A DNA stretch of 64,000 nucleotides from Desulfobacterales bacterium (GTDB taxonomy: Bacteria; Desulfobacterota; Syntrophobacteria; B119-G9): the NCBI GenBank assembly GCA_026983715.1, contig JALSTM010000042.1:14594-78593 (forward strand). The letters are read 5' to 3'. Shown here in pieces: positions 1-64,000 of the stretch. Position 1 is the first letter of the stretch. The number at the start of each line of letters is the position of its first letter. The position numbers were made by a program, and so were the translations under genes. The notes beneath the pieces were generated by a model. That model ran no database searches. It saw nothing but the letters and a program-made list of their open reading frames with translations, and was not told where the DNA came from.

Positions 1-317
1 TAACTTCTCCTATTCGAAAAAAAAGCTTGTCAGGAATGTGAATATCTTTTTCCACAGAACCTTTTCCGGCACTAAGGAGTTCCGACCAGTCCCAAGAATA
101 GTTTCAGTCCTGCTTGAGACAAACGACGAATACTTGAGGGTTTTTACGCAATAGAGACATTATCTACTTACAATATCTCAATAAACAGGTAAAATAGTCA
201 AGTTTTTAATTAAGATAGTTTGGAAAGGGAATCACAGTGGAGAAAAACGTGTTAAATGGCACAAGTATTCGTTCAGAATCGACGAAACTTACCTAACCAT
301 CAAATTTGCAGAAGGAA

Positions 318-2723
318 CTATTCCGGCAACCTGGCTTTAAATTGTTTAAGAATTCTTTTCACCATCCGCATATGGAGATCATTAACCTCTTCGTCGGTAA
401 GATTTCTATCGGGAGCCCTGTAGGTGAGCCTGTAGCCGATGCTTCTCTCATGGGGTTTTAACTTTTTCCCTTCATAAACATCGAATATATCGACACTTTC
501 GAGGAGTGGTTCTCTGGCATCCAAAAGAGCATCTTTTATCGCCGTGGCAGGGATATCTTTGTCAATTACTACTGCAAGGTCCCTGGTGACGAAGGGGAAT
601 CTCGGAAGAGGCTTAAATTCAACCTTAGCCTTACTCAGATCATAGAGCATATTAACGGAGAGTTCAAAAACATAAACGGGTGTCTTGATTCCGAAATCTT
701 CTCCTACTTCCGAATCCAGAAGCCCGACACATCCAATAGTCTTGCCACCGACTCTGACAGATGCCGCTTCAGCAGGGTCAAGGTAAGGTGCAATATTTTC
801 ACTTGAGAACCCTGGTTCCAATTTCAACGAATCAAAAATAGCCTCGATCTGTCCTTTAACATCGTAGAAATCAATCTGGTGTTCCCTGTCGTACAAAAGA
901 GTACTTTCTCGGGAACCAGTGAGTGCTCCCACCAGAAAGTACGGTTCATCCGGCAGTTCCTTATTTTTAGCTGGAATGAAAACCCTGCTCAGCTCAAAGA
1001 GCCTCAAATTCTCGTTTTTCCTGTAAATATTTCTTCGTATAGTTTCGACCAACCCGGGCACAAGGCTTGTACGCATAACTGCCTGTTCTTCACTCAGGGG
1101 GTTTTTTATTTTTACAACATTGTAGTGAAAATCGCCTTCCGGATACCTGAGTTTACTTATAAGCTCTTCGGATATAAATGAATATGTGACGAGTTCATTA
1201 AAACCAAGTGCTGATAAAATATCCGCTAGCCTATTGCGAAAAAGCATAAATTCATCAGGCTTGGGGGTATCAAGAGGCGCTACCGGTACAGAAGCCGGAA
1301 TCTTGTCATACCCCTTCAATCGAGCCACTTCTTCGAAAAGATCAACTTCCCGGGTGAGATCACCCCTAAAAGTGGGAATAGTTACGTCCATCTTGTCTTT
1401 GTCCAGCACCTTAACCTTAAGTTCAATAGAATCAAGCAATTTTGCAGCTTCCTCAACCTCCACCTGCATACCCAGAAAAGATCCGGCCTTGCTTGCGCTC
1501 ATTGCTAAAGTCACCGGTTTGAAAGGTTTCGGATACTGGTCAACGTATCCCGTGGCAAGACGTCCTCCACCAACTTCCAGCATCAGTTGGGCCGCGCGAT
1601 CAAGCGCCTTTATTACCCCCTCGGGATCCACCCTACGCTCGAACCGGTAGGAAGATTCGGTGCTTATTCCAAGTTTCTTGCTAGTACGACGTATAGAATA
1701 CGGATCAAAAAAAGCGCTCTCGATCAATACATTCTTGGTAGTTGGCTGAATTTCAGAGTTTTCGCCGCCCATGATACCGGCAAGGGCAACCCCTTTTTCG
1801 CCATCACAAATGAGAAGCATGTCACTGTCAAGCACATGCTCTGTTCCGTCCAGAGTCACAAAGCGCTCGTTATCCATAGCCGTTCGAACCACGATTCTCC
1901 GCTCATACAATAGGTCAAAATCAAACGCATGGAGAGGCTGACCATATTCCATAAGCACATAATTTGTCACGTCAACTATGTTATTAATGGACCGCAAACC
2001 TACGGCTTCGAGCCTTTTTTGCAACCAAGCAGGTGAAGGTTTTATTTCAACTCCTTCTATTACTCTTGCGGAATATCTTGGGCATCTAGCAGCATCGAGA
2101 AGAGTCACGGAAGTAAGCTTTTCAATTGGAGGGCCCGTCTCTTGAAGCTTAATAACAGGATACTTGACCCTTTTCCCTGTCAAGGCAGCCACCTCTCGGG
2201 CAATCCCAAGGTAGCTGAGGCAATCTCCACGATTGGGCGTTATAGCTACTTCCAGTATTGTATCATCGATTTCAAGGGCTTCGGCAAGACTCGTGCCGGG
2301 TTCAAAATCACCCCTGATTTCAAGGATTCCCGAATGATCGTCTCCTATGCCAAGTTCTTTTTCAGAACAGATCATTCCCTTCGATACCTGCCCCCTTATC
2401 TTTACCTCCTTGACTTTCATTCCATCGGGGAACTCGGTACCAATTTGAGCAAACGCCACCTTCTGGCCCTCGTAAATGTTTGGGGCACCACAGACCACGG
2501 GGAGTATTTCCTTACCGTCGTTTACCTGGCAAACCTTGAGCTTATCTGCATTGGGATGGGATTCTATTTTTTCAATCCTGGCAACGATAACGCTTTCAAG
2601 GTGGGGGTAGAGCGGCTCAACGGATTCAACTTCCAAACCCGCCATGGTGAGAAGCCTTGCAATTTCATCGGGACTTACATCGATATCAACATAGTCCTTC
2701 AACCAATTAAAACTAACTAGCAT
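318..2723 (-). CDS. pheT: phenylalanine--tRNA ligase beta subunit
   Basis: 801 aa. The N-terminus MLVSFNWLKDYVDIDVSPDEIARLLTMAGLEVE is the canonical PheT start, and the tRNA-binding, B3/B4 and B5 region order is typical. It lies directly downstream of pheS in the conserved operon. Confidence 0.95.
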   Translation of the reverse strand: MLVSFNWLKDYVDIDVSPDEIARLLTMAGLEVESVEPLYPHLESVIVARIEKIESHPNADKLKVCQVNDGKEILPVVCGAPNIYEGQKVAFAQIGTEFPDGMKVKEVKIRGQVSKGMICSEKELGIGDDHSGILEIRGDFEPGTSLAEALEIDDTILEVAITPNRGDCLSYLGIAREVAALTGKRVKYPVIKLQETGPPIEKLTSVTLLDAARCPRYSARVIEGVEIKPSPAWLQKRLEAVGLRSINNIVDVTNYVLMEYGQPLHAFDFDLLYERRIVVRTAMDNERFVTLDGTEHVLDSDMLLICDGEKGVALAGIMGGENSEIQPTTKNVLIESAFFDPYSIRRTSKKLGISTESSYRFERRVDPEGVIKALDRAAQLMLEVGGGRLATGYVDQYPKPFKPVTLAMSASKAGSFLGMQVEVEEAAKLLDSIELKVKVLDKDKMDVTIPTFRGDLTREVDLFEEVARLKGYDKIPASVPVAPLDTPKPDEFMLFRNRLADILSALGFNELVTYSFISEELISKLRYPEGDFHYNVVKIKNPLSEEQAVMRTSLVPGLVETIRRNIYRKNENLRLFELSRVFIPAKNKELPDEPYFLVGALTGSRESTLLYDREHQIDFYDVKGQIEAIFDSLKLEPGFSSENIAPYLDPAEAASVRVGGKTIGCVGLLDSEVGEDFGIKTPVYVFELSVNMLYDLSKAKVEFKPLPRFPFVTRDLAVVIDKDIPATAIKDALLDAREPLLESVDIFDVYEGKKLKPHERSIGYRLTYRAPDRNLTDEEVNDLHMRMVKRILKQFKARLPE

Positions 2724-2765
2724 TGCTACTTCCTGCCTTATTGCCCAATGTATTGGTATAGGTCA

Positions 2766-3770
2766 TTAGAATTGCTGGAGAAAACGTAGATCGTTATCGA
2801 AAAAGAGGCGTAAATCGTTTATGCCAAGTTTGAGCATCGCTATCCTTTCGATACCCATGCCAAAAGCGAAACCTGTCACCTCGTCCGGGTCGTATCCCAC
2901 CATCTTGAAAACTTCAGGATCAACCATACCAGAACCAAGAATCTCTAACCACCCCGTGTGCGAACACACCCTGCAGCCGCTACCTTTACAAATGACACAC
3001 TGTATGTCCACCTCCGCACTTGGCTCGGTAAAAGGGAAAAAACTGGGCCGGAACCTCAGCCCAATATCTTCCCCGAACATCTGGTGGACGAATACCGTCA
3101 AAATTCCCTTCAAATCCCCAAAGGAAACATTTTCCCCGACCATCAACCCTTCCACCTGGTGAAACATGGGGGTATGGGTCAAATCTGAATCTCTCCGGTA
3201 AGTCTTTCCAGGAGCGATTATTCTGAGTGGCGGCTTACGTTTCTCCATCACCCTCACCTGGATAGGTGAAGTATGAGTACGCAAGACCACGTTGTCACTA
3301 ATGTAAAAGGTATCCTGCATGTCTCTTGCTGGATGTTCTTTAGGTATGTTCAAAGCCTCGAAATTGTAGTAATCAAGCTCAACCTCAGGCCCCTCAACGA
3401 TGTCAAACCCCAGGCGCTGAAAGATTGCACATATTTCCCTTGATATTTTAGTAATCGGGTGCAAAGTCCCTACAAAGGGCTTTCTTCCGGGTAGGGTGAC
3501 ATCAAGTTTTTCTCTGCGACTTTCAGCTTTCTTGATTTCTCTTAAAGCTGACTCAAGCTCTTTTTCAAGGGTGGCCTTCGTTTCATTAAGCAGCTTTCCG
3601 ATCACCGGGCGCTTTTCTTTCTCTATCTTACCGAGTTCTTTAAAAAAACCCGTAAGAATACCCTTTCTTCCCAGAAACCGTACCCGCAATTCTTCCAACT
3701 GCTGGGACGTTTTTGCCCCGGCTAAAAGTTGGCGTGCCTCGTTAAGGGCTTCCTTGATCTTATTTTCCAT
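2766..3770 (-). CDS. pheS: phenylalanine--tRNA ligase alpha subunit
   Basis: 334 aa. Class II aaRS core motifs are present ([23 protein letters not shown]) and the gene sits immediately upstream of pheT. Confidence 0.95.
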
Positions 3771-3788
3771 TTCCGTAACAGACCAACC

Positions 3789-4142
3789 CTAAGCCGCTTC
3801 TTTAACCATAGTTACAAGCTTCGCGAAGCCCTCCGGATCATGGACAGCCAGGTCCGCCAGAACTTTTCTGTCGAGATCTATCTCCGCCTTTTTCAATCCG
3901 TGCATAAAGGTGGCATAAGTAAGCCCATGTTGACGTGCTGCAGCATTTATACGCACTATCCACAGACTTCTGAAGGCTCTTTTTCTAACCTTTCTGTCCC
4001 TGTAGGCGTATGACAAAGCCTTGGCGACCCGGTTTTTGGCGGTTCGAATCAGCTTACTGTTCCCACCCCGGTAGCCCTTCGCAAGCTTTAGGACTTTTTT
4101 TCTCCGTTTTCTTGATGCAACGCTATTCTTAGCTCGTGGCAT
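3789..4142 (-). CDS. rplT: 50S ribosomal protein L20
   Basis: 117 aa, [26 protein letters not shown] is the signature L20 N-terminus. Located in the infC-rpmI-rplT operon. Confidence 0.95.
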
Positions 4143-4232
4143 GATTTCTCACCTCTAGATAATTTCTCTGTTCCCTAGCATATGGAACTTGATGGATAAA
4201 GTTTCCTACCTAGCAATGGTCAAATATAACAG

Positions 4233-4427
4233 CTACATTCCCAGCATTCTTTTGACTCTTGTCATGTCAGATTTTGCAACAACAGTTGGCTGTCGAAGTC
4301 TTCTTTTTCTCTTGGAATTCTTCTTCGTAAGGATGTGGCTCTTGTTTGCCTTAACTCGCATTACTTTCCCACTTCCCGTAACCTTGAATCTTTTTGCTGC
4401 ACCTCGATTTGTCTTTATCTTAGGCAT
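4233..4427 (-). CDS. rpmI: 50S ribosomal protein L35
   Basis: 64 aa, highly basic, [21 protein letters not shown] is typical of L35. Positioned between infC and rplT. Confidence 0.93.
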
Positions 4428-4596
4428 TTATGTTCCTCCGTATCATATTTACGGCACAGATTTCCATGTGCGACCCGAAGTCGGTTACGATAATTATAAA
4501 GGGCTGCCATGTCAAGACTTTTTTGTCTCAACGGAGCAGCCCAACCTTTATTGATTTAGACGAATTGTATGATTTTTAAGGGCGCCTCGGTGTGAA

Positions 4597-5115
4597 TCAC
4601 GTTTTTGGAGCCAGTATCATAACCATGTTCCTCCCTTCCATTTTGGGAGGTTGTTCCACAACACCGAGATCCTTTACCTCCTCGATTACCCGCTGCAAAA
4701 CTTTCATCCCGGGTTCAGTGTAACTAATCTCCCGGCCTCTGAACATGACCGTCACCTTCGCCTTGTTCTTTTGACTCAAGAAACGCTTAATGTGGCGAAT
4801 TTTGAACTGAAGATCGTGTTCATCGGTCTTGGGGCGCATCTTAACTTCTTTTACCTGGATAAAAGTTTGCTTTTTCTTGGCTTCCTGGCTTTTTTTACTC
4901 TGCTGATACTTGTACTTCCCATAATCCATTATCCTGCAAACAGGCGGATTGGCATTAGGAGCCACCTCTACGAGGTCAAGTCTATAATCTTCCGCCATCT
5001 TGAGAGCCTCCTCCAGCGGCATAACTCCCACCTGCTTACCATCAGGATCAATTACGCGGACTTCCGATGCTCGAATTTGACGATTCACATTAACCCTTTT
5101 CGTTATGACTACCAC
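4597..5115 (-). CDS. infC: translation initiation factor IF-3
   Basis: 172 aa. The IF3 N- and C-domains are recognisable (…IRASEVRVIDPDGKQVGVMPLEEALKMAEDYRLDLVEVAPNANPPVCRIMDYGKYKY…). The true start may be a non-AUG codon (AUU is common for infC) near the annotated Met. Confidence 0.9.
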   Translation of the reverse strand: MVVITKRVNVNRQIRASEVRVIDPDGKQVGVMPLEEALKMAEDYRLDLVEVAPNANPPVCRIMDYGKYKYQQSKKSQEAKKKQTFIQVKEVKMRPKTDEHDLQFKIRHIKRFLSQKNKAKVTVMFRGREISYTEPGMKVLQRVIEEVKDLGVVEQPPKMEGRNMVMILAPKT

Positions 5116-5152
5116 CTCCTTGAGCTATTCGGATCAAATAAAGACCCTACCA

Positions 5153-7084
5153 TTAAACAAGTCCTATAGTTCCCCCGGACAGGGAAAGACATTCCTCTTC
5201 TATCATCTTGATAAAGTCTTCGGCAGACATCATATCGAGCTGCTTTCCGTCACGAAGCCTCGGTTTTACTTTCTCAGCTTCCACCTCATTATCACCTACC
5301 ACAAGCATGTAAGGTATTTTCTTAAGTTGAGCTTCCCTGATCTTGTAACCGAGTTTTTCATTTCTAGAATCGAGCTCAACCCTAATCCTGGCATCCTTGA
5401 GCTCTCTATAAACCTTTTCCGCAAATGGGATATGCCTGTCAGTTACCGTCAAAACTACCGCTTGCACTGGAGCCAGCCAGGTGGGAAACGCCCCCGCATA
5501 GTGTTCTATTAATACCCCGAGAAATCTCTCAAGAGCTCCAAGAATTACACGATGTACCATAACAGGACGATGTTTCTGGCCATCGGGACCAATGTATGTC
5601 AAATCGAAACGCTCCGGCAACGTAAAGTCACATTGGATCGTTGCGCACTGCCATCTCCGATCAAGGGCATCCTTTAACTTGACGTCTATCTTGGGACCGT
5701 AGAAAGCCCCTTCACCGGGGCATATGTCGTAGGAAATTCCCTTTTGCTTCAAGGCATTTTCAAGGGCACTGGTAGCACGCTCCCAGTCTTCGTCAGTTCC
5801 TATGGATTTTTCAGGCCTGGTGCTAATTTCCATCTCATACGGGAAACCGAAAATATCCATGGTGTGGATCACGAAATCGATTATGCCTATGATTTCATCA
5901 TTGAGTTGCTCCGGAGTACAAAGTATATGCGCATCGTCCTGCGTAAATTGACGTACTCTCAACAAGCCATGCAAAACCCCGGATTTTTCATGCCTGTGGA
6001 CCGTACCGAGTTCAAAATATCTTATGGGAAGATCGCGATATGATCTTATCTGAGATTTATAAATCAGCATGTGAGCCAGGCAATTCATCGGTTTGATGCC
6101 ATAAGATTGGCCTTCAATCTCTGTAAAATACATAAACTCCCGGTAATGATCAAAATGACCCGATTTTTTCCAGAGCTCTGTTTTTAGCAAGGTCGGGCCA
6201 ATGACAAGCTCATACCCCCTTTTCAAATGTTCCTGTTTTTCAAAAGTTTCAAGAATGTGCCTAATCATTGCCCCCTTGGGATGATAGATAACCATCCCTG
6301 CCCCCACTTCATCGCTAAAGCTGAAGAGATCTAATTCCTTTCCGAGGCGTCTGTGATCCCTTTTTCTAGCCTCCTCCAGGTGGGCAAGGTACTTTTTAAG
6401 AGACTTTTTATCCGGAAAAGCCGTGCCGTAGATCCTCTGAAGCATCTTGTTTCGCTCATCACCTCTCCAGTAAGCACCGGCTAGGCCTGTTAACTTAAAA
6501 GCCTTGACATACCCGGTACTAGGAAGATGAGGACCCCGACAGAGGTCAATAAAAGAACCCTGCTTGTACAGAGAAACCGTGTCCTCGTCAAGTTCTTCCA
6601 GTATTTCAACCTTGTAGGGATCATTTCGCTCCTTGAAAAATTCAATAGCCTTGTTCCTGGGCATCTCAATTCGTTCGAAGGGCAAATCAGCCTTTACGAT
6701 CTCGCCCATTTTTTTCTCTATCTTTTCCAGGTCTTCAGGGGTAAAGGTGTGAGGGCTATCAATATCATAATAAAAACCGTTTTCAATGGACGGACCTATG
6801 GCCAGCTTGCTACCTGGGTACAGTTCCTGTACCGCCTGGGCCATGACGTGAGATGCACTGTGCCTGAGGATATCCTTTCCTTCCTCAGAATCAAGCCTAA
6901 CTGGTTCTATTTCGGTATCTTTCTCAACAGGAAAGTTTAGGTCCACGAGACTACCATTCACCCTGGCAGCAACGTATTGCCCACCCTTGCCACCGGTAAA
7001 GGCATCAATAATTTCGCTTACCTTTGTACCCCTCGGGAAATCTTTCTCAGATCCGTTTTGAAATCTAACCTTTATCGCTTCCAT
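5153..7084 (-). CDS. thrS: threonine--tRNA ligase
   Basis: A ThrRS TGS domain begins at [16 protein letters not shown], followed by the class II catalytic core and an anticodon-binding domain. The 654-aa ORF in the track begins at an upstream TTG; the ATG at 7084, preceded by purine-rich AGAGAAGAGGG, is the likely start. Confidence 0.93.
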
Positions 7085-7282
7085 CCCTCTTCTCTCTCGC
7101 TCTCTTTTTAACACCAACTAAAAAAAAAGCACCTTAGGAGACCGATCCGAAGGCGCCTTGGCAGGGTCAACTTACAATTCGGCTACTTTTTTTAACAAAA
7201 CCAAACTATGATGTGATAGATATTGAATCAATATAGGTTCTTGTAAAGACCGAAACTATCAGTTAATCAAGTAATAAAAAAA

Positions 7283-7357
7283 TGGTAGGCACGGGCGGTT
7301 TCGAACCGCCGACTTCTACCGCGTCAAGGTAGCGCTCTCCCCCTGAGCTACGTGCCT
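7283..7357 (-). tRNA. tRNA-Val (anticodon GAC)
   Basis: The reverse complement folds as a canonical cloverleaf: AGGCACG|TA|GCTC|AGGGGGA|GAGC|G|CTACC|TTGACGC|GGTAG|AAGTC|GGCGG|TTCGAAA|CCGCC|CGTGCCT|A|CCA. It has a 7-bp acceptor stem, a TTCGAAA T-loop and an encoded CCA. On the minus strand it is followed by a T-run. Confidence 0.85.
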
Positions 7358-7440
7358 CCACTCAGCTTAACTTGTATAATCTCTAACAATTCACGAAAAA
7401 AGTGTCAAGAAAAAAGAGAGCTTTAGAGTAGATTCGCGTC

Positions 7441-8469
7441 ATGAATAAAAACAGAGGAATACACATCATAAGCGGCTTTCCGGGAAAGGATTTTGGTCCT
7501 GAATTGAAATACTTGATCAGTGATATCGGCGTAGGGGGATTAATATTTTTTAGCGACAACATAGAAAATCCTCTTCAACTGGCAAAACTCTGTACCCGCA
7601 TTCAAAAACACGCATTAGGCGTCCTGGATCGCCCTCTCTTTCTAATGATTGACCACGAAGGAGGGAGGGTCCAGAGGTGTGGAAAACCGTTCTTTTTAAT
7701 TCCCGCTGCATCTGAAATTGCCAAAAGTGGTATCGATCCCAAGAAATACCCGGAAATCGCTGCCAAGGAATTGAAGCTGGTTGGTTTGAACGTGAATCTC
7801 GCACCTGTTGCCGATATAGAACCACGTTCACCCCACCAGTTTCTTCGGGGGAGAACCTTTGGGGACAACCCCGAAATCGTTTCCCGATACGTATTGGGTG
7901 CATTGCACGTTTTTATTCAAAATAGTATCATACCAACAGTTAAACACTTTCCCGGGTTGGGAGAAGCAGTCCAAGACCCTCATGAAACCCTCCCAGTAAT
8001 AAGACGCAACCTTGCCGAAATCATGAACTGGGAACTGGTTCCGTTTGCCAACGCAATAAAGGCTGGTTGTCCGTGTATGATGACTTCTCATGCTCTTTAT
8101 CCCGCAATTGATGAAAAGCTACCTGCCACGCTTTCAAGAAAAATAATGGTAGAACTATTGAGAAAACAGCTCGGGTATGCTGGCGTTGTTATTAGCGATG
8201 ATCTTGAAATGGGGGCAATTTCCAAGTTCGGAGATCTTGAAATAGTCCTTGATCTTGCCATGGAATCGGAAAATGACTTTTTGCTTTTCTGTCATGACAT
8301 AGACCTCGTATCGAGGGCACAGGAATTTTTAAACAGTCACATGGGTTACGAGAAGTTCACAACTTACCACATAGATTCCCTCCCTCGCATAGAACAGCTG
8401 TACGGTCTGCTGGACAAAAATAACATCATTCCCGACATTGAAAAAGTAAAAGAATATTTCAAATTATGA
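7441..8469 (+). CDS. glycoside hydrolase family 3, beta-N-acetylhexosaminidase (NagZ-like)
   Basis: 342 aa. The GH3 N-terminal domain is recognisable from LMIDHEGGRVQR, KHFPGLGEAVQDPH and VISDDLEMGA. Confidence 0.75.
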   Translation: MNKNRGIHIISGFPGKDFGPELKYLISDIGVGGLIFFSDNIENPLQLAKLCTRIQKHALGVLDRPLFLMIDHEGGRVQRCGKPFFLIPAASEIAKSGIDPKKYPEIAAKELKLVGLNVNLAPVADIEPRSPHQFLRGRTFGDNPEIVSRYVLGALHVFIQNSIIPTVKHFPGLGEAVQDPHETLPVIRRNLAEIMNWELVPFANAIKAGCPCMMTSHALYPAIDEKLPATLSRKIMVELLRKQLGYAGVVISDDLEMGAISKFGDLEIVLDLAMESENDFLLFCHDIDLVSRAQEFLNSHMGYEKFTTYHIDSLPRIEQLYGLLDKNNIIPDIEKVKEYFKL

Positions 8470-8567
8470 TCAGTTAGCACCGGTGACATTAAGAAACTCC
8501 TTGGAATTTCAATTGCATTTTGGTAGGAACAAAACTTACAATTTCTAAGGGAGACAAGGAGAACTGA

Positions 8568-9563
8568 ATGGTGGAAAAAAGAAGAATTCTTAGCGGAATG
8601 AGGCCTACCGGCCGTTTGCACCTGGGTAATTTTCACGGAGCCCTTGTGAATTGGCTACAGTTACAAGAAGAATACGAATGCTTCTTTTTCGTTGCGGACT
8701 GGCATGCTCTTACCACAGATTACGCCAACCCCGAATTTATCAAGGAAAACACTTACCAGATGATAATTGACTGGTTAAGTGTGGGGTTAGACCCCGAAAA
8801 ATGCACCATTTTTATCCAGTCTCAGGTGAAAGAACACGCAGAACTTTACCTACTCCTGGGAATGATAACTCCCCTCGCCTGGCTGGAAAGGAACCCAACA
8901 TATAAAGAAATCCAGGCAGAACTGCACCAGAAAGACCTTGCAACGTACGGATTCCTGGGATATCCGGTACTTCAGGCAGCAGATATCATTATATATCGTG
9001 CCAATGGCGTACCCGTGGGAAAAGATCAGTTACCGCACGTTGAGTTAACCAGGGAAATAGCACGTCGTTTTAACTACCTTTACAAACAGGCCATTTTCCC
9101 TGTACCAGAACCGCTCCTCACTGACACTCCCCTGCTTCCGGGACTCGATAACAGGAAAATGAGCAAAAGTTACGACAACTGCATTTACATTTCAGAAACT
9201 AACGAGGAAACCGTTAAAAAAGTAAGCAGAATGTTTACCGACCCGAAAAGGGCTCGTCGTTCCGATCCGGGAACACCGGAGACATGCCCTGTTTATGCCT
9301 ATCACAGGTTGTATAACGAACCGGAGCGCACAGAAAACATTGCTTCTCTTTGTAAAGAGGCCAAAATAGGCTGTGTCGAATGCAAAAGAGAGATGGCCGA
9401 AAAACTGGTAGAAGCGTTGAAGCCCACTCGGGAAAAAAGAGAGTACTATGAAAAAAACCCCGATAAGGTTAAAAAAATAATAGAAGAAGGGACGGAAAAA
9501 GCCAGGTCTGAGGCACAAAAAACCATGGAACTGGTTAGAAAGGCCTTAACTCTTGCTGACTGA
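8568..9563 (+). CDS. trpS: tryptophan--tRNA ligase
   Basis: 331 aa. A class I HIGH-type motif (GRLHLGNFHGAL), a KMSKS motif and the overall TrpRS layout are present. Confidence 0.95.
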   Translation: MVEKRRILSGMRPTGRLHLGNFHGALVNWLQLQEEYECFFFVADWHALTTDYANPEFIKENTYQMIIDWLSVGLDPEKCTIFIQSQVKEHAELYLLLGMITPLAWLERNPTYKEIQAELHQKDLATYGFLGYPVLQAADIIIYRANGVPVGKDQLPHVELTREIARRFNYLYKQAIFPVPEPLLTDTPLLPGLDNRKMSKSYDNCIYISETNEETVKKVSRMFTDPKRARRSDPGTPETCPVYAYHRLYNEPERTENIASLCKEAKIGCVECKREMAEKLVEALKPTREKREYYEKNPDKVKKIIEEGTEKARSEAQKTMELVRKALTLAD

Positions 9564-9586
9564 AGGTCGCATCTGCCATAATAACC

Positions 9587-10339
9587 ATGAACGGCACACC
9601 GGTGCGTTTACAGAAAATAATCGCCAGAAGTGGCAAGGCTTCGCGTAGAGACGCGGAAAAACTCATCCTTGCTGGGAGAGTCACATTAAACAATGCAATA
9701 GTTACGGACCTGGGAACAAAGGCTATCCCGGGAATTGACATTGTCAAGGTTGACGGGAGAGAAGTTCGTTTTGAGGAACTAACATATGTTCTTCTGTACA
9801 AGCCAAGGTTCTGCGTAACCACGTTAAAGGATCCTCGCAACAGATACTGCGTTGGGGATATTTTAAAGAAATGGCACGTTAGACTCTACCCTGTGGGGAG
9901 GTTGGACTACGATGCCGAAGGCTTGCTTTTCTGCACAAACGACGGAGAACTATCTTACAGGCTACAGCACCCTAAGTTCGGGGTAAAAAAGACTTACGAG
10001 GTAAAACTTTCGGGCAAACCCTCTAGACGGATGTTGAAACAGCTTTTAAAAGGGATAAAACTGAAAGAGGGAATCGCCAGAGCAGATAGAGTTGAAATTG
10101 TAAGGCATACCAGCAAGAACTGCTGGATACTACTGACATTACACCAGGGATGGTACAGGCAAATAAAGCGAATGGGGCAAGCAATAGGCCATCCCGTACT
10201 TAAAATCAAACGTGTGGGGTATGGACCATTAACCGTAGGTGGTCTTAAAGCCGGTGAAAGCAGAGTTCTGGCAGATAGTGAAGTCATGAACCTCTATGAG
10301 GAAGTGGGGCTCCAATATGGGAAAAAAATTGACGGTTGA
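9587..10339 (+). CDS. RluB/RsuA-family pseudouridine synthase (S4 domain plus catalytic domain)
   Basis: 250 aa. An N-terminal S4 RNA-binding region (RLQKIIARSGKASRRDAEKLILAGRVTLN) is followed by the catalytic motif GRLDYDAEGLLFCTNDGEL. Confidence 0.8.
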   Translation: MNGTPVRLQKIIARSGKASRRDAEKLILAGRVTLNNAIVTDLGTKAIPGIDIVKVDGREVRFEELTYVLLYKPRFCVTTLKDPRNRYCVGDILKKWHVRLYPVGRLDYDAEGLLFCTNDGELSYRLQHPKFGVKKTYEVKLSGKPSRRMLKQLLKGIKLKEGIARADRVEIVRHTSKNCWILLTLHQGWYRQIKRMGQAIGHPVLKIKRVGYGPLTVGGLKAGESRVLADSEVMNLYEEVGLQYGKKIDG

Positions 10340-12203
10340 CAGGTATCGTAGGGGAGATTCAGATTCCTGGAAAACCAAAGGTAGAAAACGCTTCTCCTTA
10401 AAGAGCATCATAGCCTGGCTTATCGTAATAATATTACTCCTTCTTGCGGCAGGAATTTTCTTTCCCGTTTCCACAGATAAAGGCTCAACAGGATCATTCA
10501 TTGCCATATTTCCTAGGCAACTCGTTCAAGTAGAATTGCTTGTAAACGGTAACAGGAAATATGTAGAAAACAGAGGAGAAGTACACGTACTCCCCGAAGA
10601 TAAACTCCGAATAGTTGACATAACTACAGACGGTCTGCTACCCTGGGGTATCAAGTTAATTTCAGATGGCTTTCCAGCCGAAACGCTAACAAAGAAAAGA
10701 ATCCGCCTGATCGACTTTTGGCCCCTTAACTTCTTTAAAGAACCCCACAAGATTAAAATTACCTTCCTTGCCTGGGGAAACCCCATCGGTGAGTTTACGA
10801 TCGTTGGTGAGCTTGGTTACCAGGACTGGCTGAAGCTGGCAGAGGAAACAGAGAATATTGAAACCAAGATATTTTACCTAGAACAGGCCTCGAAGTTACC
10901 TTCAAAGAGCATATTCGTTGATTTAAAACTAGCAAAGCTTTACAGCCAGAAAGGCGACTGGGGGAAAGCCGCACAAATATACCAGGACATCGCCTCGAGA
11001 AGTGATTCGAAGGAAATTACGGGAATGCTCCTGGAAGCCTACAAGAAAAGCAACCAGGTTGATAAGGCTTTAAAAACTTACCTCTTACTTATCCGCAAGG
11101 AACCGAAAGTTCAAATACTTAGCGAGTTTTTTTCATATCTTGAAAAACACAAAAAATCCTACCAGATAGCAAAGTTTCTGAACGAGAATTCTCATCATAT
11201 TCCTACTTCATTGAAAGCACCATTCTATGCGTACCTTGGCAGTCTTGAGGCAAATCTTCGGAAGTGGAAAGCCGCCACCATTCACCTTGAAAAAGCTATC
11301 AGCCTTGGGGCATCTGATCCGGACATCTATTATAATTTAGGTATAGCTTATAGGGAACTGGGATCCTATGGCTTGGCCAAGAAGTACCTCCAGAGATACC
11401 TGAAGAAAAAACCGGAAGACAGCGAGAGTCAATTGCTCCTAACTCAACTCTTGCAGCAGGAAGGAGAGCAACAAGCAGCAATAGAGCAAATACGAAAACT
11501 TATAAAGAAAGATCCCAAAGATCTTAACCTGCACCTGCAATTGATACATCTTTTGAAAAAAACTGGCAAAAAAGAAGAGCTTCTTAACGAGTATGAAAAA
11601 GTCACCTCGCTTGATCCCAAGAACAGGGTTGCCTGGTATAACTTGGGAGTCCTTTATTTTGAAAAGAAAAGCTGGGAAGATGCGGAAAAGGCATTCAAAA
11701 AGGCTCTTGCACTCAAATCAGACGACGTAGATACGATCACATATCTCGTCCGGGTACTAGGGGAAAGAAAAAAGTATAAAGAAACAATACCGCTTTTGAA
11801 AAATCTGATCAAAAAGAACCCAGACACCCAAGATTACTATGACCAGCTTTTTACAGCTTACAGCGAGCTAGAAGACTATGCCGACATGGCAAAAGATTTT
11901 AAAACAGCCATAAAGAATCATCCAAAAAGCGAAAAATACTATCAATACGTTATCTACGCGCTGCTAAAAAAGAAAAGGACAAAAGAGGCTTTAAAATACT
12001 ATGAAAGACTAATAAAAATAGCTCCAAATAACCAGAAGTACTTGAAAGAAGCTGCAACCCTTTACGAAAAACACGGTTACTACACGGAAGCGTTAAAGCT
12101 CCTTGCTCGCTTACTGAAACTTAACCCCGATGATCAGGACGCTCAGGAAGCTTACCTGAGAGTCAAGATGAAGAATCTCAAGATTAAACAGGGGAAAACG
12201 TAG
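10317..12203 (+). CDS. TPR-repeat protein with N-terminal transmembrane anchor
   Basis: A single N-terminal transmembrane helix (IIAWLIVIILLLLAAGIFF) is followed by many 34-residue TPR-like repeats (…YYNLGIAYRELGSYGLAKKYLQRYLKKKPED…). The ORF in the track starts at 10296 and overlaps the preceding gene; 10317 (MGKKLT) is a more likely start. Confidence 0.65.
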   Translation: MGKKLTVDRYRRGDSDSWKTKGRKRFSLKSIIAWLIVIILLLLAAGIFFPVSTDKGSTGSFIAIFPRQLVQVELLVNGNRKYVENRGEVHVLPEDKLRIVDITTDGLLPWGIKLISDGFPAETLTKKRIRLIDFWPLNFFKEPHKIKITFLAWGNPIGEFTIVGELGYQDWLKLAEETENIETKIFYLEQASKLPSKSIFVDLKLAKLYSQKGDWGKAAQIYQDIASRSDSKEITGMLLEAYKKSNQVDKALKTYLLLIRKEPKVQILSEFFSYLEKHKKSYQIAKFLNENSHHIPTSLKAPFYAYLGSLEANLRKWKAATIHLEKAISLGASDPDIYYNLGIAYRELGSYGLAKKYLQRYLKKKPEDSESQLLLTQLLQQEGEQQAAIEQIRKLIKKDPKDLNLHLQLIHLLKKTGKKEELLNEYEKVTSLDPKNRVAWYNLGVLYFEKKSWEDAEKAFKKALALKSDDVDTITYLVRVLGERKKYKETIPLLKNLIKKNPDTQDYYDQLFTAYSELEDYADMAKDFKTAIKNHPKSEKYYQYVIYALLKKKRTKEALKYYERLIKIAPNNQKYLKEAATLYEKHGYYTEALKLLARLLKLNPDDQDAQEAYLRVKMKNLKIKQGKT

Positions 12204-12206
12204 ACA

Positions 12207-13061
12207 TTGATAGTGTCATTTCATCCCTGCATAGAAATCGGCATACAATCCATAATCCATGCGCAGCAATTAACAAGGGAACAAGTTGACCTCATAAAGT
12301 GCGCCTCTGCCATAATACTACCCCAGGGTATAACACCGGACATCTATCACTGTTGCAGGAAAACTTGCAAAAATGTCTTCCCTAACTACGATCATCGATT
12401 CCCAGGAGAGGGTAAAGTTGGTGACGCCATACTGTGCAAGCACTTCAGGCTGCCTCATCCGCGAACTGAAGTATACGGACGGGTTGAACATTTCATTGAA
12501 AAGCACTTGAAGAAAGGCCACCCCCTACCCTTCAAGTATCCTTTTGTTCTCAAGGCCAACCAAGGTGGTGAAGGGAACATGGTTTTCCTTATAAAGGGCG
12601 AAAATGAGCTGACAGAAAGGGTTTTCCTCCTAATAGATTCTCAAGAACACGCCAGGTACCCCGGCATGGTAGTACAGGAATACATTAACACGGGAGGGAA
12701 GGACTTAAGAGTAATAGTAATCCACAGGAAAAGGTTTTATTTCTGGCGGATACAGCCAGATCCCATGAAATGGAAAACGAACGTATCGGAAGGTTCTGTA
12801 ATCGATTTTAACGTTGCCCCGGCTACTAGAGAAGCTATCGGTTGGTACCTGGAGCCCTTCCTTAAAAAAACCGGGATAAACCTTGCCGCCATTGACGTAT
12901 TATTCCGAAACGAAAAGCCACTGTTCCTTGAAATTAACTACTATTTTGGACGAAGGGCCCTCGGCGGATCAGATAGATTTTACTCTATTCTCAGGGACGA
13001 AGTGGAGCACTGGCTTACCAGCGTGGTTGGACCACATTGGGCCGAGTACAACGAATGGTGA
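12207..13061 (+). CDS. ATP-grasp domain protein (RimK / glutathione-synthetase-like)
   Basis: 284 aa. ATP-grasp signatures are present: PFVLKANQGGEGNMVFLI, VVQEYINTGGKDLRVIVI and AAIDVLF…FLEINYYFG. The annotated start is TTG; GTG at 12213 is an alternative. Confidence 0.6.
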   Translation: MIVSFHPCIEIGIQSIIHAQQLTREQVDLIKCASAIILPQGITPDIYHCCRKTCKNVFPNYDHRFPGEGKVGDAILCKHFRLPHPRTEVYGRVEHFIEKHLKKGHPLPFKYPFVLKANQGGEGNMVFLIKGENELTERVFLLIDSQEHARYPGMVVQEYINTGGKDLRVIVIHRKRFYFWRIQPDPMKWKTNVSEGSVIDFNVAPATREAIGWYLEPFLKKTGINLAAIDVLFRNEKPLFLEINYYFGRRALGGSDRFYSILRDEVEHWLTSVVGPHWAEYNEW

Positions 13062-13124
13062 AAGTATCTCTGAAGGCTATTTAAAGCCAAGGACAAGATT
13101 GACTTTTGGAACCTCTGATTAATT

Positions 13125-13206
13125 CTCCGTATTGCCAGAGGGTTTCTTGTACGTCATCCGGCTCCTCTGATCTAGTGAGGGGCAGGCTCGATCCGGTATC
13201 CAGCCA
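13125..13206. repeat. intergenic repeat family D, partial copy 1
   Basis: The string ctgattaattctcc…gtcatccggctcctctgatctagtgaggggcaggctcgatccggtatccag has near-identical counterparts at 46253–46340 and, rearranged, at 28271–28330. Confidence 0.6.
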
Positions 13207-13327
13207 GAGGGAGGTAGATTCCTGCCCTTCGATATATTTCGTTACTCAGGACGACGCTCAAAATAGGCTTTGCCCCGGCCGGAATGACGGATTTTGCGTT
13301 GTGCTTGTGCTAGTCTTTTAATTAATT

Positions 13328-13561
13328 CCTGAATCCGTGACGGAGTTTTGTGGCTGATTTGTTTAACATGTCCAAGTTGCTGATTATTGGCCATATATCC
13401 AGGGCAGATTATTCTTCATCTTGTCAAGCAATCTTTTTCCGCCCTGCGGGTCGTCGAGGTGCACCGCATCTTCGGCGTCATCGCCCGCCGGACATAGCGT
13501 ACTATAGTCCGCCGGGCTCTTCCTTGCATCTCCGGCCCAGGGGAACGATCACGGATCCAGG
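13328..13561. repeat. MITE-like element bounded by imperfect terminal inverted repeats (family C)
   Basis: The left end is cctgaatccgtgacgg (13328–13343). The right end gaacgatcacggatccagg (13544–13561) is the reverse complement of cctggatccgtgatcgttc. The interior is about 234 bp with no convincing ORF. Related ends occur at 13853–13874 and 33231–33297. Confidence 0.55.
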
Positions 13562-13626
13562 TAATTGCTAGTTCTAGAAATCAAAACTTATCGGAGTTTC
13601 CCCCTATGCAAAACTCCATCTTGAGT

Positions 13627-13694
13627 GAGAAACCGATGAATCGGTTAATGACGTAACTGGTCCTTCGTTTACCCACGGTTAAAACCGTGGGCTA
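13627..13694 (+). repeat. double-hairpin intergenic element (family A/B), copy 1
   Basis: The palindrome gagAAACCGATGAATCGGTT, about 25 nt of spacer, then the hairpin ACCCACGGTTAAAACCGTGGGCTA. The same architecture recurs at 37330–37395 (same orientation) and 51773–51835 (inverted). Confidence 0.7.
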
Positions 13695-13852
13695 GTGAGA
13701 GAACCTTATAGGGTCACGCCGTGAGCTAGTTTCCCCTGTCACCCACTGTTTCATCTGCGGGTAGCCACGGATTCAATCCTGGGTATAGGTTTTTGATTCT
13801 CATTTTTTTTCTACCGATTTTTTGTCTTTTGTTAATACGAGCATCTCTATAA

Positions 13853-13874
13853 CCTGAATCCGTGATCGTTCGCG
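13853..13874. repeat. solo family-C terminal repeat
   Basis: The string cctgaatccgtgatcgttcgcg matches the inverted-repeat ends at 13328, 13544 and 33231/33279. No partner end was found nearby. Confidence 0.45.
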
Positions 13875-13937
13875 TTTTGTAACGGCCTATCACCTTAAAG
13901 AGACATTGGGATGGTAAACAAGCATATCAGGAAACTT

Positions 13938-15074
13938 TTACAGGTGTTGGTTTTTACTTATACGGTGACTGGAAAAATCGCCCAAGAAACTAATAATCTT
14001 CTCAGCCCTCTTTTCCCAGGTGAAATTCTTGGCTCTTTCGTATGCATTTTGAGCCAGGCTTTCTCTAAATGTCGGGTTTCCAATTAGCTTTTTTATCCCG
14101 TTAGCAAGAGCATCACTATCTCCGGCAGGAATAAGCATTGCTTCCTTTTCAGTTACCATCTCTCTTGTGCTGGGAAGATCAGAAGCAACTATTGCAATCT
14201 TTGCAGCCATATATTCCAAAAGCTTGAGAGGTGATGTAAACCTATTGCCTATCAAACGATCACCGGTAGTGGGGAGGATACCAATGGTGGCTTCTCTTAG
14301 TGCTTCACGAACCTGAAAGGGTGGAATATAGCCCGATACGCTGATTTTTCCATCTCTCTCTAGAATCCTGAAAGAAGGCGTTTCCGTGGCTTGAGCATCA
14401 ATATCTCCGATTACTTTTAGCCTTACTCCTTCAAGCTTCAACATTGCTTCCAAGAGGGTTGCCATCCCTTTCCATTCATACCTAGATGACCCAACGTAAT
14501 AGACTTCACTGCAAGGCTTTGAACAGTCTTTCCCCGATAAATCCTCGACCATCGAAACTCCTGAAGGTACAACACAATGCGGAGTAGACTTACCAAGATC
14601 ACAGACAATTACTTCTTTCAAACCGCGACTTATAAAAACCAGACCGTCAACATGCTCAAACACGTATTTTTCCATGCCGCCAATTTTGGGGTTCTTGTGG
14701 GAAAAAAGCTCGTGAACTTCGTATACCAGCTTAAGATCGGCCGGAATCAACCTTAAGAGTGAATAGGCTACTTTGAGATGACGGGTGTACACGACAACCG
14801 ATGGATCAGATGCTGCAATCTCTTTGATGGCTCTAATTAGCTTTCTCATATATCCGCCGGTCCAGGTAAAGGGACCCCACTTTCTCCTTATGGTCCTCAC
14901 GTGAAGCTTTTGAGATCGCTCTAATCCGTAAAAACTATACACATCTCGATCCATACGTGCAGGATAAAAAAATACGGGCACACGTTTACCCAGCGAGCAA
15001 ACGGTATTCAGTACCTGGATGCTCCTTGCATTCTTCGAGGGTAATTCTTCCGGGTAAGGATAGATTACCAGCAT
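13938..15074 (-). CDS. glycosyltransferase family 1 (GT4)
   Basis: 378 aa. The C-terminal GT1 domain is recognisable (…LLEYMAAKIAIVASDLPSTREMV…) and the gene lies in the LPS core cluster. Confidence 0.8.
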   Translation of the reverse strand: MLVIYPYPEELPSKNARSIQVLNTVCSLGKRVPVFFYPARMDRDVYSFYGLERSQKLHVRTIRRKWGPFTWTGGYMRKLIRAIKEIAASDPSVVVYTRHLKVAYSLLRLIPADLKLVYEVHELFSHKNPKIGGMEKYVFEHVDGLVFISRGLKEVIVCDLGKSTPHCVVPSGVSMVEDLSGKDCSKPCSEVYYVGSSRYEWKGMATLLEAMLKLEGVRLKVIGDIDAQATETPSFRILERDGKISVSGYIPPFQVREALREATIGILPTTGDRLIGNRFTSPLKLLEYMAAKIAIVASDLPSTREMVTEKEAMLIPAGDSDALANGIKKLIGNPTFRESLAQNAYERAKNFTWEKRAEKIISFLGDFSSHRISKNQHL

Positions 15075-16195
15075 CTATGAAAACCTGAGTTTATCACATC
15101 AAAAACTTCATCCACGGATATGAGATTCATACACCATGGAGAATCACAATATTTCCTTACACATGGATTACATGGAGGTACTTTCCTGATCACCTTATGT
15201 TTATGTAGATCCTGATTGGGACCCGTATGTTCTATGCGACTTGGTACAAAAAGGGATACCGTTGGAGTCCCGACAGCAACAGCTACATGGAGTGGCCCGG
15301 TGTCATTAGTTACAAGCAAATCAAAATTTTTTAAGATAGCAGGTAATTCAGACACCTTGTACTTTCCGGCAAGATTTATAACCCTCTTCTTGCTCGCTAT
15401 CCCATCAGCTATATCCTGGCAATACCGTTTTTCCCCCCTCGCACCCAGTAGAACAAGAACGACATCACTGCACTGACGGATAAGTCTTTTGCCCAGGGCA
15501 ATAAACTTTTCTTTAGGCCACACGCAATATTTTTTTGCAGCTAGCGTTTGAAAACCAATGTATTTTTTTGTTCCGGACTCTTCACAAAATTCATGCAACC
15601 TGCTGCTCCATTCTTTTTGGCTTTCTACTTTCACTTCTAGGTAAAGGTTATTAACAAAAGATGCTCCGCCACCCACGATAGTTCTAAGGACATCAAGCCT
15701 TTGCTCAATTGCGTGGTGATCATCAACATAGGTAACCCTTCCTGATAAATATGGAGCAAGTTGGTCGTCTCTAAGGCCACTCCTTAATATAAAGGGGACA
15801 CCGGCAAGATAGGCAACTCCACCCGGACATGGATCGCTGTCATGGAAAATAAGACACAAATCAAAAGATTTTGAGCTCACCCTCTGGTATAAACTCTTAA
15901 GCTTCCTATACCCTCCATGGTAGGGAATAAAATCATCCACACATTCGACTACCCGGAATAGTTCCAGATAGCTTTTTTTCAACAACCATGTAATTTCGGC
16001 ACCAGGGAAAATCGACCTAGTAGAACGGATAGCCGGAAGTGATAACACCGTATCTCCCAAAGCGGTGGAAGAAACCACGAGGATCCTGTTGACCTGTTCC
16101 CTCTTAAGTTCGCTTATCGGGCGAACAGGACCTAGCTTATTCAGCCTTTTTCGAAGTACCAGATCAAATAGCTTACTTTTTATCTTTCTCATCAC
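15065..16195 (-). CDS. ADP-heptose:LPS heptosyltransferase (GT9)
   Basis: 376 aa. GT9 signatures are present: ILVVSSTALGDTVLSLPAIRS and LVTNDTGPLHVAVAVGTPTVSLF. Confidence 0.85.
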   Translation of the reverse strand: MMRKIKSKLFDLVLRKRLNKLGPVRPISELKREQVNRILVVSSTALGDTVLSLPAIRSTRSIFPGAEITWLLKKSYLELFRVVECVDDFIPYHGGYRKLKSLYQRVSSKSFDLCLIFHDSDPCPGGVAYLAGVPFILRSGLRDDQLAPYLSGRVTYVDDHHAIEQRLDVLRTIVGGGASFVNNLYLEVKVESQKEWSSRLHEFCEESGTKKYIGFQTLAAKKYCVWPKEKFIALGKRLIRQCSDVVLVLLGARGEKRYCQDIADGIASKKRVINLAGKYKVSELPAILKNFDLLVTNDTGPLHVAVAVGTPTVSLFVPSRIEHTGPNQDLHKHKVIRKVPPCNPCVRKYCDSPWCMNLISVDEVFDVINSGFHRCW

Positions 16196-18099
16196 GCCTT
16201 AACATCAAAAACCGATATCCAGTTTGCCAGGATATAAAGATTCCATAATTTCTTGGCAATCCTCGTGTTGTTTTCACGACTCGCAGAAATAAGGGCTTCT
16301 ATTCTTTTTTTATCAAAAAGAGAATAGAAAACATCCCCTTGTTCCAGGATTATTTCAGTGACGTGCATATTTAAGGGCCCGACTATCCAATTTACCAGCG
16401 GAATACTGAATCCCTTTTTTTTCCTTTCAAAAAAGGAGCGGGGTATCCGATCCGTGAAAGCGTCCTTCAATAGCCGTTTACTATTTTTCTTCCCTTTTAA
16501 GCGGAAGGAAGGAGGTAACCGGAGAACAAAATCAATTACATTGTGATCCAAAAAGGGCGATCTTGTTTCAAGACTGTGAGCCATAGACATTGTATCCACA
16601 TAATGCAGGATATCTCCGGGGAGATACGTCTTAAGGTCAATATATTGAAGCCTTGTAAGCAGAGGGATATCCTTACCTGGGTCCCATTGAGTAACTGTAT
16701 AATAGGGCAAGTTCTTTTCAATTAAGGGATAAAGTGGACCGCCTTCATTATAGCAAGAGAGTTTATCCTGAGAATTGAACACCGTTAGAAATGCCAGATA
16801 AGGAAAATCCCAAATGTCAAGTAACGCCATATCACTTGCACTGACAGGGAACCTGAGGTGCTTTCTGCCAGGGTTAAGCATTCCCTCCGCCTTGCAAACT
16901 ACACGTCGCAGTAAACCGTATACGTTTTTTAATCCAGCTGAATGCAACCTCGCTACTCTTAAATACTGGCTGTATCTCTTGTACCCGGCAAAAGCTTCAT
17001 CTCCCCCGTCACCGGAAAGAACGACCTTGACATCCTTCGAAGCCACCTCGCTCATGTAAAAGAGAAGTATGCTGGTTTCATTGCCGAAGGGCTCACCGAA
17101 TCGCTTAACAATTTCGGGAACAATTTCAATTATTCGAGGTTCAACAATCACTTCAAGGTGATCCGTGCCGAATTTCTTTGCTATCTCCCTTGCATAAGGA
17201 AGCTCGTTGAATTTCTGCTCCTGAAAACCTATCGAAAAAGTTTTAATGTTACTTGCCTCCTGGGCCATGGACGCAACCACCAACGAAGAATCAACACCAC
17301 CGGAAAGAAAGGCTCCGACAGGGACATCCGCAACCATTCTGAGCCTAACCGCTTCATCAAAGAGTTCTCTAAAATGCTCCAACGCTTCACCGTACGAAAG
17401 ATCAAGTGGCTCGAAAATGTCTATATCCCAGTACGATTCGTATCGTAGAATCCTTCCTCCCTTAACTAGCATGAAATGTCCAGGTAAAAACCTTTTTACG
17501 TTTTTTACCGCCGTGCGAGGAGCATTTATGTAACGAAAGGACAAGTAGAGATCAATGGCTTCCGGATCAAGTTCCATGGATACAGGGGCGAGCTCGATAA
17601 GTGCCGGAATTTCAGAAGCAAAATAAAATCCGGAGTGGTCATGGTAATAAAAAAGCGGTTTTACACCCAGCCTATCCCTCGCAAGGAAAAGAGATTCTTC
17701 CTTCCGGTCATATATAGCAAAGGCAAACATGCCATTAAAAAGCCGAAGACATTTTTCCCCGTAGCGGGCGTATGCTTCGAGCAATACCTCTGTGTCGCTA
17801 CTGGTCCTAAAGCTTACTCCTTCTTTCTCAAGCCTATCCCTTATGCTTTTGAAGTTGTATACTTCACCGTTGTAAACGACTTGGTACCGACCCGAACTGT
17901 CAGACATGGGTTGATGGCCGCTTCGAATATCTATTATTGAAAGCCTCCTATGCCCCAGGGCAACTGAGTTCTCAAAAAAGAAACCCTGTTTGTCTGGGCC
18001 TCTATGTGCAAGTAACCTGCAAGCTTCGGCCACTTTTTCTCGGTGAGGCTTATCGTTTAAAGTTCTATTAACCCCTACTATTCCACACAATTCTATCAC
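16192..18099 (-). CDS. asnB: asparagine synthetase (glutamine-hydrolysing)
   Basis: 635 aa. The N-terminal Ntn glutaminase motif MCGIVG is present as (M)IELCGIVG, and the synthetase PP-loop is AFLSGGVDSSLV. Confidence 0.9.
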   Translation of the reverse strand: MIELCGIVGVNRTLNDKPHREKVAEACRLLAHRGPDKQGFFFENSVALGHRRLSIIDIRSGHQPMSDSSGRYQVVYNGEVYNFKSIRDRLEKEGVSFRTSSDTEVLLEAYARYGEKCLRLFNGMFAFAIYDRKEESLFLARDRLGVKPLFYYHDHSGFYFASEIPALIELAPVSMELDPEAIDLYLSFRYINAPRTAVKNVKRFLPGHFMLVKGGRILRYESYWDIDIFEPLDLSYGEALEHFRELFDEAVRLRMVADVPVGAFLSGGVDSSLVVASMAQEASNIKTFSIGFQEQKFNELPYAREIAKKFGTDHLEVIVEPRIIEIVPEIVKRFGEPFGNETSILLFYMSEVASKDVKVVLSGDGGDEAFAGYKRYSQYLRVARLHSAGLKNVYGLLRRVVCKAEGMLNPGRKHLRFPVSASDMALLDIWDFPYLAFLTVFNSQDKLSCYNEGGPLYPLIEKNLPYYTVTQWDPGKDIPLLTRLQYIDLKTYLPGDILHYVDTMSMAHSLETRSPFLDHNVIDFVLRLPPSFRLKGKKNSKRLLKDAFTDRIPRSFFERKKKGFSIPLVNWIVGPLNMHVTEIILEQGDVFYSLFDKKRIEALISASRENNTRIAKKLWNLYILANWISVFDVKA

Positions 18100-18285
18100 C
18101 TACTAAAAATCAACGTAACGTAAACACATTACAAGTATTTACCAGAACCTCTTAATTGATTCATCCCTTACAATCAACCGTGTCCCTAAAAGATTAACAC
18201 CAATAATTATCGAAGAATTATCGTTTCTAATATGCTAATAAGGTAATACATGGATCTATCTACCTGAACAAAAATATGAAAATTC

Positions 18286-19395
18286 ATGTTGACTGCCACA
18301 TCAACAATCATTTTAAAACGGAAACAAACAATAACAGTGCAAGAAAAGAAAGTGAAGTCGGAAGAGATTAAAAATATCTTGATAATTCGCGACGACCACC
18401 TTGGAGACCTCATATGCTCTCTTCCCACAATTGTAGCATTGAGGAAACATTTTTCGCACAGTATGATCACGATTGTGGTGTCTGAATCATGTAGGGAGAT
18501 AGTAGAAAATCACCCTGCGATCGATTCTGTCCTGGTACGGATAAAAAAGAAAAGAGGTTTCTTCAGCAAAACCATAAATTTTTGGGAGAGAATCAAACTG
18601 CTCCACACGATAAGGAAGGGAAAGTTCGATCTCGTTGTAGCTCTTCGGTCCAGATTCTGTACCAGGCATGCATTGATGGCCGCGTTTTCCGGAGCTCCAT
18701 TAAGGCTTGGACACAGAAGCAAAAAGAAAAAGCATGTCCTTCTTAACGGGGCATTTAATATATTTCCCTCGCATTTCAATCAGGAACAGCACGAGCTTAT
18801 GCGAACCCATGACATTGTGAAGGAAATCGATGTTCCACTTAACGAAGTAGTTTTCGGCCTTCAAACAAAACCAGAGCATGATTACACTGTATCCGAATTC
18901 CTGGAAACCAGGGGCATCCGAGAAGATCACCTCATTATCTGCTACCATGTGAGCGCATCTAAGCCGAAAAAACAGTGGCCACTGGAAAACATGGTATCGT
19001 TGATTAACCTTGTCCAGAACAATTATCCCGACATATTTAATGTTCTAACATATGATCCCTTCAACTCGCGGCACAAGGATTTCCTGGAACAAAACTTAAG
19101 CGGTGAAATAGCAGTTTTTGAAAGCAAAGAGTTCATGCAACTGGCTTCACTTTACCGAAAGTGTGATGTCCTGGTATCACTAGACGGTGCTCCCATGCAC
19201 CTTGGTGCAGCACTGGGAGTACCGACTCTTGGCATTTTCGAAGCCGAAAACACAATGTACTGGGCTCCCTGGGGAGAGAAAAACGCATCCATCTCGGGAA
19301 GGGGAGAAATAAACAGCCTTCTCCCGGAGGAGGTCTTTGAGAAACTGGATAAATTGATCAAGACTCATGCGTTAAATAAAACTAAGAAACTCTAA
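18286..19395 (+). CDS. LPS heptosyltransferase (GT9)
   Basis: 369 aa. GT9 signatures are present: LIIRDDHLGDLICSLPTIVAL and VSLDGAPMHLGAALGVPTLGIF. Confidence 0.85.
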   Translation: MLTATSTIILKRKQTITVQEKKVKSEEIKNILIIRDDHLGDLICSLPTIVALRKHFSHSMITIVVSESCREIVENHPAIDSVLVRIKKKRGFFSKTINFWERIKLLHTIRKGKFDLVVALRSRFCTRHALMAAFSGAPLRLGHRSKKKKHVLLNGAFNIFPSHFNQEQHELMRTHDIVKEIDVPLNEVVFGLQTKPEHDYTVSEFLETRGIREDHLIICYHVSASKPKKQWPLENMVSLINLVQNNYPDIFNVLTYDPFNSRHKDFLEQNLSGEIAVFESKEFMQLASLYRKCDVLVSLDGAPMHLGAALGVPTLGIFEAENTMYWAPWGEKNASISGRGEINSLLPEEVFEKLDKLIKTHALNKTKKL

Positions 19396-19607
19396 TAAAT
19401 TCAAGTTACCAGAATTAATGGATCGACCCATAAAAAATTTGCAACAATCTGTCGCAAGGAGTCTGCAAAATTCAGACGATTCAGCAATCTATTTGTAGTA
19501 TCAACGTCATGGAAATTGCTTCGCTGCGCTTGCAACGACTGTGCTTTAGCTTTTTGTTTGAAACAATATCTAGGAAGCCCCCTCTGGAGAGCAATTAAAG
19601 GACTAGG

Positions 19608-21182
19608 ATGAGGACAATTCAAAATTTGCCAGAAGTGTTTAAAGAGCTTCCAGGTACTTCCTGGATTTCACGAAACGAAGAGGAACTCGAAGAGTTTCTA
19701 ACCACACTGCAGGTTGGTAAAGCCCGCAAAGTAAAATCATCCACACATAGATTGGTGGTAGAAGCTGATAAGTTTTATTTAAAGGTATTTTGTAACGCCA
19801 ACCCCTTGGGCAAATTTAAACTCTGGTTTCACGACATGGCACGTCGTGAATGGGAAAATGCAAAAAAACTGTTCGACTCCACAAGGCTTACAGCAGAACC
19901 TGTTGCGTTCGGAAGATCCCGGAATTTCTCGTATTTCGTAAGTAAATCCCTCCAACCCTGTGAGTCCCTTTCGGCATTCGTCCCTGGTAATTTGAATACC
20001 CTTTCTCTGAAGCAGAAGAGGGCACTGATAGAAGCCTTTTTAGAATTCCTGGAAAAACTCCGGGGTTGCGGTTTTTTCCAGCCGGATTTCCACCTTGATA
20101 ATATTCTCATAATAAGTAAAAACGACGACGGGTATCAATTCTACATAATTGATTTACACAGGGCTTCCTTTACCGATGCACCCCTTGTGTTTTCAAAATG
20201 GGCTGAACAACTAACCTACATTTTGCCTTGTTTTGATTTCTTACCCTACGGGGATTTGAGACGGTTTTGGGTCATGCTGAAAAAACGATATCCCGAGATG
20301 GAAAAATACCTTCCATACGTAATCAGCAGGTCATACTCCCGCATGAGAGTTCACTGGTGTAAAAGGGAAAAAAAGATAAGACACGGGGAACATAGAATTA
20401 ACCACGAGAAATTTGAAGGTTATCTTAAGCCTGATAAGCTACCCGAAACTATAAAGAAGCATCTAGTAGCTGAACCGGAAAACTTATTTCTCTTTTGCAC
20501 TAACATATACAAGGATTCCAGGAGTGCCAAGATAGGGAGCCTTGAATACAAGGGTAACAGGTATATTTTCAAGAGGTATAACAGGAGAGGCTTCCTGCAC
20601 TCGCTAAAATACAGGTTTAGAACATCAAGAGCCTTATCTCACTGGGAAAAAAGCATCAAATTCATTTATCGCAACCTACCCACGCCAGAAATACTTGCGG
20701 CCATAGAAGAGAGAAAGCGTGGTTTTCTTCACATAAGCTACGTCCTGTCTGCAATGGTCGGTGAAGGGGAAAGTGGCTTCAGAAATCACATGGACTATCT
20801 GGAAAGAAATTCACCAGAAGCTCTAAGACACCTAGTTTTAATGGTCTGGGAAATGCACCAACGTGGCATATACCATGGAGACGCCAAGCTTTCCAATTTC
20901 ATACGGGATCCCGGCGTGCATAAATACGGGTACTATGTTATCGACCTTGACGGTTCTCGATTCAAAAGATCGGTAAACGCTTTTGAGCGACTCTGTGATC
21001 TGGCCGACCTTGCGTCATCCATTGAGTTTTTTGGTATTATTGATAACCCTTCAGGAATCATCTTTAACTATTACTTCAGCCTTGGAGGAGAATCCCCCAA
21101 GTACCTATCATTAAAGCGGAAGTTTTTCTATTACCAGGTGAAGAAGAAACTCAGTCACAAAAGAAGAAGACAGCTGGGCTAA
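19608..21182 (+). CDS. lipopolysaccharide kinase (Kdo/WaaP) family protein with tandem kinase-like domains
   Basis: 524 aa. Two kinase-like halves are present, one around IIDLHRASF and one around YHGDAKLSNFIRD…YVIDLDGSRFK. The protein lies in the LPS core locus. Confidence 0.65.
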   Translation: MRTIQNLPEVFKELPGTSWISRNEEELEEFLTTLQVGKARKVKSSTHRLVVEADKFYLKVFCNANPLGKFKLWFHDMARREWENAKKLFDSTRLTAEPVAFGRSRNFSYFVSKSLQPCESLSAFVPGNLNTLSLKQKRALIEAFLEFLEKLRGCGFFQPDFHLDNILIISKNDDGYQFYIIDLHRASFTDAPLVFSKWAEQLTYILPCFDFLPYGDLRRFWVMLKKRYPEMEKYLPYVISRSYSRMRVHWCKREKKIRHGEHRINHEKFEGYLKPDKLPETIKKHLVAEPENLFLFCTNIYKDSRSAKIGSLEYKGNRYIFKRYNRRGFLHSLKYRFRTSRALSHWEKSIKFIYRNLPTPEILAAIEERKRGFLHISYVLSAMVGEGESGFRNHMDYLERNSPEALRHLVLMVWEMHQRGIYHGDAKLSNFIRDPGVHKYGYYVIDLDGSRFKRSVNAFERLCDLADLASSIEFFGIIDNPSGIIFNYYFSLGGESPKYLSLKRKFFYYQVKKKLSHKRRRQLG

Positions 21183-21991
21183 AGCTTATTTTTAATCGTG
21201 TGCTTCTCTATTTTCTCCTTTTTTCTGAAAATTTTCGCAATTAAATGCCCATCGTGCAATACCCCGTATTTTTCGAAAAAGTACTCGAGCTCTTCTTTAG
21301 TAAGGCAAGATGCAGAGAAACAAAACTGTGCCAGATCTTTCACTCGCCATCTTTCAGGCAAACTTCCGGAATGAACCATGACTCTCTGGTTATCGATAAT
21401 AAAAACCCTCGGAACATCACCCTCGAACCTGACCAGGAAATGGCAAAGGTAGAGGTCCTGATGATTTATGCCTGAATCGTGCATTTTTCTTACTATTCGT
21501 GCAAGCTCTTCAACCAGGAGTTTCCTGCGGACTCGTACTGCTTCACCGGAATCTGGCTGAAATTTTTCAAACCAGTCGCAGGCCCGGATAATGTTTTCAA
21601 TGGCAAGAGTCATGGTAAATGACCTGCCTTGACATTCTCCATAGGCCACTGGAACCGCGGTAGGAACCCCTAGGCGGTTAAGATAAACAAGGGCTTCCCA
21701 TTCGTTCCTAGCACCGAAAATAGGTCTTGTAAGCCGAATGATTTGCTTAAAATATTCCGTAATAGGTGACCGCAGGTATCTTTTGAGGAAGCAATTTACA
21801 GCTCCATCTTGGCTATCGAGGGTGATCTTAGTGGTGTACCTTTCTTTTAGTGCTTTCTTCACGATCCTTCCACCGGAGAATCGCATGATGGCGTCGAAAG
21901 TCCCAAGATCGTTTTCAAGGAGTAATCTTTCGAAATCGGAATTTACAATTAACCTGCCGCGATCCAGGGCTTTGGTTTTAATCCTGTTCAT
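21179..21991 (-). CDS. lipopolysaccharide kinase (Kdo/WaaP/InaA family)
   Basis: 270 aa. The motifs MHDSGINHQDLYLCHFLV and RVFIIDNQR resemble the Kdo kinase / WaaP family. Its stop overlaps the neighbouring kinase gene. Confidence 0.7.
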   Translation of the reverse strand: MNRIKTKALDRGRLIVNSDFERLLLENDLGTFDAIMRFSGGRIVKKALKERYTTKITLDSQDGAVNCFLKRYLRSPITEYFKQIIRLTRPIFGARNEWEALVYLNRLGVPTAVPVAYGECQGRSFTMTLAIENIIRACDWFEKFQPDSGEAVRVRRKLLVEELARIVRKMHDSGINHQDLYLCHFLVRFEGDVPRVFIIDNQRVMVHSGSLPERWRVKDLAQFCFSASCLTKEELEYFFEKYGVLHDGHLIAKIFRKKEKIEKHTIKNKL

Positions 21992-23124
21992 TTGCTTAGA
22001 CCAAGTTCTTTTTCAAAAACTGCCAATGTCTGACTGGCATTCTGTTCTATAGAATATTTTTCAGCTTTAAGCCGAGCCTGCCTTCGCATTTTACCCTTTT
22101 CACTCGCTGGCAGTAGTACAAAATGATATAGTTTTTCCACCAGTTTCTCAACAATTCTCCGGGGTTCATCTATCACGTAGCCGTCAACAGACTCAGTTAT
22201 TAGTTCTGAAGCACCATTATTAACCGTAGTAATCACTGGCGTCCCACACGCCATGGCTTCCAGACATACATTTGCAAAAGGGTCGTACCTGGTGGGCAAA
22301 ACAAAAATGTCCGCAGATCGATAGTAGTCTTCGACATTCGATACTTCACCAACGAAGAAAACTGAATTGCCTATACCAAGTTTTCTAACTTTTTTCTGGT
22401 AAGTTTTTTTTCCATCCTTCCCCACAACCACGAGTTTTAAACCAACTCCCCTGGATTTAAGTATCGCGATGGCATCAAGCAAGTAATCCAGTCCCTTCCT
22501 TTTGAAATCCATGGAAACAAAGAGAAGTACAGTCTCGCTTCCATCCAACCTTAGTTCCTCTCGAACCCTGCCCTCTCCTGGAGAGAACCTCTCTAACTCG
22601 ACACCGTTATAGACAACGTATATCCTGCTAGCTGGGTAATTGTAAGTGTTCACCACCTGAGATTTCACAAGTTTAGAATTGGTTATGATAATCCGGGTAT
22701 TTTCCGGATTTAAGATATTTTTCTCCAGGGAGAGTATCACCCTGTGCCGCGGATTAGCCTGTTCCAGTAATCTTCGGAGTTTCCCAGGATAACGCACTTT
22801 CATCCACTGCGCGTGCAAAGGATCGGACACTCTGAAGGCATCCACGGGGTATGTCCTGGACAGCGCGTAGCTCCAGTCAGGCCGGATTTCACTGAGAATC
22901 CGCTGGCAGTTTTCATGAAACGAGAGGTTTTTTGTAGAGGAACTTCTATTCTTTACATGAACGCGAACGTGTTTGATACCACCACAACTGCTATCATCAA
23001 ACTTGTTACTTAGAACGTACACCTCGTGTCCCATGGACGCCATTTCGGCACAGAGGTTCATACAATAGCGTTCTGCTCCACCCTTGAAGAAGCCACATTC
23101 TTTTCGAACTATCGCTATCTTCAA
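21988..23124 (-). CDS. glycosyltransferase family 1 (GT4)
   Basis: 378 aa. The GT1 C-terminal domain is present (…FVLPTRYDPFANVCLEAMACGTPVITT…). Confidence 0.8.
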   Translation of the reverse strand: MKIAIVRKECGFFKGGAERYCMNLCAEMASMGHEVYVLSNKFDDSSCGGIKHVRVHVKNRSSSTKNLSFHENCQRILSEIRPDWSYALSRTYPVDAFRVSDPLHAQWMKVRYPGKLRRLLEQANPRHRVILSLEKNILNPENTRIIITNSKLVKSQVVNTYNYPASRIYVVYNGVELERFSPGEGRVREELRLDGSETVLLFVSMDFKRKGLDYLLDAIAILKSRGVGLKLVVVGKDGKKTYQKKVRKLGIGNSVFFVGEVSNVEDYYRSADIFVLPTRYDPFANVCLEAMACGTPVITTVNNGASELITESVDGYVIDEPRRIVEKLVEKLYHFVLLPASEKGKMRRQARLKAEKYSIEQNASQTLAVFEKELGLSK

Positions 23125-23152
23125 TCTCTCTTAGGCCTCTCCCTTTACCCTA

Positions 23153-25324
23153 TCAGTGTCTTCGACTTTTTATTTTTTCTATCTGGCGGGTTAGATCAAG
23201 CATGGTAATGCGCAAATCTTCGGGAGACTTTTCTCCCTTAATCCCTTCCCGCATGGCACCAAGTGCCGCTTCCTGGCACGCAGCAGCTATGTCGGCACCT
23301 GAAAAGCCTTCCCCGGCCAAGGAAGCAAGTTTAGCAGTGTCTATCTCCTCTTCCACCGGCTTTCCTTTGAGGTGGATTTTAAATATTTCTTCCCTTGCTT
23401 TCTGATCGGGCATGGGTAACTCAAGAACCAGGTCAAAACGGCCTGGACGGAGTAGCGCAGGATCCAACAGTTCCGGGTGAGCAGTAGCCGCCAGTACTAT
23501 CACTCCCGTAAGCTTTTCAATGCCATCCATTTCGTTCAAAAACTGGCTTACCATTCTCTGGCCCACCTCGTTGTGGTACACACCACTTCGAATTGCGGCA
23601 AAAGAGTCTATCTCGTCGAAAAAAATAATACACGGTGCAGAAAGTCGTGCCTTTTTAAAAACGTCGCGAATCCCTTTTTCACTTTCGCCAACGTACTTTG
23701 AGATAAGTTCCGGGCCCTTTACCGCTATGAAATTCACCCCGGATTCCCTTGCCACGGCCTGGGCAACCAGCGTTTTCCCAGTTCCATGGGCGCCTGTTAA
23801 CAGCACACCCTTTGGAGGTTCACAGCTCAGGGCCTCAAAGTATTCCGGGTACCTTATTGGCCATTCTATCGCCTCCCTTAACTTTTCCTTTACCTCATCA
23901 AGCCCGCCAATATCTCTCCAGTGAATATCGGGGACCTCAAGAAATACTTCCCTTATGGCCGAAGGTTCTATTTCTTTCAATGCTCCCAGAAAATCTTCCT
24001 GCGTAACGGTTATTTTTTCAAGGAACTCCTCAGGCAGACGTTGATTTTCTGACTCAATTTCCGGCATAAACCTCCTGATTGCATTCATCGCGGCTTCTCG
24101 GCACAGTGCGGCAAGATCGGCACCGACAAAGCCGTGAGTTCTCCTGGCCAGTTCTTTCAAATCAACATCTTCGTCCAGAGGCATTTTCCTGGAATGAATT
24201 TCTAGTATCGCCTGCCTCGCCGTAGCTTTTGGTATTGGTATAGCAATTTCCCTGTCAAAGCGTCCAGGTCTTCTTAGCGCGGGGTCTAGAACGTTCGGGA
24301 TGTTGGTAGCTCCTATAACTATTACCTGTCCCCGCTGCTCAAGCCCGTCCATGAGAGCCAGCAACTGAGCCACCACTCTTTTTTCAACTTCCCCTTGGAC
24401 TTCCTCTCGTTTCGGGGCAATGGCGTCAATTTCATCCAGGAATATAATTGCAGGTGCTTCTTTGGTAGCTTCTTCAAAAATCGTCCTTAGCGCCGCTTCG
24501 CTCTCACCGTAATACTTGTTCATTATTTCCGGCCCGTTTATCAGGAAAAACCTGGCATCAACTTCGTCAGCTATGATTCTCGCCATCAGAGTTTTACCTG
24601 TTCCGGGAGGACCATGCATTAGAACACCTTTTGGGGGATCAACGCCAAGGTGTTCAAAAAGCTCAGGATGTTTAAGGGGAACTTCAACTATTTCCTTTAC
24701 TTTTTTCAGTTCATCATCAAGTCCACCTATGTCTTCATAAGTTAAGCGGGTCCTTCGCTCCACTTCGTACTGCATCTCTCCGCCTCGACCGATAATTTCT
24801 ATCGCGGTCTGGGGGCCTACAAGTGCAACCGGCATGGGAGGATCTATGGCACTAACAATGAAAGAATGAGGGTGAGAACCCTTTTCTTTTATCCCGACTC
24901 GATCTCCTACCACAAGGGGACGATCCTTCAGAATTTCCTCGATTTGCTTTTCGCTGTGCATCCTGCATTCTGCACACCCGGAAAAATCAAGTATGACTCG
25001 CCCGGCAATACCTGGATTCGCTCTACGAATGGATACCTTTTCAAACAGATCCGTTCGAACGTTTTGCCTTGCTTCATCGTTAAGATGTATCACCCCCCTA
25101 GTTTCACGTTCAGGAGGGATTGCAACCACGCGAATTGCACTTCGTCTCCTGCCCAGGATCTCGATATAATCGCCAGATTTAGCTCCAATCAGAGCCAGGT
25201 CTCTAGTGCCGACCCTCGCTCGATAAGCGTGTTCATCTTCGGGGAATGCTTTTAAAACAATGAGCTGTAGCGTCTTCCGGCTGGTTTCTTGAACAGAATC
25301 TGACATTTTGCGTTCGACTTCCAT
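23153..25324 (-). CDS. CDC48/VCP-like double-AAA+ ATPase with N-terminal double-psi barrel domain
   Basis: 723 aa. There are two Walker A boxes ([13 protein letters not shown] and [13 protein letters not shown]) with second-region-of-homology and arginine fingers. The N-domain ([23 protein letters not shown]…[12 protein letters not shown]) resembles CDC48_N. The start could alternatively be at MSDSVQ (25306). Confidence 0.85.
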
Positions 25325-25384
25325 AGGATTTTTGAGTTAATAATAAATGGCATCTGTAATTTGGTCAAATAGAGTGTTGGCTTT

Positions 25385-25444
25385 CACCACAGAGACACAG
25401 AAAACCCAGAGATGATTATTCTTTTTTGTCTGTTGCGAGATACC
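25385..25444. repeat. 60-bp direct repeat, left copy, flanking the GxxExxY gene
   Basis: The string caccacagagacacagaaaacccagagatgattattcttttttgtctgttgcgagatacc is repeated at 26070–26129 with 2 mismatches. It contains the hairpin ttgtctgt…acagacaa. Confidence 0.8.
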
Positions 25445-25535
25445 AACAGACAAAATACTCTACTGTTGTCGAAAACGACAACAGTACAACTAACCGAGAT
25501 ATCTTAATGCAAGACCTTTTTTTCCTAGGTGTAAA

Positions 25536-25922
25536 ATGATTACCGACAACATTAATAGACTGACAGGAATAGTTATCGGGTGTGCCATCGAAGTCCACAA
25601 AGCGCTTGGACCAGGATTATTAGAGTCTGCATACGAGCAATGCTTATGTCACGAGTTAAAAATAAGAAAAATACCATTTGAGAGACAAAAAGCTGTACCC
25701 ATAACCTATAAAGGAATAAAACTTGATTGCGGGTACCGTTTGGACATGGTGGTAGCAAACCGGCTCGTACTTGAGATTAAGGCTAGCGAAGAGATTTTAC
25801 CCATACACGAGGCCCAGATTCTAACATATTTGAAGCTAACCGGTATAAAATGCGGACTGATTATTAATTTTAATGTCCCCGTATTAAAAGATGGTATTAA
25901 ACGTTTGAGGCTATTTGATTAG
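25536..25922 (+). CDS. GxxExxY family protein (PD-(D/E)xK nuclease-like)
   Basis: 128 aa. The sequence MITDNINRLTGIVIGCAIEVHKALGPGLLESAYEQCL…LVLEIKA matches the GxxExxY-type family (GLLESAYE) and a PD-(D/E)xK-like core (D-x-V…E-I-K). Confidence 0.75.
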   Translation: MITDNINRLTGIVIGCAIEVHKALGPGLLESAYEQCLCHELKIRKIPFERQKAVPITYKGIKLDCGYRLDMVVANRLVLEIKASEEILPIHEAQILTYLKLTGIKCGLIINFNVPVLKDGIKRLRLFD

Positions 25923-26069
25923 AAAAATTATAGCATGCCACGAAGTGGCATGAGGTTTTTCTCCAATCGGCATCTCCCGATTGGAGAAAAAATAAGCACA
26001 AACTCAGTGTACTCTGTGACTCTGTGGTTAATTTTAAACAAAATACAAAAATCTCTTGACTTCAATTTC

Positions 26070-26129
26070 CACCACAAAGACACAGAAAACCCAGAGATGA
26101 TTATTCTTTTTTGTCTGTCGCGAGATACC
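26070..26129. repeat. 60-bp direct repeat, right copy
   Basis: It matches 25385–25444 (58/60 nt) and abuts or overlaps the 5' end of the MoxR ORF. Confidence 0.8.
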
Positions 26130-26164
26130 GAGCTATAGCAGACATCGAAATGGAGGAGAGCTAC

Positions 26165-26986
26165 ATGTACTTTTCTGGAACCGATCGTTATTATCTCACT
26201 AGAGAACTCGAAGAAATAGTGAACATTGCAATCCAGATGGAAAAACCGCTTCTTTTAACCGGTGAAGCAGGAACCGGCAAAACGCAACTTGCCTTTGAAA
26301 TCGCTCGCTCTCTCAGGTTGAAAATGGAAGAAGCGCGCTGCAAATCAACGTTCCGAGGTGAAGAACTTTGCTACGTGTACGACACTGTTCTGCGCTTGAA
26401 TGATTCAAGGTTCGGTAGCGGGGAATCTGGTAGAGACGTAAACAACATCTGGGACTACCTGAGATTTGGTCCCATCGGGCGGGCATTCCTGGCAGAAGAC
26501 AGGCGGGTTTTGTTGCTTGATGAAATAGATAAAACTGACTCGGACACACAGGATAACCTCCTTGATGTCCTGGAAGATGGGTCATTTATCATTCGAGAGA
26601 TCAACCACAAGGTGGTTGCGAAGAAACGCCCCATAATTATCATTACCAGCAATGCCAAAAGAGAACTATCCGATCCGTTTTTGAGGCGTTGTTTTTGCCA
26701 CCATATTCCATTTCCGTCACCAGAAGAAATGGCACACATAATAAGACTTCATTTTCCCGACATAACTGATGAATTTCTTTTTCAATCAATCGACGTTTTT
26801 TACGATCTGAGAGCAAAAAATTTCGAGAAACTTCCTGCAACCGCGGAGTTGATCGACTGGATAGGGGCAATGAAATCAAGTGGTTGCCAATCTCCAAGTC
26901 GAGACGGAAAAATTCCCTACGTGGGAACTCTGCTCAAGAGAACCCGGGATATTATCAAGTTCAGGAATATGGTAGCCAGGAAATGA
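26165..26986 (+). CDS. MoxR-family AAA+ ATPase (CoxD/CbbQ/NorQ-like, AAA_5)
   Basis: Walker A box LLLTGEAGTGKTQLA and Walker B box VLLLDEIDKT are present with sensor motifs. The ORF in the track starts at TTG 26111 inside the repeat. The ATG at 26165 (MYFSGTDRYYL), preceded by GGAGG at -8, is the likely start. Confidence 0.85.
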   Translation: MYFSGTDRYYLTRELEEIVNIAIQMEKPLLLTGEAGTGKTQLAFEIARSLRLKMEEARCKSTFRGEELCYVYDTVLRLNDSRFGSGESGRDVNNIWDYLRFGPIGRAFLAEDRRVLLLDEIDKTDSDTQDNLLDVLEDGSFIIREINHKVVAKKRPIIIITSNAKRELSDPFLRRCFCHHIPFPSPEEMAHIIRLHFPDITDEFLFQSIDVFYDLRAKNFEKLPATAELIDWIGAMKSSGCQSPSRDGKIPYVGTLLKRTRDIIKFRNMVARK

Positions 26987-28194
26987 CAAAAATGCTGGTT
27001 TCGTTTTTATATCATCTGAAAAACAGGGGAATACCAATAAGCGTAAAGTACGCCATGGAATTGGTGGAAGCCGTACAGAGAGGCCTTGCCCCGGATCTCC
27101 AGAGATTCTTTATCTTAGCACGGCTTATTTGTGTTAAGAAAGTGGAACATTACGATGCTTACGAACAGGCCTTCGCTTCGTTTTTTCTAGGGAAGGAGTT
27201 CAAAGGGGATCTAAAAAAAGAATTTGATATTCTAAATTCACCCCTTTTTAACAGCTGGCTTAAGCGTGAAATAGAAAAGGGGAATCTCAATAGGTCTTCA
27301 ATTCACAAAATCCCCCTACCGGAACTTCTGGAAAGATTCTGGAACACACTCCTCGAACAAAAAGGAGAACACCATGGGGGGCACCGGTGGATTGGTACAG
27401 GAGGAACCTCCCCTTTCGGGCATTCAGGAAACAGCGCCGTAGGCGTAAGGGTGGGGGGAGAAGGAACACATTTTTCAGCCCTCAAGGTTATCGAGAAGCG
27501 CCGTTACATCGATTATGCATCTGGTTCATCCATCAGGATGGAAAACCTGGGCCAGGTACTACAGGCGCTCAAGAACCTTGCACCGGTGGGACCAGAAACA
27601 GAGCTCGACGTTGAGGAAACTATTTATCGAACCGCCAAAAACGGTGGCGAAATTGAACTGTATTTCAAAAGAGAGTTAAGAAATAAGCTAAGGATTCTGC
27701 TTCTTCTCGACAATGGGGGCTATTCCATGACCCCTTATACTAACCTTGTAAGCCTTCTATTTGGTAAGCTCAGGCACATCTTCGAAGACGTGGAAACGTT
27801 TTACTTCCACAATTGCATTTACGGTTACGTTTACATAAACCCGGAAAGAACCAGGTCTCTTCCGTTACAAGATTTCCTCTCCAAGGAACCCGATAGTAGG
27901 GTGATTATCATTGGTGATGCCAACATGGCCCCCACAGAGCTATTTCTGTCCGATGGGGCAATCGATTGGGAAACAAACGAAAGAATAACCGGGCTCGAAT
28001 GCTTACAGAAGATTGCTGAACATTTCAAGTGCTCAGTCTGGCTCAATCCAATTCCGAAGTTCAAATGGAAAAGCCAGAGTCCGACGATTGAAAGTGTTGC
28101 CAGAGTCTTTCACATGGAAGATCTAACACTGGACGGGATAAAAAATGCCGTGGAATACCTGAACGAAAGGGGCAAAATATATTCGAAAAACTAA
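26983..28194 (+). CDS. CoxE-like VWA domain protein (partner of the MoxR ATPase)
   Basis: A CoxE/COG3552-like N-terminus (…LVSFLYHLKNRGIPISVKYAMELVEAVQ…) precedes a C-terminal VWA-like region (LRILLLLDNGGYSM…IIIGDANMAP). The ATG at 26983 overlaps the MoxR stop (ATGA), so the two genes are translationally coupled. Confidence 0.75.
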   Translation: MTKMLVSFLYHLKNRGIPISVKYAMELVEAVQRGLAPDLQRFFILARLICVKKVEHYDAYEQAFASFFLGKEFKGDLKKEFDILNSPLFNSWLKREIEKGNLNRSSIHKIPLPELLERFWNTLLEQKGEHHGGHRWIGTGGTSPFGHSGNSAVGVRVGGEGTHFSALKVIEKRRYIDYASGSSIRMENLGQVLQALKNLAPVGPETELDVEETIYRTAKNGGEIELYFKRELRNKLRILLLLDNGGYSMTPYTNLVSLLFGKLRHIFEDVETFYFHNCIYGYVYINPERTRSLPLQDFLSKEPDSRVIIIGDANMAPTELFLSDGAIDWETNERITGLECLQKIAEHFKCSVWLNPIPKFKWKSQSPTIESVARVFHMEDLTLDGIKNAVEYLNERGKIYSKN

Positions 28195-28270
28195 ATAACC
28201 CTCGTCTACGAGACGAAGGATTTCATAACGGTTGATTAAAATCATCTCTTGGGGCAGGGTTGTTCCGGTT

Positions 28271-28403
28271 GTCATGCCTGCCTCCTGATCTAGTCAGGGG
28301 CTTCCTAATTCTGGATTCCTGCTTCCGCGGGAATGATGTGTCGCCTTGCAAAAATCCAAAATTTTATTTAGCTTGAAAGCGAGGGGTTTCCAACATCCCC
28401 GAA
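28271..28403. repeat. intergenic repeat family D, copy 2
   Basis: The string gtcatgcctgcctcctgatctagtcaggggc…ggattcctgcttccgcgggaatgatgtgtcgcc…ggtttccaacatccccgaaag parallels 46290–46450. It contains the palindrome cctgatctagtcagg. Confidence 0.6.
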
Positions 28404-28428
28404 AGAGATACTAAGAAAACAGGGAATT

Positions 28429-29172
28429 GTGGCATACGTACAGAAGGAAATAAGGCATCTCGTTGGAAAGGCTCTTCATGACTATGACATGATACAGCAT
28501 GGAGAGAAAATACTGGTTGCTGTTTCAGGTGGGAAAGACAGTTTTAGCCTTCTTTGGCTCCTCCATGAAAGACTCTCCCGGATTCCCATTACCTATTCGC
28601 TTTTTCCTGTGCATATAGACCTCGGCTTTTCCGAAGATAACCTCGACCATATAGAAAGCTTTCTCAAGACATTCCCCTATTCATACAAAATAGAAAAAAC
28701 TGACTATGGTATTCGGGCTCATAGTGAGGAAAACAGGGAAAATCCTTGTTTTTTATGTTCGTGGCTCAGGCGAAAACGGCTTTTTGAACTTGCAAAAGAA
28801 AATAAGTGCAAAAAAATTGCCTTTGGCCACCACATGGATGACTTGATAGAAACATTCTTTATCAATATTTTTTACAGCGCGCAGATAAGCACCATGCTTC
28901 CGTACCAGGAATTTTTCGGAGGGGAACTTACGGTAATTAGGCCGCTATGTATGGTACCTGAAGAAAAGCTTCTGAGGCTCTGTGAACTCGAGAGAATACC
29001 GATCCTTGAGAATAAATGTCCTTCTGCCGGCAAGGGGAAAAGGGAAAAAATCAGAAAAGTATTGCAAGAATTTTACCGTGAAAATAAAAAGATAAGGGGA
29101 AACATTTTTCATGCCATGCATAACGTGAATTTAGAATATCTTCCAAAAAAGCGCAGAAAACGGGAAGGATAA
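28429..29172 (+). CDS. ttcA: tRNA 2-thiocytidine biosynthesis protein TtcA-like PP-loop ATPase
   Basis: 247 aa. A PP-loop (ILVAVSGGKDSFSLL) and two CxxC-type cysteine pairs (CFLCSWLRR, ENKCPSAG) are typical of the TtcA family. Confidence 0.75.
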   Translation: MAYVQKEIRHLVGKALHDYDMIQHGEKILVAVSGGKDSFSLLWLLHERLSRIPITYSLFPVHIDLGFSEDNLDHIESFLKTFPYSYKIEKTDYGIRAHSEENRENPCFLCSWLRRKRLFELAKENKCKKIAFGHHMDDLIETFFINIFYSAQISTMLPYQEFFGGELTVIRPLCMVPEEKLLRLCELERIPILENKCPSAGKGKREKIRKVLQEFYRENKKIRGNIFHAMHNVNLEYLPKKRRKREG

Positions 29173-29175
29173 CCA

Positions 29176-31860
29176 ATGAGCGAAAAAGAAATTGTGCTGA
29201 TAGATGGAAACTCGTATATACACCGGGCTTTTCATGCATTGAGAGACCTAAAAAATTCCAAGGGGCAGCCCACCAATGCCATTTACGGATTTCTTAGGAT
29301 GTTGGATAAGGTATTGAAGGATAAAAAACCAAGGTATGCCGCGGTCATATTCGACACCGGCAAACCTACCTTTCGTCACGAAAAGTTTCCCGAATACAAG
29401 ATCAACCGATTGAAAATGCCCGAAGACATGGTGTCTCAGTTGCCATATATACGAGAAATAGTACAGGCCAGTGGGATTACAATCCTGGAGAAAGATGGGT
29501 ATGAAGCAGATGACCTTATTGCAACAATTTGTGAATGGGCAAGAAAAAACGGTTTCAGGGTCACCATCGTTTCCAGTGACAAGGATCTTCTTCAACTGGT
29601 GTCCGATGATATAGCTATGTGGGACACTATGAAAGATATCCTGATGACGCCAGAGTTCGTATTAGAAAAATATGAACTCCCCCCGGAAAAACTGGAAGAC
29701 GTATTCGCCCTTATGGGAGATACAAGCGACAACGTCCCAGGTGTTCCAGGAATAGGTCCGAAGACCGCAATAAAGTTAATTAGAGAGTACGGTTCACTGG
29801 AAAATGTAATTGAAAATGCCGACAAGATAAAGAGTAAAAAAATACGTGAAAATTTGAAAAAATATGCGGAACAGGCTCTCCTTTCCAAAGAGTTGGTCAG
29901 GCTCAAAAGGCACGCGCCGGTAGAAATAGACCTGAAGAAGTTTGCACTTAGGGAACCCGACTATGAGAAACTGGCCAAACTATACAGAGAACTAGAATTC
30001 AAATCCTTCCTTGAAGAGCTACCCGTCGATGTGGAACTAAAAAACAAAAGGCCTGGTGGAATCTTTCGCATAGTAGATACAAGCGAAGAGTTGGATAGGC
30101 TTTCGAAAGTGCTTAAACAATCTCGCTCCATCGCCATTGACATTATTGCTGACTCCCCCTTCCCCATGATTGCAAAACCTGTCGGCTTATGCGTGGCAAC
30201 AGGTTCTGATGAAGCTTTCTATATCCCTCATAAAATTCTCGAAGGCAGCGATTTTCCCGGTAGACCCAAAAACAGTTCCTTTGAACCCTTGAGATCGTTT
30301 CTTGAAAACGGCGATATTGCTAAAAATGGCCATAACCTTAAGTATGTGCTTCTTGTCTTAAAACAGGCGGGAACAAACCTGGCTGGCATCGACTTCGATG
30401 CAATGATTGCATCTTACCTGCTCGATCCCGGAAAAGCTTCCCACAACCTTGAAGCCATAGCAAAGGAAGTCCTGGAGGAAGACTTGTTATCCTTCGAAGA
30501 CATTGCAGGGAAAGGAAAGAAACAACTAAACTCTAGAGACATCAAATCCGAAAAGCTCTGCCAGTATATGTGCCAGAGATGCGTTGTATCGTGGCGTGTA
30601 ACACCAATTTTAAGGGAAAGGCTCGAAAAAGAAAACCTGAACAGGCTTTTTTACGAAATAGAGATGCCCCTTGTCTCCGTTCTGGCTTCCATGGAAGCTC
30701 ACGGAGTCCTTGTTGACAGATCCAAACTGGAAGAAGTTGCTAGGAACCTGGAAAAAAGGCTCAAGGTCATAGAACAAACCATCTACCAACTGGCAGGTGA
30801 AGAATTTAATATTCAGTCTCCTAAGCAACTGCGGGAGATTTTGTTCGACAGGTTGGGACTACCCGTTATCAAGAAAACAAAGACCGGTCCGTCCACGGAT
30901 GTGGAAGTTTTAACAGTACTGTCTAAGGAACATCCGTTGCCCAAGGCTGTACTGGAATACAGGAGCCTTGCCAAGCTAAAAAGCGGTTACGTTGATTCGT
31001 TACCAAAACTTATAAATCCTAAAACCGGGCGTATTCACACTTCGTATAACCAGACGGTCACGGCCACGGGACGTCTTAGCAGCAGCGATCCAAACCTTCA
31101 AAACATACCCATACGTACGGAAGAAGGTCGTGAAATCAGGTCTGCCTTTGTTGCTCCACAAGGGTATATGCTCCTGTCTGCCGACTATTCCCAGATTGAA
31201 CTCCGCATACTGGCTCATTACTCCAGGGATGAACTTTTGATAGAAGCCTTCAAAAAAGGCGAAGACATTCATGCGAAGACGGCTTCAGAGGTCCTGGGAG
31301 TCCCCATTGAAGAAGTAACCCCTGACATGAGAAGGCAGGCTAAGGTAGTTAATTTCGGGATAATTTACGGAATGGGGGCATACGGGCTTGCCAAAGAACT
31401 AGGCATTTCAACTTCGGAAGCGAAGGAATGGATAGAAAACTATTTTGCACGATACAAGGGGGTGAAACGTTTCATAGAGGAAACTATCGCTACCGCAAGG
31501 GACAAGGGATACGTGGAAACCCTCTGGGGACGTAAACGATACATCCCGGAGATAAACAGCAGGAACAAGAACGTTCAGCAATTCGGAGAACGCCTTGCAG
31601 TAAATACTCCGATACAGGGGAGTGCCGCTGACCTGATAAAAAGCGTAATGATACGTTTGCATAACCTGTTGCCAGAACAGCCCTTCAGAGCAAAAATGAT
31701 CTTGCAGGTACATGATGAACTCATATTCGAAGTTGAAGAAGACGCCTGCGAGAAACTGGGCAGTCTCCTGAAAAAAGAGATGACTTCGGTAAAAAGGCTC
31801 AATGTACCCCTCGAAGTTGAGATAGGATGGGGCAAAAACTGGACGGACGCTCACCCTTAA
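29176..31860 (+). CDS. polA: DNA polymerase I
   Basis: 894 aa. A 5'-3' exonuclease domain (LIDGNSYIHRAFHA) and a 3'-5' exonuclease-like region are followed by a family A polymerase domain with motif A (LLSADYSQIELRILAH) and motif C (QVHDELIFEV). Confidence 0.95.
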   Translation: MSEKEIVLIDGNSYIHRAFHALRDLKNSKGQPTNAIYGFLRMLDKVLKDKKPRYAAVIFDTGKPTFRHEKFPEYKINRLKMPEDMVSQLPYIREIVQASGITILEKDGYEADDLIATICEWARKNGFRVTIVSSDKDLLQLVSDDIAMWDTMKDILMTPEFVLEKYELPPEKLEDVFALMGDTSDNVPGVPGIGPKTAIKLIREYGSLENVIENADKIKSKKIRENLKKYAEQALLSKELVRLKRHAPVEIDLKKFALREPDYEKLAKLYRELEFKSFLEELPVDVELKNKRPGGIFRIVDTSEELDRLSKVLKQSRSIAIDIIADSPFPMIAKPVGLCVATGSDEAFYIPHKILEGSDFPGRPKNSSFEPLRSFLENGDIAKNGHNLKYVLLVLKQAGTNLAGIDFDAMIASYLLDPGKASHNLEAIAKEVLEEDLLSFEDIAGKGKKQLNSRDIKSEKLCQYMCQRCVVSWRVTPILRERLEKENLNRLFYEIEMPLVSVLASMEAHGVLVDRSKLEEVARNLEKRLKVIEQTIYQLAGEEFNIQSPKQLREILFDRLGLPVIKKTKTGPSTDVEVLTVLSKEHPLPKAVLEYRSLAKLKSGYVDSLPKLINPKTGRIHTSYNQTVTATGRLSSSDPNLQNIPIRTEEGREIRSAFVAPQGYMLLSADYSQIELRILAHYSRDELLIEAFKKGEDIHAKTASEVLGVPIEEVTPDMRRQAKVVNFGIIYGMGAYGLAKELGISTSEAKEWIENYFARYKGVKRFIEETIATARDKGYVETLWGRKRYIPEINSRNKNVQQFGERLAVNTPIQGSAADLIKSVMIRLHNLLPEQPFRAKMILQVHDELIFEVEEDACEKLGSLLKKEMTSVKRLNVPLEVEIGWGKNWTDAHP

Positions 31861-31870
31861 AGATACATAA

Positions 31871-31896
31871 GGCCACCCGAGCTTTTCCGGGCGGCC
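31871..31896. terminator. possible bidirectional stem-loop between polA and the convergent small gene
   Basis: GGCCACCCG agcttttc CGGGCGGCC forms a 9-bp stem with one mismatch. There is no clear U-tract on either strand, so this is weak. Confidence 0.3.
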
Positions 31897-31947
31897 TATT
31901 ACACTCGCTTGCGTGAAGCTTCCTAAATTGTCGCGAAGAACCGAGGC

Positions 31948-32271
31948 TTACGAAGATTCTTTTGCCTTTTCCAGTTCCTTTCTCAGTTCTTCTGCTTCCT
32001 TTTTGTACTTTTCCGCTTCTTCCTTGTACTTTTCTACGTCGCTGGTTGACTCAAAGGTTGGTTCTTCTTCACTACTCTTTTTTTTTAAAAAAGGTAAGTC
32101 AGGGAGCTTGTCTTTCACTTCGTCATAACCTAGATAAGCCGCCAAGGCACCACCCAGTAGCAAACCTACTGGAATCGCTCCCGCCAGTAACTGCAAGAAG
32201 GGCTTCCACCAAATAATTATGCCAATGAAGCCAAAAAAAGCCGCTACAAGACCTCCAAGAAAAACTGCCAT
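31948..32271 (-). CDS. small membrane protein with charged coiled-coil tail (hypothetical)
   Basis: 107 aa. Two predicted transmembrane helices (FLGGLVAAFFGFIGIIIWW and GAIPVGLLLGGALAAYLGY) are followed by a lysine/glutamate-rich tail (EKYKEEAEKYKKEAEELRKELEKAKE). Confidence 0.4.
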   Translation of the reverse strand: MAVFLGGLVAAFFGFIGIIIWWKPFLQLLAGAIPVGLLLGGALAAYLGYDEVKDKLPDLPFLKKKSSEEEPTFESTSDVEKYKEEAEKYKKEAEELRKELEKAKESS

Positions 32272-32416
32272 TGCTGTCCTCCTCTCCTAGAAACTTTATT
32301 CCATTACCTTCATTTCAATTCTTCGGAATTAAACTGATTTCAACTCCTATAGCATTTCAAGGATTCTTTGGCAAGATAAAATTATCACATGGTTCAAGAA
32401 TTCGCGCCGGGGATTT

Positions 32417-33178
32417 TTACACGAATAACCCTGGGTGTAGTACTTTAGCCAATTCTTCCACCATATCCACTATTCTGGGGCCACTTCTACAGGTTAGCCC
32501 ACATGGGAAACAGTAGATTTTATTTTTTCGAACAGCCCTTATTGATTTCCAACTTACACTTTTACGGATCTTCTCCTTGAGATCCTGTTCACAAAAGAAA
32601 ATTATCTCGGGATCTTTCTTCTTAACCTCCCTTAAGCTTACAGTAAAATATGGCTTTGTTACACTTCTAAATATATTTCTTCCCCCTGCGAGCCTGATTA
32701 CGTCATCTTGAAATGCTCCAGAACCAACAGTTACCAGAGGATTCCAGTTCATTATCCTGAATACAGATGGCCGAAAATCGAGCGAAGAAGTGACTTCTGC
32801 AATTTTTTCCAGACGCTTAACCAGGCTCTTTACCTTGGCCTCCAGATCTATTGCCTCCACCAGGCGCCCCAGTTTCTCAATGTCTCCGATAGCTGTCTTA
32901 ACATCAGGCGGGTTCGAGTGGAAAACCCGGATTCCGTGCTCTTCGAGAAAACGGGCAAATTCAAGCTGGTGACTGCTAAAAGTGCAAACAAGATCGGGGG
33001 CGACCTCTAATATTTCCGGAATATTCGGATAAGCCCAAGTACCGAAAGTCTTTTTCGACTTTGCTTCTTCGGGATAGTCACAGTTCTCAGTTACACCGAT
33101 CACCTTGTCCTTCACGCCCAAAAAGTATAGAGTTTCCGTATGAGTAGGTGCAAGGGATATTATTTTACGATCAACCAT
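32417..33178 (-). CDS. BtuF/TroA-like periplasmic-binding-fold protein (cobalamin/iron-siderophore-binding type), apparently lacking a signal peptide
   Basis: 253 aa. The N-terminus KIISLAPTHTETLYFLGVKDKVIGVTENCDYPEEA and the motif IPEILEVAPDLV resemble BtuF-like class III substrate-binding proteins. No N-terminal hydrophobic leader is present. Confidence 0.6.
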   Translation of the reverse strand: MVDRKIISLAPTHTETLYFLGVKDKVIGVTENCDYPEEAKSKKTFGTWAYPNIPEILEVAPDLVCTFSSHQLEFARFLEEHGIRVFHSNPPDVKTAIGDIEKLGRLVEAIDLEAKVKSLVKRLEKIAEVTSSLDFRPSVFRIMNWNPLVTVGSGAFQDDVIRLAGGRNIFRSVTKPYFTVSLREVKKKDPEIIFFCEQDLKEKIRKSVSWKSIRAVRKNKIYCFPCGLTCRSGPRIVDMVEELAKVLHPGLFV

Positions 33179-33230
33179 ACCAACTCCATTTAATATTTAA
33201 CCTCTTATGGCGCTTGCACTCGGTATCGAA

Positions 33231-33297
33231 CCTGAATCCGTGACGAAACTTTATGGCTAATTTGTATAGTATAAGGTGAACGATCACTGATTCAGGC
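33231..33297. repeat. short MITE-like element with family-C inverted-repeat ends
   Basis: The left end is cctgaatccgtgacg (33231–33245). The right end gaacgatcactgattcagg (33279–33297) is the reverse complement of cctgaatcagtgatcgttc. The interior tttatggctaatttgta resembles ttttgtggctgatttgt in the 13328 copy. Confidence 0.55.
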
Positions 33298-33376
33298 ATT
33301 TGACAGATATTTTCCATGGTAGTATTAAACAGCAAGGAAAGAAAGTGCTTTTAACTACCGGTAACTACCAAAGGCC

Positions 33377-33805
33377 ATGGAAGAAAGAGCTATTTCAATT
33401 GAACAAATTTCAAACTTCTTGGCGGAGAACCTTAGACAAGAAAAGAGTATACTTGTCGTTTATGTTTTTGGTTCCTACGCAAGAGGCGACACACACCCGG
33501 AATCAGACCTGGACCTTGCTTTCTTAGTGGACGAAAAAAGATATAAAACTGATCCTTTCGATGCCACGGCTCCAGCACACATAATATCTGCTAATATTGG
33601 AATCAAGTTCGACATAGAAACCGATGTAACGATTTTAAATTCCGCATCCATCGAAATGGCTTACGACATAGTAACAAAGGGCAAGTGTGTTTATTTTAGA
33701 GACGAAGACAAGAAAATCGAGTATGAAATAAAAATACGCAGCCTTTATTATGACTTCAGGCCCTTTCTTGAAGAACTTCGAAAAAAAACAATAGCCGAAC
33801 TTTGA
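33377..33805 (+). CDS. nucleotidyltransferase-domain antitoxin (MntA-like)
   Basis: 142 aa. The minimal nucleotidyltransferase motifs are present (VYVFGSYARGDTHPESDLDLAFLV). It lies immediately upstream of a HepT-like gene. Confidence 0.8.
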   Translation: MEERAISIEQISNFLAENLRQEKSILVVYVFGSYARGDTHPESDLDLAFLVDEKRYKTDPFDATAPAHIISANIGIKFDIETDVTILNSASIEMAYDIVTKGKCVYFRDEDKKIEYEIKIRSLYYDFRPFLEELRKKTIAEL

Positions 33806-33814
33806 AAGGAGACC

Positions 33815-34243
33815 ATGAAAACTCTGGAAAAGAAAATCCAGATTTTGAGAGAACGTATTAAAAGGCTCAAAGATATTTCCGCAAGAGCAAAATCGTTTGC
33901 CGATTATCAAAGATCCTACGATTTAAAAGACATGACTGAAAGAAACGTACAGGTTGCCATCGAAGCCTGCCTGGATATAGGGAAAATAATTATTTTCAAA
34001 GAAGGCTTAAAAGAACCGAAAGACAATAAAGGGATTTTCGTAATACTAGGTGAAGCAGGGATAATCAGCAGAGACCTCACTTCCTTTTTGATTCCGATGG
34101 CGGGCACACGCAATATTCTCGTACACAGTTATTACAAAATTGAAAACGGAATCATGTATGGAATATTGAAAAGACACATTGAGGATTTTGAAGCGTTTCT
34201 ATCAGAGATAAAGAGAAATTACCTTCAGAAGCACCAACACTGA
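33815..34243 (+). CDS. HepT-like (DUF86) RNase toxin
   Basis: 142 aa. The R-x4-H-x-Y motif RNILVHSYYKI is present, and the gene is paired with the upstream nucleotidyltransferase, as in type VII MntA/HepT modules. Confidence 0.8.
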   Translation: MKTLEKKIQILRERIKRLKDISARAKSFADYQRSYDLKDMTERNVQVAIEACLDIGKIIIFKEGLKEPKDNKGIFVILGEAGIISRDLTSFLIPMAGTRNILVHSYYKIENGIMYGILKRHIEDFEAFLSEIKRNYLQKHQH

Positions 34244-34295
34244 AATAGTCCGACCACTTAACCCTATCGACCGTTTTGAGGGAAAGGCTGGATTC

Positions 34296-34838
34296 TTGAG
34301 GTGCAAGGGGAAATTAGTGATCTCGCCAGAGATAAGTGAAGTTCACGGAATACTTGAAAAGATTCAACTTGCCAAGGATCTCTATTCTAAATTTAAACTA
34401 CCATTGAAATCAAACCCGGAGGTAAAAATACTCTTCTCTGAGGTAGAAAGATTAATAGCAAGATCGAAGAGAATGATGGCAGAGATGGGAGTGAATGATC
34501 TCTGCCGGTCATGCGAAGAAGAGGAAGGTGGCAGTTGCTGCGGTGCCGGTATTGAAAACAGGTATGATGTAGTTCTACTTCTTTTGAATTTGCTGGCAGG
34601 GGTAATCCTCCCCATCTCACGGTATGATAAAAATAGTTGCTTCTTCTTAGGACCGGAAGGCTGCCAATTAAAAATTCGCCACACGTTATGTGTAAACTTC
34701 CTTTGCAGTAAAATTGAAGATAATCTCTCCCTTGATCAACTGGTATGGCTTCAAATGGTACTGGGAGAGGAGATGGAGAAAAGCTTTGTATTGTATGAAA
34801 CTGTAAAAAATTTGCTACTAAAACTAACGGAACGCTAA
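34296..34838 (+). CDS. cysteine-rich hypothetical protein (CxxC…CC cluster)
   Basis: 180 aa. The cysteine cluster is CRSCEEEEGGSCCGAG…C…C…C..C, possibly a UPF0153/YkgJ-like zinc- or iron-chelating domain. It abuts the downstream methyltransferase gene with no gap. Confidence 0.4.
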   Translation: MRCKGKLVISPEISEVHGILEKIQLAKDLYSKFKLPLKSNPEVKILFSEVERLIARSKRMMAEMGVNDLCRSCEEEEGGSCCGAGIENRYDVVLLLLNLLAGVILPISRYDKNSCFFLGPEGCQLKIRHTLCVNFLCSKIEDNLSLDQLVWLQMVLGEEMEKSFVLYETVKNLLLKLTER

Positions 34839-35453
34839 ATGATTGACCAAAAACTCGATAATACATTACAAGCCATCTCGGAATTCTTTAACCGGTACAA
34901 GGTCGGATACGAAGGGAACAAGGGCTACCGCAAAACCACCGATCTGTTTAAACTACACCGGGCGGTTGAAGATCTTGAGAGATTAGGATTAATTAACAAG
35001 GAACAAACCGTTTTTTGGGATCTTGGCTGTGGAGACGGCAGGGTCAACCTGTTTATGAGTTACCTAGTTAAATTTTCCATCGGAACTGAAATCGAGCCAA
35101 CCATTTTTGAAGAATGCGAAATCCGAAAAACGGAAATAGAAGATGCCTTGAAAAAGAAGCACCTACTTCTTCCTCCTCCGAACATGTTCTTGTACCTGGG
35201 AGATTCACTCTCTAAGGCAACACAGGATGCCGTTTTCAGACATACGGGTTATCTCTTCAACGAAATAGACATATTTTACACGTACATTACCCTCCATGAT
35301 CTTTTTGCCGAACAAATTATAAACAATGCAAAATCCGGAGCACTTTATCTGGTATATGGATTTAGCAAGATTCTGCCGTCTTACGACGGGATGGAACTGG
35401 TTAACCCCGACGTGGGAAAGCAAAATATCATGACTCTCTACAGGAAATTATAA
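34839..35453 (+). CDS. class I SAM-dependent methyltransferase
   Basis: 204 aa. Motif I (VFWDLGCGDGRVNL) indicates a Rossmann-type methyltransferase fold. The substrate is unknown. Confidence 0.6.
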   Translation: MIDQKLDNTLQAISEFFNRYKVGYEGNKGYRKTTDLFKLHRAVEDLERLGLINKEQTVFWDLGCGDGRVNLFMSYLVKFSIGTEIEPTIFEECEIRKTEIEDALKKKHLLLPPPNMFLYLGDSLSKATQDAVFRHTGYLFNEIDIFYTYITLHDLFAEQIINNAKSGALYLVYGFSKILPSYDGMELVNPDVGKQNIMTLYRKL

Positions 35454-35482
35454 GGTCTTCCCTGTTGTTAAATGAGTTTGTT

Positions 35483-35505
35483 CCCACGGTTAAAGCCGTG
35501 AGCTA
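35483..35505. repeat. family-A hairpin, partial variant
   Basis: The string cccacggttaaagccgtgagcta is a variant of the family-A hairpin (cccacggttaaaaccgtgggcta). Confidence 0.5.
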
Positions 35506-35675
35506 ATTGACGATGGGGAAGATCGAAGCAGCGCAATCTCAAAGAGTTTGATATTCCAAGGACATTGCTTCGCAATCTGCCTTTCGCACTCACCTCGTAA
35601 TGTCAAAATCCCACAAATATTTAAGGAATCGTTTACTAGTGGCCAAAGCACGCCCATCTTCTAAATCTTCCGCCA

Positions 35676-36242
35676 TCAGTGATCACGTCCATCAAACCAC
35701 CAGGAACTGGAATCAGTCTTGGTGATTTGGTCTGCTATTTTTCGTCCTATATCTGTTTTCAGACGCTCTTTTGCGAAGTGAATCCATCGGGAGGCATACT
35801 TGTTTCCAAGATCGAGCTGTTCTTTCAGTTCCAGAATAAGTTCTAGTTGGTCAGCGTCATGGACCAACTGTGCTTCCTTGGTATTATTTGTTTTTAGTTC
35901 CAGCAGTAATTCTTCAATTTCATCACCAAAGGGTAGAGTTGAAGTAAGGTCTTCTATGGCTTCTTTCTCTTTTGCCTCCACGTAATGTTTGTTAACGTAG
36001 TTCAGGTCTCCGGTCCTGGTCTCAGGCAGATCATGAAAAAGGCACATCTTAAGCACCTTGAACTCGTCTACGCCTTCTTCCAGCTTTGCAAGTGAGAAAC
36101 CTATTATCGCAACCCTGAAACTGTGTTCAGAAACACTCTGCTTACCGGTTCCAAGGAACTGGAAACCTGATCGCGGAGTCTTATTGAGCATACCTGCTTC
36201 AAAAAAGAAATTGACAATGTTTTTGAATTTATTATCCGTCAT
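35676..36242 (-). CDS. HD-domain 5'-deoxynucleotidase (YfbR-like)
   Basis: 188 aa. An HD motif is present (SVSEHSFRVAIIGFSLA…LFHDLPETRTGD). Confidence 0.75.
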   Translation of the reverse strand: MTDNKFKNIVNFFFEAGMLNKTPRSGFQFLGTGKQSVSEHSFRVAIIGFSLAKLEEGVDEFKVLKMCLFHDLPETRTGDLNYVNKHYVEAKEKEAIEDLTSTLPFGDEIEELLLELKTNNTKEAQLVHDADQLELILELKEQLDLGNKYASRWIHFAKERLKTDIGRKIADQITKTDSSSWWFDGRDH

Positions 36243-36245
36243 CTA

Positions 36246-36710
36246 CTAACCCTGCTCAATTTCCACTATGAGGTCAATTTCCACCGGAGAGTTCAACGGT
36301 AATGAAGCAACGCCCACGGCAATGCGACTATGCTTACCCGTTTCATCGCCAAATACATCCACTAGAAGGTCCGACGCACCGTTTATTACTGCAGGCTGCT
36401 CCGTGAAACCCGGGGCTGACGCAACGTACCCAGAAAGGCGAACGATCTTTTTAACCCTGTCAAGAGTACCTAGTTCCTTTTTCAGTACCGCCAAAACATT
36501 CAAAATACAGGTACGGGCTGCGACCTTGGCTTCTTCCAGGGAAAGATCTCTCCCCACGATTCCTTCGCTTACGAGTTTCTTTTCTACTATGGGGATTTGC
36601 CCCGAAACAAAGACCAAGTTTCCGGTCGTCACCGCCGGTACATACGAAGCGACGGGTTCAGGGGCAGGCGGTAGTTTAATACCAAGTTTTTCGAGTCTCT
36701 TCTCGGGCAT
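36246..36710 (-). CDS. RidA/YjgF family reactive-intermediate deaminase
   Basis: 154 aa. The core is YjgF/RidA-like (…LVFVSGQIP…, …ARTCILNVLAVLK…). Confidence 0.7.
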   Translation of the reverse strand: MPEKRLEKLGIKLPPAPEPVASYVPAVTTGNLVFVSGQIPIVEKKLVSEGIVGRDLSLEEAKVAARTCILNVLAVLKKELGTLDRVKKIVRLSGYVASAPGFTEQPAVINGASDLLVDVFGDETGKHSRIAVGVASLPLNSPVEIDLIVEIEQG

Positions 36711-36727
36711 ACTTTTTCTCCAGTCTC

Positions 36728-37153
36728 TTAATCTACCTTTTCTATAATCAGGTGCAAGATAAACGTTTCATCCCCTAAGGGATGATTAAAATCTGCCCAG
36801 ATTAAATCATTTTCCACCTTCTTCACCCTGAAAGGGTGTATCCTATTTTCGTCATCCCTGTAGTGGAAAAAATCTCCGGGGCTGAGCGAGCTTTCTATGT
36901 CTAACTTATCAATTGGTATAGGAATGATCTTTTTTTCGTCGTAGGGACCAAAGATATCGCTTCCCTTTATTTCCATTACAACTGATTCTCCAGGAGTGCG
37001 ACCCAGAACCGCATCTTCAATAACTGGCACTGCTTCCCCTTTTCCAACTTCAAAAGAAGCCTTAAACGATTTCATGTCCCTAAGGCTCCCAGTGGAGCCC
37101 TGGAGATAGATACTGTATTCGACGGTAACCTTTGATCCCACGGTAACTTTCAT
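36728..37153 (-). CDS. FKBP-type peptidyl-prolyl cis-trans isomerase (SlyD-like)
   Basis: 141 aa. The sequence MKVTVGSKVTVEYSIYLQ…FEVGKGEAVPVIEDAVLGRTPGE…HPLGDETFILHLIIEKV shows an FKBP fold with an insert-in-flap-like segment. Confidence 0.8.
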   Translation of the reverse strand: MKVTVGSKVTVEYSIYLQGSTGSLRDMKSFKASFEVGKGEAVPVIEDAVLGRTPGESVVMEIKGSDIFGPYDEKKIIPIPIDKLDIESSLSPGDFFHYRDDENRIHPFRVKKVENDLIWADFNHPLGDETFILHLIIEKVD

Positions 37154-37329
37154 GGCTTCTCTTTGTTCCCTTTGTATCCAGCACGATTACGTAATGTTAA
37201 GTGTTTCATCGCTACCTGCAACCCCATATTATAAGTTGAGATGCGTGTCAACAGGATAGTTTCTACCTTTCGGCATCTCCATAGAGATAAAAGATGAATT
37301 GGCTCTGTATACACAGGGATAAGGCATAA

Positions 37330-37395
37330 GAGAAACCGATGAATCGGTTCTATGTTGGGCCTTGCCTTAATACCCACGGTTGAAACCGTGGGCTA
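37330..37395 (+). repeat. double-hairpin intergenic element (family A/B), copy 2
   Basis: The palindrome gagaaaccgatgaatcggtt, about 21 nt of spacer, then tacccacggttgaaaccgtgggcta. It is upstream of nadE and of the divergent FKBP gene. Confidence 0.7.
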
Positions 37396-37563
37396 CGCTG
37401 TGATCGTAACTCAGGGTCATGAGCCAGCTAGAGCTTGGCTTCATCCGAGATTGATGAGATGAAAAGAAGAAGCATATAAAAACACTTCTTGAACAATTAT
37501 TCCCCCTTATGCTATTTTGCAAGGGATTTAGCAAAGATATAAATTAAAAAACCAGGAGTTTCC

Positions 37564-39303
37564 ATGCGCCCCATAAGGATCGCCCTTGCACAACTAAACA
37601 TGGTGCTGGCGAACTTTGAGACAAACAGGGAAAAGATACTAAGTGCAATCAAGGAGGCAAGCGAGAAGGATGCAGATATCATAGCCTTCCCGGAACTTGC
37701 CATCTGTGGATATCCCCCCGAAGACCTTCTTTTGCAGTTGGAATTCTCTGAGAAGTCCATGAGGACTCTTCGGGAAATAGCTGAACAATCATCCGATCTT
37801 CCCATCATCATACTGCTGGGATACCCGGAACGAAAAGACGACACTTATAATAGTTGTGCATTAATCTTCAAAGGAGAAATCTACCATTCTTACCAGAAGA
37901 TATTTCTCCCGAATTACGGGGTCTTCGACGAAAAACGATACTTTTCGCCTGGTTCTCTTATCCCGGTGTACGAAACAGAGGATTACAAGTTTGGTGTTGG
38001 CATCTGCGAAGATATCTGGCAACCAGAGGGCCCGATTATCGTACAGGCTTTTGCCGGCGATTGTGAACTTGTGATAAACATAAACGCTTCACCTTATCAC
38101 AGGGGGAAACGCGAGTACAGGGAAAAAATGGTCGCAACGCGCGCAGCGGACAACTGCTTGCCCGTGGCATTTTTAAACCTCGTGGGAGGCCAGGATGAGC
38201 TTGTCTTCGACGGGCAATCTTTTGTATGTAGCCCCGAAGGAGAGATACTTGCAAGAGCGGGAGCCTTTTCAGAAGAAATCCTGTACGTTGACCTTGACCT
38301 TGATGAAGTAATGCGATGCAGGCTACAGGACCCAAGGCGTAGGGATTTCAAGTATCGTCGTCTGGAGAATTGTTACAATAACGTACACACGGTCAGGATT
38401 CCGGCCAGGTTGAGGAAGAAAGAATCAGCGATTGACTCCAGGCTTGTCTCTCCCCTTGAAGACGAAAACGAGGTTTGGGAAGCCCTTGTTTGCGGAGTTC
38501 GCGATTACGTGGAAAAAAACGGGTTTAAATCGGTAGTCATTGGATTATCCGGTGGAATCGATTCTGCGCTGGTGGCCACTATTGCTACCGATGCCCTTGG
38601 ACCAGACAGGGTACACACCGTGTTTCTGCCGTCCCGATTTACTTCTGATGAGAGCTACCGGGATGCGAAGAAGCTTGCAGAAAACCTAGGAGTTCACTTC
38701 ACTGTTATAGAAATTGAAAGGCTTTTTCATGCTTACCTGGAAGAACTTAAACCTCATTTTGCCGGGAAACCCTTTGATGTAACTGAAGAAAACCTTCAGG
38801 CCCGGATTCGGGGTAACATTCTCATGGCACTTTCGAACAAGTTCGGTCACCTTGTTCTTTCCACCGGAAACAAGAGCGAAATGAGCGTGGGGTATGCAAC
38901 TCTCTACGGGGACATGGTGGGTGGCTTTGCCGTTTTAAAGGATGTACCCAAGACCCTAGTGTGGGCACTAGCAAGATGGAGAAACAGGAAAGCATCCCGG
39001 GAGTTAATTCCTAACGAGATTATTACTCGTCCTCCCACGGCTGAACTTCGCGAAAATCAGAAAGATACAGATACGCTACCACCGTATGAAATTCTGGATC
39101 AGATTTTATCCCTTTACATAGAAAAGGAGGAATCGGTAGAGGAAGTGGCCGCAAGGACCGGGTTCGACAGGGAACTGGTGGCGAAAGTTGCCCGAATGGT
39201 GGACAGGGCGGAATATAAAAGACGTCAGGCTCCACCCGGAATCAAAATCACTCATAGAGCATTCGGAAAAGAACGAAGAATGCCAATCACTAGAGGCCAG
39301 TGA
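37564..39303 (+). CDS. nadE: glutamine-dependent NAD+ synthetase
   Basis: 579 aa. An N-terminal CN-hydrolase (nitrilase) domain (IALAQLNMVLANFETN…AFPELAICGY) is followed by a C-terminal NAD synthetase domain with the PP-loop VVIGLSGGIDSALV. Confidence 0.93.
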   Translation: MRPIRIALAQLNMVLANFETNREKILSAIKEASEKDADIIAFPELAICGYPPEDLLLQLEFSEKSMRTLREIAEQSSDLPIIILLGYPERKDDTYNSCALIFKGEIYHSYQKIFLPNYGVFDEKRYFSPGSLIPVYETEDYKFGVGICEDIWQPEGPIIVQAFAGDCELVININASPYHRGKREYREKMVATRAADNCLPVAFLNLVGGQDELVFDGQSFVCSPEGEILARAGAFSEEILYVDLDLDEVMRCRLQDPRRRDFKYRRLENCYNNVHTVRIPARLRKKESAIDSRLVSPLEDENEVWEALVCGVRDYVEKNGFKSVVIGLSGGIDSALVATIATDALGPDRVHTVFLPSRFTSDESYRDAKKLAENLGVHFTVIEIERLFHAYLEELKPHFAGKPFDVTEENLQARIRGNILMALSNKFGHLVLSTGNKSEMSVGYATLYGDMVGGFAVLKDVPKTLVWALARWRNRKASRELIPNEIITRPPTAELRENQKDTDTLPPYEILDQILSLYIEKEESVEEVAARTGFDRELVAKVARMVDRAEYKRRQAPPGIKITHRAFGKERRMPITRGQ

Positions 39304-39312
39304 TCGCGAGAC

Positions 39313-40629
39313 ATGGAACCGGCCATACTGTTCTATAATCTTTTGATCTCACCACTAACCTTGCTTTCCACACCTCTCAGGTTTCTTTTTAAAAAAGAAA
39401 TATCCCGGAGTAGTACTCTCTCGTACTGGCCATCCAGGCTCGGGGTCTACCCGGAACATTTTGTTGGCAAGTTACGGACCTCAAAGCACCCCGTAATTTG
39501 GATTCAAGCAGTATCTGTGGGAGAAGTTGGAGTTGCAAGACTCTTAATCAAGGAGCTTGAAAAACTACTTCCTCAGTCGACCATAATACTCACGGTTACC
39601 ACCCCTCATGGTCTTTCCGTGGCTTCGTCGCAGGTACCAGACTCGGCCATTATACTTCCATTCCCCCTGGATCTACCAACCGTAGTTTCAGAAGCTTTAA
39701 GCGTGATACGTCCAGATATATACATAAGCATTGAAACGGAAATCTGGCCAAATTTAATTTCTTACCTCCACAGACTAAAGATTCCAGTAATTCTATTAAA
39801 TGGTAGAATTTCATCCAAATCTTTCGGTAGCTACAGGGCAACTCGGTGGCTGTGGAAACCAGTATTGAAAAAGTTTACCCACGTATCCGTGATTACAAGT
39901 AAACACGCGGATAGAATCATTTACCTCGGGGCGGATCCCAGCCGAGTTTCCGTATCAGGAAACATCAAACTCGCTCAAATAACGGACAACGTGGATGAAA
40001 AGAAACCGGAAAGATGGAGAAAAGTTCTCAAACTATCGGACAAAACCCCTGTGGTCGTTTTTGGCAGCCTAAGAGGTGCTGAAAATGCCTGGATACCCGG
40101 GATTTTTACCAGACTTAAAGAAAAGAACCCCGAGGTTATCGGAATTTTCGCCCCCAGGCATCTCAAGAGAATACCAGAGCTTGAAAAAAGTCTACAGCAA
40201 AATGGGATAAAATTCCAGAGCCTCTCATCAATCTTAGATTCAGGAGAAGAACGCACCACGCCGGCAATTGTCGTGGATGTTATAGGTGAACTGGCCAGCC
40301 TCTACAGCATAGCGACTGTTACTTTCTGCGGCGGCAGCCTCGTTGCTGTGGGAGGTCATAACATCCTTGAACCAGTTTCATGGGGAAAACCAGTATTTTA
40401 CGGTAGACACATGGATAATTTCTCCGACATAAAAGATACCGTGGAGGATCTCGGATTCGGTTACGAGGTAAAAGACAGAACCGAACTCTGCGAAAAACTC
40501 GGACACGCTCTATCTGACACGTCTTCTGAGACTTTCCAGAAGACAGAGTCAGGATCCAAAAATTTTGACTTTTATGCTCCCCTTAAAAACCAGGTCGAAA
40601 TTGTTCTGGATATTCTTACTCGAAAATAG
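39313..40629 (+). CDS. waaA: 3-deoxy-D-manno-octulosonic acid (Kdo) transferase
   Basis: 438 aa. A KdtA/WaaA N-terminal membrane anchor and the motifs IWIQAVSVGEVGVARLLIKEL and a GT30 C-domain are present. Confidence 0.88.
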   Translation: MEPAILFYNLLISPLTLLSTPLRFLFKKEISRSSTLSYWPSRLGVYPEHFVGKLRTSKHPVIWIQAVSVGEVGVARLLIKELEKLLPQSTIILTVTTPHGLSVASSQVPDSAIILPFPLDLPTVVSEALSVIRPDIYISIETEIWPNLISYLHRLKIPVILLNGRISSKSFGSYRATRWLWKPVLKKFTHVSVITSKHADRIIYLGADPSRVSVSGNIKLAQITDNVDEKKPERWRKVLKLSDKTPVVVFGSLRGAENAWIPGIFTRLKEKNPEVIGIFAPRHLKRIPELEKSLQQNGIKFQSLSSILDSGEERTTPAIVVDVIGELASLYSIATVTFCGGSLVAVGGHNILEPVSWGKPVFYGRHMDNFSDIKDTVEDLGFGYEVKDRTELCEKLGHALSDTSSETFQKTESGSKNFDFYAPLKNQVEIVLDILTRK

Positions 40630-40912
40630 CATCGAGGATTTTTTTCCAGAGTTCAGGTTCAATACCAACGGGCGGCATTTTTTTCTTGAAGATAGCCTTG
40701 GAAAGTTCCAGGTCATCCATGGAGAGAAGTTTTTCCACAGATATCAGTTCATTGTAGCTAAAAGCATCAAGATGTCTATCCAGGAACTTGTTTAAAACCA
40801 TCTCTAGTTCCAGGCTCGAACGTCGGGCCGCATGAAAACGAATCTTTTTTTTAATTTTCTCAGCATCCTTTGCCATATTGATTTTAAGCCCACGACCGAA
40901 ACCGTGGGCCAT
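40616..40912 (-). CDS. SdhE/YgfY-like flavinylation-factor family protein
   Basis: The motifs RFHAARRSSLELEMVLNKFLDRHLDAFSYNELISVEKLLSMDDLEL fit the SdhE R-x-x-W…RRG…E-x-D pattern. The true start may be the internal MAKDAEK at 40876. Confidence 0.55.
   Translation of the reverse strand: MAHGFGRGLKINMAKDAEKIKKKIRFHAARRSSLELEMVLNKFLDRHLDAFSYNELISVEKLLSMDDLELSKAIFKKKMPPVGIEPELWKKILDAIFE
40888..40909. repeat. family-A-like hairpin (degenerate)
   Basis: gcccacgaccgaaaccgtgggc has a GCCCACG / CGTGGGC stem with an 8-nt loop, followed about 40 nt later by a second palindrome ggttccgtaacgaacc. Confidence 0.4.
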
Positions 40913-40976
40913 ATATCATTTCCACTCTATCTTCGCTTTTGACCGGAAAATCATTCGGTTCCGTAACGAACCAATA

Positions 40977-42017
40977 TCAGTCACCATCAAACATTCTTCC
41001 TAGACCACCAAGAACATTTAGAACTGAGCCTTCGCCCTTGTCATGGCCACCAAGTTGGGGAGCCGCAGAATAGATTCGATCGGCCAGTCGACTGAAAGGC
41101 AGCGATTGCAACCATATTCGGCCAGGGCCTCTCAACACGGCAAAAGTAATTCCTTCACCACCGAATAAAGCAGTCTTTACGCTTCCGACAAATGAAATAT
41201 CAAAATCTACCGTTGGCTGAAAGGCCACAATACAGCCCGTATCAATTCTCAGAGTTTCACCTGGTTGCAGATCCTTGGATACGATGGTGCCCCCGGCATG
41301 GACGAAGGCCATTCCGTCGCCTTCGAGTTTTTCCATGATAAAACCTTCACCACCAAACAAGCCAACCCCTATTCTCTTTTGGAAAAATATCCCAATGGAT
41401 ACTCCCTTTGCGGCACACAGAAATGCATCTTTCTGGCAGATCAGTGTATTTCCTATCTCTTTCAAGTCAACGGGTATAATCTTGCCCGGGTACGGAGCAC
41501 CAAATGCAACCCTTCTCTTGCCGGAGCCCATGTTTGTAAAAAGCGTCATGAAGAGACTCTCACCGGTAATTAGTCTCTTACCTGCCCCGAGCATCTTATC
41601 TAAGAAGCCCTGGGTTTTGGTAGAAGGACTACCGTCACCGAAAATAGTTTCCATTTCAATACCATCTTCCATGTACATCATTGCTCCGGCTTCCGCCACG
41701 GCACTTTCTCCCGGGTCGAGTTCAACTTCCACGAACTGCATTTCTTCCCCGAAAATCTCGAAATCTATCTCATGAGCGATTTGTCCTTTACCAGGAAAGG
41801 GCGGAACCGGGGGAACAACGGAAGGGTCAGCAGAAGTGAAATAGCTTCTGAACTCCTCCACCTGCCCGGCAGGTGTCCAACCAGACATACCTTGGGTGAA
41901 AAGTAGCGTTTCTGGCGTAACACTGCCATTTCTTATCTGGTTTATTATGTCTTCCTTTCCAAGAGGCCCAACATGCTGATTTCCCTGGGCAATATACCAC
42001 ATCTTGGCATCATTCAT
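40977..42017 (-). CDS. AIM24/TIGR00266-family protein with N-terminal DUF4339 (GYF-like) domain
   Basis: 346 aa. The N-terminus ([51 protein letters not shown]) is GYF-like. The C-terminus has glycine-rich strand repeats ([48 protein letters not shown]) typical of the AIM24 family. Confidence 0.65.
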
Positions 42018-42093
42018 GATTTTCCTCCTTGCAGAAAAGCTAGTTCAATCCGTTTTACACCCTGCAAACTTTACCTTCAATTACGAGTCAATA

Positions 42094-43104
42094 TTAGCCG
42101 TAGTCCCAGAAAAGTTTCAAGCGAATCTTCTTAAATTCCTTGGTACTAAAAAGCACCCTGTAATCTTTTAGAGATGGCAGGCTTGTCAGACGCGCCGCAA
42201 TTTTCAAGCATTCATCCCTAGTCCTGCCATGCACCATGGCGTATAAGTTATATGGCCAGTCGGGATGGGCTGGCCTATGATAACAGTGCGTCACTTCGGG
42301 TTGTCGAGCAAGGTATTCACCAAGTGAGTCGAGTTCCTCTTTGTCACAGTGCCACACGATCATTCCATTGGCCGTAAATCCGGCCCGTCGATGGTCAAGT
42401 ACTGCAGCAAAACGTCGGATTATCCCCTTCTTATCCATGGATATTAGCCATTGCAGCAAAAAATCTTCCGTAACACCCAAATTGTTTGCCCACACGGAAA
42501 ATGGTCTCGGATCAAGCGGTAAATCTTCCTGAACACAGCGAACGATTCGTATGTTTTCTTCCGTGGGCTCAAATTTACCTCTGGCATCTATCCTGGGATA
42601 TTCATCTTCGTCCTCGTCAAGGTCGCTTACCTCACCAATAACATCAAGAACCATTGCCAACTTATACTTTTTTACAGCCGGAAGAATAATGGTCGGATGT
42701 GAACCGGCCTTTTTTCGAAGCTTCTCCACAACACCTTCAAGAGATTCGTAAGGTGGAACAGCTATCGTGAACCAGAGGTTGTATGAGCCAGGTCTCAGGT
42801 AATTGTGGCTGACCCCGGGATATTCGTTAATTACCTTCGCAACTTCCTCCACATCGCTCGAAGGAACCTTCATGGCCACTAGGCTAGTCTTGTAACCAAG
42901 GGCAGACGTGTTAAAAATGGCACTAATTTGCCGGATTATGTGATTTCGCTTTAGTCCATCTATATGGTTAATTATTTCAGCTTCAGATACACCAATGATA
43001 TCGCCTAGTTTCTTGTAAGGACGAACTTCAAGAGGAAACCTGCGCTGCACCAGGTCAAGCACCCTCTTCTGCTCATCGGTAAATGAAATTTCTTCTCTAC
43101 TCAT
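42094..43104 (-). CDS. fused siroheme decarboxylase AhbA/AhbB (NirD/NirL-like), alternative heme or heme d1 pathway
   Basis: 336 aa. Two Lrp/AsnC-like half-proteins are fused: an N-terminal HTH (LDLVQRRFPLEVRPYKKLGDIIGVSEAEII) with a RAM-like domain, repeated at IVRCVQEDLPLDPRPFSVWANNLGVTEDFLLQWL. Confidence 0.7.
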   Translation of the reverse strand: MSREEISFTDEQKRVLDLVQRRFPLEVRPYKKLGDIIGVSEAEIINHIDGLKRNHIIRQISAIFNTSALGYKTSLVAMKVPSSDVEEVAKVINEYPGVSHNYLRPGSYNLWFTIAVPPYESLEGVVEKLRKKAGSHPTIILPAVKKYKLAMVLDVIGEVSDLDEDEDEYPRIDARGKFEPTEENIRIVRCVQEDLPLDPRPFSVWANNLGVTEDFLLQWLISMDKKGIIRRFAAVLDHRRAGFTANGMIVWHCDKEELDSLGEYLARQPEVTHCYHRPAHPDWPYNLYAMVHGRTRDECLKIAARLTSLPSLKDYRVLFSTKEFKKIRLKLFWDYG

Positions 43105-43210
43105 GAGTGATAAACAATTTTTCTTTTTTGTTTTTATTCAATATGTATTTATAGTATTTAGCTCAACAAGTTGCAAGCAGGAAGAATTTAGCTTTGAGAG
43201 CCCTAGGGAA

Positions 43211-43414
43211 ATGAAGTTTAGAGAAAAGAGGAAAGAGCATCTATGCTGCTGTTGCGGGAAGGAAGTAACGTTTTGCTGGACGTGTCCGTGTGGTTTTAGG
43301 ATTTGTTATCAATGCATGAACGAAATCATGTGGGGAATGACCTGTAACAGGGTCATGTGGCAGTGTCCGGATTGTGGCGCCATCCGGCCCTTTTACCAAG
43401 ATACTGATTATTAA
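43211..43414 (+). CDS. small 12-cysteine zinc-ribbon-like protein (hypothetical)
   Basis: 67 aa from the ATG at 43211 (MKFREKRKEHLCCCCGKEVTFCWTCPCGFRICYQCMNEIMWGMTCNRVMWQCPDCGAIRPFYQDTDY), with an AGGGAA ribosome-binding site upstream. It is followed 4 nt later by the next gene. Confidence 0.5.
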   Translation: MKFREKRKEHLCCCCGKEVTFCWTCPCGFRICYQCMNEIMWGMTCNRVMWQCPDCGAIRPFYQDTDY

Positions 43415-43418
43415 TACC

Positions 43419-44714
43419 ATGCAAAGAAAAATAGCCATACTTTGGGACGAATCGTTTCTGTGGGGATTGATAGCTTACCTGGCCTTCAAATCGGCTCATA
43501 TCCCTTTTGAACTCATCAGTACCGAAGATGTTTTGAACGGAACCCTTGAAAATTTTGATATTCTCATGGTTCCCGGCGGATGGGCAACCCAAAAAGGAAG
43601 AAAGCTGGGAAAGACCGGGAAAGAAGAAATAAGAGAATTTATTAAATGCGGTGGCGGTTTCCTAGGGTTCTGCGGGGGAGCAGGGTTAGCCCTTGATGTT
43701 CCAGACGGGCTTGCCCTGCTCCCCGTGAGGAGAAAAAAAGCCGAGAGGAGACTCATCAACTTCAGTGGCGGTGTCTTTTTGCAGCCAACACAGCCTTATC
43801 ACCATATGTGGAAAGGAATAAACCCTCCATACGAGTTCTTTGTTTGGTGGCCTTCCCAATTTGAAATAGAAGACACCACCGCCGTGAGGATTCTAGCCAG
43901 CTATCAGAGCGCCGGAACTGATTTCAGGGTCTCGGACCTGAACGTGGAAGACATAGAGTGCTGGGGAGGGAAATGGGAAAGATGGGAAAGTATTTATGGA
44001 ATAACCCTTAATCCCAAGGTTCTCTGGGGGGAACCTTCCATAATCGAGGGAAGTTTCGGAAAAGGGAAGGTGATATTATCATATGTTCATCTAGATACTC
44101 CTATGCATATGAGGTCGCAGTTAGCTCTCAAGAACACCTGTGAATACCTGTTTGATTCTTGTCCGGAGAAAATAAGAGACACAAAATCCAGTTTATCATG
44201 TTATGAAATGGGGGAAATTGTCCTCTTGGACGCAGAAATCATAGAATCGGCTTCCAGGATACGGAAGGCGGTTAACGGGTTCTACGAGTTTGGCTACAGG
44301 AATCTTCTCTGGAATTGGAGGAATCCCTGGCTGCTCCATTGGAAACGGGGACTAAGGGGGCTCGAATACACTACCCTGCTAGTAATGTCAAAGGAACTGA
44401 CTTCCCGAATATTGAAAGGGTCGAAGCAAAAAGTTACTGTACGTTGTAATGGGTGGAAGAAAAAATTTCTGCGTCTTGAGAGAGAAATTAAGTCTTTCTT
44501 TGAACAAGCAACAAACCTACTAGGTAAAGAACGGTTTGCCCTGGATAATTCCTTGGGACCTTTAGAAAAATTATCAAGTAACAGCTCCGGGATAAATAGA
44601 CTACGAAGTGAACTTTTTGGGCAGAAAATGTCCTTTGGGGGAAGGTATAGGAAATTAATAAAACTACTTGATGACCTCCTGTTTGCCATTCTTAGATGTG
44701 AAGATCATGGTTGA
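43419..44714 (+). CDS. BPL_N-domain (class I glutamine-amidotransferase-like) protein, function unknown
   Basis: 431 aa from MQRKIAILWDE. The N-terminal about 110 aa match the biotin-protein-ligase N-terminal (BPL_N) type fold: FDILMVPGGWATQ…EIREFIKCGGGFLGFCGGAGLA. The rest is uncharacterised. Its stop overlaps the next ATG by 8 nt. Confidence 0.6.
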   Translation: MQRKIAILWDESFLWGLIAYLAFKSAHIPFELISTEDVLNGTLENFDILMVPGGWATQKGRKLGKTGKEEIREFIKCGGGFLGFCGGAGLALDVPDGLALLPVRRKKAERRLINFSGGVFLQPTQPYHHMWKGINPPYEFFVWWPSQFEIEDTTAVRILASYQSAGTDFRVSDLNVEDIECWGGKWERWESIYGITLNPKVLWGEPSIIEGSFGKGKVILSYVHLDTPMHMRSQLALKNTCEYLFDSCPEKIRDTKSSLSCYEMGEIVLLDAEIIESASRIRKAVNGFYEFGYRNLLWNWRNPWLLHWKRGLRGLEYTTLLVMSKELTSRILKGSKQKVTVRCNGWKKKFLRLEREIKSFFEQATNLLGKERFALDNSLGPLEKLSSNSSGINRLRSELFGQKMSFGGRYRKLIKLLDDLLFAILRCEDHG

Positions 44715-46227
44715 CTCTTGCTTGCTTAACGGTGTTTCCAGGCTACTCGCCATCAAGGCAATTGAGATAAGTAAACAGAATGTGCCTTGGGACGAGTACT
44801 GCAAGATAATGTCTAGTTTTCTTGAAGAGCTTCGGCTTGAAAACGCTCCCAGCCAAAAGCCAGAAAAAGTAACACCGTCTCCCATAAAAAATGCCCGGAT
44901 GAAAAATATTTCTACTACGTTTCATGGTGATGACTTTTCAATACTTACTTGTACCTCTTTGGGACTTCCGCAGTGTTACGGAGGGTTTCCGCCATTATTT
45001 TTCGTTAGAGGTAACAGGGAAATCGTTGGTTATCCCACGGCCACGGTTCTTAATTCCAGGAAGCCACGCCTCGTTGATCCGAAGGACGAGTGGGTAAATG
45101 GAACCGTGTACCTATCAAGAAAATTTATAAAAGACAAATACTGCCTTGTGTCGAGTACCGGAACGAGCGGCTACGATATTCTTAGCTACATCGCATGGAA
45201 AGAAAAGTGCCCCTTGCTCATTATTCTGGATCAACCACTTCCTTTTTGGAGTTCGAATTCACTTTCTCAGGAATTTACCAAGAAATACGGTTGGCTAATG
45301 GAGCAAGAAAACATCCTTTTTCTTTCCCCATTCCCATCTAGCAAAATTCTACCACGTAAAAGAAGAATGGTAATAAGAGACAGGCTCGTTGTTTCCGTAG
45401 CACGAACCGTGGCGATTGCAGCAATTACCGATTCCGGCAATATGTACAAACTGGCGTCGGAAATATTTGAACACGAAAAAGTCGTCTGGGTTTTTAGACC
45501 ACGAAGTTTTAATCGATTGACCAGTGGGAATAAAAAAATCCTGAATAAATTCCAAGTAAGCCGGCCTGTCACACCTGAGAAGATACCCCCCAACAGATAT
45601 TCTGGCTCAGAGACTGATCATAAAAAATATGCGGATCCAGATAGAATAATTAGCAGATTTCCGGAAAACTACCTCACACATTTTACTAGACGATGCCCTG
45701 GTCCATGGCCAGGACAGAGTTACCCTGCTTATCTTGAGTCCCTCACAGCGGGGTTACCAGAAGCACATCACACGGCTTTTGAAACTCTGAGACACATTCT
45801 AAGGGAGGGCACGGTGAGGGCGGGTACCAAGATAATCAGGGGTAACGTACCCGTAGTTTCTTTGACCGAATGTACCCCGGACGAAATTATGAAGATTACC
45901 AAGTGGAATAGGGCGCTCATCAGGTGGACTTTTGAACCTTACGGAATAGCCTTTCCAAAAGATGCTGTCAGACAACTTGGTGCTCGGCCAGCAATATACG
46001 GTGATAACTTACGGTATTCTAAGATTCCCACCAAGGACCGTTATCTTTTTCAGCTTGACGAACCAGCCAAGCACAGGTGGAAACAAGAAAAAGAATGGCG
46101 GATAAGGGGTGATCTGCGCATCAGCTCATTTGAAACTGGCGACGTTTTAATAATCGTCAAAAAAGAAAAAGAAGCCCTGAAAATAATTAATGATTTCCCC
46201 TACAGGGTATACATCATGGGGAAATAG
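44707..46227 (+). CDS. DprA/Smf-family (SLOG Rossmann) protein with long uncharacterised C-terminal domain
   Basis: 506 aa from MVDSCLL. The DprA Rossmann core is clear: GGFPPLFFVRGNREIV…VNGTVYLSRKFIKDKYCLVSSTGTSGYDILSYIAWKEKCPLLIIL…RDRLVVSVARTVAIAAITDSGNMYKLASEIFEHEKVVWVF. A roughly 190-aa C-terminal extension (nt about 45658–46227) carries HFTRR…TLRHILREG…SLTECT…QEKEWRIRG. Confidence 0.7.
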   Translation: MVDSCLLNGVSRLLAIKAIEISKQNVPWDEYCKIMSSFLEELRLENAPSQKPEKVTPSPIKNARMKNISTTFHGDDFSILTCTSLGLPQCYGGFPPLFFVRGNREIVGYPTATVLNSRKPRLVDPKDEWVNGTVYLSRKFIKDKYCLVSSTGTSGYDILSYIAWKEKCPLLIILDQPLPFWSSNSLSQEFTKKYGWLMEQENILFLSPFPSSKILPRKRRMVIRDRLVVSVARTVAIAAITDSGNMYKLASEIFEHEKVVWVFRPRSFNRLTSGNKKILNKFQVSRPVTPEKIPPNRYSGSETDHKKYADPDRIISRFPENYLTHFTRRCPGPWPGQSYPAYLESLTAGLPEAHHTAFETLRHILREGTVRAGTKIIRGNVPVVSLTECTPDEIMKITKWNRALIRWTFEPYGIAFPKDAVRQLGARPAIYGDNLRYSKIPTKDRYLFQLDEPAKHRWKQEKEWRIRGDLRISSFETGDVLIIVKKEKEALKIINDFPYRVYIMGK

Positions 46228-46252
46228 AACACTTTTCTCCAGGACTTCTCGA

Positions 46253-46450
46253 CTGATTAATTCCTCAAATAGCCAAGGATCTCACATACGTCATCCTGGC
46301 CCCCTGCTCTAGTCGGGGGTAGGCTCGATCCGGCATCCAGGATTTCGTATCCACTGGATTCCCGTTTCCGCGAGAATGATAAGTCCTTTCAAGACAATCT
46401 AAAACTTTTCTTCGCCAGAAGGCGAGACGTTTCACAACATCCCCGAAACA
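46253..46450. repeat. intergenic repeat family D, copy 3 (longest)
   Basis: The string ctgattaattcctc…gtcatcctggccccctgctctagtcgggggtaggctcgatccggcatccag…ggattcccgtttccgcgagaatgataagtcc…gtttcacaacatccccgaaac matches 13125–13206 in its first half and 28271–28403 in its second half. Confidence 0.6.
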
Positions 46451-46593
46451 AACACTAACATATTGAAACATCAAGATAAAAATTATTTGATGCCGATATC
46501 TCGGCTGTGATACGGTTAAGTTAGCGAATTATCTCGAATGACGGCTTTTTTGCGGAACCAGCTAATCATCAATAATTTTACACGAGGGACGTC

Positions 46594-47592
46594 ATGGATG
46601 CCAATGTCATGGAATTTAACATGATAGACGTTGGAGGAAGCCCTGTAGACGGCTATTTCTTAAACAGTGCTTCACCTCCTATCGATCAGTGTCTCTACAT
46701 GGATTTTTACAAGCTGAAAGAGCATCCCTTTTCAATCACCCCGGATCCGGATTTTCTGTACTTAAGTCAGACCCACCGGAGTGTCCTAGAAAGGGTTTTA
46801 TACGGAATTCAGGCGGGCTACGGTTTCATTCTGATTACCGGAGAAGTTGGGACAGGGAAAACTACCCTCTGTCGGTCTATCCTGAGTATATTAAAAGACC
46901 GAGTCAATACAGCATACCTGATAAACCCGTCAATATCGGGTAGGGAACTCCTCGCTTCAGTCCTGGATGACCTGGGGATCGAGTATTCACCAAACTCGAC
47001 AAAAAAAGACCTCCTTTCAAAGCTTAATAATTTCTTACTGTCTAATGAAAATCGCATAACAACCATCATTGTTGACGATGCCCAAACGCTGCCAGTGGAA
47101 ACGCTTGAAGATATCAGGCTGCTTTCAAACCTTGAAACCACGAAAAACAAGTTGTTGCAGATTGTGCTTGTCGGCCAAAACGAGCTGTTAGATATCCTCT
47201 CGCAACCGGAGTTACGTCAGTTAAACCAAAGGATCGCAATCCGGTGCAGGCTGGAACATCTCACAATAGACGAAACGGCCCGTTACATAGACAACCGCTT
47301 GAGTGTAGCAGGAAACAGGGGACAGGTCTGTTTCCAGTCAGATGCTCTTAGCACTATTCATAAAGCATCAGGTGGAATTCCCAGACTGGTTAACCTGATT
47401 TGCGATTATGCATTGCTCGCAGGCTACGTAAAGCAAAAGAACGTGATTTCAGAAAGAGAGGTCCGGCAGGCTCTAAATGAGCTAAATATACCTAAAAACC
47501 GGGTAAATAGTAAACATATTCCACTGTATATCTGGTTCTGCGTGCCGGCGCTCCTTACTATTGCAATTTTTATTCAGTACTTAATCAGGTAA
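46594..47592 (+). CDS. ExeA/GspA-like AAA ATPase
   Basis: 332 aa. The motif YKLKEHPFSITPDPDFLY is typical of the ExeA N-terminus. A Walker A box (ITGEVGTGKTTLCRS), a Walker B box (TIIVDDAQ) and a C-terminal transmembrane helix are present. Confidence 0.75.
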   Translation: MDANVMEFNMIDVGGSPVDGYFLNSASPPIDQCLYMDFYKLKEHPFSITPDPDFLYLSQTHRSVLERVLYGIQAGYGFILITGEVGTGKTTLCRSILSILKDRVNTAYLINPSISGRELLASVLDDLGIEYSPNSTKKDLLSKLNNFLLSNENRITTIIVDDAQTLPVETLEDIRLLSNLETTKNKLLQIVLVGQNELLDILSQPELRQLNQRIAIRCRLEHLTIDETARYIDNRLSVAGNRGQVCFQSDALSTIHKASGGIPRLVNLICDYALLAGYVKQKNVISEREVRQALNELNIPKNRVNSKHIPLYIWFCVPALLTIAIFIQYLIR

Positions 47593-47610
47593 AAATCTCA
47601 GGAATAAAAG

Positions 47611-48789
47611 ATGAGCCTTCTTAACGATGCTTTAAAGAAAAAAGAACAGGAAACACAGATCCCAGATGTACCTTCTCACCTTCTTGGACTGCAAGACGAA
47701 GGAAAAGTAGAGAAAACACAACCGAAAAAGCTCTTTCTTACACTCCTTGCCATACTTGTGGTTTTCTCTGCCGGCCTTTCTTACGGGATACTTAAATACA
47801 GCTCCAGCCAGATCAGGCCGAAAGTTTTATCGATAGGAAAATCAAATATAACTACCAACAAGGAAGTAACCCAGACCGCCCCCGGGAAAAATGAGGAGTC
47901 TAAAACCGGAAACTCCATCAAGACCATTACGACAGAAAAGAAGGTTTTAGCCGAAAATAGTCCTGAGAAAGGTCTGAGTAATGAACATGTGGTAGAAAAA
48001 GCAGAAGTTAAACAGCCACAGGAAGTAGGAAACACGGCAGAGAACGAAAAGTCGAGGGAAAAAGCAACAGCCACAAAAAAAGCCCAGATAGCAAAAAAAG
48101 GGCACAAGCTTGAGGTTAAGCAAACAACCCCGAAAGTTGTAACGCGGGAAAAACCCGTTTCCGTCACGACGACAAAGAAAAAGAAAGCTGTTGAGTCCTT
48201 TTTCATCACTGCTGCAAGGTACCAGAGAGATGGAAGGGTTCACGAAGCTATACGGATATACAAAAGCATCCTTAAGAGATACCCTCAGAACAGAAAAGCC
48301 AGGTTAAACCTGGGAGCAGCATACTTACAGGTCGGTCAGTACAGTGCTGCCTTAAACATCATGGAAAAGCTCTACAATCAATACCCCAATGATCCCCGGG
48401 TTCTTTTAGATTATTCAATTGTACTGGTAAAGTTCGGAAGACTGGAAGAGGCACTACAATGTATAGAACTGGCCGAAAAGAAAGGGGGACCAAGATACGA
48501 AGTACTGCTAAACAAAGGGATAGTGCTTAGGAAACTTGGGAAAATTAGCCAGGCCATCGATGCTTATCGGGAAGCCAGTTATCTGAGACCCAATGATCCA
48601 CGGCTTCAATACAATATGGCTATCGTTTACGATGCGGCAGGATCATATCGAGAAGCAACCAGATACTATAAGTCCTTCCTTGATAATCCTGAACACGACA
48701 CCAAGAAGGATGTTCCGGTCAGGCAACGACTACAACAGCTCTACGCGTACCTGAATCGTATCAAGCAGGAACAGTATACCAGGAATTGA
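47611..48789 (+). CDS. membrane-anchored TPR-repeat protein (possible GspB/ExeB-like partner)
   Basis: 392 aa. A transmembrane helix (LFLTLLAILVVFSAGLSYGI) and a low-complexity lysine/threonine-rich linker precede C-terminal TPR repeats. It sits between the ExeA-like gene and gspE. Confidence 0.55.
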   Translation: MSLLNDALKKKEQETQIPDVPSHLLGLQDEGKVEKTQPKKLFLTLLAILVVFSAGLSYGILKYSSSQIRPKVLSIGKSNITTNKEVTQTAPGKNEESKTGNSIKTITTEKKVLAENSPEKGLSNEHVVEKAEVKQPQEVGNTAENEKSREKATATKKAQIAKKGHKLEVKQTTPKVVTREKPVSVTTTKKKKAVESFFITAARYQRDGRVHEAIRIYKSILKRYPQNRKARLNLGAAYLQVGQYSAALNIMEKLYNQYPNDPRVLLDYSIVLVKFGRLEEALQCIELAEKKGGPRYEVLLNKGIVLRKLGKISQAIDAYREASYLRPNDPRLQYNMAIVYDAAGSYREATRYYKSFLDNPEHDTKKDVPVRQRLQQLYAYLNRIKQEQYTRN

Positions 48790-48794
48790 GATAG

Positions 48795-50465
48795 ATGAAC
48801 GGGAAAACTAAAAGTAAAAAAAGTCGCATCGGGGATATACTGGTCGAACTAGGGTACCTGTCACAGGACCAGTTGCAAAAGGCCTTGCAGGAATCGAAGC
48901 GAACAGGCGTAATGCTTGGTGAAGTCCTTACGAGGCTCGGATGGATTACCGAGGAACAGCTCAACACTGCACTTGGGATACAGTCTGGTGCGCAGTTGCT
49001 TGACACGAAAAGAGTAAGCGTTGATAGTGGTGTGTTGAAAATGGTTCCTCACGAGTTTGCCAGGGAACACGAACTTTTACCGTTCGGTCTTCAGGAAAAT
49101 TCTCTTCAGGTAGCGCTTTCCAACCCCTTTGACGTTGTAGCCAGGGACAAGCTAAAATCACTGACCGGGAAAAAAATTATACCATACATCGCCCCACGGG
49201 AATGGATCACAGGTTCTATTGAGTACTACTACAAAACTGCAGCACACATAGACGAAGAAATTGAAGAAATAGTAAGAAGGGATCTGGCGGGAGATTCCGA
49301 TGCCACAGCCGAAGGCAACATAACGCGATTGGTTGACCTTATCATAGCCAAGGGTCTGAGCCTGGGTGCAAGCGACATACACATAGACCCGGATGAACAA
49401 CTGGTCAGAATATACTTTCGGATGGACGGGGTATTACATCAGAAGTATCTCTTGCCGAAGAAATTCCACTCCGGCCTGGTTACTAGGATTAAGGTCATGA
49501 GTGGCATCCCCCTTGGGGATGCTCACGTACCTCATGACGGTCGAGTTCAGTACGATGCCAAGGTACGAAAGATAGACATCAGGGTTTCCACATTTCCATC
49601 ACACCTTGGTGAGATGGTCGTAATGCGTTTATTAATCAAAGCCGAGGCCGTAGGAAGTTTCGAACGATTAGGGATGACTAAAAAAACAATAGACCAGGTA
49701 ACCTCGGCAATATACAGGCCTCACGGCCTGGTGCTAATCACCGGACCCACCGGGTCCGGAAAAACAACTACCGTTTACACTGTTTTGCTAAAAATTAACC
49801 GATCTGAAATCAATATCATGGCCATTGAGGATCCGATAGAATACGTGATTCCGACTGTAAGGCAGAGTGCCGTTAATCCTAAGGCTGGATTTACCTTTGC
49901 CAACGCACTTCGTGCTGCTCTAAGGCAGGATCCTGATGTGATCATGGTGGGAGAAGTCAGGGACAAGGAAACGGCGGAGTTGGCTTTAAGGGCTTCCATT
50001 ACCGGTCACCTCGTTATCTCCACCCTACATGCCAATGAAGCCGCCGGTGCGGTCCCAAGACTTCTTGACATGGGTGTTCTACCCACAGTTCTGGCATCAA
50101 GCCTGGTGCTTGTCGTGGCACAAAGGTTAGTAAGACGTCTTTGCCCCGATTGCATAGAACTTTATTCACCATCGGCAGAAGAGAAAGAGGTTTTCCTGTC
50201 CAATGGTCTCGAAGCTCCTTCAGAACTTGCAAGAACAACCGGTTGTGACCTGTGTCACAATACGGGTTTTAAGGGTCGAATAGGTATATTTGAGATAATG
50301 ATGGTCAGCAAGGAAATAGAAGAACTGATCATAGGAAACGCTTCACGTAGCAAAATAGAAGAAGTGGCAGTCAGCCAGGGAATGGAAAAAATGTTCGTGG
50401 ACGGGTTAAGAAAGGTGGCCCAAAAACTTACTTCCTTAAGCGAAATCCGGAGGGTAGCAGTATAA
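48795..50465 (+). CDS. GspE/PilB-family secretion ATPase with N-terminal MshEN-type domain
   Basis: 556 aa. A Walker A box (LITGPTGSGKTT), Asp and His boxes, and a tetracysteine motif (CPDC…CDLC) are present. The N-terminus carries two tandem 24-aa motifs, RIGDILVELGYLSQDQLQKALQES and MLGEVLTRLGWITEEQLNTALGIQ. Confidence 0.9.
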   Translation: MNGKTKSKKSRIGDILVELGYLSQDQLQKALQESKRTGVMLGEVLTRLGWITEEQLNTALGIQSGAQLLDTKRVSVDSGVLKMVPHEFAREHELLPFGLQENSLQVALSNPFDVVARDKLKSLTGKKIIPYIAPREWITGSIEYYYKTAAHIDEEIEEIVRRDLAGDSDATAEGNITRLVDLIIAKGLSLGASDIHIDPDEQLVRIYFRMDGVLHQKYLLPKKFHSGLVTRIKVMSGIPLGDAHVPHDGRVQYDAKVRKIDIRVSTFPSHLGEMVVMRLLIKAEAVGSFERLGMTKKTIDQVTSAIYRPHGLVLITGPTGSGKTTTVYTVLLKINRSEINIMAIEDPIEYVIPTVRQSAVNPKAGFTFANALRAALRQDPDVIMVGEVRDKETAELALRASITGHLVISTLHANEAAGAVPRLLDMGVLPTVLASSLVLVVAQRLVRRLCPDCIELYSPSAEEKEVFLSNGLEAPSELARTTGCDLCHNTGFKGRIGIFEIMMVSKEIEELIIGNASRSKIEEVAVSQGMEKMFVDGLRKVAQKLTSLSEIRRVAV

Positions 50466-51685
50466 TGCCTCTCTTCAGATACACTGCGCTGGACGGTCAT
50501 GGAAAGATTGTAAAGGGCACAATGGTTGCTCTCACAGAGTCTGATGCTGAAAAGCGACTTGGTGAGCGAGATCTCACGCTAATCCAGGCAAAAAAACTCT
50601 CAGAACGATTCTCTGCGCTGTCGCATATTTTCAAGAGACAAGTTCGCGATAGAGACCTTATCGAGTTCTACCAGAGACTTTCCGAGTCGCTGGAAGTAGG
50701 TTTACCGCTACTTTCTACCCTGGAAGAAAACATAAAGCTTATTGGATCGAAGAGACTTGCGAGAAGCGTTGAAAGGGTAAAGCTTGACGTAGAAAATGGG
50801 CTTACACTTTCACAGGCCATGAGCCAGCAATCTGACGTGTTCGATACCCTTCAGATTGGGATCGTGGCAATGGGTGAACAGTCCGGTACTCTTCCGGAAG
50901 CTCTCAAGCATCTGGCTGATTTCCTTGAATGGAAGTACCAACAGAAATCCTTGTTAAAACGAGCATCCATATACCCTGCGTTTATTTTTGTGACGGTGCT
51001 GGTTGTGGTAGCCATTTGGGTTGGTTACGTTTTGCCACAAGTTGGTGGGTTCCTGGAAAGTATGCAAATTGAGCTCCCTACTATAACCATGGCTGTAATT
51101 ACCATGAGCAGATGGATCCAAGGACACTGGATACATATCATTGCAGGACTTACCGGGATAATCATTGGTACCGTGATTTTCAAAAAATCAAAGTGGGGTG
51201 GGGTCAAATATGACATGTTAATGTTAAAATTGCCCGTGGTGGGAAAAGTAATACTTAACTCATCCGTCAGTAGAATAGGGCACTATTTCTCTGTCATGCT
51301 AGAAGCAGGAATGAACCTAGTCACAATATTTGAATTGATGACTGATGGCATTATAGGAAATAAGTACATTGAAAAACAGCTCGAAAGGGTTTTTGATCAG
51401 GTGAAACAGGGCAAACAGTTTTTTGAAGCATTTAAGAAGGAGAAGACCTTCCCAGATCTCTTTCTCGGTGCAATCAAAACAGGGGAACAGGCTGGTAAAC
51501 TGGCCGAGACTTTCAAAAGACTCGGAGTTTACTACGACAAGGAAGTCAAAAGATCTGTGAAATTTCTTGTTGCAGCCTTTGAACCTGCCATCATTATTTT
51601 TCTCGGCCTTTTTTTCGGCATCATTATCCTTGCAATACTGTCCCCCCTTTACGACGTAATTGGCCAGATAAGCAAGGCTTACTAA
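50465..51685 (+). CDS. GspF/PilC-family inner-membrane platform protein
   Basis: 406 aa. Two T2SF domains with three transmembrane segments are present. The start codon overlaps the gspE stop. Confidence 0.9.
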   Translation: MPLFRYTALDGHGKIVKGTMVALTESDAEKRLGERDLTLIQAKKLSERFSALSHIFKRQVRDRDLIEFYQRLSESLEVGLPLLSTLEENIKLIGSKRLARSVERVKLDVENGLTLSQAMSQQSDVFDTLQIGIVAMGEQSGTLPEALKHLADFLEWKYQQKSLLKRASIYPAFIFVTVLVVVAIWVGYVLPQVGGFLESMQIELPTITMAVITMSRWIQGHWIHIIAGLTGIIIGTVIFKKSKWGGVKYDMLMLKLPVVGKVILNSSVSRIGHYFSVMLEAGMNLVTIFELMTDGIIGNKYIEKQLERVFDQVKQGKQFFEAFKKEKTFPDLFLGAIKTGEQAGKLAETFKRLGVYYDKEVKRSVKFLVAAFEPAIIIFLGLFFGIIILAILSPLYDVIGQISKAY

Positions 51686-51772
51686 AACCCTTCCCCTTGC
51701 CCCACGGCTTTAATGGTGCGCAGAAACACCAGTCCACTCTTTGCTGTCTTTTTTTGGGGGGCACAGGAATTT

Positions 51773-51835
51773 TAGCCCACGTTTCAACCGTGGGTAAAAA
51801 GGCAAAGTTTATCACTGGACCGATTCATCGGTTTT
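51773..51835 (-). repeat. double-hairpin intergenic element (family A/B), copy 3, inverted orientation
   Basis: On the plus strand the order is tagcccacgtttcaaccgtgggta, about 22 nt, then accgattcatcggtt. The reverse complement reproduces the B–spacer–A order of copies 1 and 2. Confidence 0.7.
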
Positions 51836-52068
51836 TCATGTGTCTCTCCTAAGTTGACAATAGAACCCCAGAAAACGCAAAAGGGACTCATCTTTTGCTG
51901 CCGTGAGATACTAACAGATAAGAATATCAACATCACGTATGGCTCTCTGCGCCCCATTGAAATCTCGAAATCGGTGTTCACGCAATTTTTTTTCATAATA
52001 ACGCATAAATATAAGCTATAATAATATAAATACCCTCTGATTAGTTATTCATTTTTGATGATAAAGCC

Positions 52069-52800
52069 ATGACAAAGCTACCTGGCAACCTATGGTGGGA
52101 CGGTGACCGCCTTGCGAGGATAAAGCCTCCTGTTGCAGCGGCGCATCTTAAAATTTTGTACGAAGACAACCACGTTCTGTCTGTATTTAAGCCCGCCGGA
52201 CTGCTTTCCCAGGGACCGGGGGAAAAGCAAAATACCCTGGTGGATATTGCAAAAGAATGGATAAAGATTAAATATGAGAAGCCGGGAAACGTGTATCTCG
52301 GGTTAGTTCACCGGTTGGATCGCCCAGTTAGCGGTGTGGTTATCCTGGCAAAAACATCCAAAGCCGCAAGTCGCCTATCAGCCCAGATGAGAGAGAAACA
52401 GATTCACAAGGAATACCTGGCAGTTGTACACGGAATACCCAAAAACAAAAAAGGAACCGTTGAGGGTTACTTGAAAAAGAACGAAAAAGATCAAAAAATG
52501 CTAATAATCGATTCCGAGTATACGAATTCACTTTATTCCAGGCTTGAATACAAGCTACTAGATTCGAAAGGCTATAAGAGCCTTCTTCTAGTTTTTCCTT
52601 TTTCAGGGAGAAGACACCAAATAAGGGTCCTTCTTGCCCATGTGGGGCTTCCCATCTGGGGGGACTGCAAATACGGTAAAGGTCCAAAATTAAGGAGTAC
52701 TATTGGTTTGCTAGCTTACAGGATGAGCTTTTTACATCCAACGACCTTTTCACGAATCACTGTGGAAGCCCCTCTTCCTCCAAACTGGCCGTGGCCTTAG
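52069..52800 (+). CDS. RluA-family pseudouridine synthase
   Basis: 243 aa. The catalytic motif HRLDRPVSGVVILAKT is present, and the core is RluA/RluC/RluD-like. Confidence 0.8.
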   Translation: MTKLPGNLWWDGDRLARIKPPVAAAHLKILYEDNHVLSVFKPAGLLSQGPGEKQNTLVDIAKEWIKIKYEKPGNVYLGLVHRLDRPVSGVVILAKTSKAASRLSAQMREKQIHKEYLAVVHGIPKNKKGTVEGYLKKNEKDQKMLIIDSEYTNSLYSRLEYKLLDSKGYKSLLLVFPFSGRRHQIRVLLAHVGLPIWGDCKYGKGPKLRSTIGLLAYRMSFLHPTTFSRITVEAPLPPNWPWP

Positions 52801-52898
52801 TTAGCGCAAGTGAAAGTCTATTTTATTCTCGGTTTAATTGGCCTTCGTAGAAACTTTTATTTGATTGTGGCAGACCCAATTTGTTCCAGCCATGCTTA

Positions 52899-53804
52899 TT
52901 AGTCAAATACCAAGGTTTTTTCACCACCGCCGAACACGAAACTAGCTATAAATTGACCGCTTTGAGGATCATAAATTCTTATCATTGAACCCACTTCTAT
53001 GTCCAACTCTCCACTGCTACCGCCATCAGGAGCGCTACCTATTCCTGTAATCCAGCTGGAACCTCCGTCAAAACTCTGGTCAACGCGCAATGTTTGATCG
53101 TATTTCTCGTTAACAGAGCCACTATTTACGTTAACCACCACTATGGAACCGCAACAAGATTTGTACATCTCGTAGGCAGATCCATATTCAAGTATGTCAT
53201 CAAAGGTATCATCAGATGGTTTTTTTTCATACATGGAATCACCGTCTCTATTATCACCGTCGGCAAGTCCTCCCGCATGATCCCTATCTTCCGTTCCCCC
53301 GGAGAAAACAAGGAATGGAACACGAACAACGTTGCCGGAATCATTTACAAGTATAGCGGAAGAGGGTAGATTCTTGAGGATCTCACACCTGTTGCGCCTC
53401 ATGGTGTTAGTTACGGAACTGTGTTCGGTAAATTGTCGCATGACCACGTACCTGATGGGCCTACCGGTAGAATCATTGGGCGGGAAGGAGAGGTCAGCGT
53501 AGGGAAGTTTTCCGGACAGAATTGCACCGCTTCCTGCAGAACAGTCTGCCGTGCCGTCCCCCACAGTATCAGTTGATCCTGTCATGTCAGGACAGGGGAG
53601 GTAACCAACTGCTCTCAGGCGTTGCAGCAGCACCTCTTTTGCCTGTTTTAGCTGTTCATCGATGTCAGCAGCCTTCCTGTTTTCATGTATAGCCTTAGCA
53701 AGAGGTATCAGTGCACCTGCAAGAAGTCCCATAATAGCCAGAACAATGGCCATCTCGAGTATCGTAAATCCTCTTATTCCCGGACAGCGGCGTTTTTTTT
53801 TCAT
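52899..53804 (-). CDS. prepilin-type N-terminal cleavage/methylation domain protein (large minor pilin or pseudopilin)
   Basis: From MKKKRRCPGIRG|FTILEMAIVLAIMGLLAG this is a class III signal peptide with the G/FTxxE motif. The ORF in the track is extended upstream to 53969. Confidence 0.65.
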   Translation of the reverse strand: MKKKRRCPGIRGFTILEMAIVLAIMGLLAGALIPLAKAIHENRKAADIDEQLKQAKEVLLQRLRAVGYLPCPDMTGSTDTVGDGTADCSAGSGAILSGKLPYADLSFPPNDSTGRPIRYVVMRQFTEHSSVTNTMRRNRCEILKNLPSSAILVNDSGNVVRVPFLVFSGGTEDRDHAGGLADGDNRDGDSMYEKKPSDDTFDDILEYGSAYEMYKSCCGSIVVVNVNSGSVNEKYDQTLRVDQSFDGGSSWITGIGSAPDGGSSGELDIEVGSMIRIYDPQSGQFIASFVFGGGEKTLVFD

Positions 53805-53925
53805 AACTAACCTAAGGTACTCTAATCTGCGCCATTTCCAAGGTAACAAGGTTTCAAAACAGAAAAAGAGTAGAAAGCCGGAAACAAGCTTTCTACTCGC
53901 TAGACATCGACTTGTAGATACACGG

Positions 53926-54495
53926 CTAAAGCTGAGAGGCCTGGTATACTCTTGCATTGTTGTAGCCACGATTTGCTCTTATATCCCCCCTGTTGTATGC
54001 TCCGTCGTCGTACTTTTCATCGATAACCCTGGCTACATCACCGGGGATGTTCTCTGCATAAACACCATTTCCGCCAACGCTGTAAGGATTATAAGAAACA
54101 ATGTATCGTCCACCGTAGGGATTTGGAGGATATGTTGTCGCTGAAGGGTCACCACTTAACAATTTTGCATACCTAAGGTGCCTGAACACCAACGGTCTTT
54201 CTGCGGCGTCTATTCTTCCGTTGCCATTTCCATTCGGGGCACCTGGGAAATGAGTGCCTGCTCTCGGGTCATCACCGGGATAATAACCATAGCGATCAAA
54301 ATACGCGTACCAGGCAGCTCTAATTCCATCAAGATCCTGGTGGTACCTCTTGATCTTAGCATTTTTAACCATCGCCTGTCCCTTTAGGATGCCTCCGATG
54401 AGAAGCCCGACTATGACCATAACAATAGCAATCTCAATCAGTGTGAAGCCCCTTTGGTCTGAACTTATTCTTTTTCTTACCTTGTTGAACATCAT
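53926..54495 (-). CDS. type IV pilin or pseudopilin (prepilin-type)
   Basis: 189 aa. The motif …DQRG|FTLIEIAIVMVIVGLLIGGIL is a class III leader followed by a hydrophobic alpha-1 helix with E5. Confidence 0.75.
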   Translation of the reverse strand: MMFNKVRKRISSDQRGFTLIEIAIVMVIVGLLIGGILKGQAMVKNAKIKRYHQDLDGIRAAWYAYFDRYGYYPGDDPRAGTHFPGAPNGNGNGRIDAAERPLVFRHLRYAKLLSGDPSATTYPPNPYGGRYIVSYNPYSVGGNGVYAENIPGDVARVIDEKYDDGAYNRGDIRANRGYNNARVYQASQL

Positions 54496-54912
54496 TTTCC
54501 TCCTTTATCTTTAATATTTTCCATTGCTTAGTTGATATCCTACCTTTAGCGCACTTGTTTAAACAAATGTGGGTTTTATCGGCTGCGAAGTTTAACCAGA
54601 GTAACCAGCATGGCTGAACCACCTTGGGCCGGCCATAAATAACGATGAAAGTCATTGCAAAGGCCCATCAAGAGGCCTAGATGATATAGACTTTCATTTA
54701 GAAAGATCACTCGGCGGAACTTTCTGACCTGGCACGTAAAGAAGGGGAATGCAATAGAGATACCAAAAATGAGTGAAAATTTAATATTAATAGGAAATAA
54801 GGAAGTCAGGCGGGAAAGTAATCACGTTAACAGCTCACAAAAATGATAACATTCTGAAATCTATACATAAATTAAACATTTTTTTAGGAATCGACTGTAG
54901 GCACATTAACTC

Positions 54913-56406
54913 TCAGTTAACGTACTGTCTCTTTATTATTGGGGTCAATAAAATGACAAGTTCAGTATTTCTCCATTCTTTGTCAAGATTTTGAAAGAGG
55001 TATCCTAGCCAAGGTATATCTCCAAGCACGGGTAGTTTTTGCCGAATGTTTCTCATCGTTTTTCGAATCAGGCCCGCAAGTATCACGGTATCTCCTTCGT
55101 GAACCTTTACCACGGTACCAAGTTCTCTCAGGTCAAAAATGGGATTCTCTATCCGCTGCACCCGTGCCCCCACGGTTGGTATTTCAACGTCTACGACGTC
55201 TTGGAGGTCGGTTATTGTGGGGACCACGTGAAGAATTATATCGCCATTTTCAGCAATGTGAGGGGTAACACCCAGCTGCACGCCCACGATGGCCCTTTTA
55301 ATGTCAACGTCATATATCAAGTTCCCCGTTTCATCCTGAATATCTACACCAGAAATGTCCCCGTAAGGGTACTGGTGACCCACCGTAAGTATTGCAGATT
55401 GCCCGTTTAGCACGGATAAGTGAGGGCTCGATATAACGGAGACTTCCCCCTGTGTCTGGAGATAGTCAATGAGAACGTTTAGGTTAAAATCACCGGTATC
55501 CAGGTTGCTTAAAACAGCCGTTCCACCCCTTTCTAGTCCCTGAGAAAGCGACTGAGTTAAAGTCAACTGCCCGTGACTTGCCAGATCTGAAATTGCCGTC
55601 CAATCGATGCCATATTGGAACTTATCGCCAAGCCTTACCTCGAGGATTTTTGCCTCTATTAAAACTTGTCGGTTCACAGATTGCTTAAGTTGATCCAAAA
55701 ATTTGACCATGGATCTAATGTGTGAAGGAGTGTCAATCATGTAGACAGTACCCGCCAAAGAATTAACCATTATCTTGCCTTCCGCAGATTTCAATCTTTC
55801 CAGAGATTCCTGGATCCTTTGCCAGATGTCGGAAGTTTCATCATTGCGCTTGGAATCTATCTTGAACTCGCTAGATATCCCCATATCTTCCTGGTTACCA
55901 CCAAGTATGTCACCGCCGACCTTGGTCGTAGCTTTTCTTATTCCGCTCAAGTAATCGAGGTGATATACTTTCTCGGCAAATCTTTTCACCTCCACGAAGT
56001 TGCCACTAAGATTGTAGCTATAATCGGCCCCCCTTACAACTACAGCATCAAGGGCTTCTCGCAACGTCACATTGTCAACGTGGATAAAAATCGGCTGCTG
56101 CACGTCAATTCCAGGTTCTATGGATAAATTCAAACTGGTGTTTTTTACAATTGCGTATAAAACATCAATTAGTGGGGCGTTTTCAAAGTGCAGGGAAAAT
56201 AGTTTTCCTGCCTCCGGGCTTTCCAGGAAAACAGGGCTACTTTCTTCTTCTAGCTTGGGTGGGCCAGGTACCGATATCTTCTTATAACTTTCTAAGATTT
56301 CTCCCGGGCTTTTAGTTATCGGCCTTGGTTGGTTTTCAGTGGTAGTACACGAAGTTACCAGAAAAAAGCCAAAGCATACCAATGCAGCTAATATTCGAAA
56401 ACGCAT
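54913..56406 (-). CDS. pilQ: secretin (PilQ/GspD family)
   Basis: 497 aa. An N-terminal lipoprotein or signal sequence (LVTSCTT) and N-domains precede the secretin C-domain (VILAGLI…LPVLGDIPWLGYLF…ELVILLTP). Confidence 0.85.
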   Translation of the reverse strand: MRFRILAALVCFGFFLVTSCTTTENQPRPITKSPGEILESYKKISVPGPPKLEEESSPVFLESPEAGKLFSLHFENAPLIDVLYAIVKNTSLNLSIEPGIDVQQPIFIHVDNVTLREALDAVVVRGADYSYNLSGNFVEVKRFAEKVYHLDYLSGIRKATTKVGGDILGGNQEDMGISSEFKIDSKRNDETSDIWQRIQESLERLKSAEGKIMVNSLAGTVYMIDTPSHIRSMVKFLDQLKQSVNRQVLIEAKILEVRLGDKFQYGIDWTAISDLASHGQLTLTQSLSQGLERGGTAVLSNLDTGDFNLNVLIDYLQTQGEVSVISSPHLSVLNGQSAILTVGHQYPYGDISGVDIQDETGNLIYDVDIKRAIVGVQLGVTPHIAENGDIILHVVPTITDLQDVVDVEIPTVGARVQRIENPIFDLRELGTVVKVHEGDTVILAGLIRKTMRNIRQKLPVLGDIPWLGYLFQNLDKEWRNTELVILLTPIIKRQYVN

Positions 56407-56507
56407 CTGTGCACCCTCTCAGTTTTTTGTCCATCCCCATACTTATTTTTCGGTCGAGCTTCCGCCCGATATGCAAGCTTGTCGATCTCTACGTTTTCGT
56501 CTACAGG

Positions 56508-57089
56508 TTAATTCTCGATGGGAGGATCAACTGCTTCATTCTCTTGCTTTAACTTGCCGGATCTAGCAGCGACCAAATTGTACTTGTTCTTTGAAAAGGC
56601 AATCTTAAATTCCTTGCCTCCCGATTCAACTATTACCGAATCTTGCCTAATATCGACAAATTTAAAATTGTCAACACTATCACCAAGCTTTAACATCCTA
56701 CCTTTAACCAGCAAGTATTTTAACTCGGTACCATCCATTTTTTTGATCGTAATCAAACCGTCTATACTAGGTAATTTTAATGCAACGTTGGCGCGTTTGA
56801 AAAATTTTTTTTCCCTTGAGTAAACAAAACCTCTTGATGATCCACTTGAAGCACGAAAACTAAACGGGTCCCTAGCAAGTTTTAGGGTAGCAAGATCAAA
56901 TTTTTGACTCTTTTTTTCCATTTTTCGTGCGATGCCAAGGGCTTCCTTTAAAGTCCTACCTAGATTGACCTCGTTTTGCTGTTTTGCGTAGAGAATCCTA
57001 GATTCAAATCCGTTTAATATCCATATGTTTATAAAAATAAAGATTGCTCCTACCAAGAGCCATACATAAATAGAAGCTAACTTGCTCAT
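56508..57089 (-). CDS. PilP-like pilus assembly protein
   Basis: 193 aa. An N-terminal transmembrane or signal segment, the conserved RDPF motif and a position directly upstream of the secretin all fit PilP. Confidence 0.55.
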   Translation of the reverse strand: MSKLASIYVWLLVGAIFIFINIWILNGFESRILYAKQQNEVNLGRTLKEALGIARKMEKKSQKFDLATLKLARDPFSFRASSGSSRGFVYSREKKFFKRANVALKLPSIDGLITIKKMDGTELKYLLVKGRMLKLGDSVDNFKFVDIRQDSVIVESGGKEFKIAFSKNKYNLVAARSGKLKQENEAVDPPIEN

Positions 57090-57139
57090 TTTCCCCTCTG
57101 AAAATAAAAATTTTAAACTTAATCCTTACTCAAAGTTCT

Positions 57140-57679
57140 TTACTTGTTTTGCGCTACGTATAACTTCTTCAACCTTGCCCCTAGGACCAAGCTATACGTC
57201 TCCGTTGGTTCATCGGCATCTGACATACTGCTGGTTATGACAATTTTCAATATGTCGATGGAGAGAAAGTGCTCCTCAACTGTATTAATCCACCTTAGAG
57301 CATCCCTATATCTGCCTGAAAAAGACACATTAATAGGAGCCAGGTACATGACATCCTTTTCCCCGGTAATTTCGGAAGGGGCGCTTATAAGTACATTTTT
57401 GAGGCCACATCTCCGTGCTGTTTCAATAAGTTTATTTTCAATATCGAGCCATCCGATCAACGGTTCATCGACTTGTGTATACAGTAAAGAGGAAGCTTCC
57501 AGAACTTTCTTGCCTAAAACTCTGTTCTTAGTGACAAGAACCTTCCCCGCCAGGATATTATCCAGCCTATTTCCCAGAAGCTTCAAACGATCAATCTGGT
57601 AGTGCTCAAAAACGAGAAGGAAAATGTTTAACGACCATATTATGGCAATGGCAATCTTTCTTGCTTTTTTCCCTTTCAT
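57140..57679 (-). CDS. PilO-like pilus assembly protein
   Basis: 179 aa. A single transmembrane helix precedes a coiled-coil and an alpha/beta region, and the gene sits between pilM/N and pilP. Confidence 0.5.
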   Translation of the reverse strand: MKGKKARKIAIAIIWSLNIFLLVFEHYQIDRLKLLGNRLDNILAGKVLVTKNRVLGKKVLEASSLLYTQVDEPLIGWLDIENKLIETARRCGLKNVLISAPSEITGEKDVMYLAPINVSFSGRYRDALRWINTVEEHFLSIDILKIVITSSMSDADEPTETYSLVLGARLKKLYVAQNK

Positions 57680-59076
57680 AGGTTAGCCCTTATCTCGAAT
57701 ACAAAACACATCTCGGAACTATCTAGGTTATCTCTCTGGAATCTAACGTTATCCCAGCTAAGGGGAGGGTTACCTGGAAGCACTGTTCTTAACCTCTTTA
57801 GTAACATTTCTATCCCTTCCCTGAATGCATGGACATCCTCTGTCCTGAAGCTGCCCTCCACCCTCAAATGCTTCTCCTGGTACCAGTCGAACTCCAAGGT
57901 CTTTAATTGTAGAAATGGTATGTCTTTTTCGCCAATCTCCAGGAGAAGTCCACTTACTGATGGATAGTTCGCCTTTGCAACTATTTCATTTGCGGCATCG
58001 GTCCAGTTACTCAACGTTGAACTAATGGTAACTTCTACAGGTTTCGTCTCCACTTCAAGATGCTTCAACAATGATCTATATTGAAATTGCATCCATCCAA
58101 CCTGAATCAGAAATATCAGACATAAAGCCGATCCAACCACAATTCCTGCCCGTTCAAAACAGCTATAGCAGATATTTTTTACCTGATCATCGGGGAGAAG
58201 ATTTGGAACTTTGGTTGTTTGAACAAAGTCTCGTTCGCTAAAATATACCCAGTGCTGGATTCGATCCTGGTTCTTGAGCTGGGCATCAACAATAATTTTT
58301 TTTGAGACCCCATCATCAATGATAGCTATTTCCTTGCCTATGCTCTCTTGTAGCCTGGTATCAAACTTTTCATCCGTAGTAAGATCAATTAAGACTATGA
58401 CTTCAATTTCAGACTTGTACTTCTGTGAGAAATAAATAAGTGACTGATTTATTTCGAAAACCAGGCTATCAAATGCTTCTTCCTGCCTGGAATACTCATT
58501 GAAATCGAATCCACGGGAAAAAGCAAAGCATTTCTTGTAATACATGAGCAGGTGGGACTTTTCTTCTCCATGAAGTAAAAGGGCTACATTTTCCACCTTT
58601 TTCTTTTTGAAAAGTACCTTGAGTTTTTCTCCCCAGAGCAAGCCAGGAGTCGTAACCATACTTACGTTAAATTTTAGTAATTCTAACTTACGAACTACCT
58701 GCAGGGCTTCCTGACGAGTCAAGTAATAGACGTATATCCCCTTTTTCTCATCCGAACGAGCTGAGAAGAAATAGTAATTATAATGAGGAAGATTTTCATC
58801 ATCTCCGGTGAGTTTTCTGAGTTGCCTCAAGACAAACGGCTTGACATATTTTTTTTTCGAGGATTGAAAGGGGAAAAAGGTATTACCAACCCATTCATCC
58901 GGCACGACCACACAAGCGTTATCGACCGCGTTTCTGTACTGTTCTAAAATAGAACCCCCAATAAGATCTTCCAGGGTTCCCGAGTATACGAGCTTTCGGT
59001 CTTCGCTGTTTTTATACAGCACCAGTTTTACAACATCGGAATAGATCCAAATTGTTAAAGTATGCTTGCTAAACAC
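57676..59076 (-). CDS. PilM-like actin-fold protein fused to a PilN-like transmembrane segment
   Basis: 466 aa. The N-terminal about 300 aa are actin-like (LTIWIYSDVVKLVLYK…) followed by a transmembrane helix (IVVGSALCLIFLIQVGW) and about 150 aa of periplasmic region. The assignment rests mainly on gene order. Confidence 0.5.
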   Translation of the reverse strand: MFSKHTLTIWIYSDVVKLVLYKNSEDRKLVYSGTLEDLIGGSILEQYRNAVDNACVVVPDEWVGNTFFPFQSSKKKYVKPFVLRQLRKLTGDDENLPHYNYYFFSARSDEKKGIYVYYLTRQEALQVVRKLELLKFNVSMVTTPGLLWGEKLKVLFKKKKVENVALLLHGEEKSHLLMYYKKCFAFSRGFDFNEYSRQEEAFDSLVFEINQSLIYFSQKYKSEIEVIVLIDLTTDEKFDTRLQESIGKEIAIIDDGVSKKIIVDAQLKNQDRIQHWVYFSERDFVQTTKVPNLLPDDQVKNICYSCFERAGIVVGSALCLIFLIQVGWMQFQYRSLLKHLEVETKPVEVTISSTLSNWTDAANEIVAKANYPSVSGLLLEIGEKDIPFLQLKTLEFDWYQEKHLRVEGSFRTEDVHAFREGIEMLLKRLRTVLPGNPPLSWDNVRFQRDNLDSSEMCFVFEIRANL

Positions 59077-59109
59077 TGAAACTCCTGTCCTTATTTAGCC
59101 TGTAACGTT

Positions 59110-60204
59110 TCACAATGTATCGAGCATCTTAACCATTTCGTCTATATCGGTGGCATAGCTCAACACATCCTCTCTTGATATTAAATTTGAATGGTAAAGT
59201 CTCAGCAAGTCTTGGTTCATGGTCTGCATACCCAACTGAGCCTGGCCCATCTGCATTTGAGCATATATCTGGTGAATTTTCCCCTCCCGGATAAGATTTC
59301 TTATTCCAGGGGTGGGAATCATTACCTCTACAGCAACTACCCGTCCACCGTTAATCTTCGGGATCAGTTGCTGGCTTATAACCCCTTCAAGGACGAAAGA
59401 TAGCTGGGTTCTGACCTGCTGCTGTTGATTTTCCGGGAATACGTCGATTATACGATTTATGGTCTGGACACAGTTGTTTGTATGAAGAGTTCCAAGGGTA
59501 AGGTGGCCAGTTTCCGCAATGTTGAGTGCTGCCTGGATAGTTTCGAGATCACGCATCTCGCCAATGAGAACAATATCTGGATCCTGTCTTAAAACGTGTT
59601 TTAAAGCTTCCCGGAAGGATTCTGTATCCGTCCCAATTTCCCTCTGGTTTACGAGGGACTTTTTATGGGTGTGGAGGAATTCAATAGGGTCTTCTATGGT
59701 TACAATGTGAGCACTTCGTTCCCGGTTTATCTTGTCAATCATTGAAGCAAGGGTCGTGGATTTCCCGCTTCCCGTTGGTCCCGTGACAAGAATCATTCCA
59801 CGGGGCTTTTCTGTCAAAAGATTTAGAACCGGTGGTAGACCAAGAGTCTTAAAATCAGCTACTTCAAAAGGGATAGTCCTGAAAGCTCCCGCTACAGCTC
59901 CTCTCTGGCGATAGATATTCCCACGGAACCTACTCAGTCCAGGGATTCCGAAGGAGAAATCTAGTTCGTTATTTTTTTCGAACCTTTGAATCTGTTTTTC
60001 ATCGAGTATGCTAAAACAGAGTTCTCGGGTATCTTCCTCTGTGAGGGTTGGTCCGTCCATTTTCAGTAACCGACCATCTATCCTGAACTGCGGGGGGCTA
60101 CCAACCGTAATATGTAGATCAGAGGCACCTCTTTCAATCATTTCTCCCAGGAGTGAATGAATGTTTATGTTTTCCTGCTTTACAGTCAATTCTGTGACAC
60201 TCAT
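59110..60204 (-). CDS. pilT: type IV pilus retraction ATPase PilT
   Basis: 364 aa. A Walker A box (LVTGPTGSGKSTT), the AIRNLIREGK motif and the PilT-specific C-terminus are present. Confidence 0.9.
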   Translation of the reverse strand: MSVTELTVKQENINIHSLLGEMIERGASDLHITVGSPPQFRIDGRLLKMDGPTLTEEDTRELCFSILDEKQIQRFEKNNELDFSFGIPGLSRFRGNIYRQRGAVAGAFRTIPFEVADFKTLGLPPVLNLLTEKPRGMILVTGPTGSGKSTTLASMIDKINRERSAHIVTIEDPIEFLHTHKKSLVNQREIGTDTESFREALKHVLRQDPDIVLIGEMRDLETIQAALNIAETGHLTLGTLHTNNCVQTINRIIDVFPENQQQQVRTQLSFVLEGVISQQLIPKINGGRVVAVEVMIPTPGIRNLIREGKIHQIYAQMQMGQAQLGMQTMNQDLLRLYHSNLISREDVLSYATDIDEMVKMLDTL

Positions 60205-60470
60205 TTACAACCTTTTCCCTTTTTAGTTATCTTTGCCCGTACTTTTTTGATAACATCTCGCATGAGATAATCAGAGCTTCTGTATCAACAGGGCTTATTA
60301 CAGCCACCTACCAAGATACGGCTATTTTTCTCCTTCATGCAATCTTAATGCCTCTTATTCATTTTCTTTTTTCCACCACCAGGCTTGACATAAAAAAGAA
60401 AAATAAGTACTTTCGAATAAGAAAATCAGAAATTGGCAGTAGATATGTAGCAAAACAACAAGGGTAGATA

Positions 60471-60773
60471 ATGTTTGCAGTGGCTTATTTTTTTACGGCT
60501 CTCGCGTACGTCATAAATATGGTACTCACAATCTACATGTGGATCATCATTGCGCGTGCAGTTCTTTCGTGGGTGAATCCTGATCCCTACAATCCCATCG
60601 TCAGGTTTCTTTACAGTGTTACAGAACCAGTGCTGTACGCTATAAGAAAAAGATTACCTGTATTCTTTTCAGGAATCGATTTCTCACCGATAATTGTTAT
60701 CCTGGTAATAATCTTTCTCCAAAGATTTCTTGTGCCTACGTTGAGCCAATTTGCACTGCAACTGGCGAGATAA
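60471..60773 (+). CDS. YggT-family membrane protein
   Basis: 100 aa with two transmembrane helices. ARAVLSWVNPDPYNPIVRFLYSVTEP is typical of YggT/Ycf19. Confidence 0.75.
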   Translation: MFAVAYFFTALAYVINMVLTIYMWIIIARAVLSWVNPDPYNPIVRFLYSVTEPVLYAIRKRLPVFFSGIDFSPIIVILVIIFLQRFLVPTLSQFALQLAR

Positions 60774-60816
60774 GAAACATTAGGCAAAAACAGAACATTA
60801 AACAAGGAACCAAAAA

Positions 60817-61317
60817 ATGGAACTGACACCTTGGGACATAGAGGAAAAAAAATTCAGGAAGTGTTTTCGCGGATTGGACGAACGCGAAGTCAAAGCTTTC
60901 ATGGCAAAATTGAGCACACAGGTAGCAGAACTATTGGCTGAAAATGAGAAGTTAAGGGTCGAGTTGAGAGAAAAGGATGCAAAGCTGAAAGAATACAAGG
61001 AAAGAGAGAACCTGTTGAGGAATACATTGATAAGCGCACAGAAATCAGCAGAGCAGATTCGTGCAAACGCTGAAAAGGAAGCCCAGGTTATCATAGCTGA
61101 AGCGGAGCTGGAAGCAGAAAGAATCCTAAACAAGACCCAGCATCGGCTCGCTCAAATCCACGAAGACATCATTGAATTAAAAAGGCAAAGGACTCAACTC
61201 GAGGTCAGGTTACGATCTACCATAGAGTCACACCTGAAGATGCTTGACCTGGAGAAAAAAGAAAGTATAGAAAGTGACGATCTGGAAGAGAAAATAAAAT
61301 TTCTGCGGCAACCATGA
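60817..61317 (+). CDS. DivIVA-domain protein
   Basis: 166 aa. ELTPWDIEEKKFRKCFRGLDEREV matches the DivIVA N-terminus and is followed by a coiled-coil. Confidence 0.8.
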   Translation: MELTPWDIEEKKFRKCFRGLDEREVKAFMAKLSTQVAELLAENEKLRVELREKDAKLKEYKERENLLRNTLISAQKSAEQIRANAEKEAQVIIAEAELEAERILNKTQHRLAQIHEDIIELKRQRTQLEVRLRSTIESHLKMLDLEKKESIESDDLEEKIKFLRQP

Positions 61318-61334
61318 GAACGGGGTAGAATTTC

Positions 61335-61988
61335 ATGGGTACCCCGCCTGGGAAAAAAAAGGACAGCACTGACGATAATTCTTCTCGGGAACTCGTTATT
61401 GAAGTTCCATTCACTGTTACTATAACCAGGGACGACATTCTTGATGCGCTCGCCCAGTGGCCCACTTTGATAGACAGCACCCCAGAAGAACTCATCGAAC
61501 TATTCCGGCTGGCCCTCGAAAGTGCTAAAAAGCGGAACCGCGAGGAAGCATTGGTTAGCCAGGTAATGACCAGAAATGTAATTTATTTAAAACCTGATAC
61601 CACCATTGGCGAAGCCGCCAGAATAATGACGTCAAGAAATGTCCACGGTTGTCCGGTTGTAGATAATCAAATGCACGTAATAGGTATAGTAACGGAGAGC
61701 AATATTGCCTTCCTGGCAGGAGGAACCAAAAGCCCACGTCTCAGGGATTGGTTCAACGTAATTTTCGGTCACCAAAAACCTGCAGAAGTGAACTGGGACG
61801 AAAAGATATCACGGATTATGTCACACCCGGTAACCACGGTTAACCCGGAGACCCCGGTGAAAGAAGCTTTAGCACTCATGCAGGACAAGCGCATTAAAAC
61901 CGTACCGGTAGTTGACCGGAACAACAAGCTGGTGGGTATTCTTTCACTCCACGACATACTGCATCAATTCTCAGCAATGTGTAAATAA
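61335..61988 (+). CDS. CBS-pair domain protein
   Basis: 217 aa. Two CBS motifs are present (VMTRNVIYLKPDTTIGEAARIM…VIGIVTESNI and IMSHPVTTVNPETPVKEALALM…LVGILSLHDIL). Confidence 0.8.
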   Translation: MGTPPGKKKDSTDDNSSRELVIEVPFTVTITRDDILDALAQWPTLIDSTPEELIELFRLALESAKKRNREEALVSQVMTRNVIYLKPDTTIGEAARIMTSRNVHGCPVVDNQMHVIGIVTESNIAFLAGGTKSPRLRDWFNVIFGHQKPAEVNWDEKISRIMSHPVTTVNPETPVKEALALMQDKRIKTVPVVDRNNKLVGILSLHDILHQFSAMCK

Positions 61989-61993
61989 ACCGT

Positions 61994-63733
61994 TTAACCT
62001 TCCTGCTTTTTCAATTCTTCTTCTCTCAATACCTTTCTCAGGATTTTTCCCACTATAGTCTTGGGCAACGAATCTCTGAATTCTACTGCGGTGGGAACCT
62101 TGTATGCTGCCAGTTTTGTCTTACAATACGCTATTACTTCATCCTCGGTCATCGTCACCCCTTCTTTCAATACTATGAATACTTTTACGGTCTCTCCCCG
62201 ATAGGGGTCCGGAACCCCGACGGTGACAGCCTCTTGAATTTTCGGGTGCTCATACAGCACTTCGTCGATCTCCCTCGGGTATATGTTAAATCCACCAGCA
62301 ATAATCATGTCTTTTTTCCGATCCGCAATGAACACGTATCCGTCTTCATCCATGCTCGCTATATCACCTGTGTATAGCCAACCGTTTCTTAGCGTTTTTT
62401 CGGTTTCATTAGGAAGCTTCCAATATCCCTGCATAACTTGGGGCCCTTTTACGATGAGTTCACCGAGTTCTCCCTTGGGAACCTCATTTTCTCCCGTTTC
62501 CAGGTCGACTATTTTGCAATCCGTATCCGAAATAGCTATGCCTATGCTACCAACCTTTCTAACACCCTGCAAAGGATTCACGTGAGTTACAGGAGAAGCC
62601 TCGGTCAGCCCGTAGCCCTCAACAATTCTGCACTTGGTAAGCTCTTCAAACCTTTTCATTGCTTCCACGGGCATTGGGGCAGAACCGGTAATACAGAAGC
62701 GAACGGAAGAAATGTCATACTTTTCTATTTCAGGGTAGTTATTAATGGCTATATAAATAGTTGGAACCCCAGGAAACACTGTCGGCTTGGTTTTAGCCAG
62801 CGTTTTCACGAAACTTTTGACTTCAAACCTCGGAACAAGAATTATCGTGCTCGCATTGTATATTGGCCAGTTCATTGCCACCGTCATGCCAAAAACATGG
62901 AAAAACGGAAGAATAGCCATTACTCTTTCTCTACCCACACGGCGCGTAGGAAACCACATACTGGTTTGAACGGTATTGGACATTATATTTCTATGCGAAA
63001 GCATCACTCCTTTTGGGACACCGGTAGTCCCTCCCGTGTACTGAAGGAGTGCAAGATCATCCTGGGTAGGATACTCAACGTCACCAAGTTCGCTAGTTCG
63101 CGATATCAGTTCTTTGAAATTTAACACTGATCCACCGTACGGAACACCGGTGAACAGTTTCTGTTTCTTAGCCTTTATGGGATATAAAAGGCTCAAATGC
63201 CATGGCAAATACTCCCTCAAACTGGTAACAATTATGGTTTTGAGTCCCGTAGCTCCACGGATATTTTCAGCTTTTGGAAACAAGTGATCCAGAACTATTA
63301 AGACCCGGGCCTCGGAGTTGTTAAACTGGTATTCCATTTCCCGTTCAACATACATGGGATTGGTCATTACCGCCACAGCGCCTATTCTAAGAACAGCATA
63401 GTAGGAAATAACTGCCTGGGGGCAGTTAGGCAACATTATTGCCACCCTATCCCCCTTCCTGACACCTAGATTTAAAAGAGCAGAAGCAAGGCTATTTACC
63501 TGGCGTGTCAGCTCCTTATAGCTCAACGTAGCGCCAAAGAAATTTGTAGCAACATTATCAGGATATTTTTCTGCAGCATCGAACAAAAAATGGGGAACCG
63601 TTTTTTCCGGGTAATCTATACTGGTGGGTACGCCTTTGTCATAGAATTTGTGCCATACTCTCTCCATTTTCTTGCCCCCGGCTGGTAAAAAGTTAAGTTT
63701 ACGTGTCAACTGGTTTTTGTAATGAGAATTCAA
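61994..63733 (-). CDS. fadD: long-chain-fatty-acid--CoA ligase (AMP-dependent synthetase)
   Basis: 579 aa. An AMP-binding motif (LQYTGGTTGVPKGVMLSH), the GYGLTE motif and a C-terminal lysine region are present. Confidence 0.88.
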   Translation of the reverse strand: MNSHYKNQLTRKLNFLPAGGKKMERVWHKFYDKGVPTSIDYPEKTVPHFLFDAAEKYPDNVATNFFGATLSYKELTRQVNSLASALLNLGVRKGDRVAIMLPNCPQAVISYYAVLRIGAVAVMTNPMYVEREMEYQFNNSEARVLIVLDHLFPKAENIRGATGLKTIIVTSLREYLPWHLSLLYPIKAKKQKLFTGVPYGGSVLNFKELISRTSELGDVEYPTQDDLALLQYTGGTTGVPKGVMLSHRNIMSNTVQTSMWFPTRRVGRERVMAILPFFHVFGMTVAMNWPIYNASTIILVPRFEVKSFVKTLAKTKPTVFPGVPTIYIAINNYPEIEKYDISSVRFCITGSAPMPVEAMKRFEELTKCRIVEGYGLTEASPVTHVNPLQGVRKVGSIGIAISDTDCKIVDLETGENEVPKGELGELIVKGPQVMQGYWKLPNETEKTLRNGWLYTGDIASMDEDGYVFIADRKKDMIIAGGFNIYPREIDEVLYEHPKIQEAVTVGVPDPYRGETVKVFIVLKEGVTMTEDEVIAYCKTKLAAYKVPTAVEFRDSLPKTIVGKILRKVLREEELKKQEG

Positions 63734-63795
63734 ACATTAACATAATAACAGGTAAGCGTGGCAATTGGAAGGATTGAGTTGGATCAACGGTTATA

Positions 63796-63820
63796 CAAAA
63801 AGGGGGCTAACAGCCCCCTG
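63796..63820 (-). terminator. rho-independent terminator downstream of the partial Fe-S protein gene
   Basis: On the minus strand the stem-loop GGGGGCTgttAGCCCCC is followed by TTTTTG, 8 nt after the stop codon. Confidence 0.65.
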
Positions 63821-63828
63821 AATTTTTA

Positions 63829-64000
63829 TTTCTTAAATTCAACTGACATCGCCAGAAGCTCGGCTATGTCGTAAACCTTGATATTTTCCTCGAGATCCTT
63901 AGCTTTTAACCCATCTTCAAACATGGTGGTACAGAACGGGCATGCAACTCCAATAATGTCAGGATTACACCTTAGTGCCTGCTCAGTTCTCTCATCGTTT
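63829..64000 (-). CDS. C-terminal fragment of a CCG-domain Fe-S protein (HdrD/GlcF-like), gene continues beyond the window
   Basis: The minus-strand translation …NDERTEQALRCNPDIIGVACPFCTTMFEDGLKAKDLEENIKVYDIAELLAMSVEFKK* contains a CCG-type cysteine motif. Only about 57 codons lie in the window. Confidence 0.5.

Follow-up and report, generated by a model that had tools for sequence, protein, structure and literature searches.

The double-hairpin module and its copies in the window

The stretch of DNA analysed here, referred to as the window, comprises 64 kb of a contig from a Desulfobacterales bacterium. Inspection of the sequence reveals three full copies of a module of 66–68 nt, one of them inverted, which share the same internal architecture and lie where the original prediction had placed them (Table 1). 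In each copy, hairpin A (AAACCGA-TGAA-TCGGTT) is followed by a spacer of 23–25 nt and by hairpin B (CCCACGGT-TRAA-ACCGTGGG-CTA), so that the module ends in the tail CTA. The spacers are related to one another (..TGCCTT..TA), and a self-comparison of the window shows that copies 2 and 3 are 78% alike across 65 nt. This indicates that the whole 66–68 nt unit was copied. The similarity among the copies ends sharply beyond GAGAAACCG...GGGCTA.

Both palindromes occur far more often than expected by chance. With up to three mismatches, palindrome A has 10 strand-matches in the window against 0.66 expected, and palindrome B has 7 matches against 0.01 expected. Folding shows that in each copy both hairpins form on either strand as single-stranded DNA, with z values from -3.6 to -4.5. 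On the ORF map the three full copies lie in a convergent, a divergent and a co-directional gap, in the last case on the antisense strand. The full modules and the solo B hairpins are all intergenic, which bears out an earlier claim; for the hairpin at 40887..40911 this assumes that the Sdh5-like gene 40616-40912 starts at an internal ATG, a start implied by the orthologue in the sister genome L101, which has 89 amino acids.

Table 1. Full modules, their hairpins and the solo or decayed B-type hairpins of the window. Bit scores are those of the covariance model R1.
Feature	Position	Strand	Description
Full copy 1	13627..13694	+	72.9 bits; DNA fold z = -3.97; convergent gap between 12207-13061(+) and 13938-15074(-)
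Copy 1, hairpin A	13631-13646	+	AACCGA-TGAA-TCGGTT; followed by 25-nt spacer
Copy 1, hairpin B	13672-13691	+	CCCACGGT-TAAA-ACCGTGGG, tail CTA; bottom strand preceded by CTAG
Decayed half B-type hairpin	13711..13730	+	..CACGCCGTGAGCTAG; adjoins copy 1
Further decayed B-like hairpin	about 13741-13764		near copy 1
Solo B-type hairpin	35483..35505	+	CCCACGGTTAAAGCCGTGAG + CTA; 88% to copy 1; no A partner
Full copy 2	37330..37395	+	69.2 bits; divergent gap between 36728-37153(-) and nadE 37564-39303(+)
Copy 2, hairpin A	37334-37349	+	followed by 23-nt spacer
Copy 2, hairpin B	37373-37392	+	loop TGAA; tail CTA(C); bottom strand GTAG-CCCACGG
Solo degenerate B-type hairpin	40887..40911	.	GCCCACGACCGAAACCGTGGGC; 72% similarity; fold z = -4.7
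Decayed B-type hairpin	51700..51722	+	CCCCACGGCTTTAATGGTGCGC; tail to tail with copy 3 and about 50 nt away from it, in the opposite orientation
Full copy 3	51773..51836	-	58.7 bits; co-directional gap between gspF-like 50465-51685(+) and pseudouridine synthase gene 52069-52800(+)
Copy 3, hairpin A	51818-51833	-	1 mismatch; 23-nt spacer
Copy 3, hairpin B	51776-51794	-	1-nt deletion in 3' arm; tail CTA = 51773-51775; bottom strand preceded by TTAG

Solo and decayed B hairpins

Besides the full modules, the window holds several isolated hairpins. Those at 35483-35505, 40888-40909 and 13711-13730 had been described as degenerate copies of hairpin A, a description that has to be corrected: they are hairpins or half-hairpins of the B type. 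The region around the first of them (35439-35509) scores only 26 bits with R1. For the decayed half-hairpin beside copy 1 there is a weak R1 match on the opposite strand, 13665-13729(-), of 21.4 bits. The decayed hairpin beside copy 3 is 80% complementary to the copy at 35476-35500.

Modules in other genomes

An exact-pattern scan of one genome per species with AACCGATGAATCGG-N(10-40)-CCCACGG yielded 19 loci, five of which (L002, L004, L013, L017 and L020) were dropped as chance matches within coding sequence. The palindrome of hairpin B is complete in about 14 loci (15 matches), which have TRAA loops, spacers of 24–30 nt and compensatory changes at the loop-closing pair (t-a, c-g, a-t). They come from Ignavibacteria, Melioribacter, a Bacteroidetes MAG, unclassified MAGs and small contigs that had been binned as Desulfobacterales.

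The covariance model R1 was built from 18 copies. Searches with R1 revealed tandem arrays of the module in L005 and L019 and, in L010 and L015, abutting inverted pairs in the order B'-A' | A-B that enclose no gene. The second A of these gene-less pairs has a compensatory T-A closing pair. In other genomes the module occurs as solos, as arrays, as gene-less inverted doublets, or beside a Y1 gene. Contigs frequently end at a module (L001, L003, L010, L016 and L019), as is expected of a dispersed repeat.

Absence of the module from sister genomes

The next-best NadE homologues are 91, 88, 77 and then 64% identical to the NadE of the window, and the best GspF homologues fall to 47% and carry Thermodesulfobacteriota names. 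No module was found in about 46 kb of sister-genome sequence, made up of a syntenic 10.7 kb and further stretches of 21 kb and 14 kb. The 10.7-kb sister contig (NadE 88%) has neither the module at 37330 nor the B hairpins at 35483 and 40889. Upstream of nadE the gap measures 410 nt in the window, compared with 195 nt in L101 and 163 nt in L102, both of which are without the module. In the L101 gap that matches the 35483 site, where the alignment is poor, there is no B-type hairpin or module, and the gap that matches 40887..40911 is 18 nt long and has no hairpin. At the gspF-rluA site a sister genome has extra genes instead. The intergenic DNA of the sister contigs L101 and L102 is too diverged to align across exact insertion boundaries or a target site. 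Other assemblies of the same species have the module as well, inside a contig or at a break (L001, L104).

A Y1 HUH transposase gene between inverted modules

A small gene is enclosed by inverted modules in L005, L019, L008 and L007, and in L005, L019 and L007 its TGA stop codon forms the first three bases of the A loop. The gene product is a Y1 HUH transposase of 145 amino acids that matches PF01797 (Y1_Tnp) with 104 bits. It scores 80.7 bits with the NCBIfam model transpos_IS200 (NF033573), above the cutoff of 55, and only 32.4 bits with the RAYT model REP_Tyr_transpos (NF047646), whose cutoff is 80. The family has a length of about 145–150 amino acids, the motifs DH(I/V)H, WQ and YIxNQKEHH, and a conserved C-terminal tail. 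In our protein alignment (A3), Asp-55, His-56, His-58, Trp-96, Gln-97, Tyr-116, Gln-120 and His-124 are invariant. To our knowledge, no biochemical activity is known for enzymes of the subclass to which these features point, TnpA_Y1 subclass 1.2. Motifs, length and tail agree with those listed for this subclass in Table 1 of Quentin, Siguier, Chandler and Fichant (2018; PMC6006769), who describe it by Y---Q--HH, a length of about 148 amino acids and a conserved C-terminal tail. The same authors reported subclass 1.2 to be without REPs and without IS properties, at a low copy number of 1.7 per genome and with 36% identity between copies.

In a protein search the family comprised more than 1,800 clusters, many of which sit on short contigs. 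A search of plasmids found two distant homologues only, in Persicobacter and Bernardetia. The plasmid of Bernardetia (NZ_CP147018.1), a cultured member of the Bacteroidota, was the one plasmid locus examined. Its tnpA is 38% identical and has inverted hairpin repeats on both sides, whose hairpins are unrelated in sequence to the module.

The 64-kb window itself has no Y1 gene in a tblastn search, and no trace of Y1 coding sequence beside any of its copies. The 10 kb beyond its left end contain neither a Y1 gene nor an additional module, which gives three full modules in about 74 kb. The Y1 genes described here are those of other genomes, and a cognate enzyme in the source genome is assumed.

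Association of the module with the Y1 gene

The association was examined in 80 metagenome loci that were picked by protein similarity alone (alignment A3), then searched with R1 and binned by identity to the L008 protein. Of the 38 loci with 55% identity or more, a (+) module directly follows the gene in 34 and a (-) module directly precedes it in 34; the two occur together in 31. At 48–54% identity (12 loci) the corresponding numbers are 3, 4 and 2, and at 40–47% identity (30 loci) they are 1, 2 and 1. In the closest group the (+) module starts between -5 and +25 nt from the end of the gene, apart from one at +64, and the (-) module ends at most about 40 nt from the start codon. The unit can thus be written as (B'-spacer-A')-tnpA_Y1-(A-spacer-B), with A proximal and B distal to the gene. 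A Y1 HUH gene between inverted copies, the arrangement that characterizes a REPtron, is present in 31 of the 38 closest loci, all of them in other genomes. The B arms are identical in 38% of the within-locus pairs and in 8.4% of the between-locus pairs, which suggests either local homogenisation or cognate specificity.

Covariation of the hairpins

Base pairs were counted on 101 independent modules from the protein-anchored loci, giving 1440 cells. In this alignment, which was fitted to the structure of the model and so leans towards pairing, 95.8% of the cells are paired, and in 13 of the 15 pairs both sides change. Double-change cells number 216, compared with 55 in shuffles; none of 500 shuffles reached the observed value, and slid controls collapse. 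Only four of the 1440 cells are G·U. Covariation that is almost purely Watson-Crick is atypical of RNA helices. It is expected if a palindrome pairs on both strands or as a DNA hairpin, and the covariance analysis of copies, a check proposed at the outset, speaks against RNA.

The loops and the foot of the module are conserved as well. The loop of A is TGAA in 59 and TAAA in 35 modules (94 of 101), and that of B is TAAA in 39, TGAA in 37 and TTAA in 16 (92 of 101). These loop sequences are strand-specific, and in every case it is the strand reading away from the gene that carries them. At its foot hairpin B invariably reads CCCA...TGGG, and the tail after it is (C/T)T(R), so that the opposite strand reads YAR-CCCA. 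The 5' GT(A/G)G tetranucleotide typical of the foot of REPs is thus present in part: the last positions are GTAG-like, and the first G is not conserved. The CTAG, GTAG and TTAG of the window copies come close to the GTAG guide of classical REPs. The fixed spacing between the palindromes that had been predicted is found here too, with a spacer of 18–30 nt and a mode of 24–25 nt.

Distant relatives and the Acido-Lenti-1 motif

At gathering thresholds, Rfam finds only a tRNA in the whole window, and it has no gathering-level match in the Ignavibacteria-type loci. When the copies were searched in E-value mode, the sole notable match was a sub-threshold one to Acido-Lenti-1 (RF01687), the rest being noise. 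Hairpin B and the CUA of copy 2 align with the first hairpin of this family at 37373-37404 with 23.8 bits (E = 0.0008), below the gathering score of 37, so that the window holds no member of the family by this measure. Acido-Lenti-1 was rated "probably RNA", a probable non-coding RNA, by Weinberg et al. (2010; PMC2864571).

Distant loci, in which the Y1 protein is 42–47% identical, are mostly without R1 matches. By eye, however, a common plan can be made out: the stop codon is followed by an A-like hairpin, about 22–25 nt, a B-like hairpin and often a third hairpin, and the same order appears mirrored upstream of the gene. Examples of the A-like hairpins are GACCC-TTTCA-GGGT and GCCCC-TTCG-GGGC. 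The B-like hairpins read CCCAGGG...CCCTGGG-CTGA or CCCACGGC-TTGC-GCCGTGGG-CTG, and follow the pattern CCCA...TGGG-CTR. A model-free comparison of the 160-nt flanks shows that they are inverted repeats of each other, with a median local score of 58 in inverted orientation compared with 25 in direct orientation and 15.6 for shuffled sequence. The score is at least 40 in 18 of 28 distant loci.

In 8 of 20 distant subclass-1.2 loci, Acido-Lenti-1 matches above its gathering score, with 37.5–57.8 bits. All of the gene-adjacent matches lie (+) after or (-) before the Y1 gene, at the position of B. In L079, for example, matches at 2911-2956(-) and 3493-3538(+) enclose the gene at 3001-3423, and L097 and L092 are further examples. 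The first hairpin of the motif shares its shape and conserved letters with hairpin B (CC.A....-UGA.-....U.GG-CUA). The motif differs from the module in that it lacks hairpin A and comprises B together with a third hairpin, C; it also differs in having been proposed as a non-coding RNA, whereas the evidence presented here points to a DNA element. In the distant loci, what Acido-Lenti-1 matches are the distal hairpins of this kind of module.

Discussion

A probable DNA-level repeat linked to a Y1 transposase

The best explanation of these observations is that the element is a REP-like repeat that acts at the level of DNA and is the recognition module of an IS200-like, subclass-1.2 Y1 HUH transposase, a reading that we consider probable. 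The window carries three gene-less solo modules together with decayed B hairpins. Among the readings offered originally, that of a REP- or MITE-like element is the one that the data favour, given the inverted modules around the Y1 gene in most close relatives, the gene-less solos, arrays and doublets, and the absence of the module from sister genomes.

If the element were a small structured RNA, or worked in cis as a 3'-UTR stabiliser or a terminator, the hairpins would act in the transcript, as Rfam supposes for the related "sRNA" Acido-Lenti-1. The likeness between the first hairpin of RF01687 and hairpin B with its CUA, the rating of that family as probably RNA and the strand-specific loop are in keeping with this, and transcription would read a module 3' of the Y1 gene in the sense direction. 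The mirror-image arrangement, however, makes one of the two modules antisense to any transcript through the gene, and the copies in the window stand in all possible relations to their neighbour genes. Scans found no promoter-like or terminator-like site framing the modules, and B is not trailed by a U-run. With covariation that is nearly all Watson-Crick, and with no Rfam match at threshold in the window, a role as RNA appears distinctly improbable. Paired operators for a dimeric regulator that binds double-stranded DNA would account for the constant distance between two perfect palindromes and for the one copy in a divergent promoter region. Of the three copies, though, two lie downstream of genes, and the stem positions change by compensatory pairs that keep the pairing, unlike the half-sites of an operator. 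What is conserved is the pairing and a strand-specific, asymmetric tetraloop at the centre of each palindrome, not a fixed half-site, and the element is tied to an HUH enzyme that acts on single-stranded hairpins; we regard operators as scarcely credible.

The modules could also be dead ends of an ordinary IS200/IS605 insertion sequence, that is, terminal leftovers after deletion of the transposase gene. The flanked gene passes the NCBIfam IS200/IS605 model, the modules are the terminal structures of a gene-containing unit, and several decayed B hairpins adjoin full copies. Against this, the sharp boundaries and related spacers of the window copies indicate that the entire module was duplicated, and tblastn detects no remnant of Y1 coding sequence next to any of them. 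The ends of IS200/IS605 elements are not inverted repeats, whereas the module flanks are, and the low copy number and lack of IS properties reported for subclass 1.2 (PMC6006769) do not fit such an element either. The gene-less head-to-head doublets (L010, L015) and the arrays (L005, L019) resemble the organisation of BIMEs and REPINs. Remnants of an insertion sequence are thus an unlikely source of the modules. The original prediction had named, as grounds for its refutation, the case that the elements are simply fragments of a known IS terminal repeat. This holds in so far as the modules form a terminal unit around an IS200-like gene, and fails in so far as the subclass has been described as not IS-like and without REPs.

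Several other candidates were considered and rejected. An ATG AAT CGG.. in hairpin A opens frames of 14 codons that end in the B loop of copies 2 and 3, but the frame of copy 1 is only 6 codons long, and in other genomes the frame is not kept; the reading as a small peptide was therefore rejected. A hammerhead-like core (CUGAUGA...GAAA) was dismissed because its letters vary, with CCGAUGA in A and UAAA in copy 1. An NAD+ riboswitch does not fit, as just one of the copies precedes nadE, Rfam gives no match, and the orientation is inconsistent. An integron attC site is a single long imperfect hairpin, R''-L''...L'-R', with a GTTRRRY core, beside cassettes; the module has two separate self-complementary hairpins and no R'/R'' cores. 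It has the wrong shape for an intrinsic terminator, there is no T-run after B, and the terminator scans are empty at the modules. Nor is it a classical MITE, since it has two different internal palindromes, no TIR, and no duplicated flank in the three copies.

Proposed mechanism

For the REP-like module linked to a Y1 enzyme, a mode of action can be proposed by analogy with IS608 TnpA and with TnpA_REP of E. coli, S. maltophilia and Marinomonas. TnpA_REP recognises the single-stranded REP but not its complement and cuts at CT or CA beside the hairpin, guided by the GTAG foot (PMC8266576). On this basis we infer that the module may be mobilised by the Y1 enzyme. In single-stranded DNA, for instance at a replication fork, the strand A(TRAA)...B(TRAA)-YT would fold into two hairpins. 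The enzyme would bind both of them, and would cut and rejoin near the foot of B. The CCCA/TGGG foot and the YT tail (YAR-CCCA on the bottom strand, GTAG-like) are the likely determinants of guiding and cleavage. As a result, the 66–68 nt module would be copied to new intergenic sites. Secondary effects on the host, such as hairpins at mRNA 3' ends, are possible.

Implications

Taken further, subclass 1.2 enzymes and their bipartite A/B modules, with C in some clades, would constitute an unrecognised REPtron-like system across phyla (Ignavibacteriota, Bacteroidota, Acidobacteria-like soil bacteria and the lineage of the window), and Acido-Lenti-1 would represent its distal DNA hairpins and not an RNA gene. 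We think it rather likely that this broader reading is correct. If so, the conservation of the hairpins across phyla implies either frequent horizontal transfer of gene and hairpins together or a strongly constrained protein-DNA code. An orphan "sRNA" of Rfam would move into the context of mobile DNA, which would explain the repetitiveness of the motif.

The module provides a concrete candidate DNA substrate for an HUH Y1 subclass that has been classified as having neither REPs nor IS-like ends. The biochemistry is testable with short oligonucleotides that contain the two hairpins, the fixed spacer, the TRAA loops and the CCCA/TGGG-YT foot. The module also accounts for recurrent contig breaks in Ignavibacteria-type MAGs. 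In the annotation of this genome, the copies are best labelled REP-like repeat units rather than operators or regulatory RNAs. Full-text literature searches, whose coverage is incomplete, found no paper making these links, and an earlier description is possible.

Comparison with known systems

The closest parallel is found in the REPtrons of E. coli, Pseudomonas and Stenotrophomonas, in which REPs, BIMEs or REPINs are associated with a RAYT (PMC2817692, PMC3116915, PMC8266576). As in these systems, short intergenic palindromes are dispersed singly, in clusters and as inverted doublets, inverted copies enclose a single Y1 HUH gene, and variation in the hairpins is compensatory and preserves pairing. 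A lineage-specific presence is a further shared feature, and the short tag at the hairpin foot (NTAG-CCCA on the bottom strand in the window, GTAG in copy 2) agrees in part. The enzyme, in contrast, belongs to class 1 (Y---Q--HH, IS200-like) and not to the class 2 RAYTs (Y---NP). The module is bipartite, with two different hairpins about 24 nt apart in place of one REP, both of its loops are conserved TRAA tetraloops, and the first G of GTAG is not conserved. Its hairpins are near-identical in distant phyla, whereas REPs are usually species-specific.

With IS200/IS605 elements, including the LE and RE hairpins of IS608 and the PATEs, the module has in common a Y1 HUH enzyme, subterminal hairpins recognised on one strand, and the existence of non-autonomous hairpin-bearing derivatives. 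The ends of those elements have one hairpin each, on the same strand and without inverted repeats, in contrast to the mirror-image double hairpins that flank the gene here. IS200/IS605 elements are moreover multi-copy, near-identical and often paired with tnpB, none of which is seen in the sequences analysed here. Compared with the published account of subclass 1.2 (PMC6006769), most members sampled here do carry inverted double-hairpin modules, and in addition to Cyanobacteria and Bacteroidetes their range takes in Ignavibacteria, Acidobacteria-like soil contigs and the lineage of the window.

The TIRYTs, or "TIRtrons", of Di Nocera et al. (2013; PMC3733652) are also tyrosine HUH genes between inverted repeats, and some of these repeats hold two palindromes and belong to small repeat families. 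Their proteins, however, are mostly of subclass 2.1 according to Quentin et al., and are longer, with HTH tails; the GGGGWSAS motif shared by TIRYT repeats is absent from the module. REP-like repeats tied to Y1 transposases are a known kind of element. New are the bipartite A/B module, its tie to subclass 1.2, the near-identity of the hairpins across phyla, and the link to Acido-Lenti-1.

Repeats and variable regions in the window

Besides the module, a double hairpin of 66-68 nt, the window contains another repeat family, CCTGAATCCGTGAYSR, for which five copies were observed against an expected 0.15. Module copy 1 (13627-13694, + strand) is enclosed by an inverted pair of this family at 13543-13565 and 13849-13871 (23 nt, 91% complementary), and another pair, at 33231/33296, forms the terminal inverted repeats of a mini-element of approximately 66 nt. 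The CCTGAATCCGTGAYSR repeats may be a MITE-like family separate from the module.

Direct repeats are also present. One of 85-90 nt occurs at 13117-13203 and 46252-46340, with a 65-nt core that is 78% identical. Both copies start with CTGATTAATTC and lie approximately 25-60 nt 3' of the stops of + strand genes (13061 and 46227), and the hairpin inside them shows compensatory changes (CCTCTGATCTAGTGAGGGG versus CCCCTGCTCTAGTCGGGGG). This repeat has no match in Rfam and may represent a small RNA, an element of the 3' UTR, or a further repeat. The copies of a second, 63-nt repeat (25382-25444 and 26067-26129; 95% identical, spaced 685 nt) flank an ORF at 25536-25922.

The junction between the gspF-like and pseudouridine synthase genes is variable. 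In the window (51685-52069) it contains a module and decayed hairpins and nothing else, whereas at that position in a sister genome (L105, 11221-15385) there are genes for a MazE/PIN toxin-antitoxin pair and for an OmpA-domain protein. Directly 5' of nadE, approximately 90 nt reading AAAACTGTTCTTGAACAA...CTTATGCTATTTTGCAAGGGATTTAGCAAAGATAT are conserved among the window (37500-37560) and two sister contigs (L101, 2910-3000, and L102); this stretch probably serves nadE as its promoter or leader. The remainder of the intergenic region is not conserved among the three.

Hairpins at Y1 transposase loci

In some modules outside the window, a hairpin loop contains a nested palindromic insertion, such as CCTGCCTTGGCGGCAGACAGG in the loop of hairpin B. 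A second small palindromic element appears to target the loop.

The reading frame of the Y1 gene in an Ignavibacteriaceae MAG (L007, 6619-7086) is interrupted by a stop at about codon 14 (MSHSLVKVHIHYI*); the gene, whose flanking hairpins are still intact, is possibly a pseudogene.

Among the distant loci (L070-L097), subclass-1.2 Y1 genes are flanked, in mirrored orientation, by above-threshold Rfam matches to Acido-Lenti-1 (RF01687). Head-to-head pairs of these matches without a gene also occur (L097, 1677-1722(-) and 1740-1785(+)). Acido-Lenti-1, listed in Rfam as an sRNA, may instead be a DNA repeat.

Coordinates of repeat copies, modules with nested loop palindromes, and Acido-Lenti-1 pairs
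Feature	Location	Coordinates	Strand	Basis
CCTGAATCCGTGAYSR copy	window	13328-13343	+	repeat match
CCTGAATCCGTGAYSR copy	window	13546-13561	-	repeat match
CCTGAATCCGTGAYSR copy	window	13853-13868	+	repeat match
CCTGAATCCGTGAYSR copy	window	33231-33246	+	repeat match
CCTGAATCCGTGAYSR copy	window	33281-33296	-	repeat match
Module, nested loop palindrome	L021	2898-2994		
Modules, nested loop palindrome	L025	2621-2720, 3155-3251		
Modules, nested loop palindrome	L052	609-706, 716-810		
Module, nested loop palindrome	L056	2892-2988		
Acido-Lenti-1 pair around Y1 gene	L079	2911-2956 / 3493-3538	- / +	Rfam
Acido-Lenti-1 pair around Y1 gene	L097	2596-2641 / 3188-3233	- / +	Rfam

Follow-up and report, generated by a model that had tools for sequence, protein, structure and literature searches.

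A palindrome-framed GxxExxY nuclease cassette between divergent CDC48 and MoxR genes belongs to a widespread class of small elements

Positions 25383–26031 of the DNA analysed here, a stretch of 64,000 nucleotides from a Desulfobacterales bacterium (the window), contain one member of a widespread cassette class, small elements in which a GxxExxY gene is framed by palindromes. The 63-bp direct repeat around this gene exists because the first 63 nucleotides of the cassette recur 36 nt beyond its right box. Probably, the cassette is a selfish, MITE-like element carrying a nuclease gene, and the extra left end is a by-product specific to this lineage rather than an attachment site or a target duplication. 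The cassette family is very widespread, and no earlier description of it was found in the literature searched; in open-access texts, the GxxExxY family received only passing mention and the box sequence was not matched.

Results

The cassette and its ends

The cassette is bounded at its ends by two inverted boxes, each built from three 8-nt units in tandem (TTCACC-ACAGAGN-CACAGAGN-CACAGAG) and backed by a hairpin, which in this subfamily is perfect. More generally, a box consists of TTCACC followed by about three tandem 8-nt units, each made of a heptamer CNNNRAG and one free base, the heptamer being CACAGAG here. The box pattern placed the left box on the plus strand at 25383–25411, where TTCACC is followed by CACAGAG-A, CACAGAA-A and (A)CCCAGAG. 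Its inverted partner on the minus strand at 26003–26031, the true right end of the cassette, reads TTAACC-ACAGAGT-CACAGAGT-ACACTGAG. This inverted pairing was found by repeat search, and the right box can be aligned with the right boxes of loci L193, L194, L058 and L064. Allowing at most one mismatch, the box pattern had three matches in the window, all at the cassette locus, against 0.01 expected.

The left hairpin (25424–25455) has a 12-bp stem (TTTTGTCTGTTG/CAACAGACAAAA) with the loop CGAGATAC and a DNA fold z of −4.4. The stem of the right hairpin (25956–25991) is perfect over 15 bp (100% complementary), with the minus-strand loop GAGATG and a DNA fold z of −6.0; this hairpin is kept in L058, L064 and L193. 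Over 13 instances, the hairpin family was characterized by a GGAGAY loop, compensatory changes at 9 of 12 pairs and the absence of any G:U pair. Two terminator-like hairpins with T-runs were indicated by a consensus scan only, one on the minus strand at 25461–25486 and one on the plus strand at 25934–25962 (CATGCCAC-GAA-GTGGCATG), 12 nt after the GxxExxY stop codon. A small hairpin equivalent to the latter precedes the right modules in L193 and L194.

No transposase was found between the boxes, where the only gene encodes a PD-(D/E)xK protein of 128 aa. Features of the MITE type are present, namely terminal inverted repeats (25383–25411 and 26003–26031), small size and the lack of a transposase, and so are features of the intervening sequence (IVS) type, namely three 8-nt units per arm and arms that pair in the predicted RNA fold. 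Database searches returned no Rfam family at gathering or permissive thresholds, no PDB sequence match and no PHROG match.

The GxxExxY protein

The gene at 25536–25922 on the plus strand is predicted from profiles and an AF2 model to encode a minimal RecB/Cas4-like PD-(D/E)xK nuclease of 128 aa. As originally predicted, it is the sole convincing gene between the repeats. The protein scored 154.8 bits against TIGR04256 (cut-off 35), and the PF13366 (PDDEXK_3) profile gave 147.8 bits (cut-off 22). Its motifs G27-L-L-E30-S-A-Y33, D70, E80-I-K82 and Q94xxxY98 were invariant in an alignment of 47 homologues, and the cysteines C36, C38 and C65 were invariant as well. The AF2 model has an alpha/beta nuclease fold (pLDDT 90.4); its best solved structural matches in Foldseek were Cas4 SSO0001 (4ic1, E 1.9e-3, 24% identity) and Pcal_0546, followed by proteins of the lambda-exonuclease type including LHK-Exo, with TM-scores of only about 0.47. 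Matches to Cas4 HMMs were weak, with E around 2e-3. Judged by its invariant catalytic motifs, the confident model and a dN of 0.18 with saturated dS, the nuclease looks intact. GxxExxY/PDDEXK_3 proteins are extremely common, with at least 8000 homologue candidates at E ≤ 1e-10, and are listed as proteins of unknown function.

Flanking genes and the direct repeat

The left host flank is a gene for a CDC48-family AAA ATPase (23153–25324, minus strand; TIGR01243 841.5 bits, cut-off 802.65), the orthologues of which adjoin MoxR in L001 and L194. A candidate sigma-70-like promoter for this gene, TTGACC-17-TATTAT at 25340–25368 on the minus strand, came from the consensus scan and lies within host flank kept in relatives, tttttgagttaataataaatggca...ggtcaa being conserved in L001 and L194. 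On the right, a gene for an AAA_5/MoxR-like AAA ATPase extends from 26165 to 26986 on the plus strand; it measured 273 aa by the gene caller on contig L057 and is followed by a gene for a VWA CoxE-like protein. Its ATG at 26165, preceded by GGAGGAG at 26152–26158, is the start in homologues and in the L057 gene calls. This leaves 35 nt between the end of the right repeat and the gene, and the overlap with the 5' end of MoxR that had been claimed earlier is true only of the longest ORF, a reading that mis-extends the start to TTG 26111. No integrase or transposase was called within 10 kb on either side, as judged from the Pfam families of the genes called on the twin contig L057, and no cas genes were found among the neighbours. 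The window holds no rRNA, the element being situated between protein-coding genes and not in a 23S rRNA helix; nor was any other box or GxxExxY paralogue found in its 64 kb.

Repeat search of the window gave one direct-repeat family of 63 nt at 25382–25444 and 26067–26129 with 95% identity (60/63), so that the two near-identical repeats predicted to flank the GxxExxY gene are indeed present and slightly longer than the 60 nt first given. Their 26-nt core occurs at just these two sites in 64 kb, against 0.00 expected by chance. The left copy, on the plus strand, is the start of the cassette and comprises the left box, a linker and the 5' arm and loop of the left hairpin; its last position, 25444, is where the 3' arm begins, and homologous left modules occupy this site in L193 and L194. 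The right copy, in the same orientation, comprises a solo extra left box (26068–26096), the linker and half a hairpin. It begins 36 nt past the right box and directly adjoins the native MoxR leader at its right edge (26129/26130); the sequences upstream of the two copies are unrelated. Of the hairpins predicted for both repeats, the one in the left copy (25424–25455) was found, with its 3' arm outside the repeat, whereas the right copy forms no significant one (DNA fold z −0.2). The arrangement is identical in L057, an independent ENA assembly that was reached through P0002, a 99% twin protein, and is 99.93% identical to the window over 20.4 kb; together with the 3 positions at which the copies differ, this makes an artefact of assembly unlikely. 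Exact-protein look-ups returned no record for the GxxExxY and CDC48 proteins of the window or for the 100%-identical P0001.

Given its position 35 nt upstream of the MoxR start, the duplicated module might be regulatory, that is, a promoter or operator restoring MoxR expression after the cassette and its terminator cut off the upstream signals. With a terminator-like hairpin after the GxxExxY gene, MoxR needs a promoter within 25960–26164, and a weak hybrid, TTGTCT-17-TATAGC, was read by eye across the junction. However, L193 has the same operon layout without the extra module, and a box motif occurring in inverted pairs around genes is atypical of a promoter. Neither copy contained a plus-strand promoter-like site in the consensus scan, and the idea of a portable promoter was rejected on that result. 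We regard a regulatory role of the module as very unlikely.

Orthologous sites in relatives

The closest relative with adjacent CDC48 and MoxR genes is L001 (MoxR 90% identical at the amino acid level, CDC48 N-terminus 81%). Its two genes are divergent and 92 nt apart, the spacer holds neither a GxxExxY gene nor the repeat, and the homology of the window to this empty site ends at about 25371; the earlier proposal that a cassette was inserted into a divergent CDC48/MoxR region is borne out by this comparison. L193 (a 93% relative) has a cassette with a 76%-identical gene and no right direct-repeat copy, and its leader, aagctataaattctaagg...ATG, can be aligned with the window from 26130 on. This locus also presents the mirror case, with two right modules. 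At this site L194 (an 87% relative) carries a version that lacks the gene but has left and right modules homologous to those of the cassette. The MoxR tree has the topology ((window, L193), L001), L194. The non-coding left modules of the window and L193 agree at 62 of 77 positions despite saturated synonymous sites. The extra, third module was seen only in the lineage of the window. From L001, L194, L193 and the window no target-site duplication could be defined, the junction being blurred at base level, and 56 related MoxR loci (about 600 kb) yielded no repeat copy and no GxxExxY gene.

These sites bear on the original prediction that duplicated attachment or recombination sites, in the form of the 60-bp repeats, surround a site-specifically integrated cassette, and on the related idea of a long target duplication. 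The gene does have flanking direct repeats, and the segment is missing from a relative. However, the empty site, where a single repeat copy had been looked for, has none: the L001 spacer shows no similarity to the repeat. Further, the orthologous cassette of L193 lacks the right copy, and the left copy is the conserved terminal module of the family, with its true partner, the inverted box at 26003–26031, inside the bracketed segment. With no recombinase called within 10 kb on either side and flanking direct repeats of any kind in only 4 of 66 cassettes, we consider integration of this type extremely improbable.

Alternatively, an ordinary local rearrangement may have made the extra copy without any step specific to the element, either by a 685-bp tandem duplication of the cassette that was then mostly deleted or by gene conversion acting on what is left of an older element next to it. 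The identity of 60/63 means that the event was recent or that the copies are being homogenised. Elements adjoin tail to head in L193, L198 and L084, and direct repeats built of box modules recur, flanking 4 of 66 loci. Against this stand the need for two steps, the unrelated sequence before the right and left copies, and the edges of the copy, of which the left coincides with the element end and the right with the boundary between hairpin loop and 3' arm. Such edges hint at an end- or structure-dependent event. On balance a purely local rearrangement is unlikely; slippage or duplication as such, which had also been proposed, is possible as the source of the extra copy.

Box-framed GxxExxY genes at other loci

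All 4 distinct loci reached via close homologues have boxes, whereas about 600 kb of related loci lacking the gene have essentially none. The survey was extended to 50 further GxxExxY genes, 53–68% identical and with full flanks, from unrelated metagenomes. A sense box was present upstream of 40 of these genes and an antisense box downstream of 41; 35 had both and 46 at least one, while boxes in the wrong orientation were found at only 7 and 9 of the 50. The density of strict CACAGAG boxes was 1.22 per kb in the 450-nt flanks versus 0.15 per kb farther away. The two arms shared the same heptamer variant in 36 of the 50 cassettes, against 8.3 expected and a maximum of 16 in 2000 shuffles. The cassettes are mostly co-oriented with their neighbours (45/53 upstream, 40/49 downstream), with gaps often of a few tens of nucleotides. 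The original prediction had named as its own refutation a common element upstream of many genes, and the result comes close to this, as the left box precedes GxxExxY genes at many unrelated loci. Identical GxxExxY proteins, when looked up, were each found at a single locus only.

Gene-less palindromes were frequent in a viral collection, where 87 convergent box pairs were counted in 120 loci, often as several related copies per contig (for instance in L080, L115 and L145); versions of 44–180 nt were common. The GxxExxY gene was absent from these 120 box-bearing loci (about 1 Mb), and none was found near the 313 boxes (overlapping matches merged) of the viral-collection contigs. ORFs between widely spaced boxes in viral contigs had no Pfam match.

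Constraint on the palindromes and heptamer variants

The boxes could act in RNA, as in an IVS: they would pair in the transcript as a stem of about 27 bp, and cleavage by RNase III would free the cassette mRNA from host read-through, the extra left box then being an alternative partner for the right box just upstream of MoxR. The minimum free energy fold of the RNA closes the whole 666-nt element through pairing of the left and right boxes (z −7.3) and, with the extra copy included, pairs the right box with that copy instead. The co-orientation and short gaps described above fit this reading, as does the Coxiella IVS, which has a 28-bp terminal stem and three 5' heptamers (GACAGAT) and is cut by RNase III at the first repeat (PMC4990558). 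However, mismatches between the arms showed no excess of those compatible with G:U on the sense strand (45 versus 54, p 0.42; 115 were of the transversion type). Arm-to-arm mismatch was 4.4% at heptamer positions and 51% at spacer positions; the spacer base of the 8-nt unit, mismatched in 51% of elements, is therefore not selected for pairing. Moreover, the hairpin stems are without any G:U pair, and the cassette in the window has its own terminator-like hairpin ahead of the right box. The pairing statistics favour a palindromic element acting at the DNA level over an RNA stem, and we regard the RNA-level reading as somewhat unlikely.

The heptamer variant was uncorrelated with protein identity, with mean identities of 58.4% against 58.2%, and 5 of the 11 pairs at 75% identity or more differed in variant. 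It is therefore improbable that the nuclease reads the variable heptamer positions, an idea set aside on these data, and the protein may be mere cargo. GC adaptation was likewise discarded as a source of the variants, the GC ranges of the loci overlapping broadly between them.

Discussion

Returning to the selfish, MITE-like cassette as the probable reading, the boxes and hairpins would be the DNA-level ends of an element family, in which gene-bearing copies would represent the full-length form, while the gene-less palindromes would have arisen by internal deletion and would multiply within genomes. As to the nuclease, it would be either the element's own enzyme or selfish cargo. We suggest that it breaks DNA at or near the palindromic ends and that host repair resolves the break in a homing-like manner. 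The extra left end may then be an aborted or partial second copy, halted at the stable hairpin, or else the stump of a second, adjacent element. The 63-bp direct repeat itself is a minor, lineage-specific by-product.

Several observations were counted against the selfish-cassette reading. They are the lack of a transposase or integrase, the single-locus occurrence of identical proteins and the absence of a definable target duplication. To these were added the lack of another box or paralogue in the window, the lack of correlation between heptamer variant and protein similarity, the viral loci without GxxExxY and the pairing of the boxes in the RNA fold.

A more far-reaching proposal, which we put forward as speculative and on present evidence unlikely, is that GxxExxY nucleases and heptamer-array palindromes together form an undescribed self-propagating system, an equivalent of RAYT/REPIN or homing endonuclease genes built on a PD-(D/E)xK enzyme. 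The Cas4-like nuclease would cut the box and hairpin ends, and host repair would copy the gene or the gene-less palindrome to new sites. If true, this would account for the thousands of GxxExxY genes across bacterial phyla and would provide a mechanistic link to the long-unexplained 23S rRNA intervening sequences.

Genes and inverted heptamer arrays that evolve in concert as a unit give the GxxExxY family a genomic context and lead to testable hypotheses; the architecture may also connect these genes with the 23S rRNA intervening sequences. On the practical side, the boxes account for false N-terminal extensions of annotated proteins, for example 'HHRGTEGTE', and may be the cause of short contigs around GxxExxY genes.

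Comparison with known systems

MITEs and the REP/BIME, ERIC, Correia and RU-1/2 repeats resemble the cassette in being short intergenic units with terminal inverted repeats. As in those families, gene-less copies appear to multiply within a genome, and they resemble internal deletions of a longer form (L194 versus L193). The cassette differs in that its ends are heptamer arrays changing in concert in all six copies, that its members come from very diverse metagenomes and not from a single genus, that the full-length form encodes a 125-aa nuclease and not a DDE or HUH transposase, and that no target duplication is definable. RAYT/REPIN systems, in which an HUH transposase mobilises REPs, share the combination of one small nuclease-type gene between inverted repeats that are also found as gene-less doublets. 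Here, however, the enzyme has the PF13366 PD-(D/E)xK fold in place of HUH-Y1, the GxxExxY genes are divergent and present in multiple copies, there is no covariation between heptamer variant and protein, and the 313 boxes of the viral collection lie without a GxxExxY gene nearby.

The protein recalls Cas4/RecB in its D...ExK and QxxxY motifs, its best structural matches and its weak Cas4 HMM matches, but is half the size, lacks the four-cysteine Fe-S arrangement and has no cas genes nearby. Integron cassettes (ORF plus attC) are comparable in that a small ORF that apparently lacks a promoter and mostly shares the orientation of its neighbours is bounded by imperfect palindromic DNA with co-varying stems. 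In contrast to these, the GxxExxY cassettes have palindromic modules on both sides in inverted orientation, have no IntI integrase or attI nearby and are not in arrays.

By analogy, the closest described thing to the cassette is the 23S rRNA intervening sequence. In Leptospira and Coxiella, these sequences carry an S23p/four-helix-bundle ORF (PMC4990558). The two differ in location, the cassette occupying intergenic spacers or operons and the IVS helix 9, 25 or 45 of 23S rRNA; in cargo, a PD-(D/E)xK nuclease versus PF05635; and in that RNase III cuts out the IVS, whereas the cassette statistics are without RNA-type covariation. A chassis shared with PF05635 genes was considered but not borne out by comparison of two PF05635 loci (L058 from 5960, and L280–L289), which had other tandem motifs (GGCGCAAGGAA twice and CCTTAAGG twice) and not CACAGAG boxes; two scans of the viral collection gave no relatives. 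The likeness lies in the design: both are elements of about 0.4–0.7 kb with one small ORF and with inverted repeats at the termini that make a stem of about 28 bp, both have a 5' end of about three tandem heptamers in variable number (GACAGAT in the IVS, CACAGAG here), and both are regarded as selfish.

A direct repeat and an inverted unit at the CDC48/MoxR locus

A repeat search of the window returned a single direct-repeat family of 63 nt, with two forward-strand copies (25382-25444 and 26067-26129) that are 60/63 identical; its 26-nt core occurred at only these two sites in 64 kb (0.00 expected). L057, an independent ENA assembly with 99.93% identity across 20.4 kb, showed exactly the same arrangement. 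This, together with the three differences between the copies, makes an assembly artefact unlikely. The pair of direct repeats around the GxxExxY gene described in the original prediction is therefore real, and this 128-aa gene (25536-25922) is indeed the only supported ORF between the copies, scoring 154.8 bits against TIGR04256 'GxxExxY' (cut-off 35) and 147.8 bits against PF13366 PDDEXK_3 (cut-off 22).

To the left lies a CDC48-family AAA ATPase gene found by profile search (23153-25324, reverse strand) and to the right an AAA_5/MoxR-like ATPase gene. An overlap of the right repeat with the MoxR 5' end, as first proposed, exists only for the longest ORF (TTG 26111); homologues and the gene caller use ATG 26165, which is preceded by GGAGGAG at 26152-26158. 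Downstream of MoxR, the longest ORF of a VWA CoxE-like protein gene (26884-28194) begins with TTG and shares about 100 nt with MoxR. Its true start is probably 26992, since the gene caller gives a 400-aa gene on L057 at 11457-12659, corresponding to window 26992-28194. Two neighbouring 142-aa ORFs at 33377-34243, annotated on L057 as NTP_transf_2/Polbeta and HepT-like, look like an MNT/HepT toxin-antitoxin pair.

The repeat search also gave an inverted pair, 25383-25430 versus 25984-26031, built from a short motif. Allowing one mismatch at most, CCACAGAGNCACAGA had three matches in the whole window, each of them at this locus (25387 and 26072 on the forward strand, 26013 on the reverse; 0.01 expected). 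The left box (25383-25411, forward) reads TTCACC followed by the 8-nt units CACAGAG-A, CACAGAA-A and (A)CCCAGAG, and its counterpart on the other strand (26003-26031) reads TTAACC-ACAGAGT-CACAGAGT-ACACTGAG. Each box is backed, reading inwards, by a perfect hairpin detected by repeat search and folding, the left one at 25424-25455 (12 bp, z −4.4 against shuffled sequence) and the right one at 25956-25991. The inserted unit therefore runs from 25383 to 26031: the left box and its hairpin come first, then the gene, then the second hairpin and the right box. Its ends are formed by inverted rather than direct repeats.

The direct repeat amounts to two copies of the module that forms the left terminus of the cassette. 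The repeat starts at the element end and stops where the loop of the left hairpin gives way to the 3' arm; the right copy is a third module, oriented as the left one and beginning 36 nt past the right box. The hairpin originally assigned to both copies belongs to the left one only, with its 3' arm beyond the repeat, and the right copy folds no better than shuffled sequence (z −0.2).

The same architecture at other GxxExxY genes

Some annotated homologues bear N-terminal extensions, 'HHRGTEGTE' or 'SHRGHRG', which are translated CACAGAG-type repeats. Three unrelated homologues inside polysaccharide and exosortase operons (L058, L064 and L068) all have a left box upstream and an inverted box downstream, and L058 and L064 share the right hairpin TCCAATCG-GGAGACGG-CGATTGGA. 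In about 720 kb of loci, all GxxExxY genes had double boxes, which were essentially absent elsewhere. At 80 further loci from a protein-based metagenome scan (53-68% identical to the window protein), strict CACAGAG boxes had a density of 1.22 per kb within flanks of 450 nt, versus 0.15 per kb farther off. Most apparent box-less exceptions carried variant heptamers (CGCAGAG, CACGGAG, CGCCGAG, CGCGGAG, CGCAAAG, CACGAAG, CATGAAG). A generalised box, defined as a pair of neighbouring CNNNRAG units with no more than 1 difference, was applied to 50 genes with full flanks: it was present upstream in sense orientation at 40/50, downstream in antisense at 41/50, on both sides at 35/50 and at least once at 46/50, and in the wrong orientation at only 7 and 9 of the 50. 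The majority heptamer was identical in both arms in 36/50 elements, compared with 8.3 in shuffles (maximum 16, 2000 shuffles).

Polysaccharide (cell-envelope) clusters are a recurrent setting, with cassettes inside or alongside them. Near the window cassette, at about 15000-23100, Kdo-kinase-like genes and GT4/GT9 glycosyltransferases are found; at the three other loci EpsI and exosortase EpsH flank the cassette, or epimerase, GT2 and deacetylase genes adjoin it. In compact cassettes (L068:3372-3400 and several metagenome loci) the right box starts inside the gene's last codons or a few nt past them (−30 to +30 nt), and the left box can be 0-30 nt from the start codon. At such distances hardly any spacer is left free, and the smallest unit measures about 480 nt.

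The GxxExxY protein is a RecB/Cas4-type nuclease core

Across 47 homologues E30 and Y33 of the GxxExxY motif, D70, E80-x-K82, Q94 and Y98 were invariant, and the nuclease looks catalytically intact. C36, C38 and C65 were also invariant and may form a metal site distinct from the four-cysteine cluster of Cas4. The AlphaFold model was confident (pLDDT 90.4, pTM 0.83); its top solved-structure match was Cas4 SSO0001 (E 1.9e-3, 24% identity, TM 0.47), followed by LHK-Exo, Cas4 Pcal_0546 and lambda exonuclease, and Cas4 matches in PADLOC were weak. As modelled, the protein is a minimal RecB/Cas4-type nuclease core. When heptamer variants were set against protein similarity, mean identities were 58.4% versus 58.2% and 5/11 close pairs differed; the variable heptamer positions are probably not read by the nuclease.

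History of the CDC48/MoxR site

In a set of 56 MoxR loci, all from species-representative genomes, CDC48 was the divergent neighbour only in L001 (MoxR 90% identical at the amino acid level). Its spacer measures 92 nt and contains neither the GxxExxY gene nor the direct repeat; similarity to the window spans the CDC48 promoter-like region and ends at about 25371. This agrees with the proposed insertion of a cassette into the divergent region. It speaks against the repeats being a duplicated att site or target duplication: the empty site, in which a single repeat copy was sought, has none, and no recombinase is among the genes called on L057 up to 10 kb to either side. An att-flanked island or integron cassette was rejected on the same grounds.

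Two further relatives were found via protein look-ups. L193 (93%) has the full cassette: a left box at 511-537 with its hairpin, a GxxExxY gene of 126 aa, and a right hairpin next to the right box at 1168-1196. About 60 nt of native leader then follow before MoxR, without a third module; another element end lies upstream. The CDC48/MoxR spacer of L193 is longer than 1.2 kb and contains, within contig positions 1-500, at least two other pieces of elements, a CGCAAAG-variant mini-element (about 58-167) and a solo right module (421-487); the contig ends within this repeat-rich stretch. At the same place L194 (87%) has a gene-less element consisting of left box, hairpin with loop GGGAGATA, small terminator-like hairpin, right hairpin and right box. 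We read its junction as compatible with ORF deletion between two CT(C)TGC microhomologies. Left and right modules could be aligned across window, L193 and L194. With a MoxR tree of ((window, L193), L001), L194, either L001 would have lost an element of long standing at this site, or insertion here would have happened twice.

The nucleases of window and L193 are 76% identical, with dN at 0.18 (MoxR, 0.045) and saturation at synonymous sites. That the non-coding left module nevertheless retains 62/77 identical positions indicates that it is under constraint.

From 26130 onward, the window (gagctatag...ggaggag...ATG) aligns with the L193 MoxR leader, and the right repeat therefore ends exactly at the junction with host DNA. 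As the copies differ at only 3/63 positions, the extra one is either recent or held similar by conversion. It could be the stump left by another element, a partial second copy that went no further than the hairpin, or the remainder of a tandem duplication followed by deletion. Flanking direct repeats of at least 25 nt occurred at 4/66 cassettes and were made of box modules every time. L193 offers the mirror case, with the right module twice, and tail-to-head elements, a right box shortly followed by a left box, were seen in L193 and L198. The 63-nt direct repeat is a minor lineage-specific by-product.

Gene-less versions

A DNA-pattern scan of a viral-contig collection gave at least 120 box-bearing loci. 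The 120 listed contained 323 double-box matches, or 313 boxes once overlaps were merged, and 87 neighbouring convergent box pairs, most of them 44-180 nt apart. These pairs are palindromic mini-elements with variable centres, and related gene-less copies often occur several per contig (L080, L115, L145, L158). None of the 120 listed loci encodes a GxxExxY protein, and the family is rare in this collection (only 5 loci). At L084:5767-6094 a gene-less element is present three times in tandem with a 120-nt period; tandem amplification is therefore also open to such elements. At L076/L093, L099, L135 and L162, boxes 200-410 nt apart surround small ORFs of 51-112 aa, frequently encoded on the opposite strand and without a Pfam match, possibly alternative cargos or genes trapped between two elements.

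DNA or RNA level

In the predicted RNA fold of the element the left box pairs with the right box (z −7.3), and when the extra copy is included, the extra left box becomes the partner of the right box. These folds fit the main rival explanation, an RNase III/IVS-like element acting at the RNA level, but the mismatch and covariation pattern does not look like that of an RNA stem under selection. On the sense strand of 48 gene-oriented cassettes, arm mismatches lacked a G:U bias (45 versus 54, p 0.42) and 115 were of transversion type. Heptamer positions mismatched at a rate of 4.4% and the spacer bases of the units at 51%. The heptamer is preserved or copied as a motif in each of its six places, and pairing as such is not maintained at the spacer bases. 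Among 13 instances of hairpin stems, 9/12 pairs were compensatory and none was G:U; the hairpins behave as exact DNA palindromes. Neighbouring genes were co-directional with the cassette upstream in 45/53 and downstream in 40/49 cases, consistent with residence inside operons. We favour a DNA-level selfish element, MITE-like or homing-like, of which the gene-bearing form would be the full-length version and the gene-less palindromes deletion derivatives.

Comparison with known systems

Three other known systems were rejected: an IS (no transposase), RAYT/REPIN (the flanked gene is the wrong enzyme) and Cas4 in the strict sense (cas context lacking). No Rfam family covers the box element, and the box sequence had no match in the open-access literature. 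In the portions of that literature covered, GxxExxY apparently receives passing mentions, and one survey enters PDDEXK_3 as 'unknown, multiple transfers'. The nuclease-bearing cassette family, very widespread and framed by inverted heptamer arrays evolving in concert, is apparently undescribed; it is more interesting than the direct repeat that it lies behind, and its mechanism is testable.

PF05635 four-helix-bundle ('23S rRNA IVS protein') genes outside rRNA were seen at L058:5860-6372 and L280-L289. They are preceded by short tandem repeats (GGCGCAAGGAA twice; CCTTAAGG twice plus TGAGG-type units) and also by imperfect inverted repeats. The CACAGAG-type motif was absent from the PF05635 genes examined at these two loci and, as their repeats are of another motif, a chassis shared with GxxExxY elements is unsupported. 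The Coxiella form of this intervening sequence in 23S rRNA measures 428 nt and has a terminal stem of 28 bp and three tandem heptamers (GACAGAT) of strain-variable number, and RNase III cuts at the first heptamer repeat (PMC4990558). The 23S rRNA intervening sequence with its S23p ORF is the closest described entity to the cassette, which differs from it in location, cargo and pairing statistics.

Follow-up and report, generated by a model that had tools for sequence, protein, structure and literature searches.

A predicted fusion of a DprA-like module and a DarT/AbiGi-like ADP-ribosyltransferase domain, frequently encoded beside DNA-uptake genes

The last of three tightly packed genes in a 64-kb stretch of Desulfobacterales DNA (the window) encodes, as judged from structural models, an uncharacterised fusion of a DprA module of the ssDNA-binding type with an ADP-ribosyltransferase (ART) domain resembling DarT and AbiGi, and the family to which it belongs is usually found beside DNA-uptake genes. 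The locus is a lineage-specific juxtaposition of this DprA-ART gene and a second module, which consists of the genes for a Cys-rich mini-protein and a BPL_N-family protein. With moderate confidence, we propose that these are two separate modules and that the fusion is a chromosomal enzyme whose target for ADP-ribosylation is ssDNA or a molecule bound to ssDNA, possibly in connection with DNA uptake. DprA is known to bind ssDNA passively and to load RecA, and bacterial DNA ADP-ribosylation has, to our knowledge, so far been known from toxins, namely DarT, pierisin and scabin-like enzymes. The conserved combination of DprA and ART, in a family with more than 1000 sequence clusters that adjoins comEC and pilus genes, suggests that ssDNA is enzymatically modified in a targeted way, in a chromosomal context that is not mobile. 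A literature search retrieved no described DprA-ART or DprA-AbiGi fusion.

The three plus-strand ORFs of the preliminary description and their junctions, a 4-nt gap and an 8-nt overlap, were reproduced, and all three genes are real, as homologues were found for each of their products. Gene 1 (43211-43414) encodes the Cys-rich mini-protein of 67 aa with 12 Cys, and its start is backed by an AGGGAA Shine-Dalgarno-like sequence and by the alignment of homologues. The BPL_N-family gene 2 (43419-44714, 431 aa) begins 4 nt past the gene 1 stop, and the ATG of the DprA-ART gene 3 (44707-46227, 506 aa) overlaps the gene 2 stop by 8 nt. An alternative start of gene 3, a TTG at 44668, would yield the 519-aa version annotated by public gene callers. 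Upstream, the intergenic region described as AT-rich and common to gene 1 and the divergent ahbAB side (43105-43210) is indeed 69.8% AT, compared with 55.9% in the whole window; consensus scans found no sigma-70-like promoter on its plus strand and no terminator after gene 3. The divergent neighbour (42094-43104, minus strand) is a fused AhbA/AhbB-type siroheme decarboxylase gene with two copies each of the Pfam domains NirdL-like_HTH and AsnC_trans_reg2. It is also present in three related loci (L001, L005 and L006), and it is context that forms no part of the fusion enzyme.

Downstream of gene 3, the intergenic region at 46228-46593 contains dispersed-repeat segments. The repeat element proposed there stands insofar as two segments of about 77% identity occur elsewhere in the window (13115-13203 and 28311-28414), but these copies are partial and belong to no Rfam family. 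Its interpretation as a structured RNA or mobile-element end was dropped, since there was no Rfam match for 46228-46593 and the window holds only the two partial copies. The region is followed by MSH-type type IV pilus genes (46594-51685, plus strand), which encode an MshM-like AAA_22 protein, a TPR protein, an MshE ATPase and a T2SSF platform protein (Pfam assignments). The order of these genes is identical in the same three related loci, and this context links the fusion gene to pilus and DNA-uptake genes in the window's own lineage.

With regard to the third protein, its assignment to the DprA/SLOG type holds in a divergent form, with a match to Pfam DNA_processg_A (PF02481; E 4.5e-4, 19.9 bits, below the gathering score of 29.6) and a DprA fold in the AF2 model. 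The family has at least 249 relatives, about half of which carry a precomputed PF02481 match. Residues 1-75 (44707-44931, plus strand) form a SAM-like region of three helices, as in S. pneumoniae DprA and ShosA, followed by the DprA/SLOG Rossmann domain at residues ~76-290 (44932-45576, plus strand) with the motifs NSR, SSxG..G.D and RDR. The modelled N-terminal domain and extended Rossmann fold are superposable on solved DprA structures, and the best structural match of this module is the antitoxin ShosA; ShosA and DprA both bind ssDNA (PMC11961720). When an S. pneumoniae DprA fragment was used to scan the window and all retrieved loci, it found no canonical dprA and recovered, weakly, the DprA-ART genes only. 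One borderline ORF in a related locus (L041, 17507-18676) had no NCBIfam match.

The extra C-terminal domain of this protein, residues ~321-506 (45667-46227, plus strand, stop codon included), does not represent an enlarged winged helix and is predicted to have a catalytic-type ART fold, nearest to the ssDNA-modifying DarT enzymes. In the AF2 model (pLDDT 88.2, pTM 0.87), the C-terminal domain seems to possess the beta-sheet core of the ART fold, and the four best matches in a structural comparison were all DarT, which acts on ssDNA only (PMC11543638). A Foldseek search of the PDB with the ART-domain model returned nothing significant, with a best E of about 1. The candidate catalytic residues, assigned from the secondary structure of the AF2 model rather than by residue-level superposition, are H325, R328, Y412, Y431 and E461-x-E463, which together resemble an H-Y-ExE motif. 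Among 77 relatives with a median identity of ~35%, H325 and R328 are invariant (77/77 each), Y412 is conserved in 74, and Y431, E461 and E463 in 76 each, while S385 and T387 are mostly retained. Furthermore, the same candidate residues are kept by stand-alone ART relatives at ~30% identity.

At the sequence level, Pfam contains no dedicated model for the C-terminal domain. The only Pfam family matched was AbiGi (PF10899), weakly and below its gathering score in all cases, by three of the 22 members examined, with 0.0032 as the best E; a phage-labelled stand-alone ART relative matches it at E 0.012, and the window protein itself does not. AbiGi has been listed as ART-like and similar to DarT, and the AbiGi/DUF2971 ART-like families have an ExE motif III (PMC12522546). 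No match to DarT (PF14487) was found at E<=10 in the 22 family members, nor did C-terminal-domain profiles match PDB DarT sequences at E<=10. Matches of the 22-sequence profile and of a broader 9-sequence profile to UL131A and tyrosine phosphatases in the PDB were discarded as spurious. The catalytic-type fold and its conserved motif thus make plausible the added activity on nucleic acid that had been suggested earlier; the activity itself, along with NAD+ use and substrate, is something we infer from the computed folds and motif conservation.

The ART-domain profile matches 2438 clusters (clustered at 50% identity), of which 1129 reach E<=1e-30, and the best 150 clusters listed are mostly proteins of ~500 aa in which the domain is C-terminal. 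The fusion occurs in Thermodesulfobacteriota, mostly sulfate-reducing and syntrophic members, and a few Nitrospirota, and its gene is chromosomal and vertically conserved. In 80 genome loci carrying it, the neighbours include ComEC (29 loci), a RodZ-like protein (29), the prepilin peptidase PilD (26), YchF (19) and BPL_N (12), and further housekeeping neighbours are Pst and Msh pilus genes. The ComEC/PilD synteny holds at a median protein identity of 37%, although a single order-level clade supplies most of it, and its cause could be a stable position rather than a shared function. No macrodomain or NADAR gene was found among the annotated conserved neighbour clusters, and the lack of a conspicuous ADP-ribose-removing partner there would be unusual for a DNA-modifying ART. 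In the cultured S. fumaroxidans MPOB the orthologue is Sfum_4022, annotated as a hypothetical protein; the literature search yielded nothing on the locus tags of this region.

In the proposed mechanism, the DprA module would bind ssDNA, as DprA and ShosA do, and would thereby position the ART domain on that ssDNA, where it would use NAD+ to place ADP-ribose on the DNA itself or on a molecule that the DNA carries. Given the repeated comEC, pilD or Msh pilus neighbours, the ssDNA acted on would most likely be DNA entering via the uptake machinery, or else replication or repair intermediates. The gene neighbourhoods are observed, and from them we infer the link to uptake. A more specific version, in which the fusion is a housekeeping, non-toxin DNA ADP-ribosyltransferase that is coupled to uptake, loads on ssDNA as this enters through ComEC and the type IV pilus, and ADP-ribosylates it, appears doubtful. 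Were it true, the ADP-ribosyl mark would govern the recombination of transforming DNA or bar foreign ssDNA, which would add a new level of regulation to natural transformation and provide the first instance of ADP-ribosylated DNA bases outside toxin systems.

The fusion might instead be a self-contained defence or toxin-antitoxin-like protein, a possibility that we regard as unlikely but by no means negligible. Here, the DprA/ShosA-like part would sense foreign ssDNA from phage, plasmid or transformation, or be titrated by it, and so free a DarT/AbiGi-like ART toxin that ADP-ribosylates DNA and halts replication. DprA-like proteins act as antitoxins in ShosTA, and the modelled resemblance to ShosA would fit a role in conflict equally well. 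The nearest ART folds are DarT toxins, the sole similarity found in Pfam is to AbiGi, an abortive-infection protein, and stand-alone ART relatives occur on a conjugative plasmid beside T4SS genes and on the phage-labelled contig. The family also diverges fast (median identity of 35-37% within clades), two full-length copies with 62% identity coexist in one Nitrospirota MAG, and a Desulfomonilaceae MAG has one full copy and a partial second. However, the position beside housekeeping genes is stable across deep divergence, with no defence-island context found around the gene, and its occurrence is not patchy but narrow, restricted by phylum. Searches of plasmids, phages and IMG/VR contigs turned up no full-length copy, and gene 3 has the average GC content of the window, with no compositional anomaly. 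PADLOC defence models gave no match at E<0.01, the best being PsyrA at E 0.017, and neither they nor NCBIfam searches gave an informative match for the products of genes 1 to 3. The earlier suggestion of a defence module is thus not borne out by genomic context, by PADLOC or by mobility.

The preliminary description had also proposed that the Cys-rich, BPL_N and DprA-like proteins cooperate as one three-component nucleic-acid-targeting or conflict system, which now seems improbable. The close junctions speak for such a system, as do the contiguity of the trio in all three related genomes examined (L001, L005 and L006) and its tight packing throughout the window's own lineage (4 genomes). The order Cys-rich, BPL_N, DprA-ART even recurs, with insertions, in Syntrophobacteraceae, including S. 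fumaroxidans from Sfum_4026 to Sfum_4022, and some functional link between the two modules may therefore exist. Nonetheless, in Syntrophobacteraceae an opposite-strand ychF lies between BPL_N and DprA-ART, which precludes their co-transcription there, and in Desulfacinum hydrothermale the two genes are on separate contigs (FWXF01000018 and FWXF01000004). On a broader scale, BPL_N is absent from the vicinity of the fusion in 68 of the 80 genome loci, and DprA-ART accompanies BPL_N at only 3 of 80 BPL_N metagenome loci and is missing from the other 77. Moreover, the neighbours of BPL_N are chiefly tetrapyrrole and sulfur genes (cobalamin, siroheme and sulfite-reductase genes).

Two separate modules therefore remain our preferred reading, and the analysis sets apart a second uncharacterised one, the Cys-rich protein with BPL_N, which tracks tetrapyrrole and sulfur genes and which at the window locus faces ahbAB. 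The BPL_N assignment of gene 2 holds (PF09825, E 1.3e-7, 31.3 bits, above the gathering score of 24.2). Its product is class-I glutamine-amidotransferase-like, with a nucleophile-elbow Cys85 in GFCGGAG, and C85 is invariant in the motif G83-x-C85-G-G-A-G89 across 48 relatives. The gene belongs to a widespread stand-alone family, with more than 1000 relatives at ~40% identity along the full length. The Cys-rich mini-protein is a partner of the BPL_N gene, and the pair recurs at other loci. Ten of its 12 Cys are conserved, in the pattern CxxC...CWxCPC...CxxC...C...CxxC, so that it is probably a zinc-binding knuckle or ribbon; it has no Pfam, NCBIfam or PADLOC match. A protein-level search returned 5 homologues, probably because such small ORFs are seldom called, and six-frame searches of the loci were more informative. 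They showed that the ORF is kept in 14 of 89 related loci in the first set examined; among the BPL_N metagenome loci examined later, 12 have it too. Wherever found, it lies no more than ~2.2 kb upstream of a BPL_N gene, and a CoA-disulfide-reductase/rhodanese gene often sits between the two at other loci.

As for the substrate, it also seems improbable that the ART domain targets something other than DNA bases, such as a protein on ssDNA (RecA or SSB), or acts like Tpt1/KptA on terminal or 2'-phosphates. Protein-targeting ARTs, namely SopF, OspC3 and pertussis-like toxins, come close behind DarT in the structural comparison, and the ExE motif is typical of ARTs that modify protein Arg (PMC12522546). 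Against this, DarT takes all four of the best places, and DNA is the simplest substrate to reconcile with fusion to a module that binds ssDNA. Least probable of all is an ordinary competence or recombination DprA whose C-terminal domain is a non-catalytic DNA- or protein-binding appendage in place of the winged helix: the fold and the SR, G..G.D and R-D-R motifs are retained, the gene adjoins ComEC, PilD and Msh pilus genes and NCBI names some members DprA, but the near-invariance of the candidate His, Tyr and Glu-x-Glu would be hard to explain in a purely structural domain, and seven relatives reach 18-37 bits with the TIGR00732 dprA equivalog model, whose cut-off is 191.15, with no NCBIfam match at E<=1 for the window protein.

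The proposed ssDNA-directed DprA-ART enzyme can be compared with several known systems. DarT, the toxin of DarTG, is a thymidine- or guanosine-specific ADP-ribosyltransferase of ssDNA, to which the window protein has no detectable sequence similarity. Unlike the free-standing DarT, the window protein is part of a fusion with DprA; it also carries an ExE motif and additional beta-alpha-beta elements at the C-terminal end, and it is encoded in a chromosomal housekeeping context rather than a mobile toxin-antitoxin locus, with BPL_N and the MshM-like ATPase as its flanks in the window instead of an adjacent DarG macrodomain or NADAR gene. AbiGi (PF10899) and DUF2971 proteins are ART-like, as the window family appears to be, and AbiGi shows weak sequence similarity to its C-terminal domain; however, AbiGi proteins are stand-alone and found in abortive-infection loci, and no AbiGii-like neighbour is annotated beside the fusion gene. 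Compared with DprA/Smf, the window protein has a changed GLAxGID motif and an ART domain in place of the C-terminal winged helix, and the family falls far below the TIGR00732 cut-off. With regard to ShosA and PsyrA, the sequence identity is 12% and the PADLOC similarity is limited to the PsyrA match given above. No partner gene for ShosT (a phosphoribosyltransferase) or PsyrT (RecQ-like) is present. The window protein carries its effector-like domain in cis, and this domain, an ART, is of another type.

The three plus-strand ORFs proposed in the preliminary description are borne out, together with their coordinates, by an ORF check of the window. The first (43211-43414) encodes a Cys-rich mini-protein of 67 aa with 12 Cys, the second (43419-44714; 431 aa) starts 4 nt past its stop codon, and the ATG of the third (44707-46227; 506 aa) overlaps the TGA of the second by 8 nt. 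An AT-rich region (43105-43210; 69.8% AT versus 55.9% for the window) lies between this trio and a divergent gene for a fused AhbA/B-type siroheme decarboxylase, and at 44-45% GC the three genes are at the window mean (44.1%). The earlier domain guesses agree with Pfam, since gene 2 matches BPL_N above the gathering score (E 1.3e-7) and gene 3 matches DNA_processg_A, albeit under that score (E 4.5e-4); none of the three proteins has a significant match in NCBIfam or PADLOC. The spacer after gene 3 matches no Rfam family, and two different segments of 46228-46593 are ~77% identical to 13115-13203 and 28311-28414 of the window, as a dispersed intergenic repeat. Just past ahbAB, the minus strand encodes a 346-aa protein (40977-42017), whose counterpart in L005, a related locus, has a GYF_2 and an AIM24 domain.

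The gene 3 protein is a member of a conserved family of ~500-aa proteins and combines a two-part fold, a DprA/SLOG module followed by a C-terminal ADP-ribosyltransferase (ART) domain, with a conserved ART-type motif. An alignment of 65 members contains two conserved blocks, and the invariant residues of the C-terminal one are H325, T327, R328, G332-P-W334, R378, R406, E410, Y431, Q449, W458, E461 and E463-W-R465. The model puts H325 in the first strand, Y412 before the third strand and E461-x-E463 at the start of a later strand, a layout that matches ART motifs I to III, as placed by secondary structure and not by residue-level superposition. Among 77 species-level relatives with a median pairwise identity of ~35%, H325 and R328 are conserved in all 77, Y431, E461 and E463 in 76 each and Y412 in 74. 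With regard to the DprA module, versions of the SR, G..G.D and R-x-R motifs are retained, and its fold predicts a DprA-type ssDNA binder outside the canonical DprA equivalog: the family scores 18-37 bits against TIGR00732 (cut-off 191 bits), which the window protein does not match at all. A search for a canonical dprA in the fetched loci and the 64-kb window found none.

Searched against 1.84 billion representatives, an ART-domain profile matched 2438 clusters at 50% identity, 1129 of them with E<=1e-30, and the best 150 matches are mostly ~500-aa proteins in which the domain is C-terminal. A pattern-based scan across 185,579 species genomes yielded 108 confirmed stretches encoding a relative, the best 80 of which were analysed as genome loci. 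These belong mostly to Thermodesulfobacteriota (Desulfomonilaceae, Syntrophobacteraceae, Syntrophaceae, Desulfacinum, Desulfosoma and Desulfarculia), with a few Nitrospirota and one MAG labelled Poribacteria. Some MAGs hold two fusion copies, namely the Nitrospirota MAG JBDRHR01 (62% identity over the full length) and the Desulfomonilaceae MAG DATJPW01, which could be either paralogues or mixed bins. No full-length copy was found on the plasmids or phages searched, nor in IMG/VR contigs.

Clustering of the fusion gene's neighbours in the 80 loci, with Pfam annotation of the clusters, revealed three recurrent arrangements. In one, an opposite-strand comEC, a RodZ-like gene and a 113-aa ORF precede the fusion gene, and the prepilin peptidase gene pilD comes after it, often with pstSCA next (ComEC in 29 loci, PilD in 26); this synteny is old, since the median identity of its fusion proteins is only 37%. 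The conserved ~113-aa ORF, seen in 20 loci (for instance at 8971-9312 of L034) and absent from the window, has no Pfam match; in these genomes its product could be partnered with the fusion protein. In 19 loci, the fusion gene has ychF directly upstream on the opposite strand, and in 10 of the 18 full-length loci of this class ychF is preceded by the Cys-rich, CoA-disulfide-reductase/rhodanese (hereafter reductase) and BPL_N genes. The window, L001, L005 and L006 share a divergent ahbAB, followed by the Cys-rich, BPL_N and fusion genes and then mshM/N/E/G-type pilus genes. In the deltaproteobacterial contig L002, a nucleotidyltransferase/HepT toxin-antitoxin pair (5297-5922) lies directly upstream of the fusion gene (6001-7593), the sole defence-like neighbour noticed. 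The context of the fusion gene is chromosomal and non-mobile, and two independent arrangements place it beside genes for DNA uptake and pili. Set beside this context, a self-contained defence or toxin-antitoxin-like protein, in which a ShosA-like sensor is joined to an ART toxin, seems an unlikely reading of the fusion.

DprA and ShosA bind ssDNA (PMC11961720), and DarT acts only on ssDNA, whose bases it ADP-ribosylates by means of a catalytic Glu and an H-Y-E-type site (PMC11543638). On the favoured reading, the DprA module of the fusion would tether the ART domain to ssDNA, perhaps the strand imported by ComEC, which the ART domain would modify with ADP-ribose from NAD+. No obvious ADP-ribose hydrolase partner is found among the conserved neighbours annotated, which DNA modification leaves unexplained; a protein or a phosphate end as the ART substrate is quite improbable.

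The trio had also been read as one nucleic-acid-targeting or conflict system. This claim is weak, as no more than 12 of the 80 fusion loci have BPL_N nearby, and conversely, of 80 metagenome loci built around homologues of BPL_N, 3 contain the fusion gene (12 the Cys-rich ORF, 15 the reductase gene). Since either gene mostly occurs without the other, the trio is a Cys-rich/BPL_N module set beside the fusion gene; in Desulfacinum hydrothermale DSM 13146, contig FWXF01000018 carries the Cys-rich/reductase/BPL_N cluster, and a different one, FWXF01000004, the fusion gene. The order Cys-rich, BPL_N, fusion is common to the window's lineage and Syntrophobacteraceae, which suggests an inherited synteny, probably compacted in the former as the reductase and ychF genes were lost. 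In the four genomes of this lineage, the tight packing makes co-expression likely but does not prove mutual dependence, and a true three-gene system is quite improbable. The earlier interpretation is supported in part: the claim of an extended DprA with a putative nucleic-acid-directed enzymatic domain gains strength and becomes specific, the domain being a DarT/AbiGi-like ART.

The Cys-rich mini-protein has 10 conserved Cys and a C-terminal WxCPDCGxIRxF motif, and wherever seen its ORF lies within ~2.2 kb upstream of the BPL_N gene (window 43211-43414; L007 3948-4208; L172 1764-2033, Sfum_4026 of S. fumaroxidans), often with a reductase gene of 576-595 aa in between. Gene finders seldom call it, with just 5 relatives present in the protein database. 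The BPL_N family is widespread and stand-alone (~420 aa, >1000 relatives). Its commonest neighbours in 83 loci (L007-L009, L090-L169) are precorrin/TP_methylase cobalamin genes (18), the reductase (14), DsrA/B-type sulfite reductase (9) and CbiA/CobB (6); DsrEFH/TusA also occur, and ahbAB is the divergent neighbour in the window. Together with a nucleophile-elbow Cys that is invariant and a weak match to GATase_3 of the CobB/CobQ type, these neighbours point to a putative amidotransferase-like role linked to tetrapyrroles or sulfur; that the protein amidates a sirohaem-type cofactor would be speculation.

That the C-terminal domain is a non-catalytic add-on to an otherwise ordinary DprA is most improbable, given the near-invariant candidate catalytic His, Tyr and Glu-x-Glu. 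Stand-alone relatives of the ART domain, at ~30% identity, carry the H...R...Y...ExEWR residues as in the fusion, and include a 412-aa hypothetical protein adjoining type IV secretion genes on the Phaeobacter inhibens conjugative plasmid pP72_b (L170 3965-5203); in L171, a contig labelled Salmonella phage S.Kent 1-2-1, the domain lies ahead of a fused DUF4427 domain. A search of the accessible literature found no description of a DprA-ART fusion or of the S. fumaroxidans locus tags. The fusion is of relevance to the ADP-ribosylation and competence fields, and a cultured organism, Syntrophobacter fumaroxidans MPOB, encodes an orthologue, Sfum_4022, annotated as 'hypothetical protein', that allows direct testing. 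It combines known kinds of protein, ART enzymes and DprA/SLOG proteins, and is not a categorically new system.

Follow-up and report, generated by a model that had tools for sequence, protein, structure and literature searches.

A family of DprA-like proteins carrying a C-terminal domain of predicted ADP-ribosyltransferase fold

In a window of 64,000 nucleotides (the whole stretch of DNA analysed here) from a Desulfobacterales bacterium, we found a gene whose product joins a DprA-clade module to a C-terminal domain that very probably adopts the fold of the ADP-ribosyltransferase (ART) superfamily. By sequence, the domain appears to be neither a DarT nor a Tpt1/KptA; we place it as a new ART-superfamily family of the AbiGi-like clade, whose closest structural relatives seem to be DarT and Tpt1. 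The two modules are joined in the same way almost throughout a large family, and the residues expected of an ART active site are its most conserved positions. We found no description of a DprA-ART fusion in the searchable literature, although the ART-family review of Aravind (2015) may mention one.

The fusion gene and its DprA-like half

The gene, its upstream neighbour and the parts of its product lie in the window as follows:

43374..44714, + strand: upstream gene for a BPL_N / class-I glutamine-amidotransferase-like protein (Pfam BPL_N, E=1.4e-7)
44668..46227, + strand: DprA-like and ART-like fusion gene of the open reading frame list, 519 aa from a TTG start
44728..45570, + strand: DprA-clade module (residues ~21-301), with a helical N-terminal part and a Rossmann (SLOG-type) domain
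45571..45660, + strand: linker between the two modules (residues ~302-331), poorly conserved
45661..46215, + strand: predicted ART-fold domain of the AbiGi-like clade (residues 332-516)

Residues are numbered along the 519-aa product, to which a 519-aa database protein is identical; the segment addressed by the original prediction, 45658..46227, thus covers residues 331-519 and the stop codon. The start codon is probably not the listed TTG but the ATG at 44707, which would give a product of 506 aa and which overlaps the stop of the upstream gene by 8 nt (ATGgtTGA, as seen in the sequence). As this 8-nt overlap also occurs in two other loci (L006 and L010), the BPL_N-like gene is probably translationally coupled to the fusion gene. 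Of 80 loci, 11 have it upstream in the same orientation, which makes it a lineage-restricted neighbour and, at most, a candidate component. No RNA elements, promoters or terminators stood out above background in or around the fusion-gene region. Both halves of the protein are basic (pI 9.6 each, net charges of +15 and +9), and the linker that separates them has no conserved columns in the alignment; in the N-terminal model its residues 312-330 score a pLDDT below 50.

The N-terminal half presents both a Rossmann fold and a match to the DprA/Smf profile (PF02481), the latter scoring under the Pfam gathering cut-off. Its conserved motifs are N129-S-R-K-P-R, S163-x-G-x-x-x-Y169, R237-D238 and G257-N258, and the string VVWVFRP, with which the Rossmann domain ends in the original prediction, lies at residues 271-277. 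N-S-R-K-P aligns with G-T-R-R-P of H. pylori DprA, and it is this alignment of the [G/N]-S/T-R-[K/R]-P motif, which contacts the DNA backbone in the H. pylori DprA-ssDNA complex, that leads us to suggest binding of ssDNA by the module. We also considered a link to competence through the neighbouring MSHA-type (type IV) pilus genes and rejected it: such genes adjoin the fusion gene in only 3 of the 80 loci, which speaks against a conserved tie to DNA uptake.

Fold and conserved sites of the C-terminal domain

Searches of Pfam, NCBIfam and PADLOC returned no family match for the C-terminal domain of the window protein, and sequence and profile searches against the PDB yielded only noise. An AF2 model of residues 320-519 (pLDDT 90, pTM 0.87) shows the split β-sheet core of the ART superfamily. 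Moreover, the first clearly unrelated protein among the matches comes at rank 35; those above it all belong to this superfamily, judging by their names, and the closest among them are the nucleic-acid ARTs DarT and Tpt1 rather than protein toxins. The proposal of an ART-type fold was thus borne out, and we regard the fold as very likely correct. The refuting outcomes named alongside that proposal did not occur: there was an ART-fold match and no confident match to any other fold. Foldseek against the PDB returned nothing significant (best E=0.86). Scattered through that last list are weak ART matches, namely Arr, pertussis S1, RES, ParT and MbcT.

Within the domain we marked the following conserved sites:

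45679..45690, + strand: motif I, H338-F-T340-R341 (THFTR at residues 337-341); H-F-T ends predicted strand β1 (335-340), with R341 just after it
45694..45717, + strand: C-P-G-P-W-P-G-Q, opening an insert of ~25 residues between β1 and helix α1
45784..45801, + strand: helix α1 motif T-L-x-R-I-L, marked by conservation (residues 373-378, TLRHIL), then E-G
45838..45843, + strand: R391-G392, part of the loop preceding β2, with the Arg conserved in the main and sister families
45859..45867, + strand: motif II, S398-L-T400, closing predicted strand β2 (VVSLT, residues 396-400)
45922..45945, + strand: R419-W-T-F-E423-P-Y425-G426, a highly conserved loop into strand β3
46087..46101, + strand: motif III, E474-K-E476-W-R478, with E476 opening predicted strand β5 (476-480)

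All the strings that the original prediction had quoted, up to and including RWKQEKEWRIRGD at residues 470-482, are present in the translation. Members of the ART superfamily carry a tripartite signature, [R/H]x[D/T] - [S/Y][T/x][S/x] - [Q/E]x[Q/E/D] (PMC12522546). The conserved residues fit this signature in the anticipated order (R/H – S-T-S – E-x-E), H338-x-T340 lying on β1, S398-x-T400 on β2 and E474-x-E476 entering β5, and motif I has the H-x-T form of an NAD+-binding motif. From these strand positions in the model, H338, S398 and E476 are assigned to a putative NAD+ site. E476, the first residue of its strand, is the putative catalytic glutamate, in agreement with the earlier choice of the QEKEW site, which proved to be a near-invariant E474-x-E476-W-R.

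The order of the motifs is by itself non-specific: the loose pattern [HR]x[TD]...Sx[ST]...[EQ]xE occurs in 9 of the 56 window open reading frames that reach 150 aa or more, and shuffling the C-terminal domain reproduces it in 4.6% of cases. We take the pattern as real because its positions are conserved across homologues, and not because of their order. In an alignment of 91 homologues, H338, R341 and L374 are invariant, and T340, E474, E476, W477 and R478 are conserved at 90% or more; in a set of 32 sequences, E474, E476, W477 and R478 are invariant. Among 303 family proteins, H-x-[TV]-R is found in 286, [SCP]-x-[TS] on β2 in 284 and E-x-E-W-R in 295. The motifs singled out from a lone sequence are therefore the most conserved positions of the family.

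Further comparison came from a sister family of short stand-alone proteins in Candidatus Binatia. Motif III recurs there, as well as in the relatives on a plasmid and on a phage-labelled contig, while the position of motif II reads C-x-F-D. In the R419 loop, R, E and P do not vary and W, Y and G hardly do, and E-P-[YF]-G is common to both families. The CPGPWPGQ insert, in contrast, is kept almost without change by DprA-linked members but missing from the sister family in our alignments; it may form an interdomain contact or a lid. We lean towards a domain that is catalytically active with NAD+, whereas a nucleic acid as its substrate is a more tentative assignment, falling just short of an even chance.

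The expected likeness to DarT and KptA stood at the level of structure, as described above, and failed as membership in either sequence family. No match to the DarT profiles (PF14487/PADLOC) was obtained for the window domain and 32 homologues at E values up to 1-10, nor any Pfam match to Tpt1/KptA (PF01885) for the same proteins. When the 32-sequence alignment, that of the sister family and the two combined were compared by hhalign with three DarT sequences, taken from the PDB via a consensus, the probabilities were 0.25%, 1%, 9% and 10%. The sister-family stretch LTHFT...DNLvaIL..G pairs weakly with IYHIT..DNLkgIL..G of DarT (probability 9-10%); only the β1/α1 motifs pair sensibly, and we do not take this pairing as evidence of homology.

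The nearest family, and the sole one to which sequence comparison led, is AbiGi (PF10899), which was reached weakly and transitively. Its Pfam profile matched 3 of the 32 family members below threshold (best E=3.5e-4), its PADLOC profile matched 2 of the 32, one protein (P0112) scored 16.9 bits against a gathering score of 22.4, and the window domain itself gave no match. In the sister family, 23 of 27 members matched below the gathering score (best E=8.8e-6) and two proteins have a precomputed PF10899 match; the sister family is in turn tied to the 32-sequence set by hhalign (99.8%, E=6e-30). These links support a distant relationship with AbiGi, and not membership. AbiGi has been counted among the ART(-like) families, and AbiGi-like families vary between S and C in motif II and have ExE as motif III (PMC12522546); a recent review lists no significant structural match for AbiGi and describes its biochemistry as unknown (PMC13064643). 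In annotation, AbiGi is labelled 'antitoxin' and not enzyme.

Distribution and genomic setting of the family

Clustering at 50% identity divides the two-domain family into ~2,700 clusters. Its members come from at least 165 GTDB species, mostly Thermodesulfobacteriota. The DprA and ART modules are fused in the same two-domain layout in 113 homologues and in nearly all of the best 150 cluster representatives; other architectures may exist among the ~900 weaker profile-search matches (E 1e-10 to 1e-3). At one locus (L007) the modules are encoded by two overlapping genes, the upstream of which matches the DprA half at 96% (E=2.5e-9), so that the modules stay linked even when split. By eye, several short proteins that would pass for stand-alone domains start with what appears to be the tail of a DprA module.

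Clustering the neighbours of 80 loci revealed no conserved partner gene (antitoxin, macrodomain or NADAR), with the proviso that crude ORF calls and BLAST could let a small or fast-evolving partner escape. Among the Pfam-annotated loci, no neighbour encodes a DarG macrodomain or NADAR antitoxin, nor did we see an AbiGii-type partner gene there or at the sister-family loci. In the annotated loci the neighbours are housekeeping genes (ychF, obg, rplU/rpmA, dapB) and not defence genes. A phage origin was considered and rejected, as a search of 2.9 million viral contigs turned up no relative. Plasmids hold only remote relatives; such remote relatives lie on one conjugative plasmid and on one phage-labelled contig. 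One Nitrospirota MAG has the gene two positions away from a RecQ + PRTase (PsyrT-like) gene and near toxin-antitoxin modules. The Binatia sister family sits between ybeY and lnt, within a phoH-ybeY-lnt operon.

Proposed function and relation to known systems

Building on these features, we propose a model for the use of NAD+, catalysis, type of substrate and physiological role of the fusion protein. In this model, which we hold tentatively and at slightly less than even confidence, the protein is a two-module transferase that uses NAD+ and has as its substrate a single-stranded nucleic acid bound by the DprA module. The DprA module would bind the strand, most likely ssDNA and possibly RNA, and the ART module would bind NAD+ in the cleft that H338-x-T340 (β1) and S398-x-T400 (β2) make up. 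E476 would then act as the catalytic residue, assisted by E474, R341 and R391, and the bound strand would receive ADP-ribose on a base or on a terminal phosphate. Given the ordinary chromosomal surroundings in the loci examined and the lack there of an antitoxin-type neighbour, we expect the protein to serve nucleic-acid metabolism in a regulated, non-lethal way and not to be a classical toxin. A DNA-modifying ART should do harm if no reversing enzyme is close by, and the apparently stable chromosomal setting thus favours a different or tightly gated activity; the adjacency of the sister family to ybeY points to RNA rather than DNA.

The transferase could conceivably act on a protein instead, with the DprA module localising it on ssDNA or binding RecA, SSB or a ribosome- or RNA-associated factor, and with E-x-E specifying an arginine-like acceptor. 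E-x-E is typical of arginine-specific protein ARTs (R-S-E-type toxins), so the target could indeed be a protein, and a partner of this kind is plausible, given that canonical DprA loads RecA. The ART fold and motifs that this would take are present, and 'protein' is given as the likely substrate for most ExE families (PMC12522546). Against such a target stand the best structural matches, which are to nucleic-acid ARTs and not protein toxins, a motif I that reads H-x-T and not R, the strongly basic character of both modules and the lack, across the 80 loci, of any conserved neighbour hinting at one; we consider it unlikely. Also improbable, in our judgement, is a domain that transfers no ADP-ribose at all and serves as a pseudo-ART binder, as an NAD+/ADP-ribose sensor that regulates or assists the DprA module, or as an NAD+ hydrolase. 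This would easily explain an apparently stable chromosomal setting with no reversing enzyme, as nothing toxic would be made; it would suit the 'antitoxin' label of AbiGi, and SLOG domains of other systems (ThsA) bind ligands derived from ADP-ribose. However, the three catalytic-motif positions are near-invariant in ~300 sequences and in the sister family, which is the pattern of an active site and not of a degenerated one.

The affinity to an abortive-infection protein, AbiGi, raises the further prospect of a fused toxin-antitoxin or anti-phage protein, in which an AbiGi/DarT-like ART is restrained in cis by a ShosA/PsyrA-like DprA module and freed upon infection. The Nitrospirota locus and the remote relatives on the conjugative plasmid and the phage-labelled contig are in line with this. 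Nevertheless, a gene spread over 165 or more species within a small number of related phyla, flanked by housekeeping genes where annotated, lacking a conserved partner in 80 loci and any relative among the viral contigs, and with a sister family inside the phoH-ybeY-lnt operon, makes a poor candidate for such a system, and we deem a defence role highly improbable.

We thus retain the two-module transferase acting on single-stranded nucleic acid as our working model. Its boldest version, to which we give only a slim chance, is a housekeeping nucleic-acid ART that does without an antitoxin, in which the DprA module feeds ssDNA or RNA to the DarT/Tpt1-like domain in the everyday DNA or RNA metabolism of Thermodesulfobacteriota, while the sister enzyme is wired into the RNA-processing operon of Binatia. 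To our knowledge, the only bacterial proteins so far tied to ADP-ribosylation of DNA or RNA are toxins (DarT, pierisin/Scabin-type enzymes, RhsP2) and the enigmatic KptA, and we know of no description of a physiological, non-toxin form. What sets the present family apart is the combination of an ART fold closest to DarT and Tpt1 with a module of ssDNA-binding type, in a large family with, at the loci examined, an ordinary chromosomal setting and no adjoining reversing enzyme. If active, it would represent non-lethal, physiological ADP-ribosylation of nucleic acid (or of a DNA-associated protein) in anaerobic sulfate reducers and syntrophs, and would offer a first mechanistic foothold for the uncharacterised AbiGi-like clade, with the sister family beside ybeY as a second, independent entry point. 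If inactive, it would still be an undescribed domain family and architecture, missing from Pfam.

Compared with known systems, the N-terminal half shares its [G/N]-S/T-R-[K/R]-P and R-[N/D]-R motifs with DprA/Smf, ShosA and PsyrA, yet has S-x-G-T-x-x-Y-D in place of the G-x-G-I-D of DprA, and the ART domain occupies the C-terminus, where many DprA proteins have a winged-helix domain. AbiGi, a component of the lactococcal AbiG abortive-infection system, has Arg/Lys at motif I, where the fusion protein has His. Tpt1/KptA, a non-toxic, housekeeping-type ART that is NAD+-dependent and acts on nucleic-acid phosphates, has in common with the fusion protein H-x-T as motif I and x-x-S/T as motif II. 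Of its two lobes, the N-terminal one contributes part of the Arg-His-Arg-Arg catalytic tetrad; this winged-helix lobe is missing in the fusion protein, whose N-terminus is a DprA fold. Moreover, the fusion protein has a conserved ExE, which Tpt1 lacks; TRPT1 is likewise without the canonical Glu (PMC12522546).

DarT (DUF4433, PF14487) is the toxin of DarTG, specific for thymidine or guanosine in ssDNA; the fusion protein, too, may act on single strands. The order of elements seems to agree between the two: β1 with H-x-T, a helix of the form (N/T)L-x-x-IL-x-x-G, a loop in which an Arg is conserved, and a Glu that opens β5, T-L-x-R-I-L of helix α1 being the counterpart of N-L-x-x-I-L-x-x-G in DarT. 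DarT2 employs an H-Y-E triad together with a catalytic Arg in its NAD+-binding loop (PMC11543638). In the fusion protein the His and Glu are present, S/C-x-T takes the position of the Tyr, and R391, from the matching loop, may be the equivalent of that Arg. Unlike DarT, the fusion protein has an E-x-E as motif III and the ~25-residue CPGPWPGQ insert after β1, and it is joined to a DprA module and lies in ordinary chromosomal surroundings instead of a mobile element.

The gene and its DprA-like half

The domain singled out by the original prediction as resembling an ADP-ribosyltransferase (ART) forms the C-terminal part of a longer protein, termed here DprA-ART and numbered from the TTG start.

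DprA-ART and its upstream neighbour
43374-44714, plus strand: BPL_N / class-I glutamine-amidotransferase-like gene, 446 aa (Pfam BPL_N, E=1.4e-7), upstream of DprA-ART
44668..46227, plus strand: DprA-ART ORF, 519 aa from a TTG start; the predicted domain is its last 189 codons

As judged from the sequence, ATG 44707 rather than TTG 44668 is probably the true start. This ATG lies 8 nt inside the end of the preceding gene, in an ATGgtTGA overlap (window 44700-44714), and the same 8-nt overlap is present in the closest homologous locus, which suggests that the two genes are translationally coupled. Over the DprA-ART region, no competing long ORF was found on the opposite strand, no Rfam family was matched, and no promoter or terminator signals rose above background in or around it.

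The N-terminal half matched Pfam DNA_processg_A below threshold (E=4.8e-4), its family profile found DprA structures and ShosA in the PDB, and its N-S-R-K-P aligns with G-T-R-R-P of H. pylori DprA. These matches mark it as a module of the DprA clade and not as a ligand-sensing SLOG domain of the ThsA type. The two modules, both basic (pI 9.6), form a single fused protein in nearly every member. One Planctomycetota-like contig (L007) carries them as two overlapping genes, the upstream ORF matching the DprA half at 96% (E=2.5e-9), and several 'short' proteins start with what appears by eye to be the tail of a DprA module.

Conservation, predicted fold and family of the C-terminal domain

All peptide strings quoted in the original prediction were found in place. 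Their order says little by itself, since 9 of the window's 56 long ORFs and 4.6% of domain shuffles also fit a loosely written tripartite pattern; conservation supplies the strength. The protein has 113 full-length homologues of identical two-domain layout, and a profile search with the C-terminal domain gave 2,736 cluster representatives at E<=1e-3 (1,352 at E<=1e-30), the best 150 of which nearly all carry the domain C-terminally in a protein of ~500 aa. Alignments of the homologues placed the predicted motifs at conserved positions of the family: L-x-H-[YF]-T-R, C-P-G-P-W-P-G-Q, T-L-x-R-I-L-x-E, R-G-x-x-x-V-V-S-x-T, R-W-T-F-E-P-Y-G, G-A-x-P-x-I-Y, F-Q and W-x-x-E-x-E-W-R. One of these is an insert:

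45694-45717 (residues 343-350), plus strand: C-P-G-P-W-P-G-Q, after β1, nearly invariant

The insert, possibly a contact between the domains or a lid over the active site, occurs in the DprA-linked members examined and is missing from a stand-alone sister family in Candidatus Binatia.

The ART motifs I-III read [R/H]x[D/T] - [S/Y][T/x][S/x] - [Q/E]x[Q/E/D] (PMC12522546). In the predicted fold, H338-F-T340 ends β1, S398-L-T400 ends β2 and E476 opens β5, with E474 two residues before it; by the model these occupy the positions of motifs I, II and III, and would be arranged around NAD+. Lower-ranked structural matches were SopF, the DUF952 protein CC0527, mouse Tpt1, OspC3, an Rhs ART toxin, Scabin, CARDS, pertussis-like and heat-labile toxins, pierisin, RES, C3, PARPs and Arr. 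Foldseek against the PDB gave no significant match for the domain, several of the weak ones likewise being ARTs. The domain very probably has an ART fold; the original observation was confirmed and, at the level of fold, its interpretation is supported.

By sequence, the domain belongs to neither the DarT nor the Tpt1/KptA family: it matched neither family profile, and when three DarT sequences from the PDB were compared with it by hhalign, the probabilities were <=10%. The proposed β1/α1 correspondence with DarT did reappear in the sister family, whose LTHFT...DNLvaIL..G pairs with IYHIT..DNLkgIL..G, in an alignment again of <=10% probability overall. Sequence and profile searches of Pfam, PADLOC, NCBIfam and the PDB did not recognise the window's domain, and among 32 homologues the only family reached by sequence was AbiGi (PF10899; Pfam 3/32, best E=3.5e-4; PADLOC 2/32).

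The sister family emerged from P0114, the weakest match of the first homologue search, in which YbeY is fused to an ART-like domain lacking the CPGPWPGQ insert. A search with the C-terminus of P0114 yielded 620 proteins; the 120 matches listed are mostly of ~184 aa, and those with named organisms come from Candidatus Binatia.

Stand-alone ART-like sister gene (~184 aa) in two Candidatus Binatia loci
6001-6561 of L091
6001-6552 of L092

The gene is flanked by ybeY and lnt (phoH-ybeY-X-lnt) in each of the two loci examined, with 4-nt overlaps on either side. This adjacency probably gave rise to the P0114 YbeY fusion, and hints at an RNA-related role. The sister family aligns with the window family at 99.8% (hhalign, E=6e-30) and 23 of 27 members match AbiGi (best E=8.8e-6), so that, by bridging both, it strengthens the link between the window family and AbiGi, which a Legionella ART survey treats as ART-like (PMC12522546). 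The biochemistry of AbiGi is unreported, and it had no significant structural match in a 2026 review (PMC13064643). We therefore regard the domain as forming a new family within the ART superfamily, with a distant sequence likeness to AbiGi, while in predicted structure DarT and Tpt1 come nearest.

Distribution and neighbourhood

DprA-ART occurs in at least 165 species (scan of one genome per species), most of them in Syntrophobacteraceae, Desulfomonilaceae, Desulfosoma, Desulfacinum, Desulforhabdus, Desulfarculia and Syntrophaceae, with a few in Nitrospirota and Poribacteria; cultured carriers include D. infernum and D. hydrothermale. No relative was found in 2.9 million viral contigs, and plasmid or phage relatives are only remote (28-30% identity; three plasmids and one unverified phage-labelled contig). 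One, on Phaeobacter inhibens plasmid pP72_b (L093, 3965-5203), is a 412-aa protein (hhalign 97.7%) with an extra, uncharacterised C-terminal half; it and the ART-like relative on the unverified 'Salmonella phage' contig (L094) keep H-F-x-R, V-V-C-x-T, A-R-P-[AV]-I-Y-G and W-x-H-E-R-E-W-R.

Neighbours vary by lineage, the annotated ones being housekeeping genes (ychF, obg, rpmA/rplU, dapB); commonest are a RodZ-like gene (25/80 loci), ychF (22/80) and the BPL_N-like gene (11/80, upstream on the same strand). A functional link with the latter is possible; in Syntrophobacteraceae the two are separated by ychF. The annotated loci showed no macrodomain, NADAR or AbiGii genes. Downstream in the window lies:

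46594-51685, plus strand, and 54913-56406, minus strand: MSHA-type type IV pilus or secretion cluster

The cluster encodes an AAA_22 (MshM/ExeA-like) protein, a TPR protein, a T2SSE ATPase with an MshEN domain and T2SSF, with a secretin further along. Pilus genes beside a DprA-like gene suggested a competence link, which was rejected, this adjacency being kept in just 3 of 80 loci.

Also in the window, a glutamine-dependent NAD+ synthetase (CN_hydrolase + NAD_synthase; 37564-39303, plus strand) lies ~5 kb upstream of the putative NAD+-using enzyme, and a NirDL/AhbAB-like siroheme decarboxylase, typical of sulfate reducers, lies nearby (42094-43104, minus strand); both are probably coincidental. 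Between the latter and the BPL_N-like gene, a cysteine-rich 103-aa ORF (43103-43414, plus strand; CCCCGKEVTFCWTCPCGF...CPDCG) could be a small zinc-ribbon protein or spurious. In a Nitrospirota MAG (JBDRHR01; L005, 1924-7165), DprA-ART is followed by a PNP_UDP_1 nucleoside phosphorylase and an 804-aa PsyrT-like protein (RecQ helicase + phosphoribosyltransferase), with toxin-antitoxin modules further on; this MAG has a second copy (L025).

Proposed activity and its alternatives

The protein joins a DprA-clade fold to an ART fold, whose H-x-T / S-x-T / E-x-E site looks intact. We propose that the DprA module would hold single-stranded nucleic acid, which the ART module, with E476 as putative catalytic residue, would ADP-ribosylate using NAD+, either on a base, as with DarT, or on a terminal phosphate, as with Tpt1/KptA-type enzymes. 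All functional steps (NAD+ use, transfer, substrate) are inferred from the predicted structure; catalytic activity we consider reasonably probable, and nucleic acid as its substrate we put forward tentatively. The ordinary chromosomal setting, with no antitoxin-type gene seen beside it, favours a role that is gated and non-lethal.

The target may instead be a protein, as the E-x-E of motif III would favour, ExE being typical of arginine-specific ARTs; alternatively, the domain could be an NADase or a non-catalytic module for binding or sensing. The likeness to ShosA/PsyrA and AbiGi, and the one Nitrospirota locus that adjoins a PsyrT-like gene, would suit a further alternative, a toxin-antitoxin fused in cis or a defence protein.

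No account of a DprA-ART fusion, or of the family, turned up in the searchable literature, whose coverage of ART reviews is incomplete, and the C-terminal domain family lacks a Pfam model. Already known are the fold prediction for AbiGi-like proteins and the DprA-like modules of ShosA and PsyrA. The Legionella survey also describes AbiGi-like families that vary between C and S in motif II and have ExE (PMC12522546); here, motif II is S-x-T in the main, DprA-linked family and C-x-F-D in the sister family.
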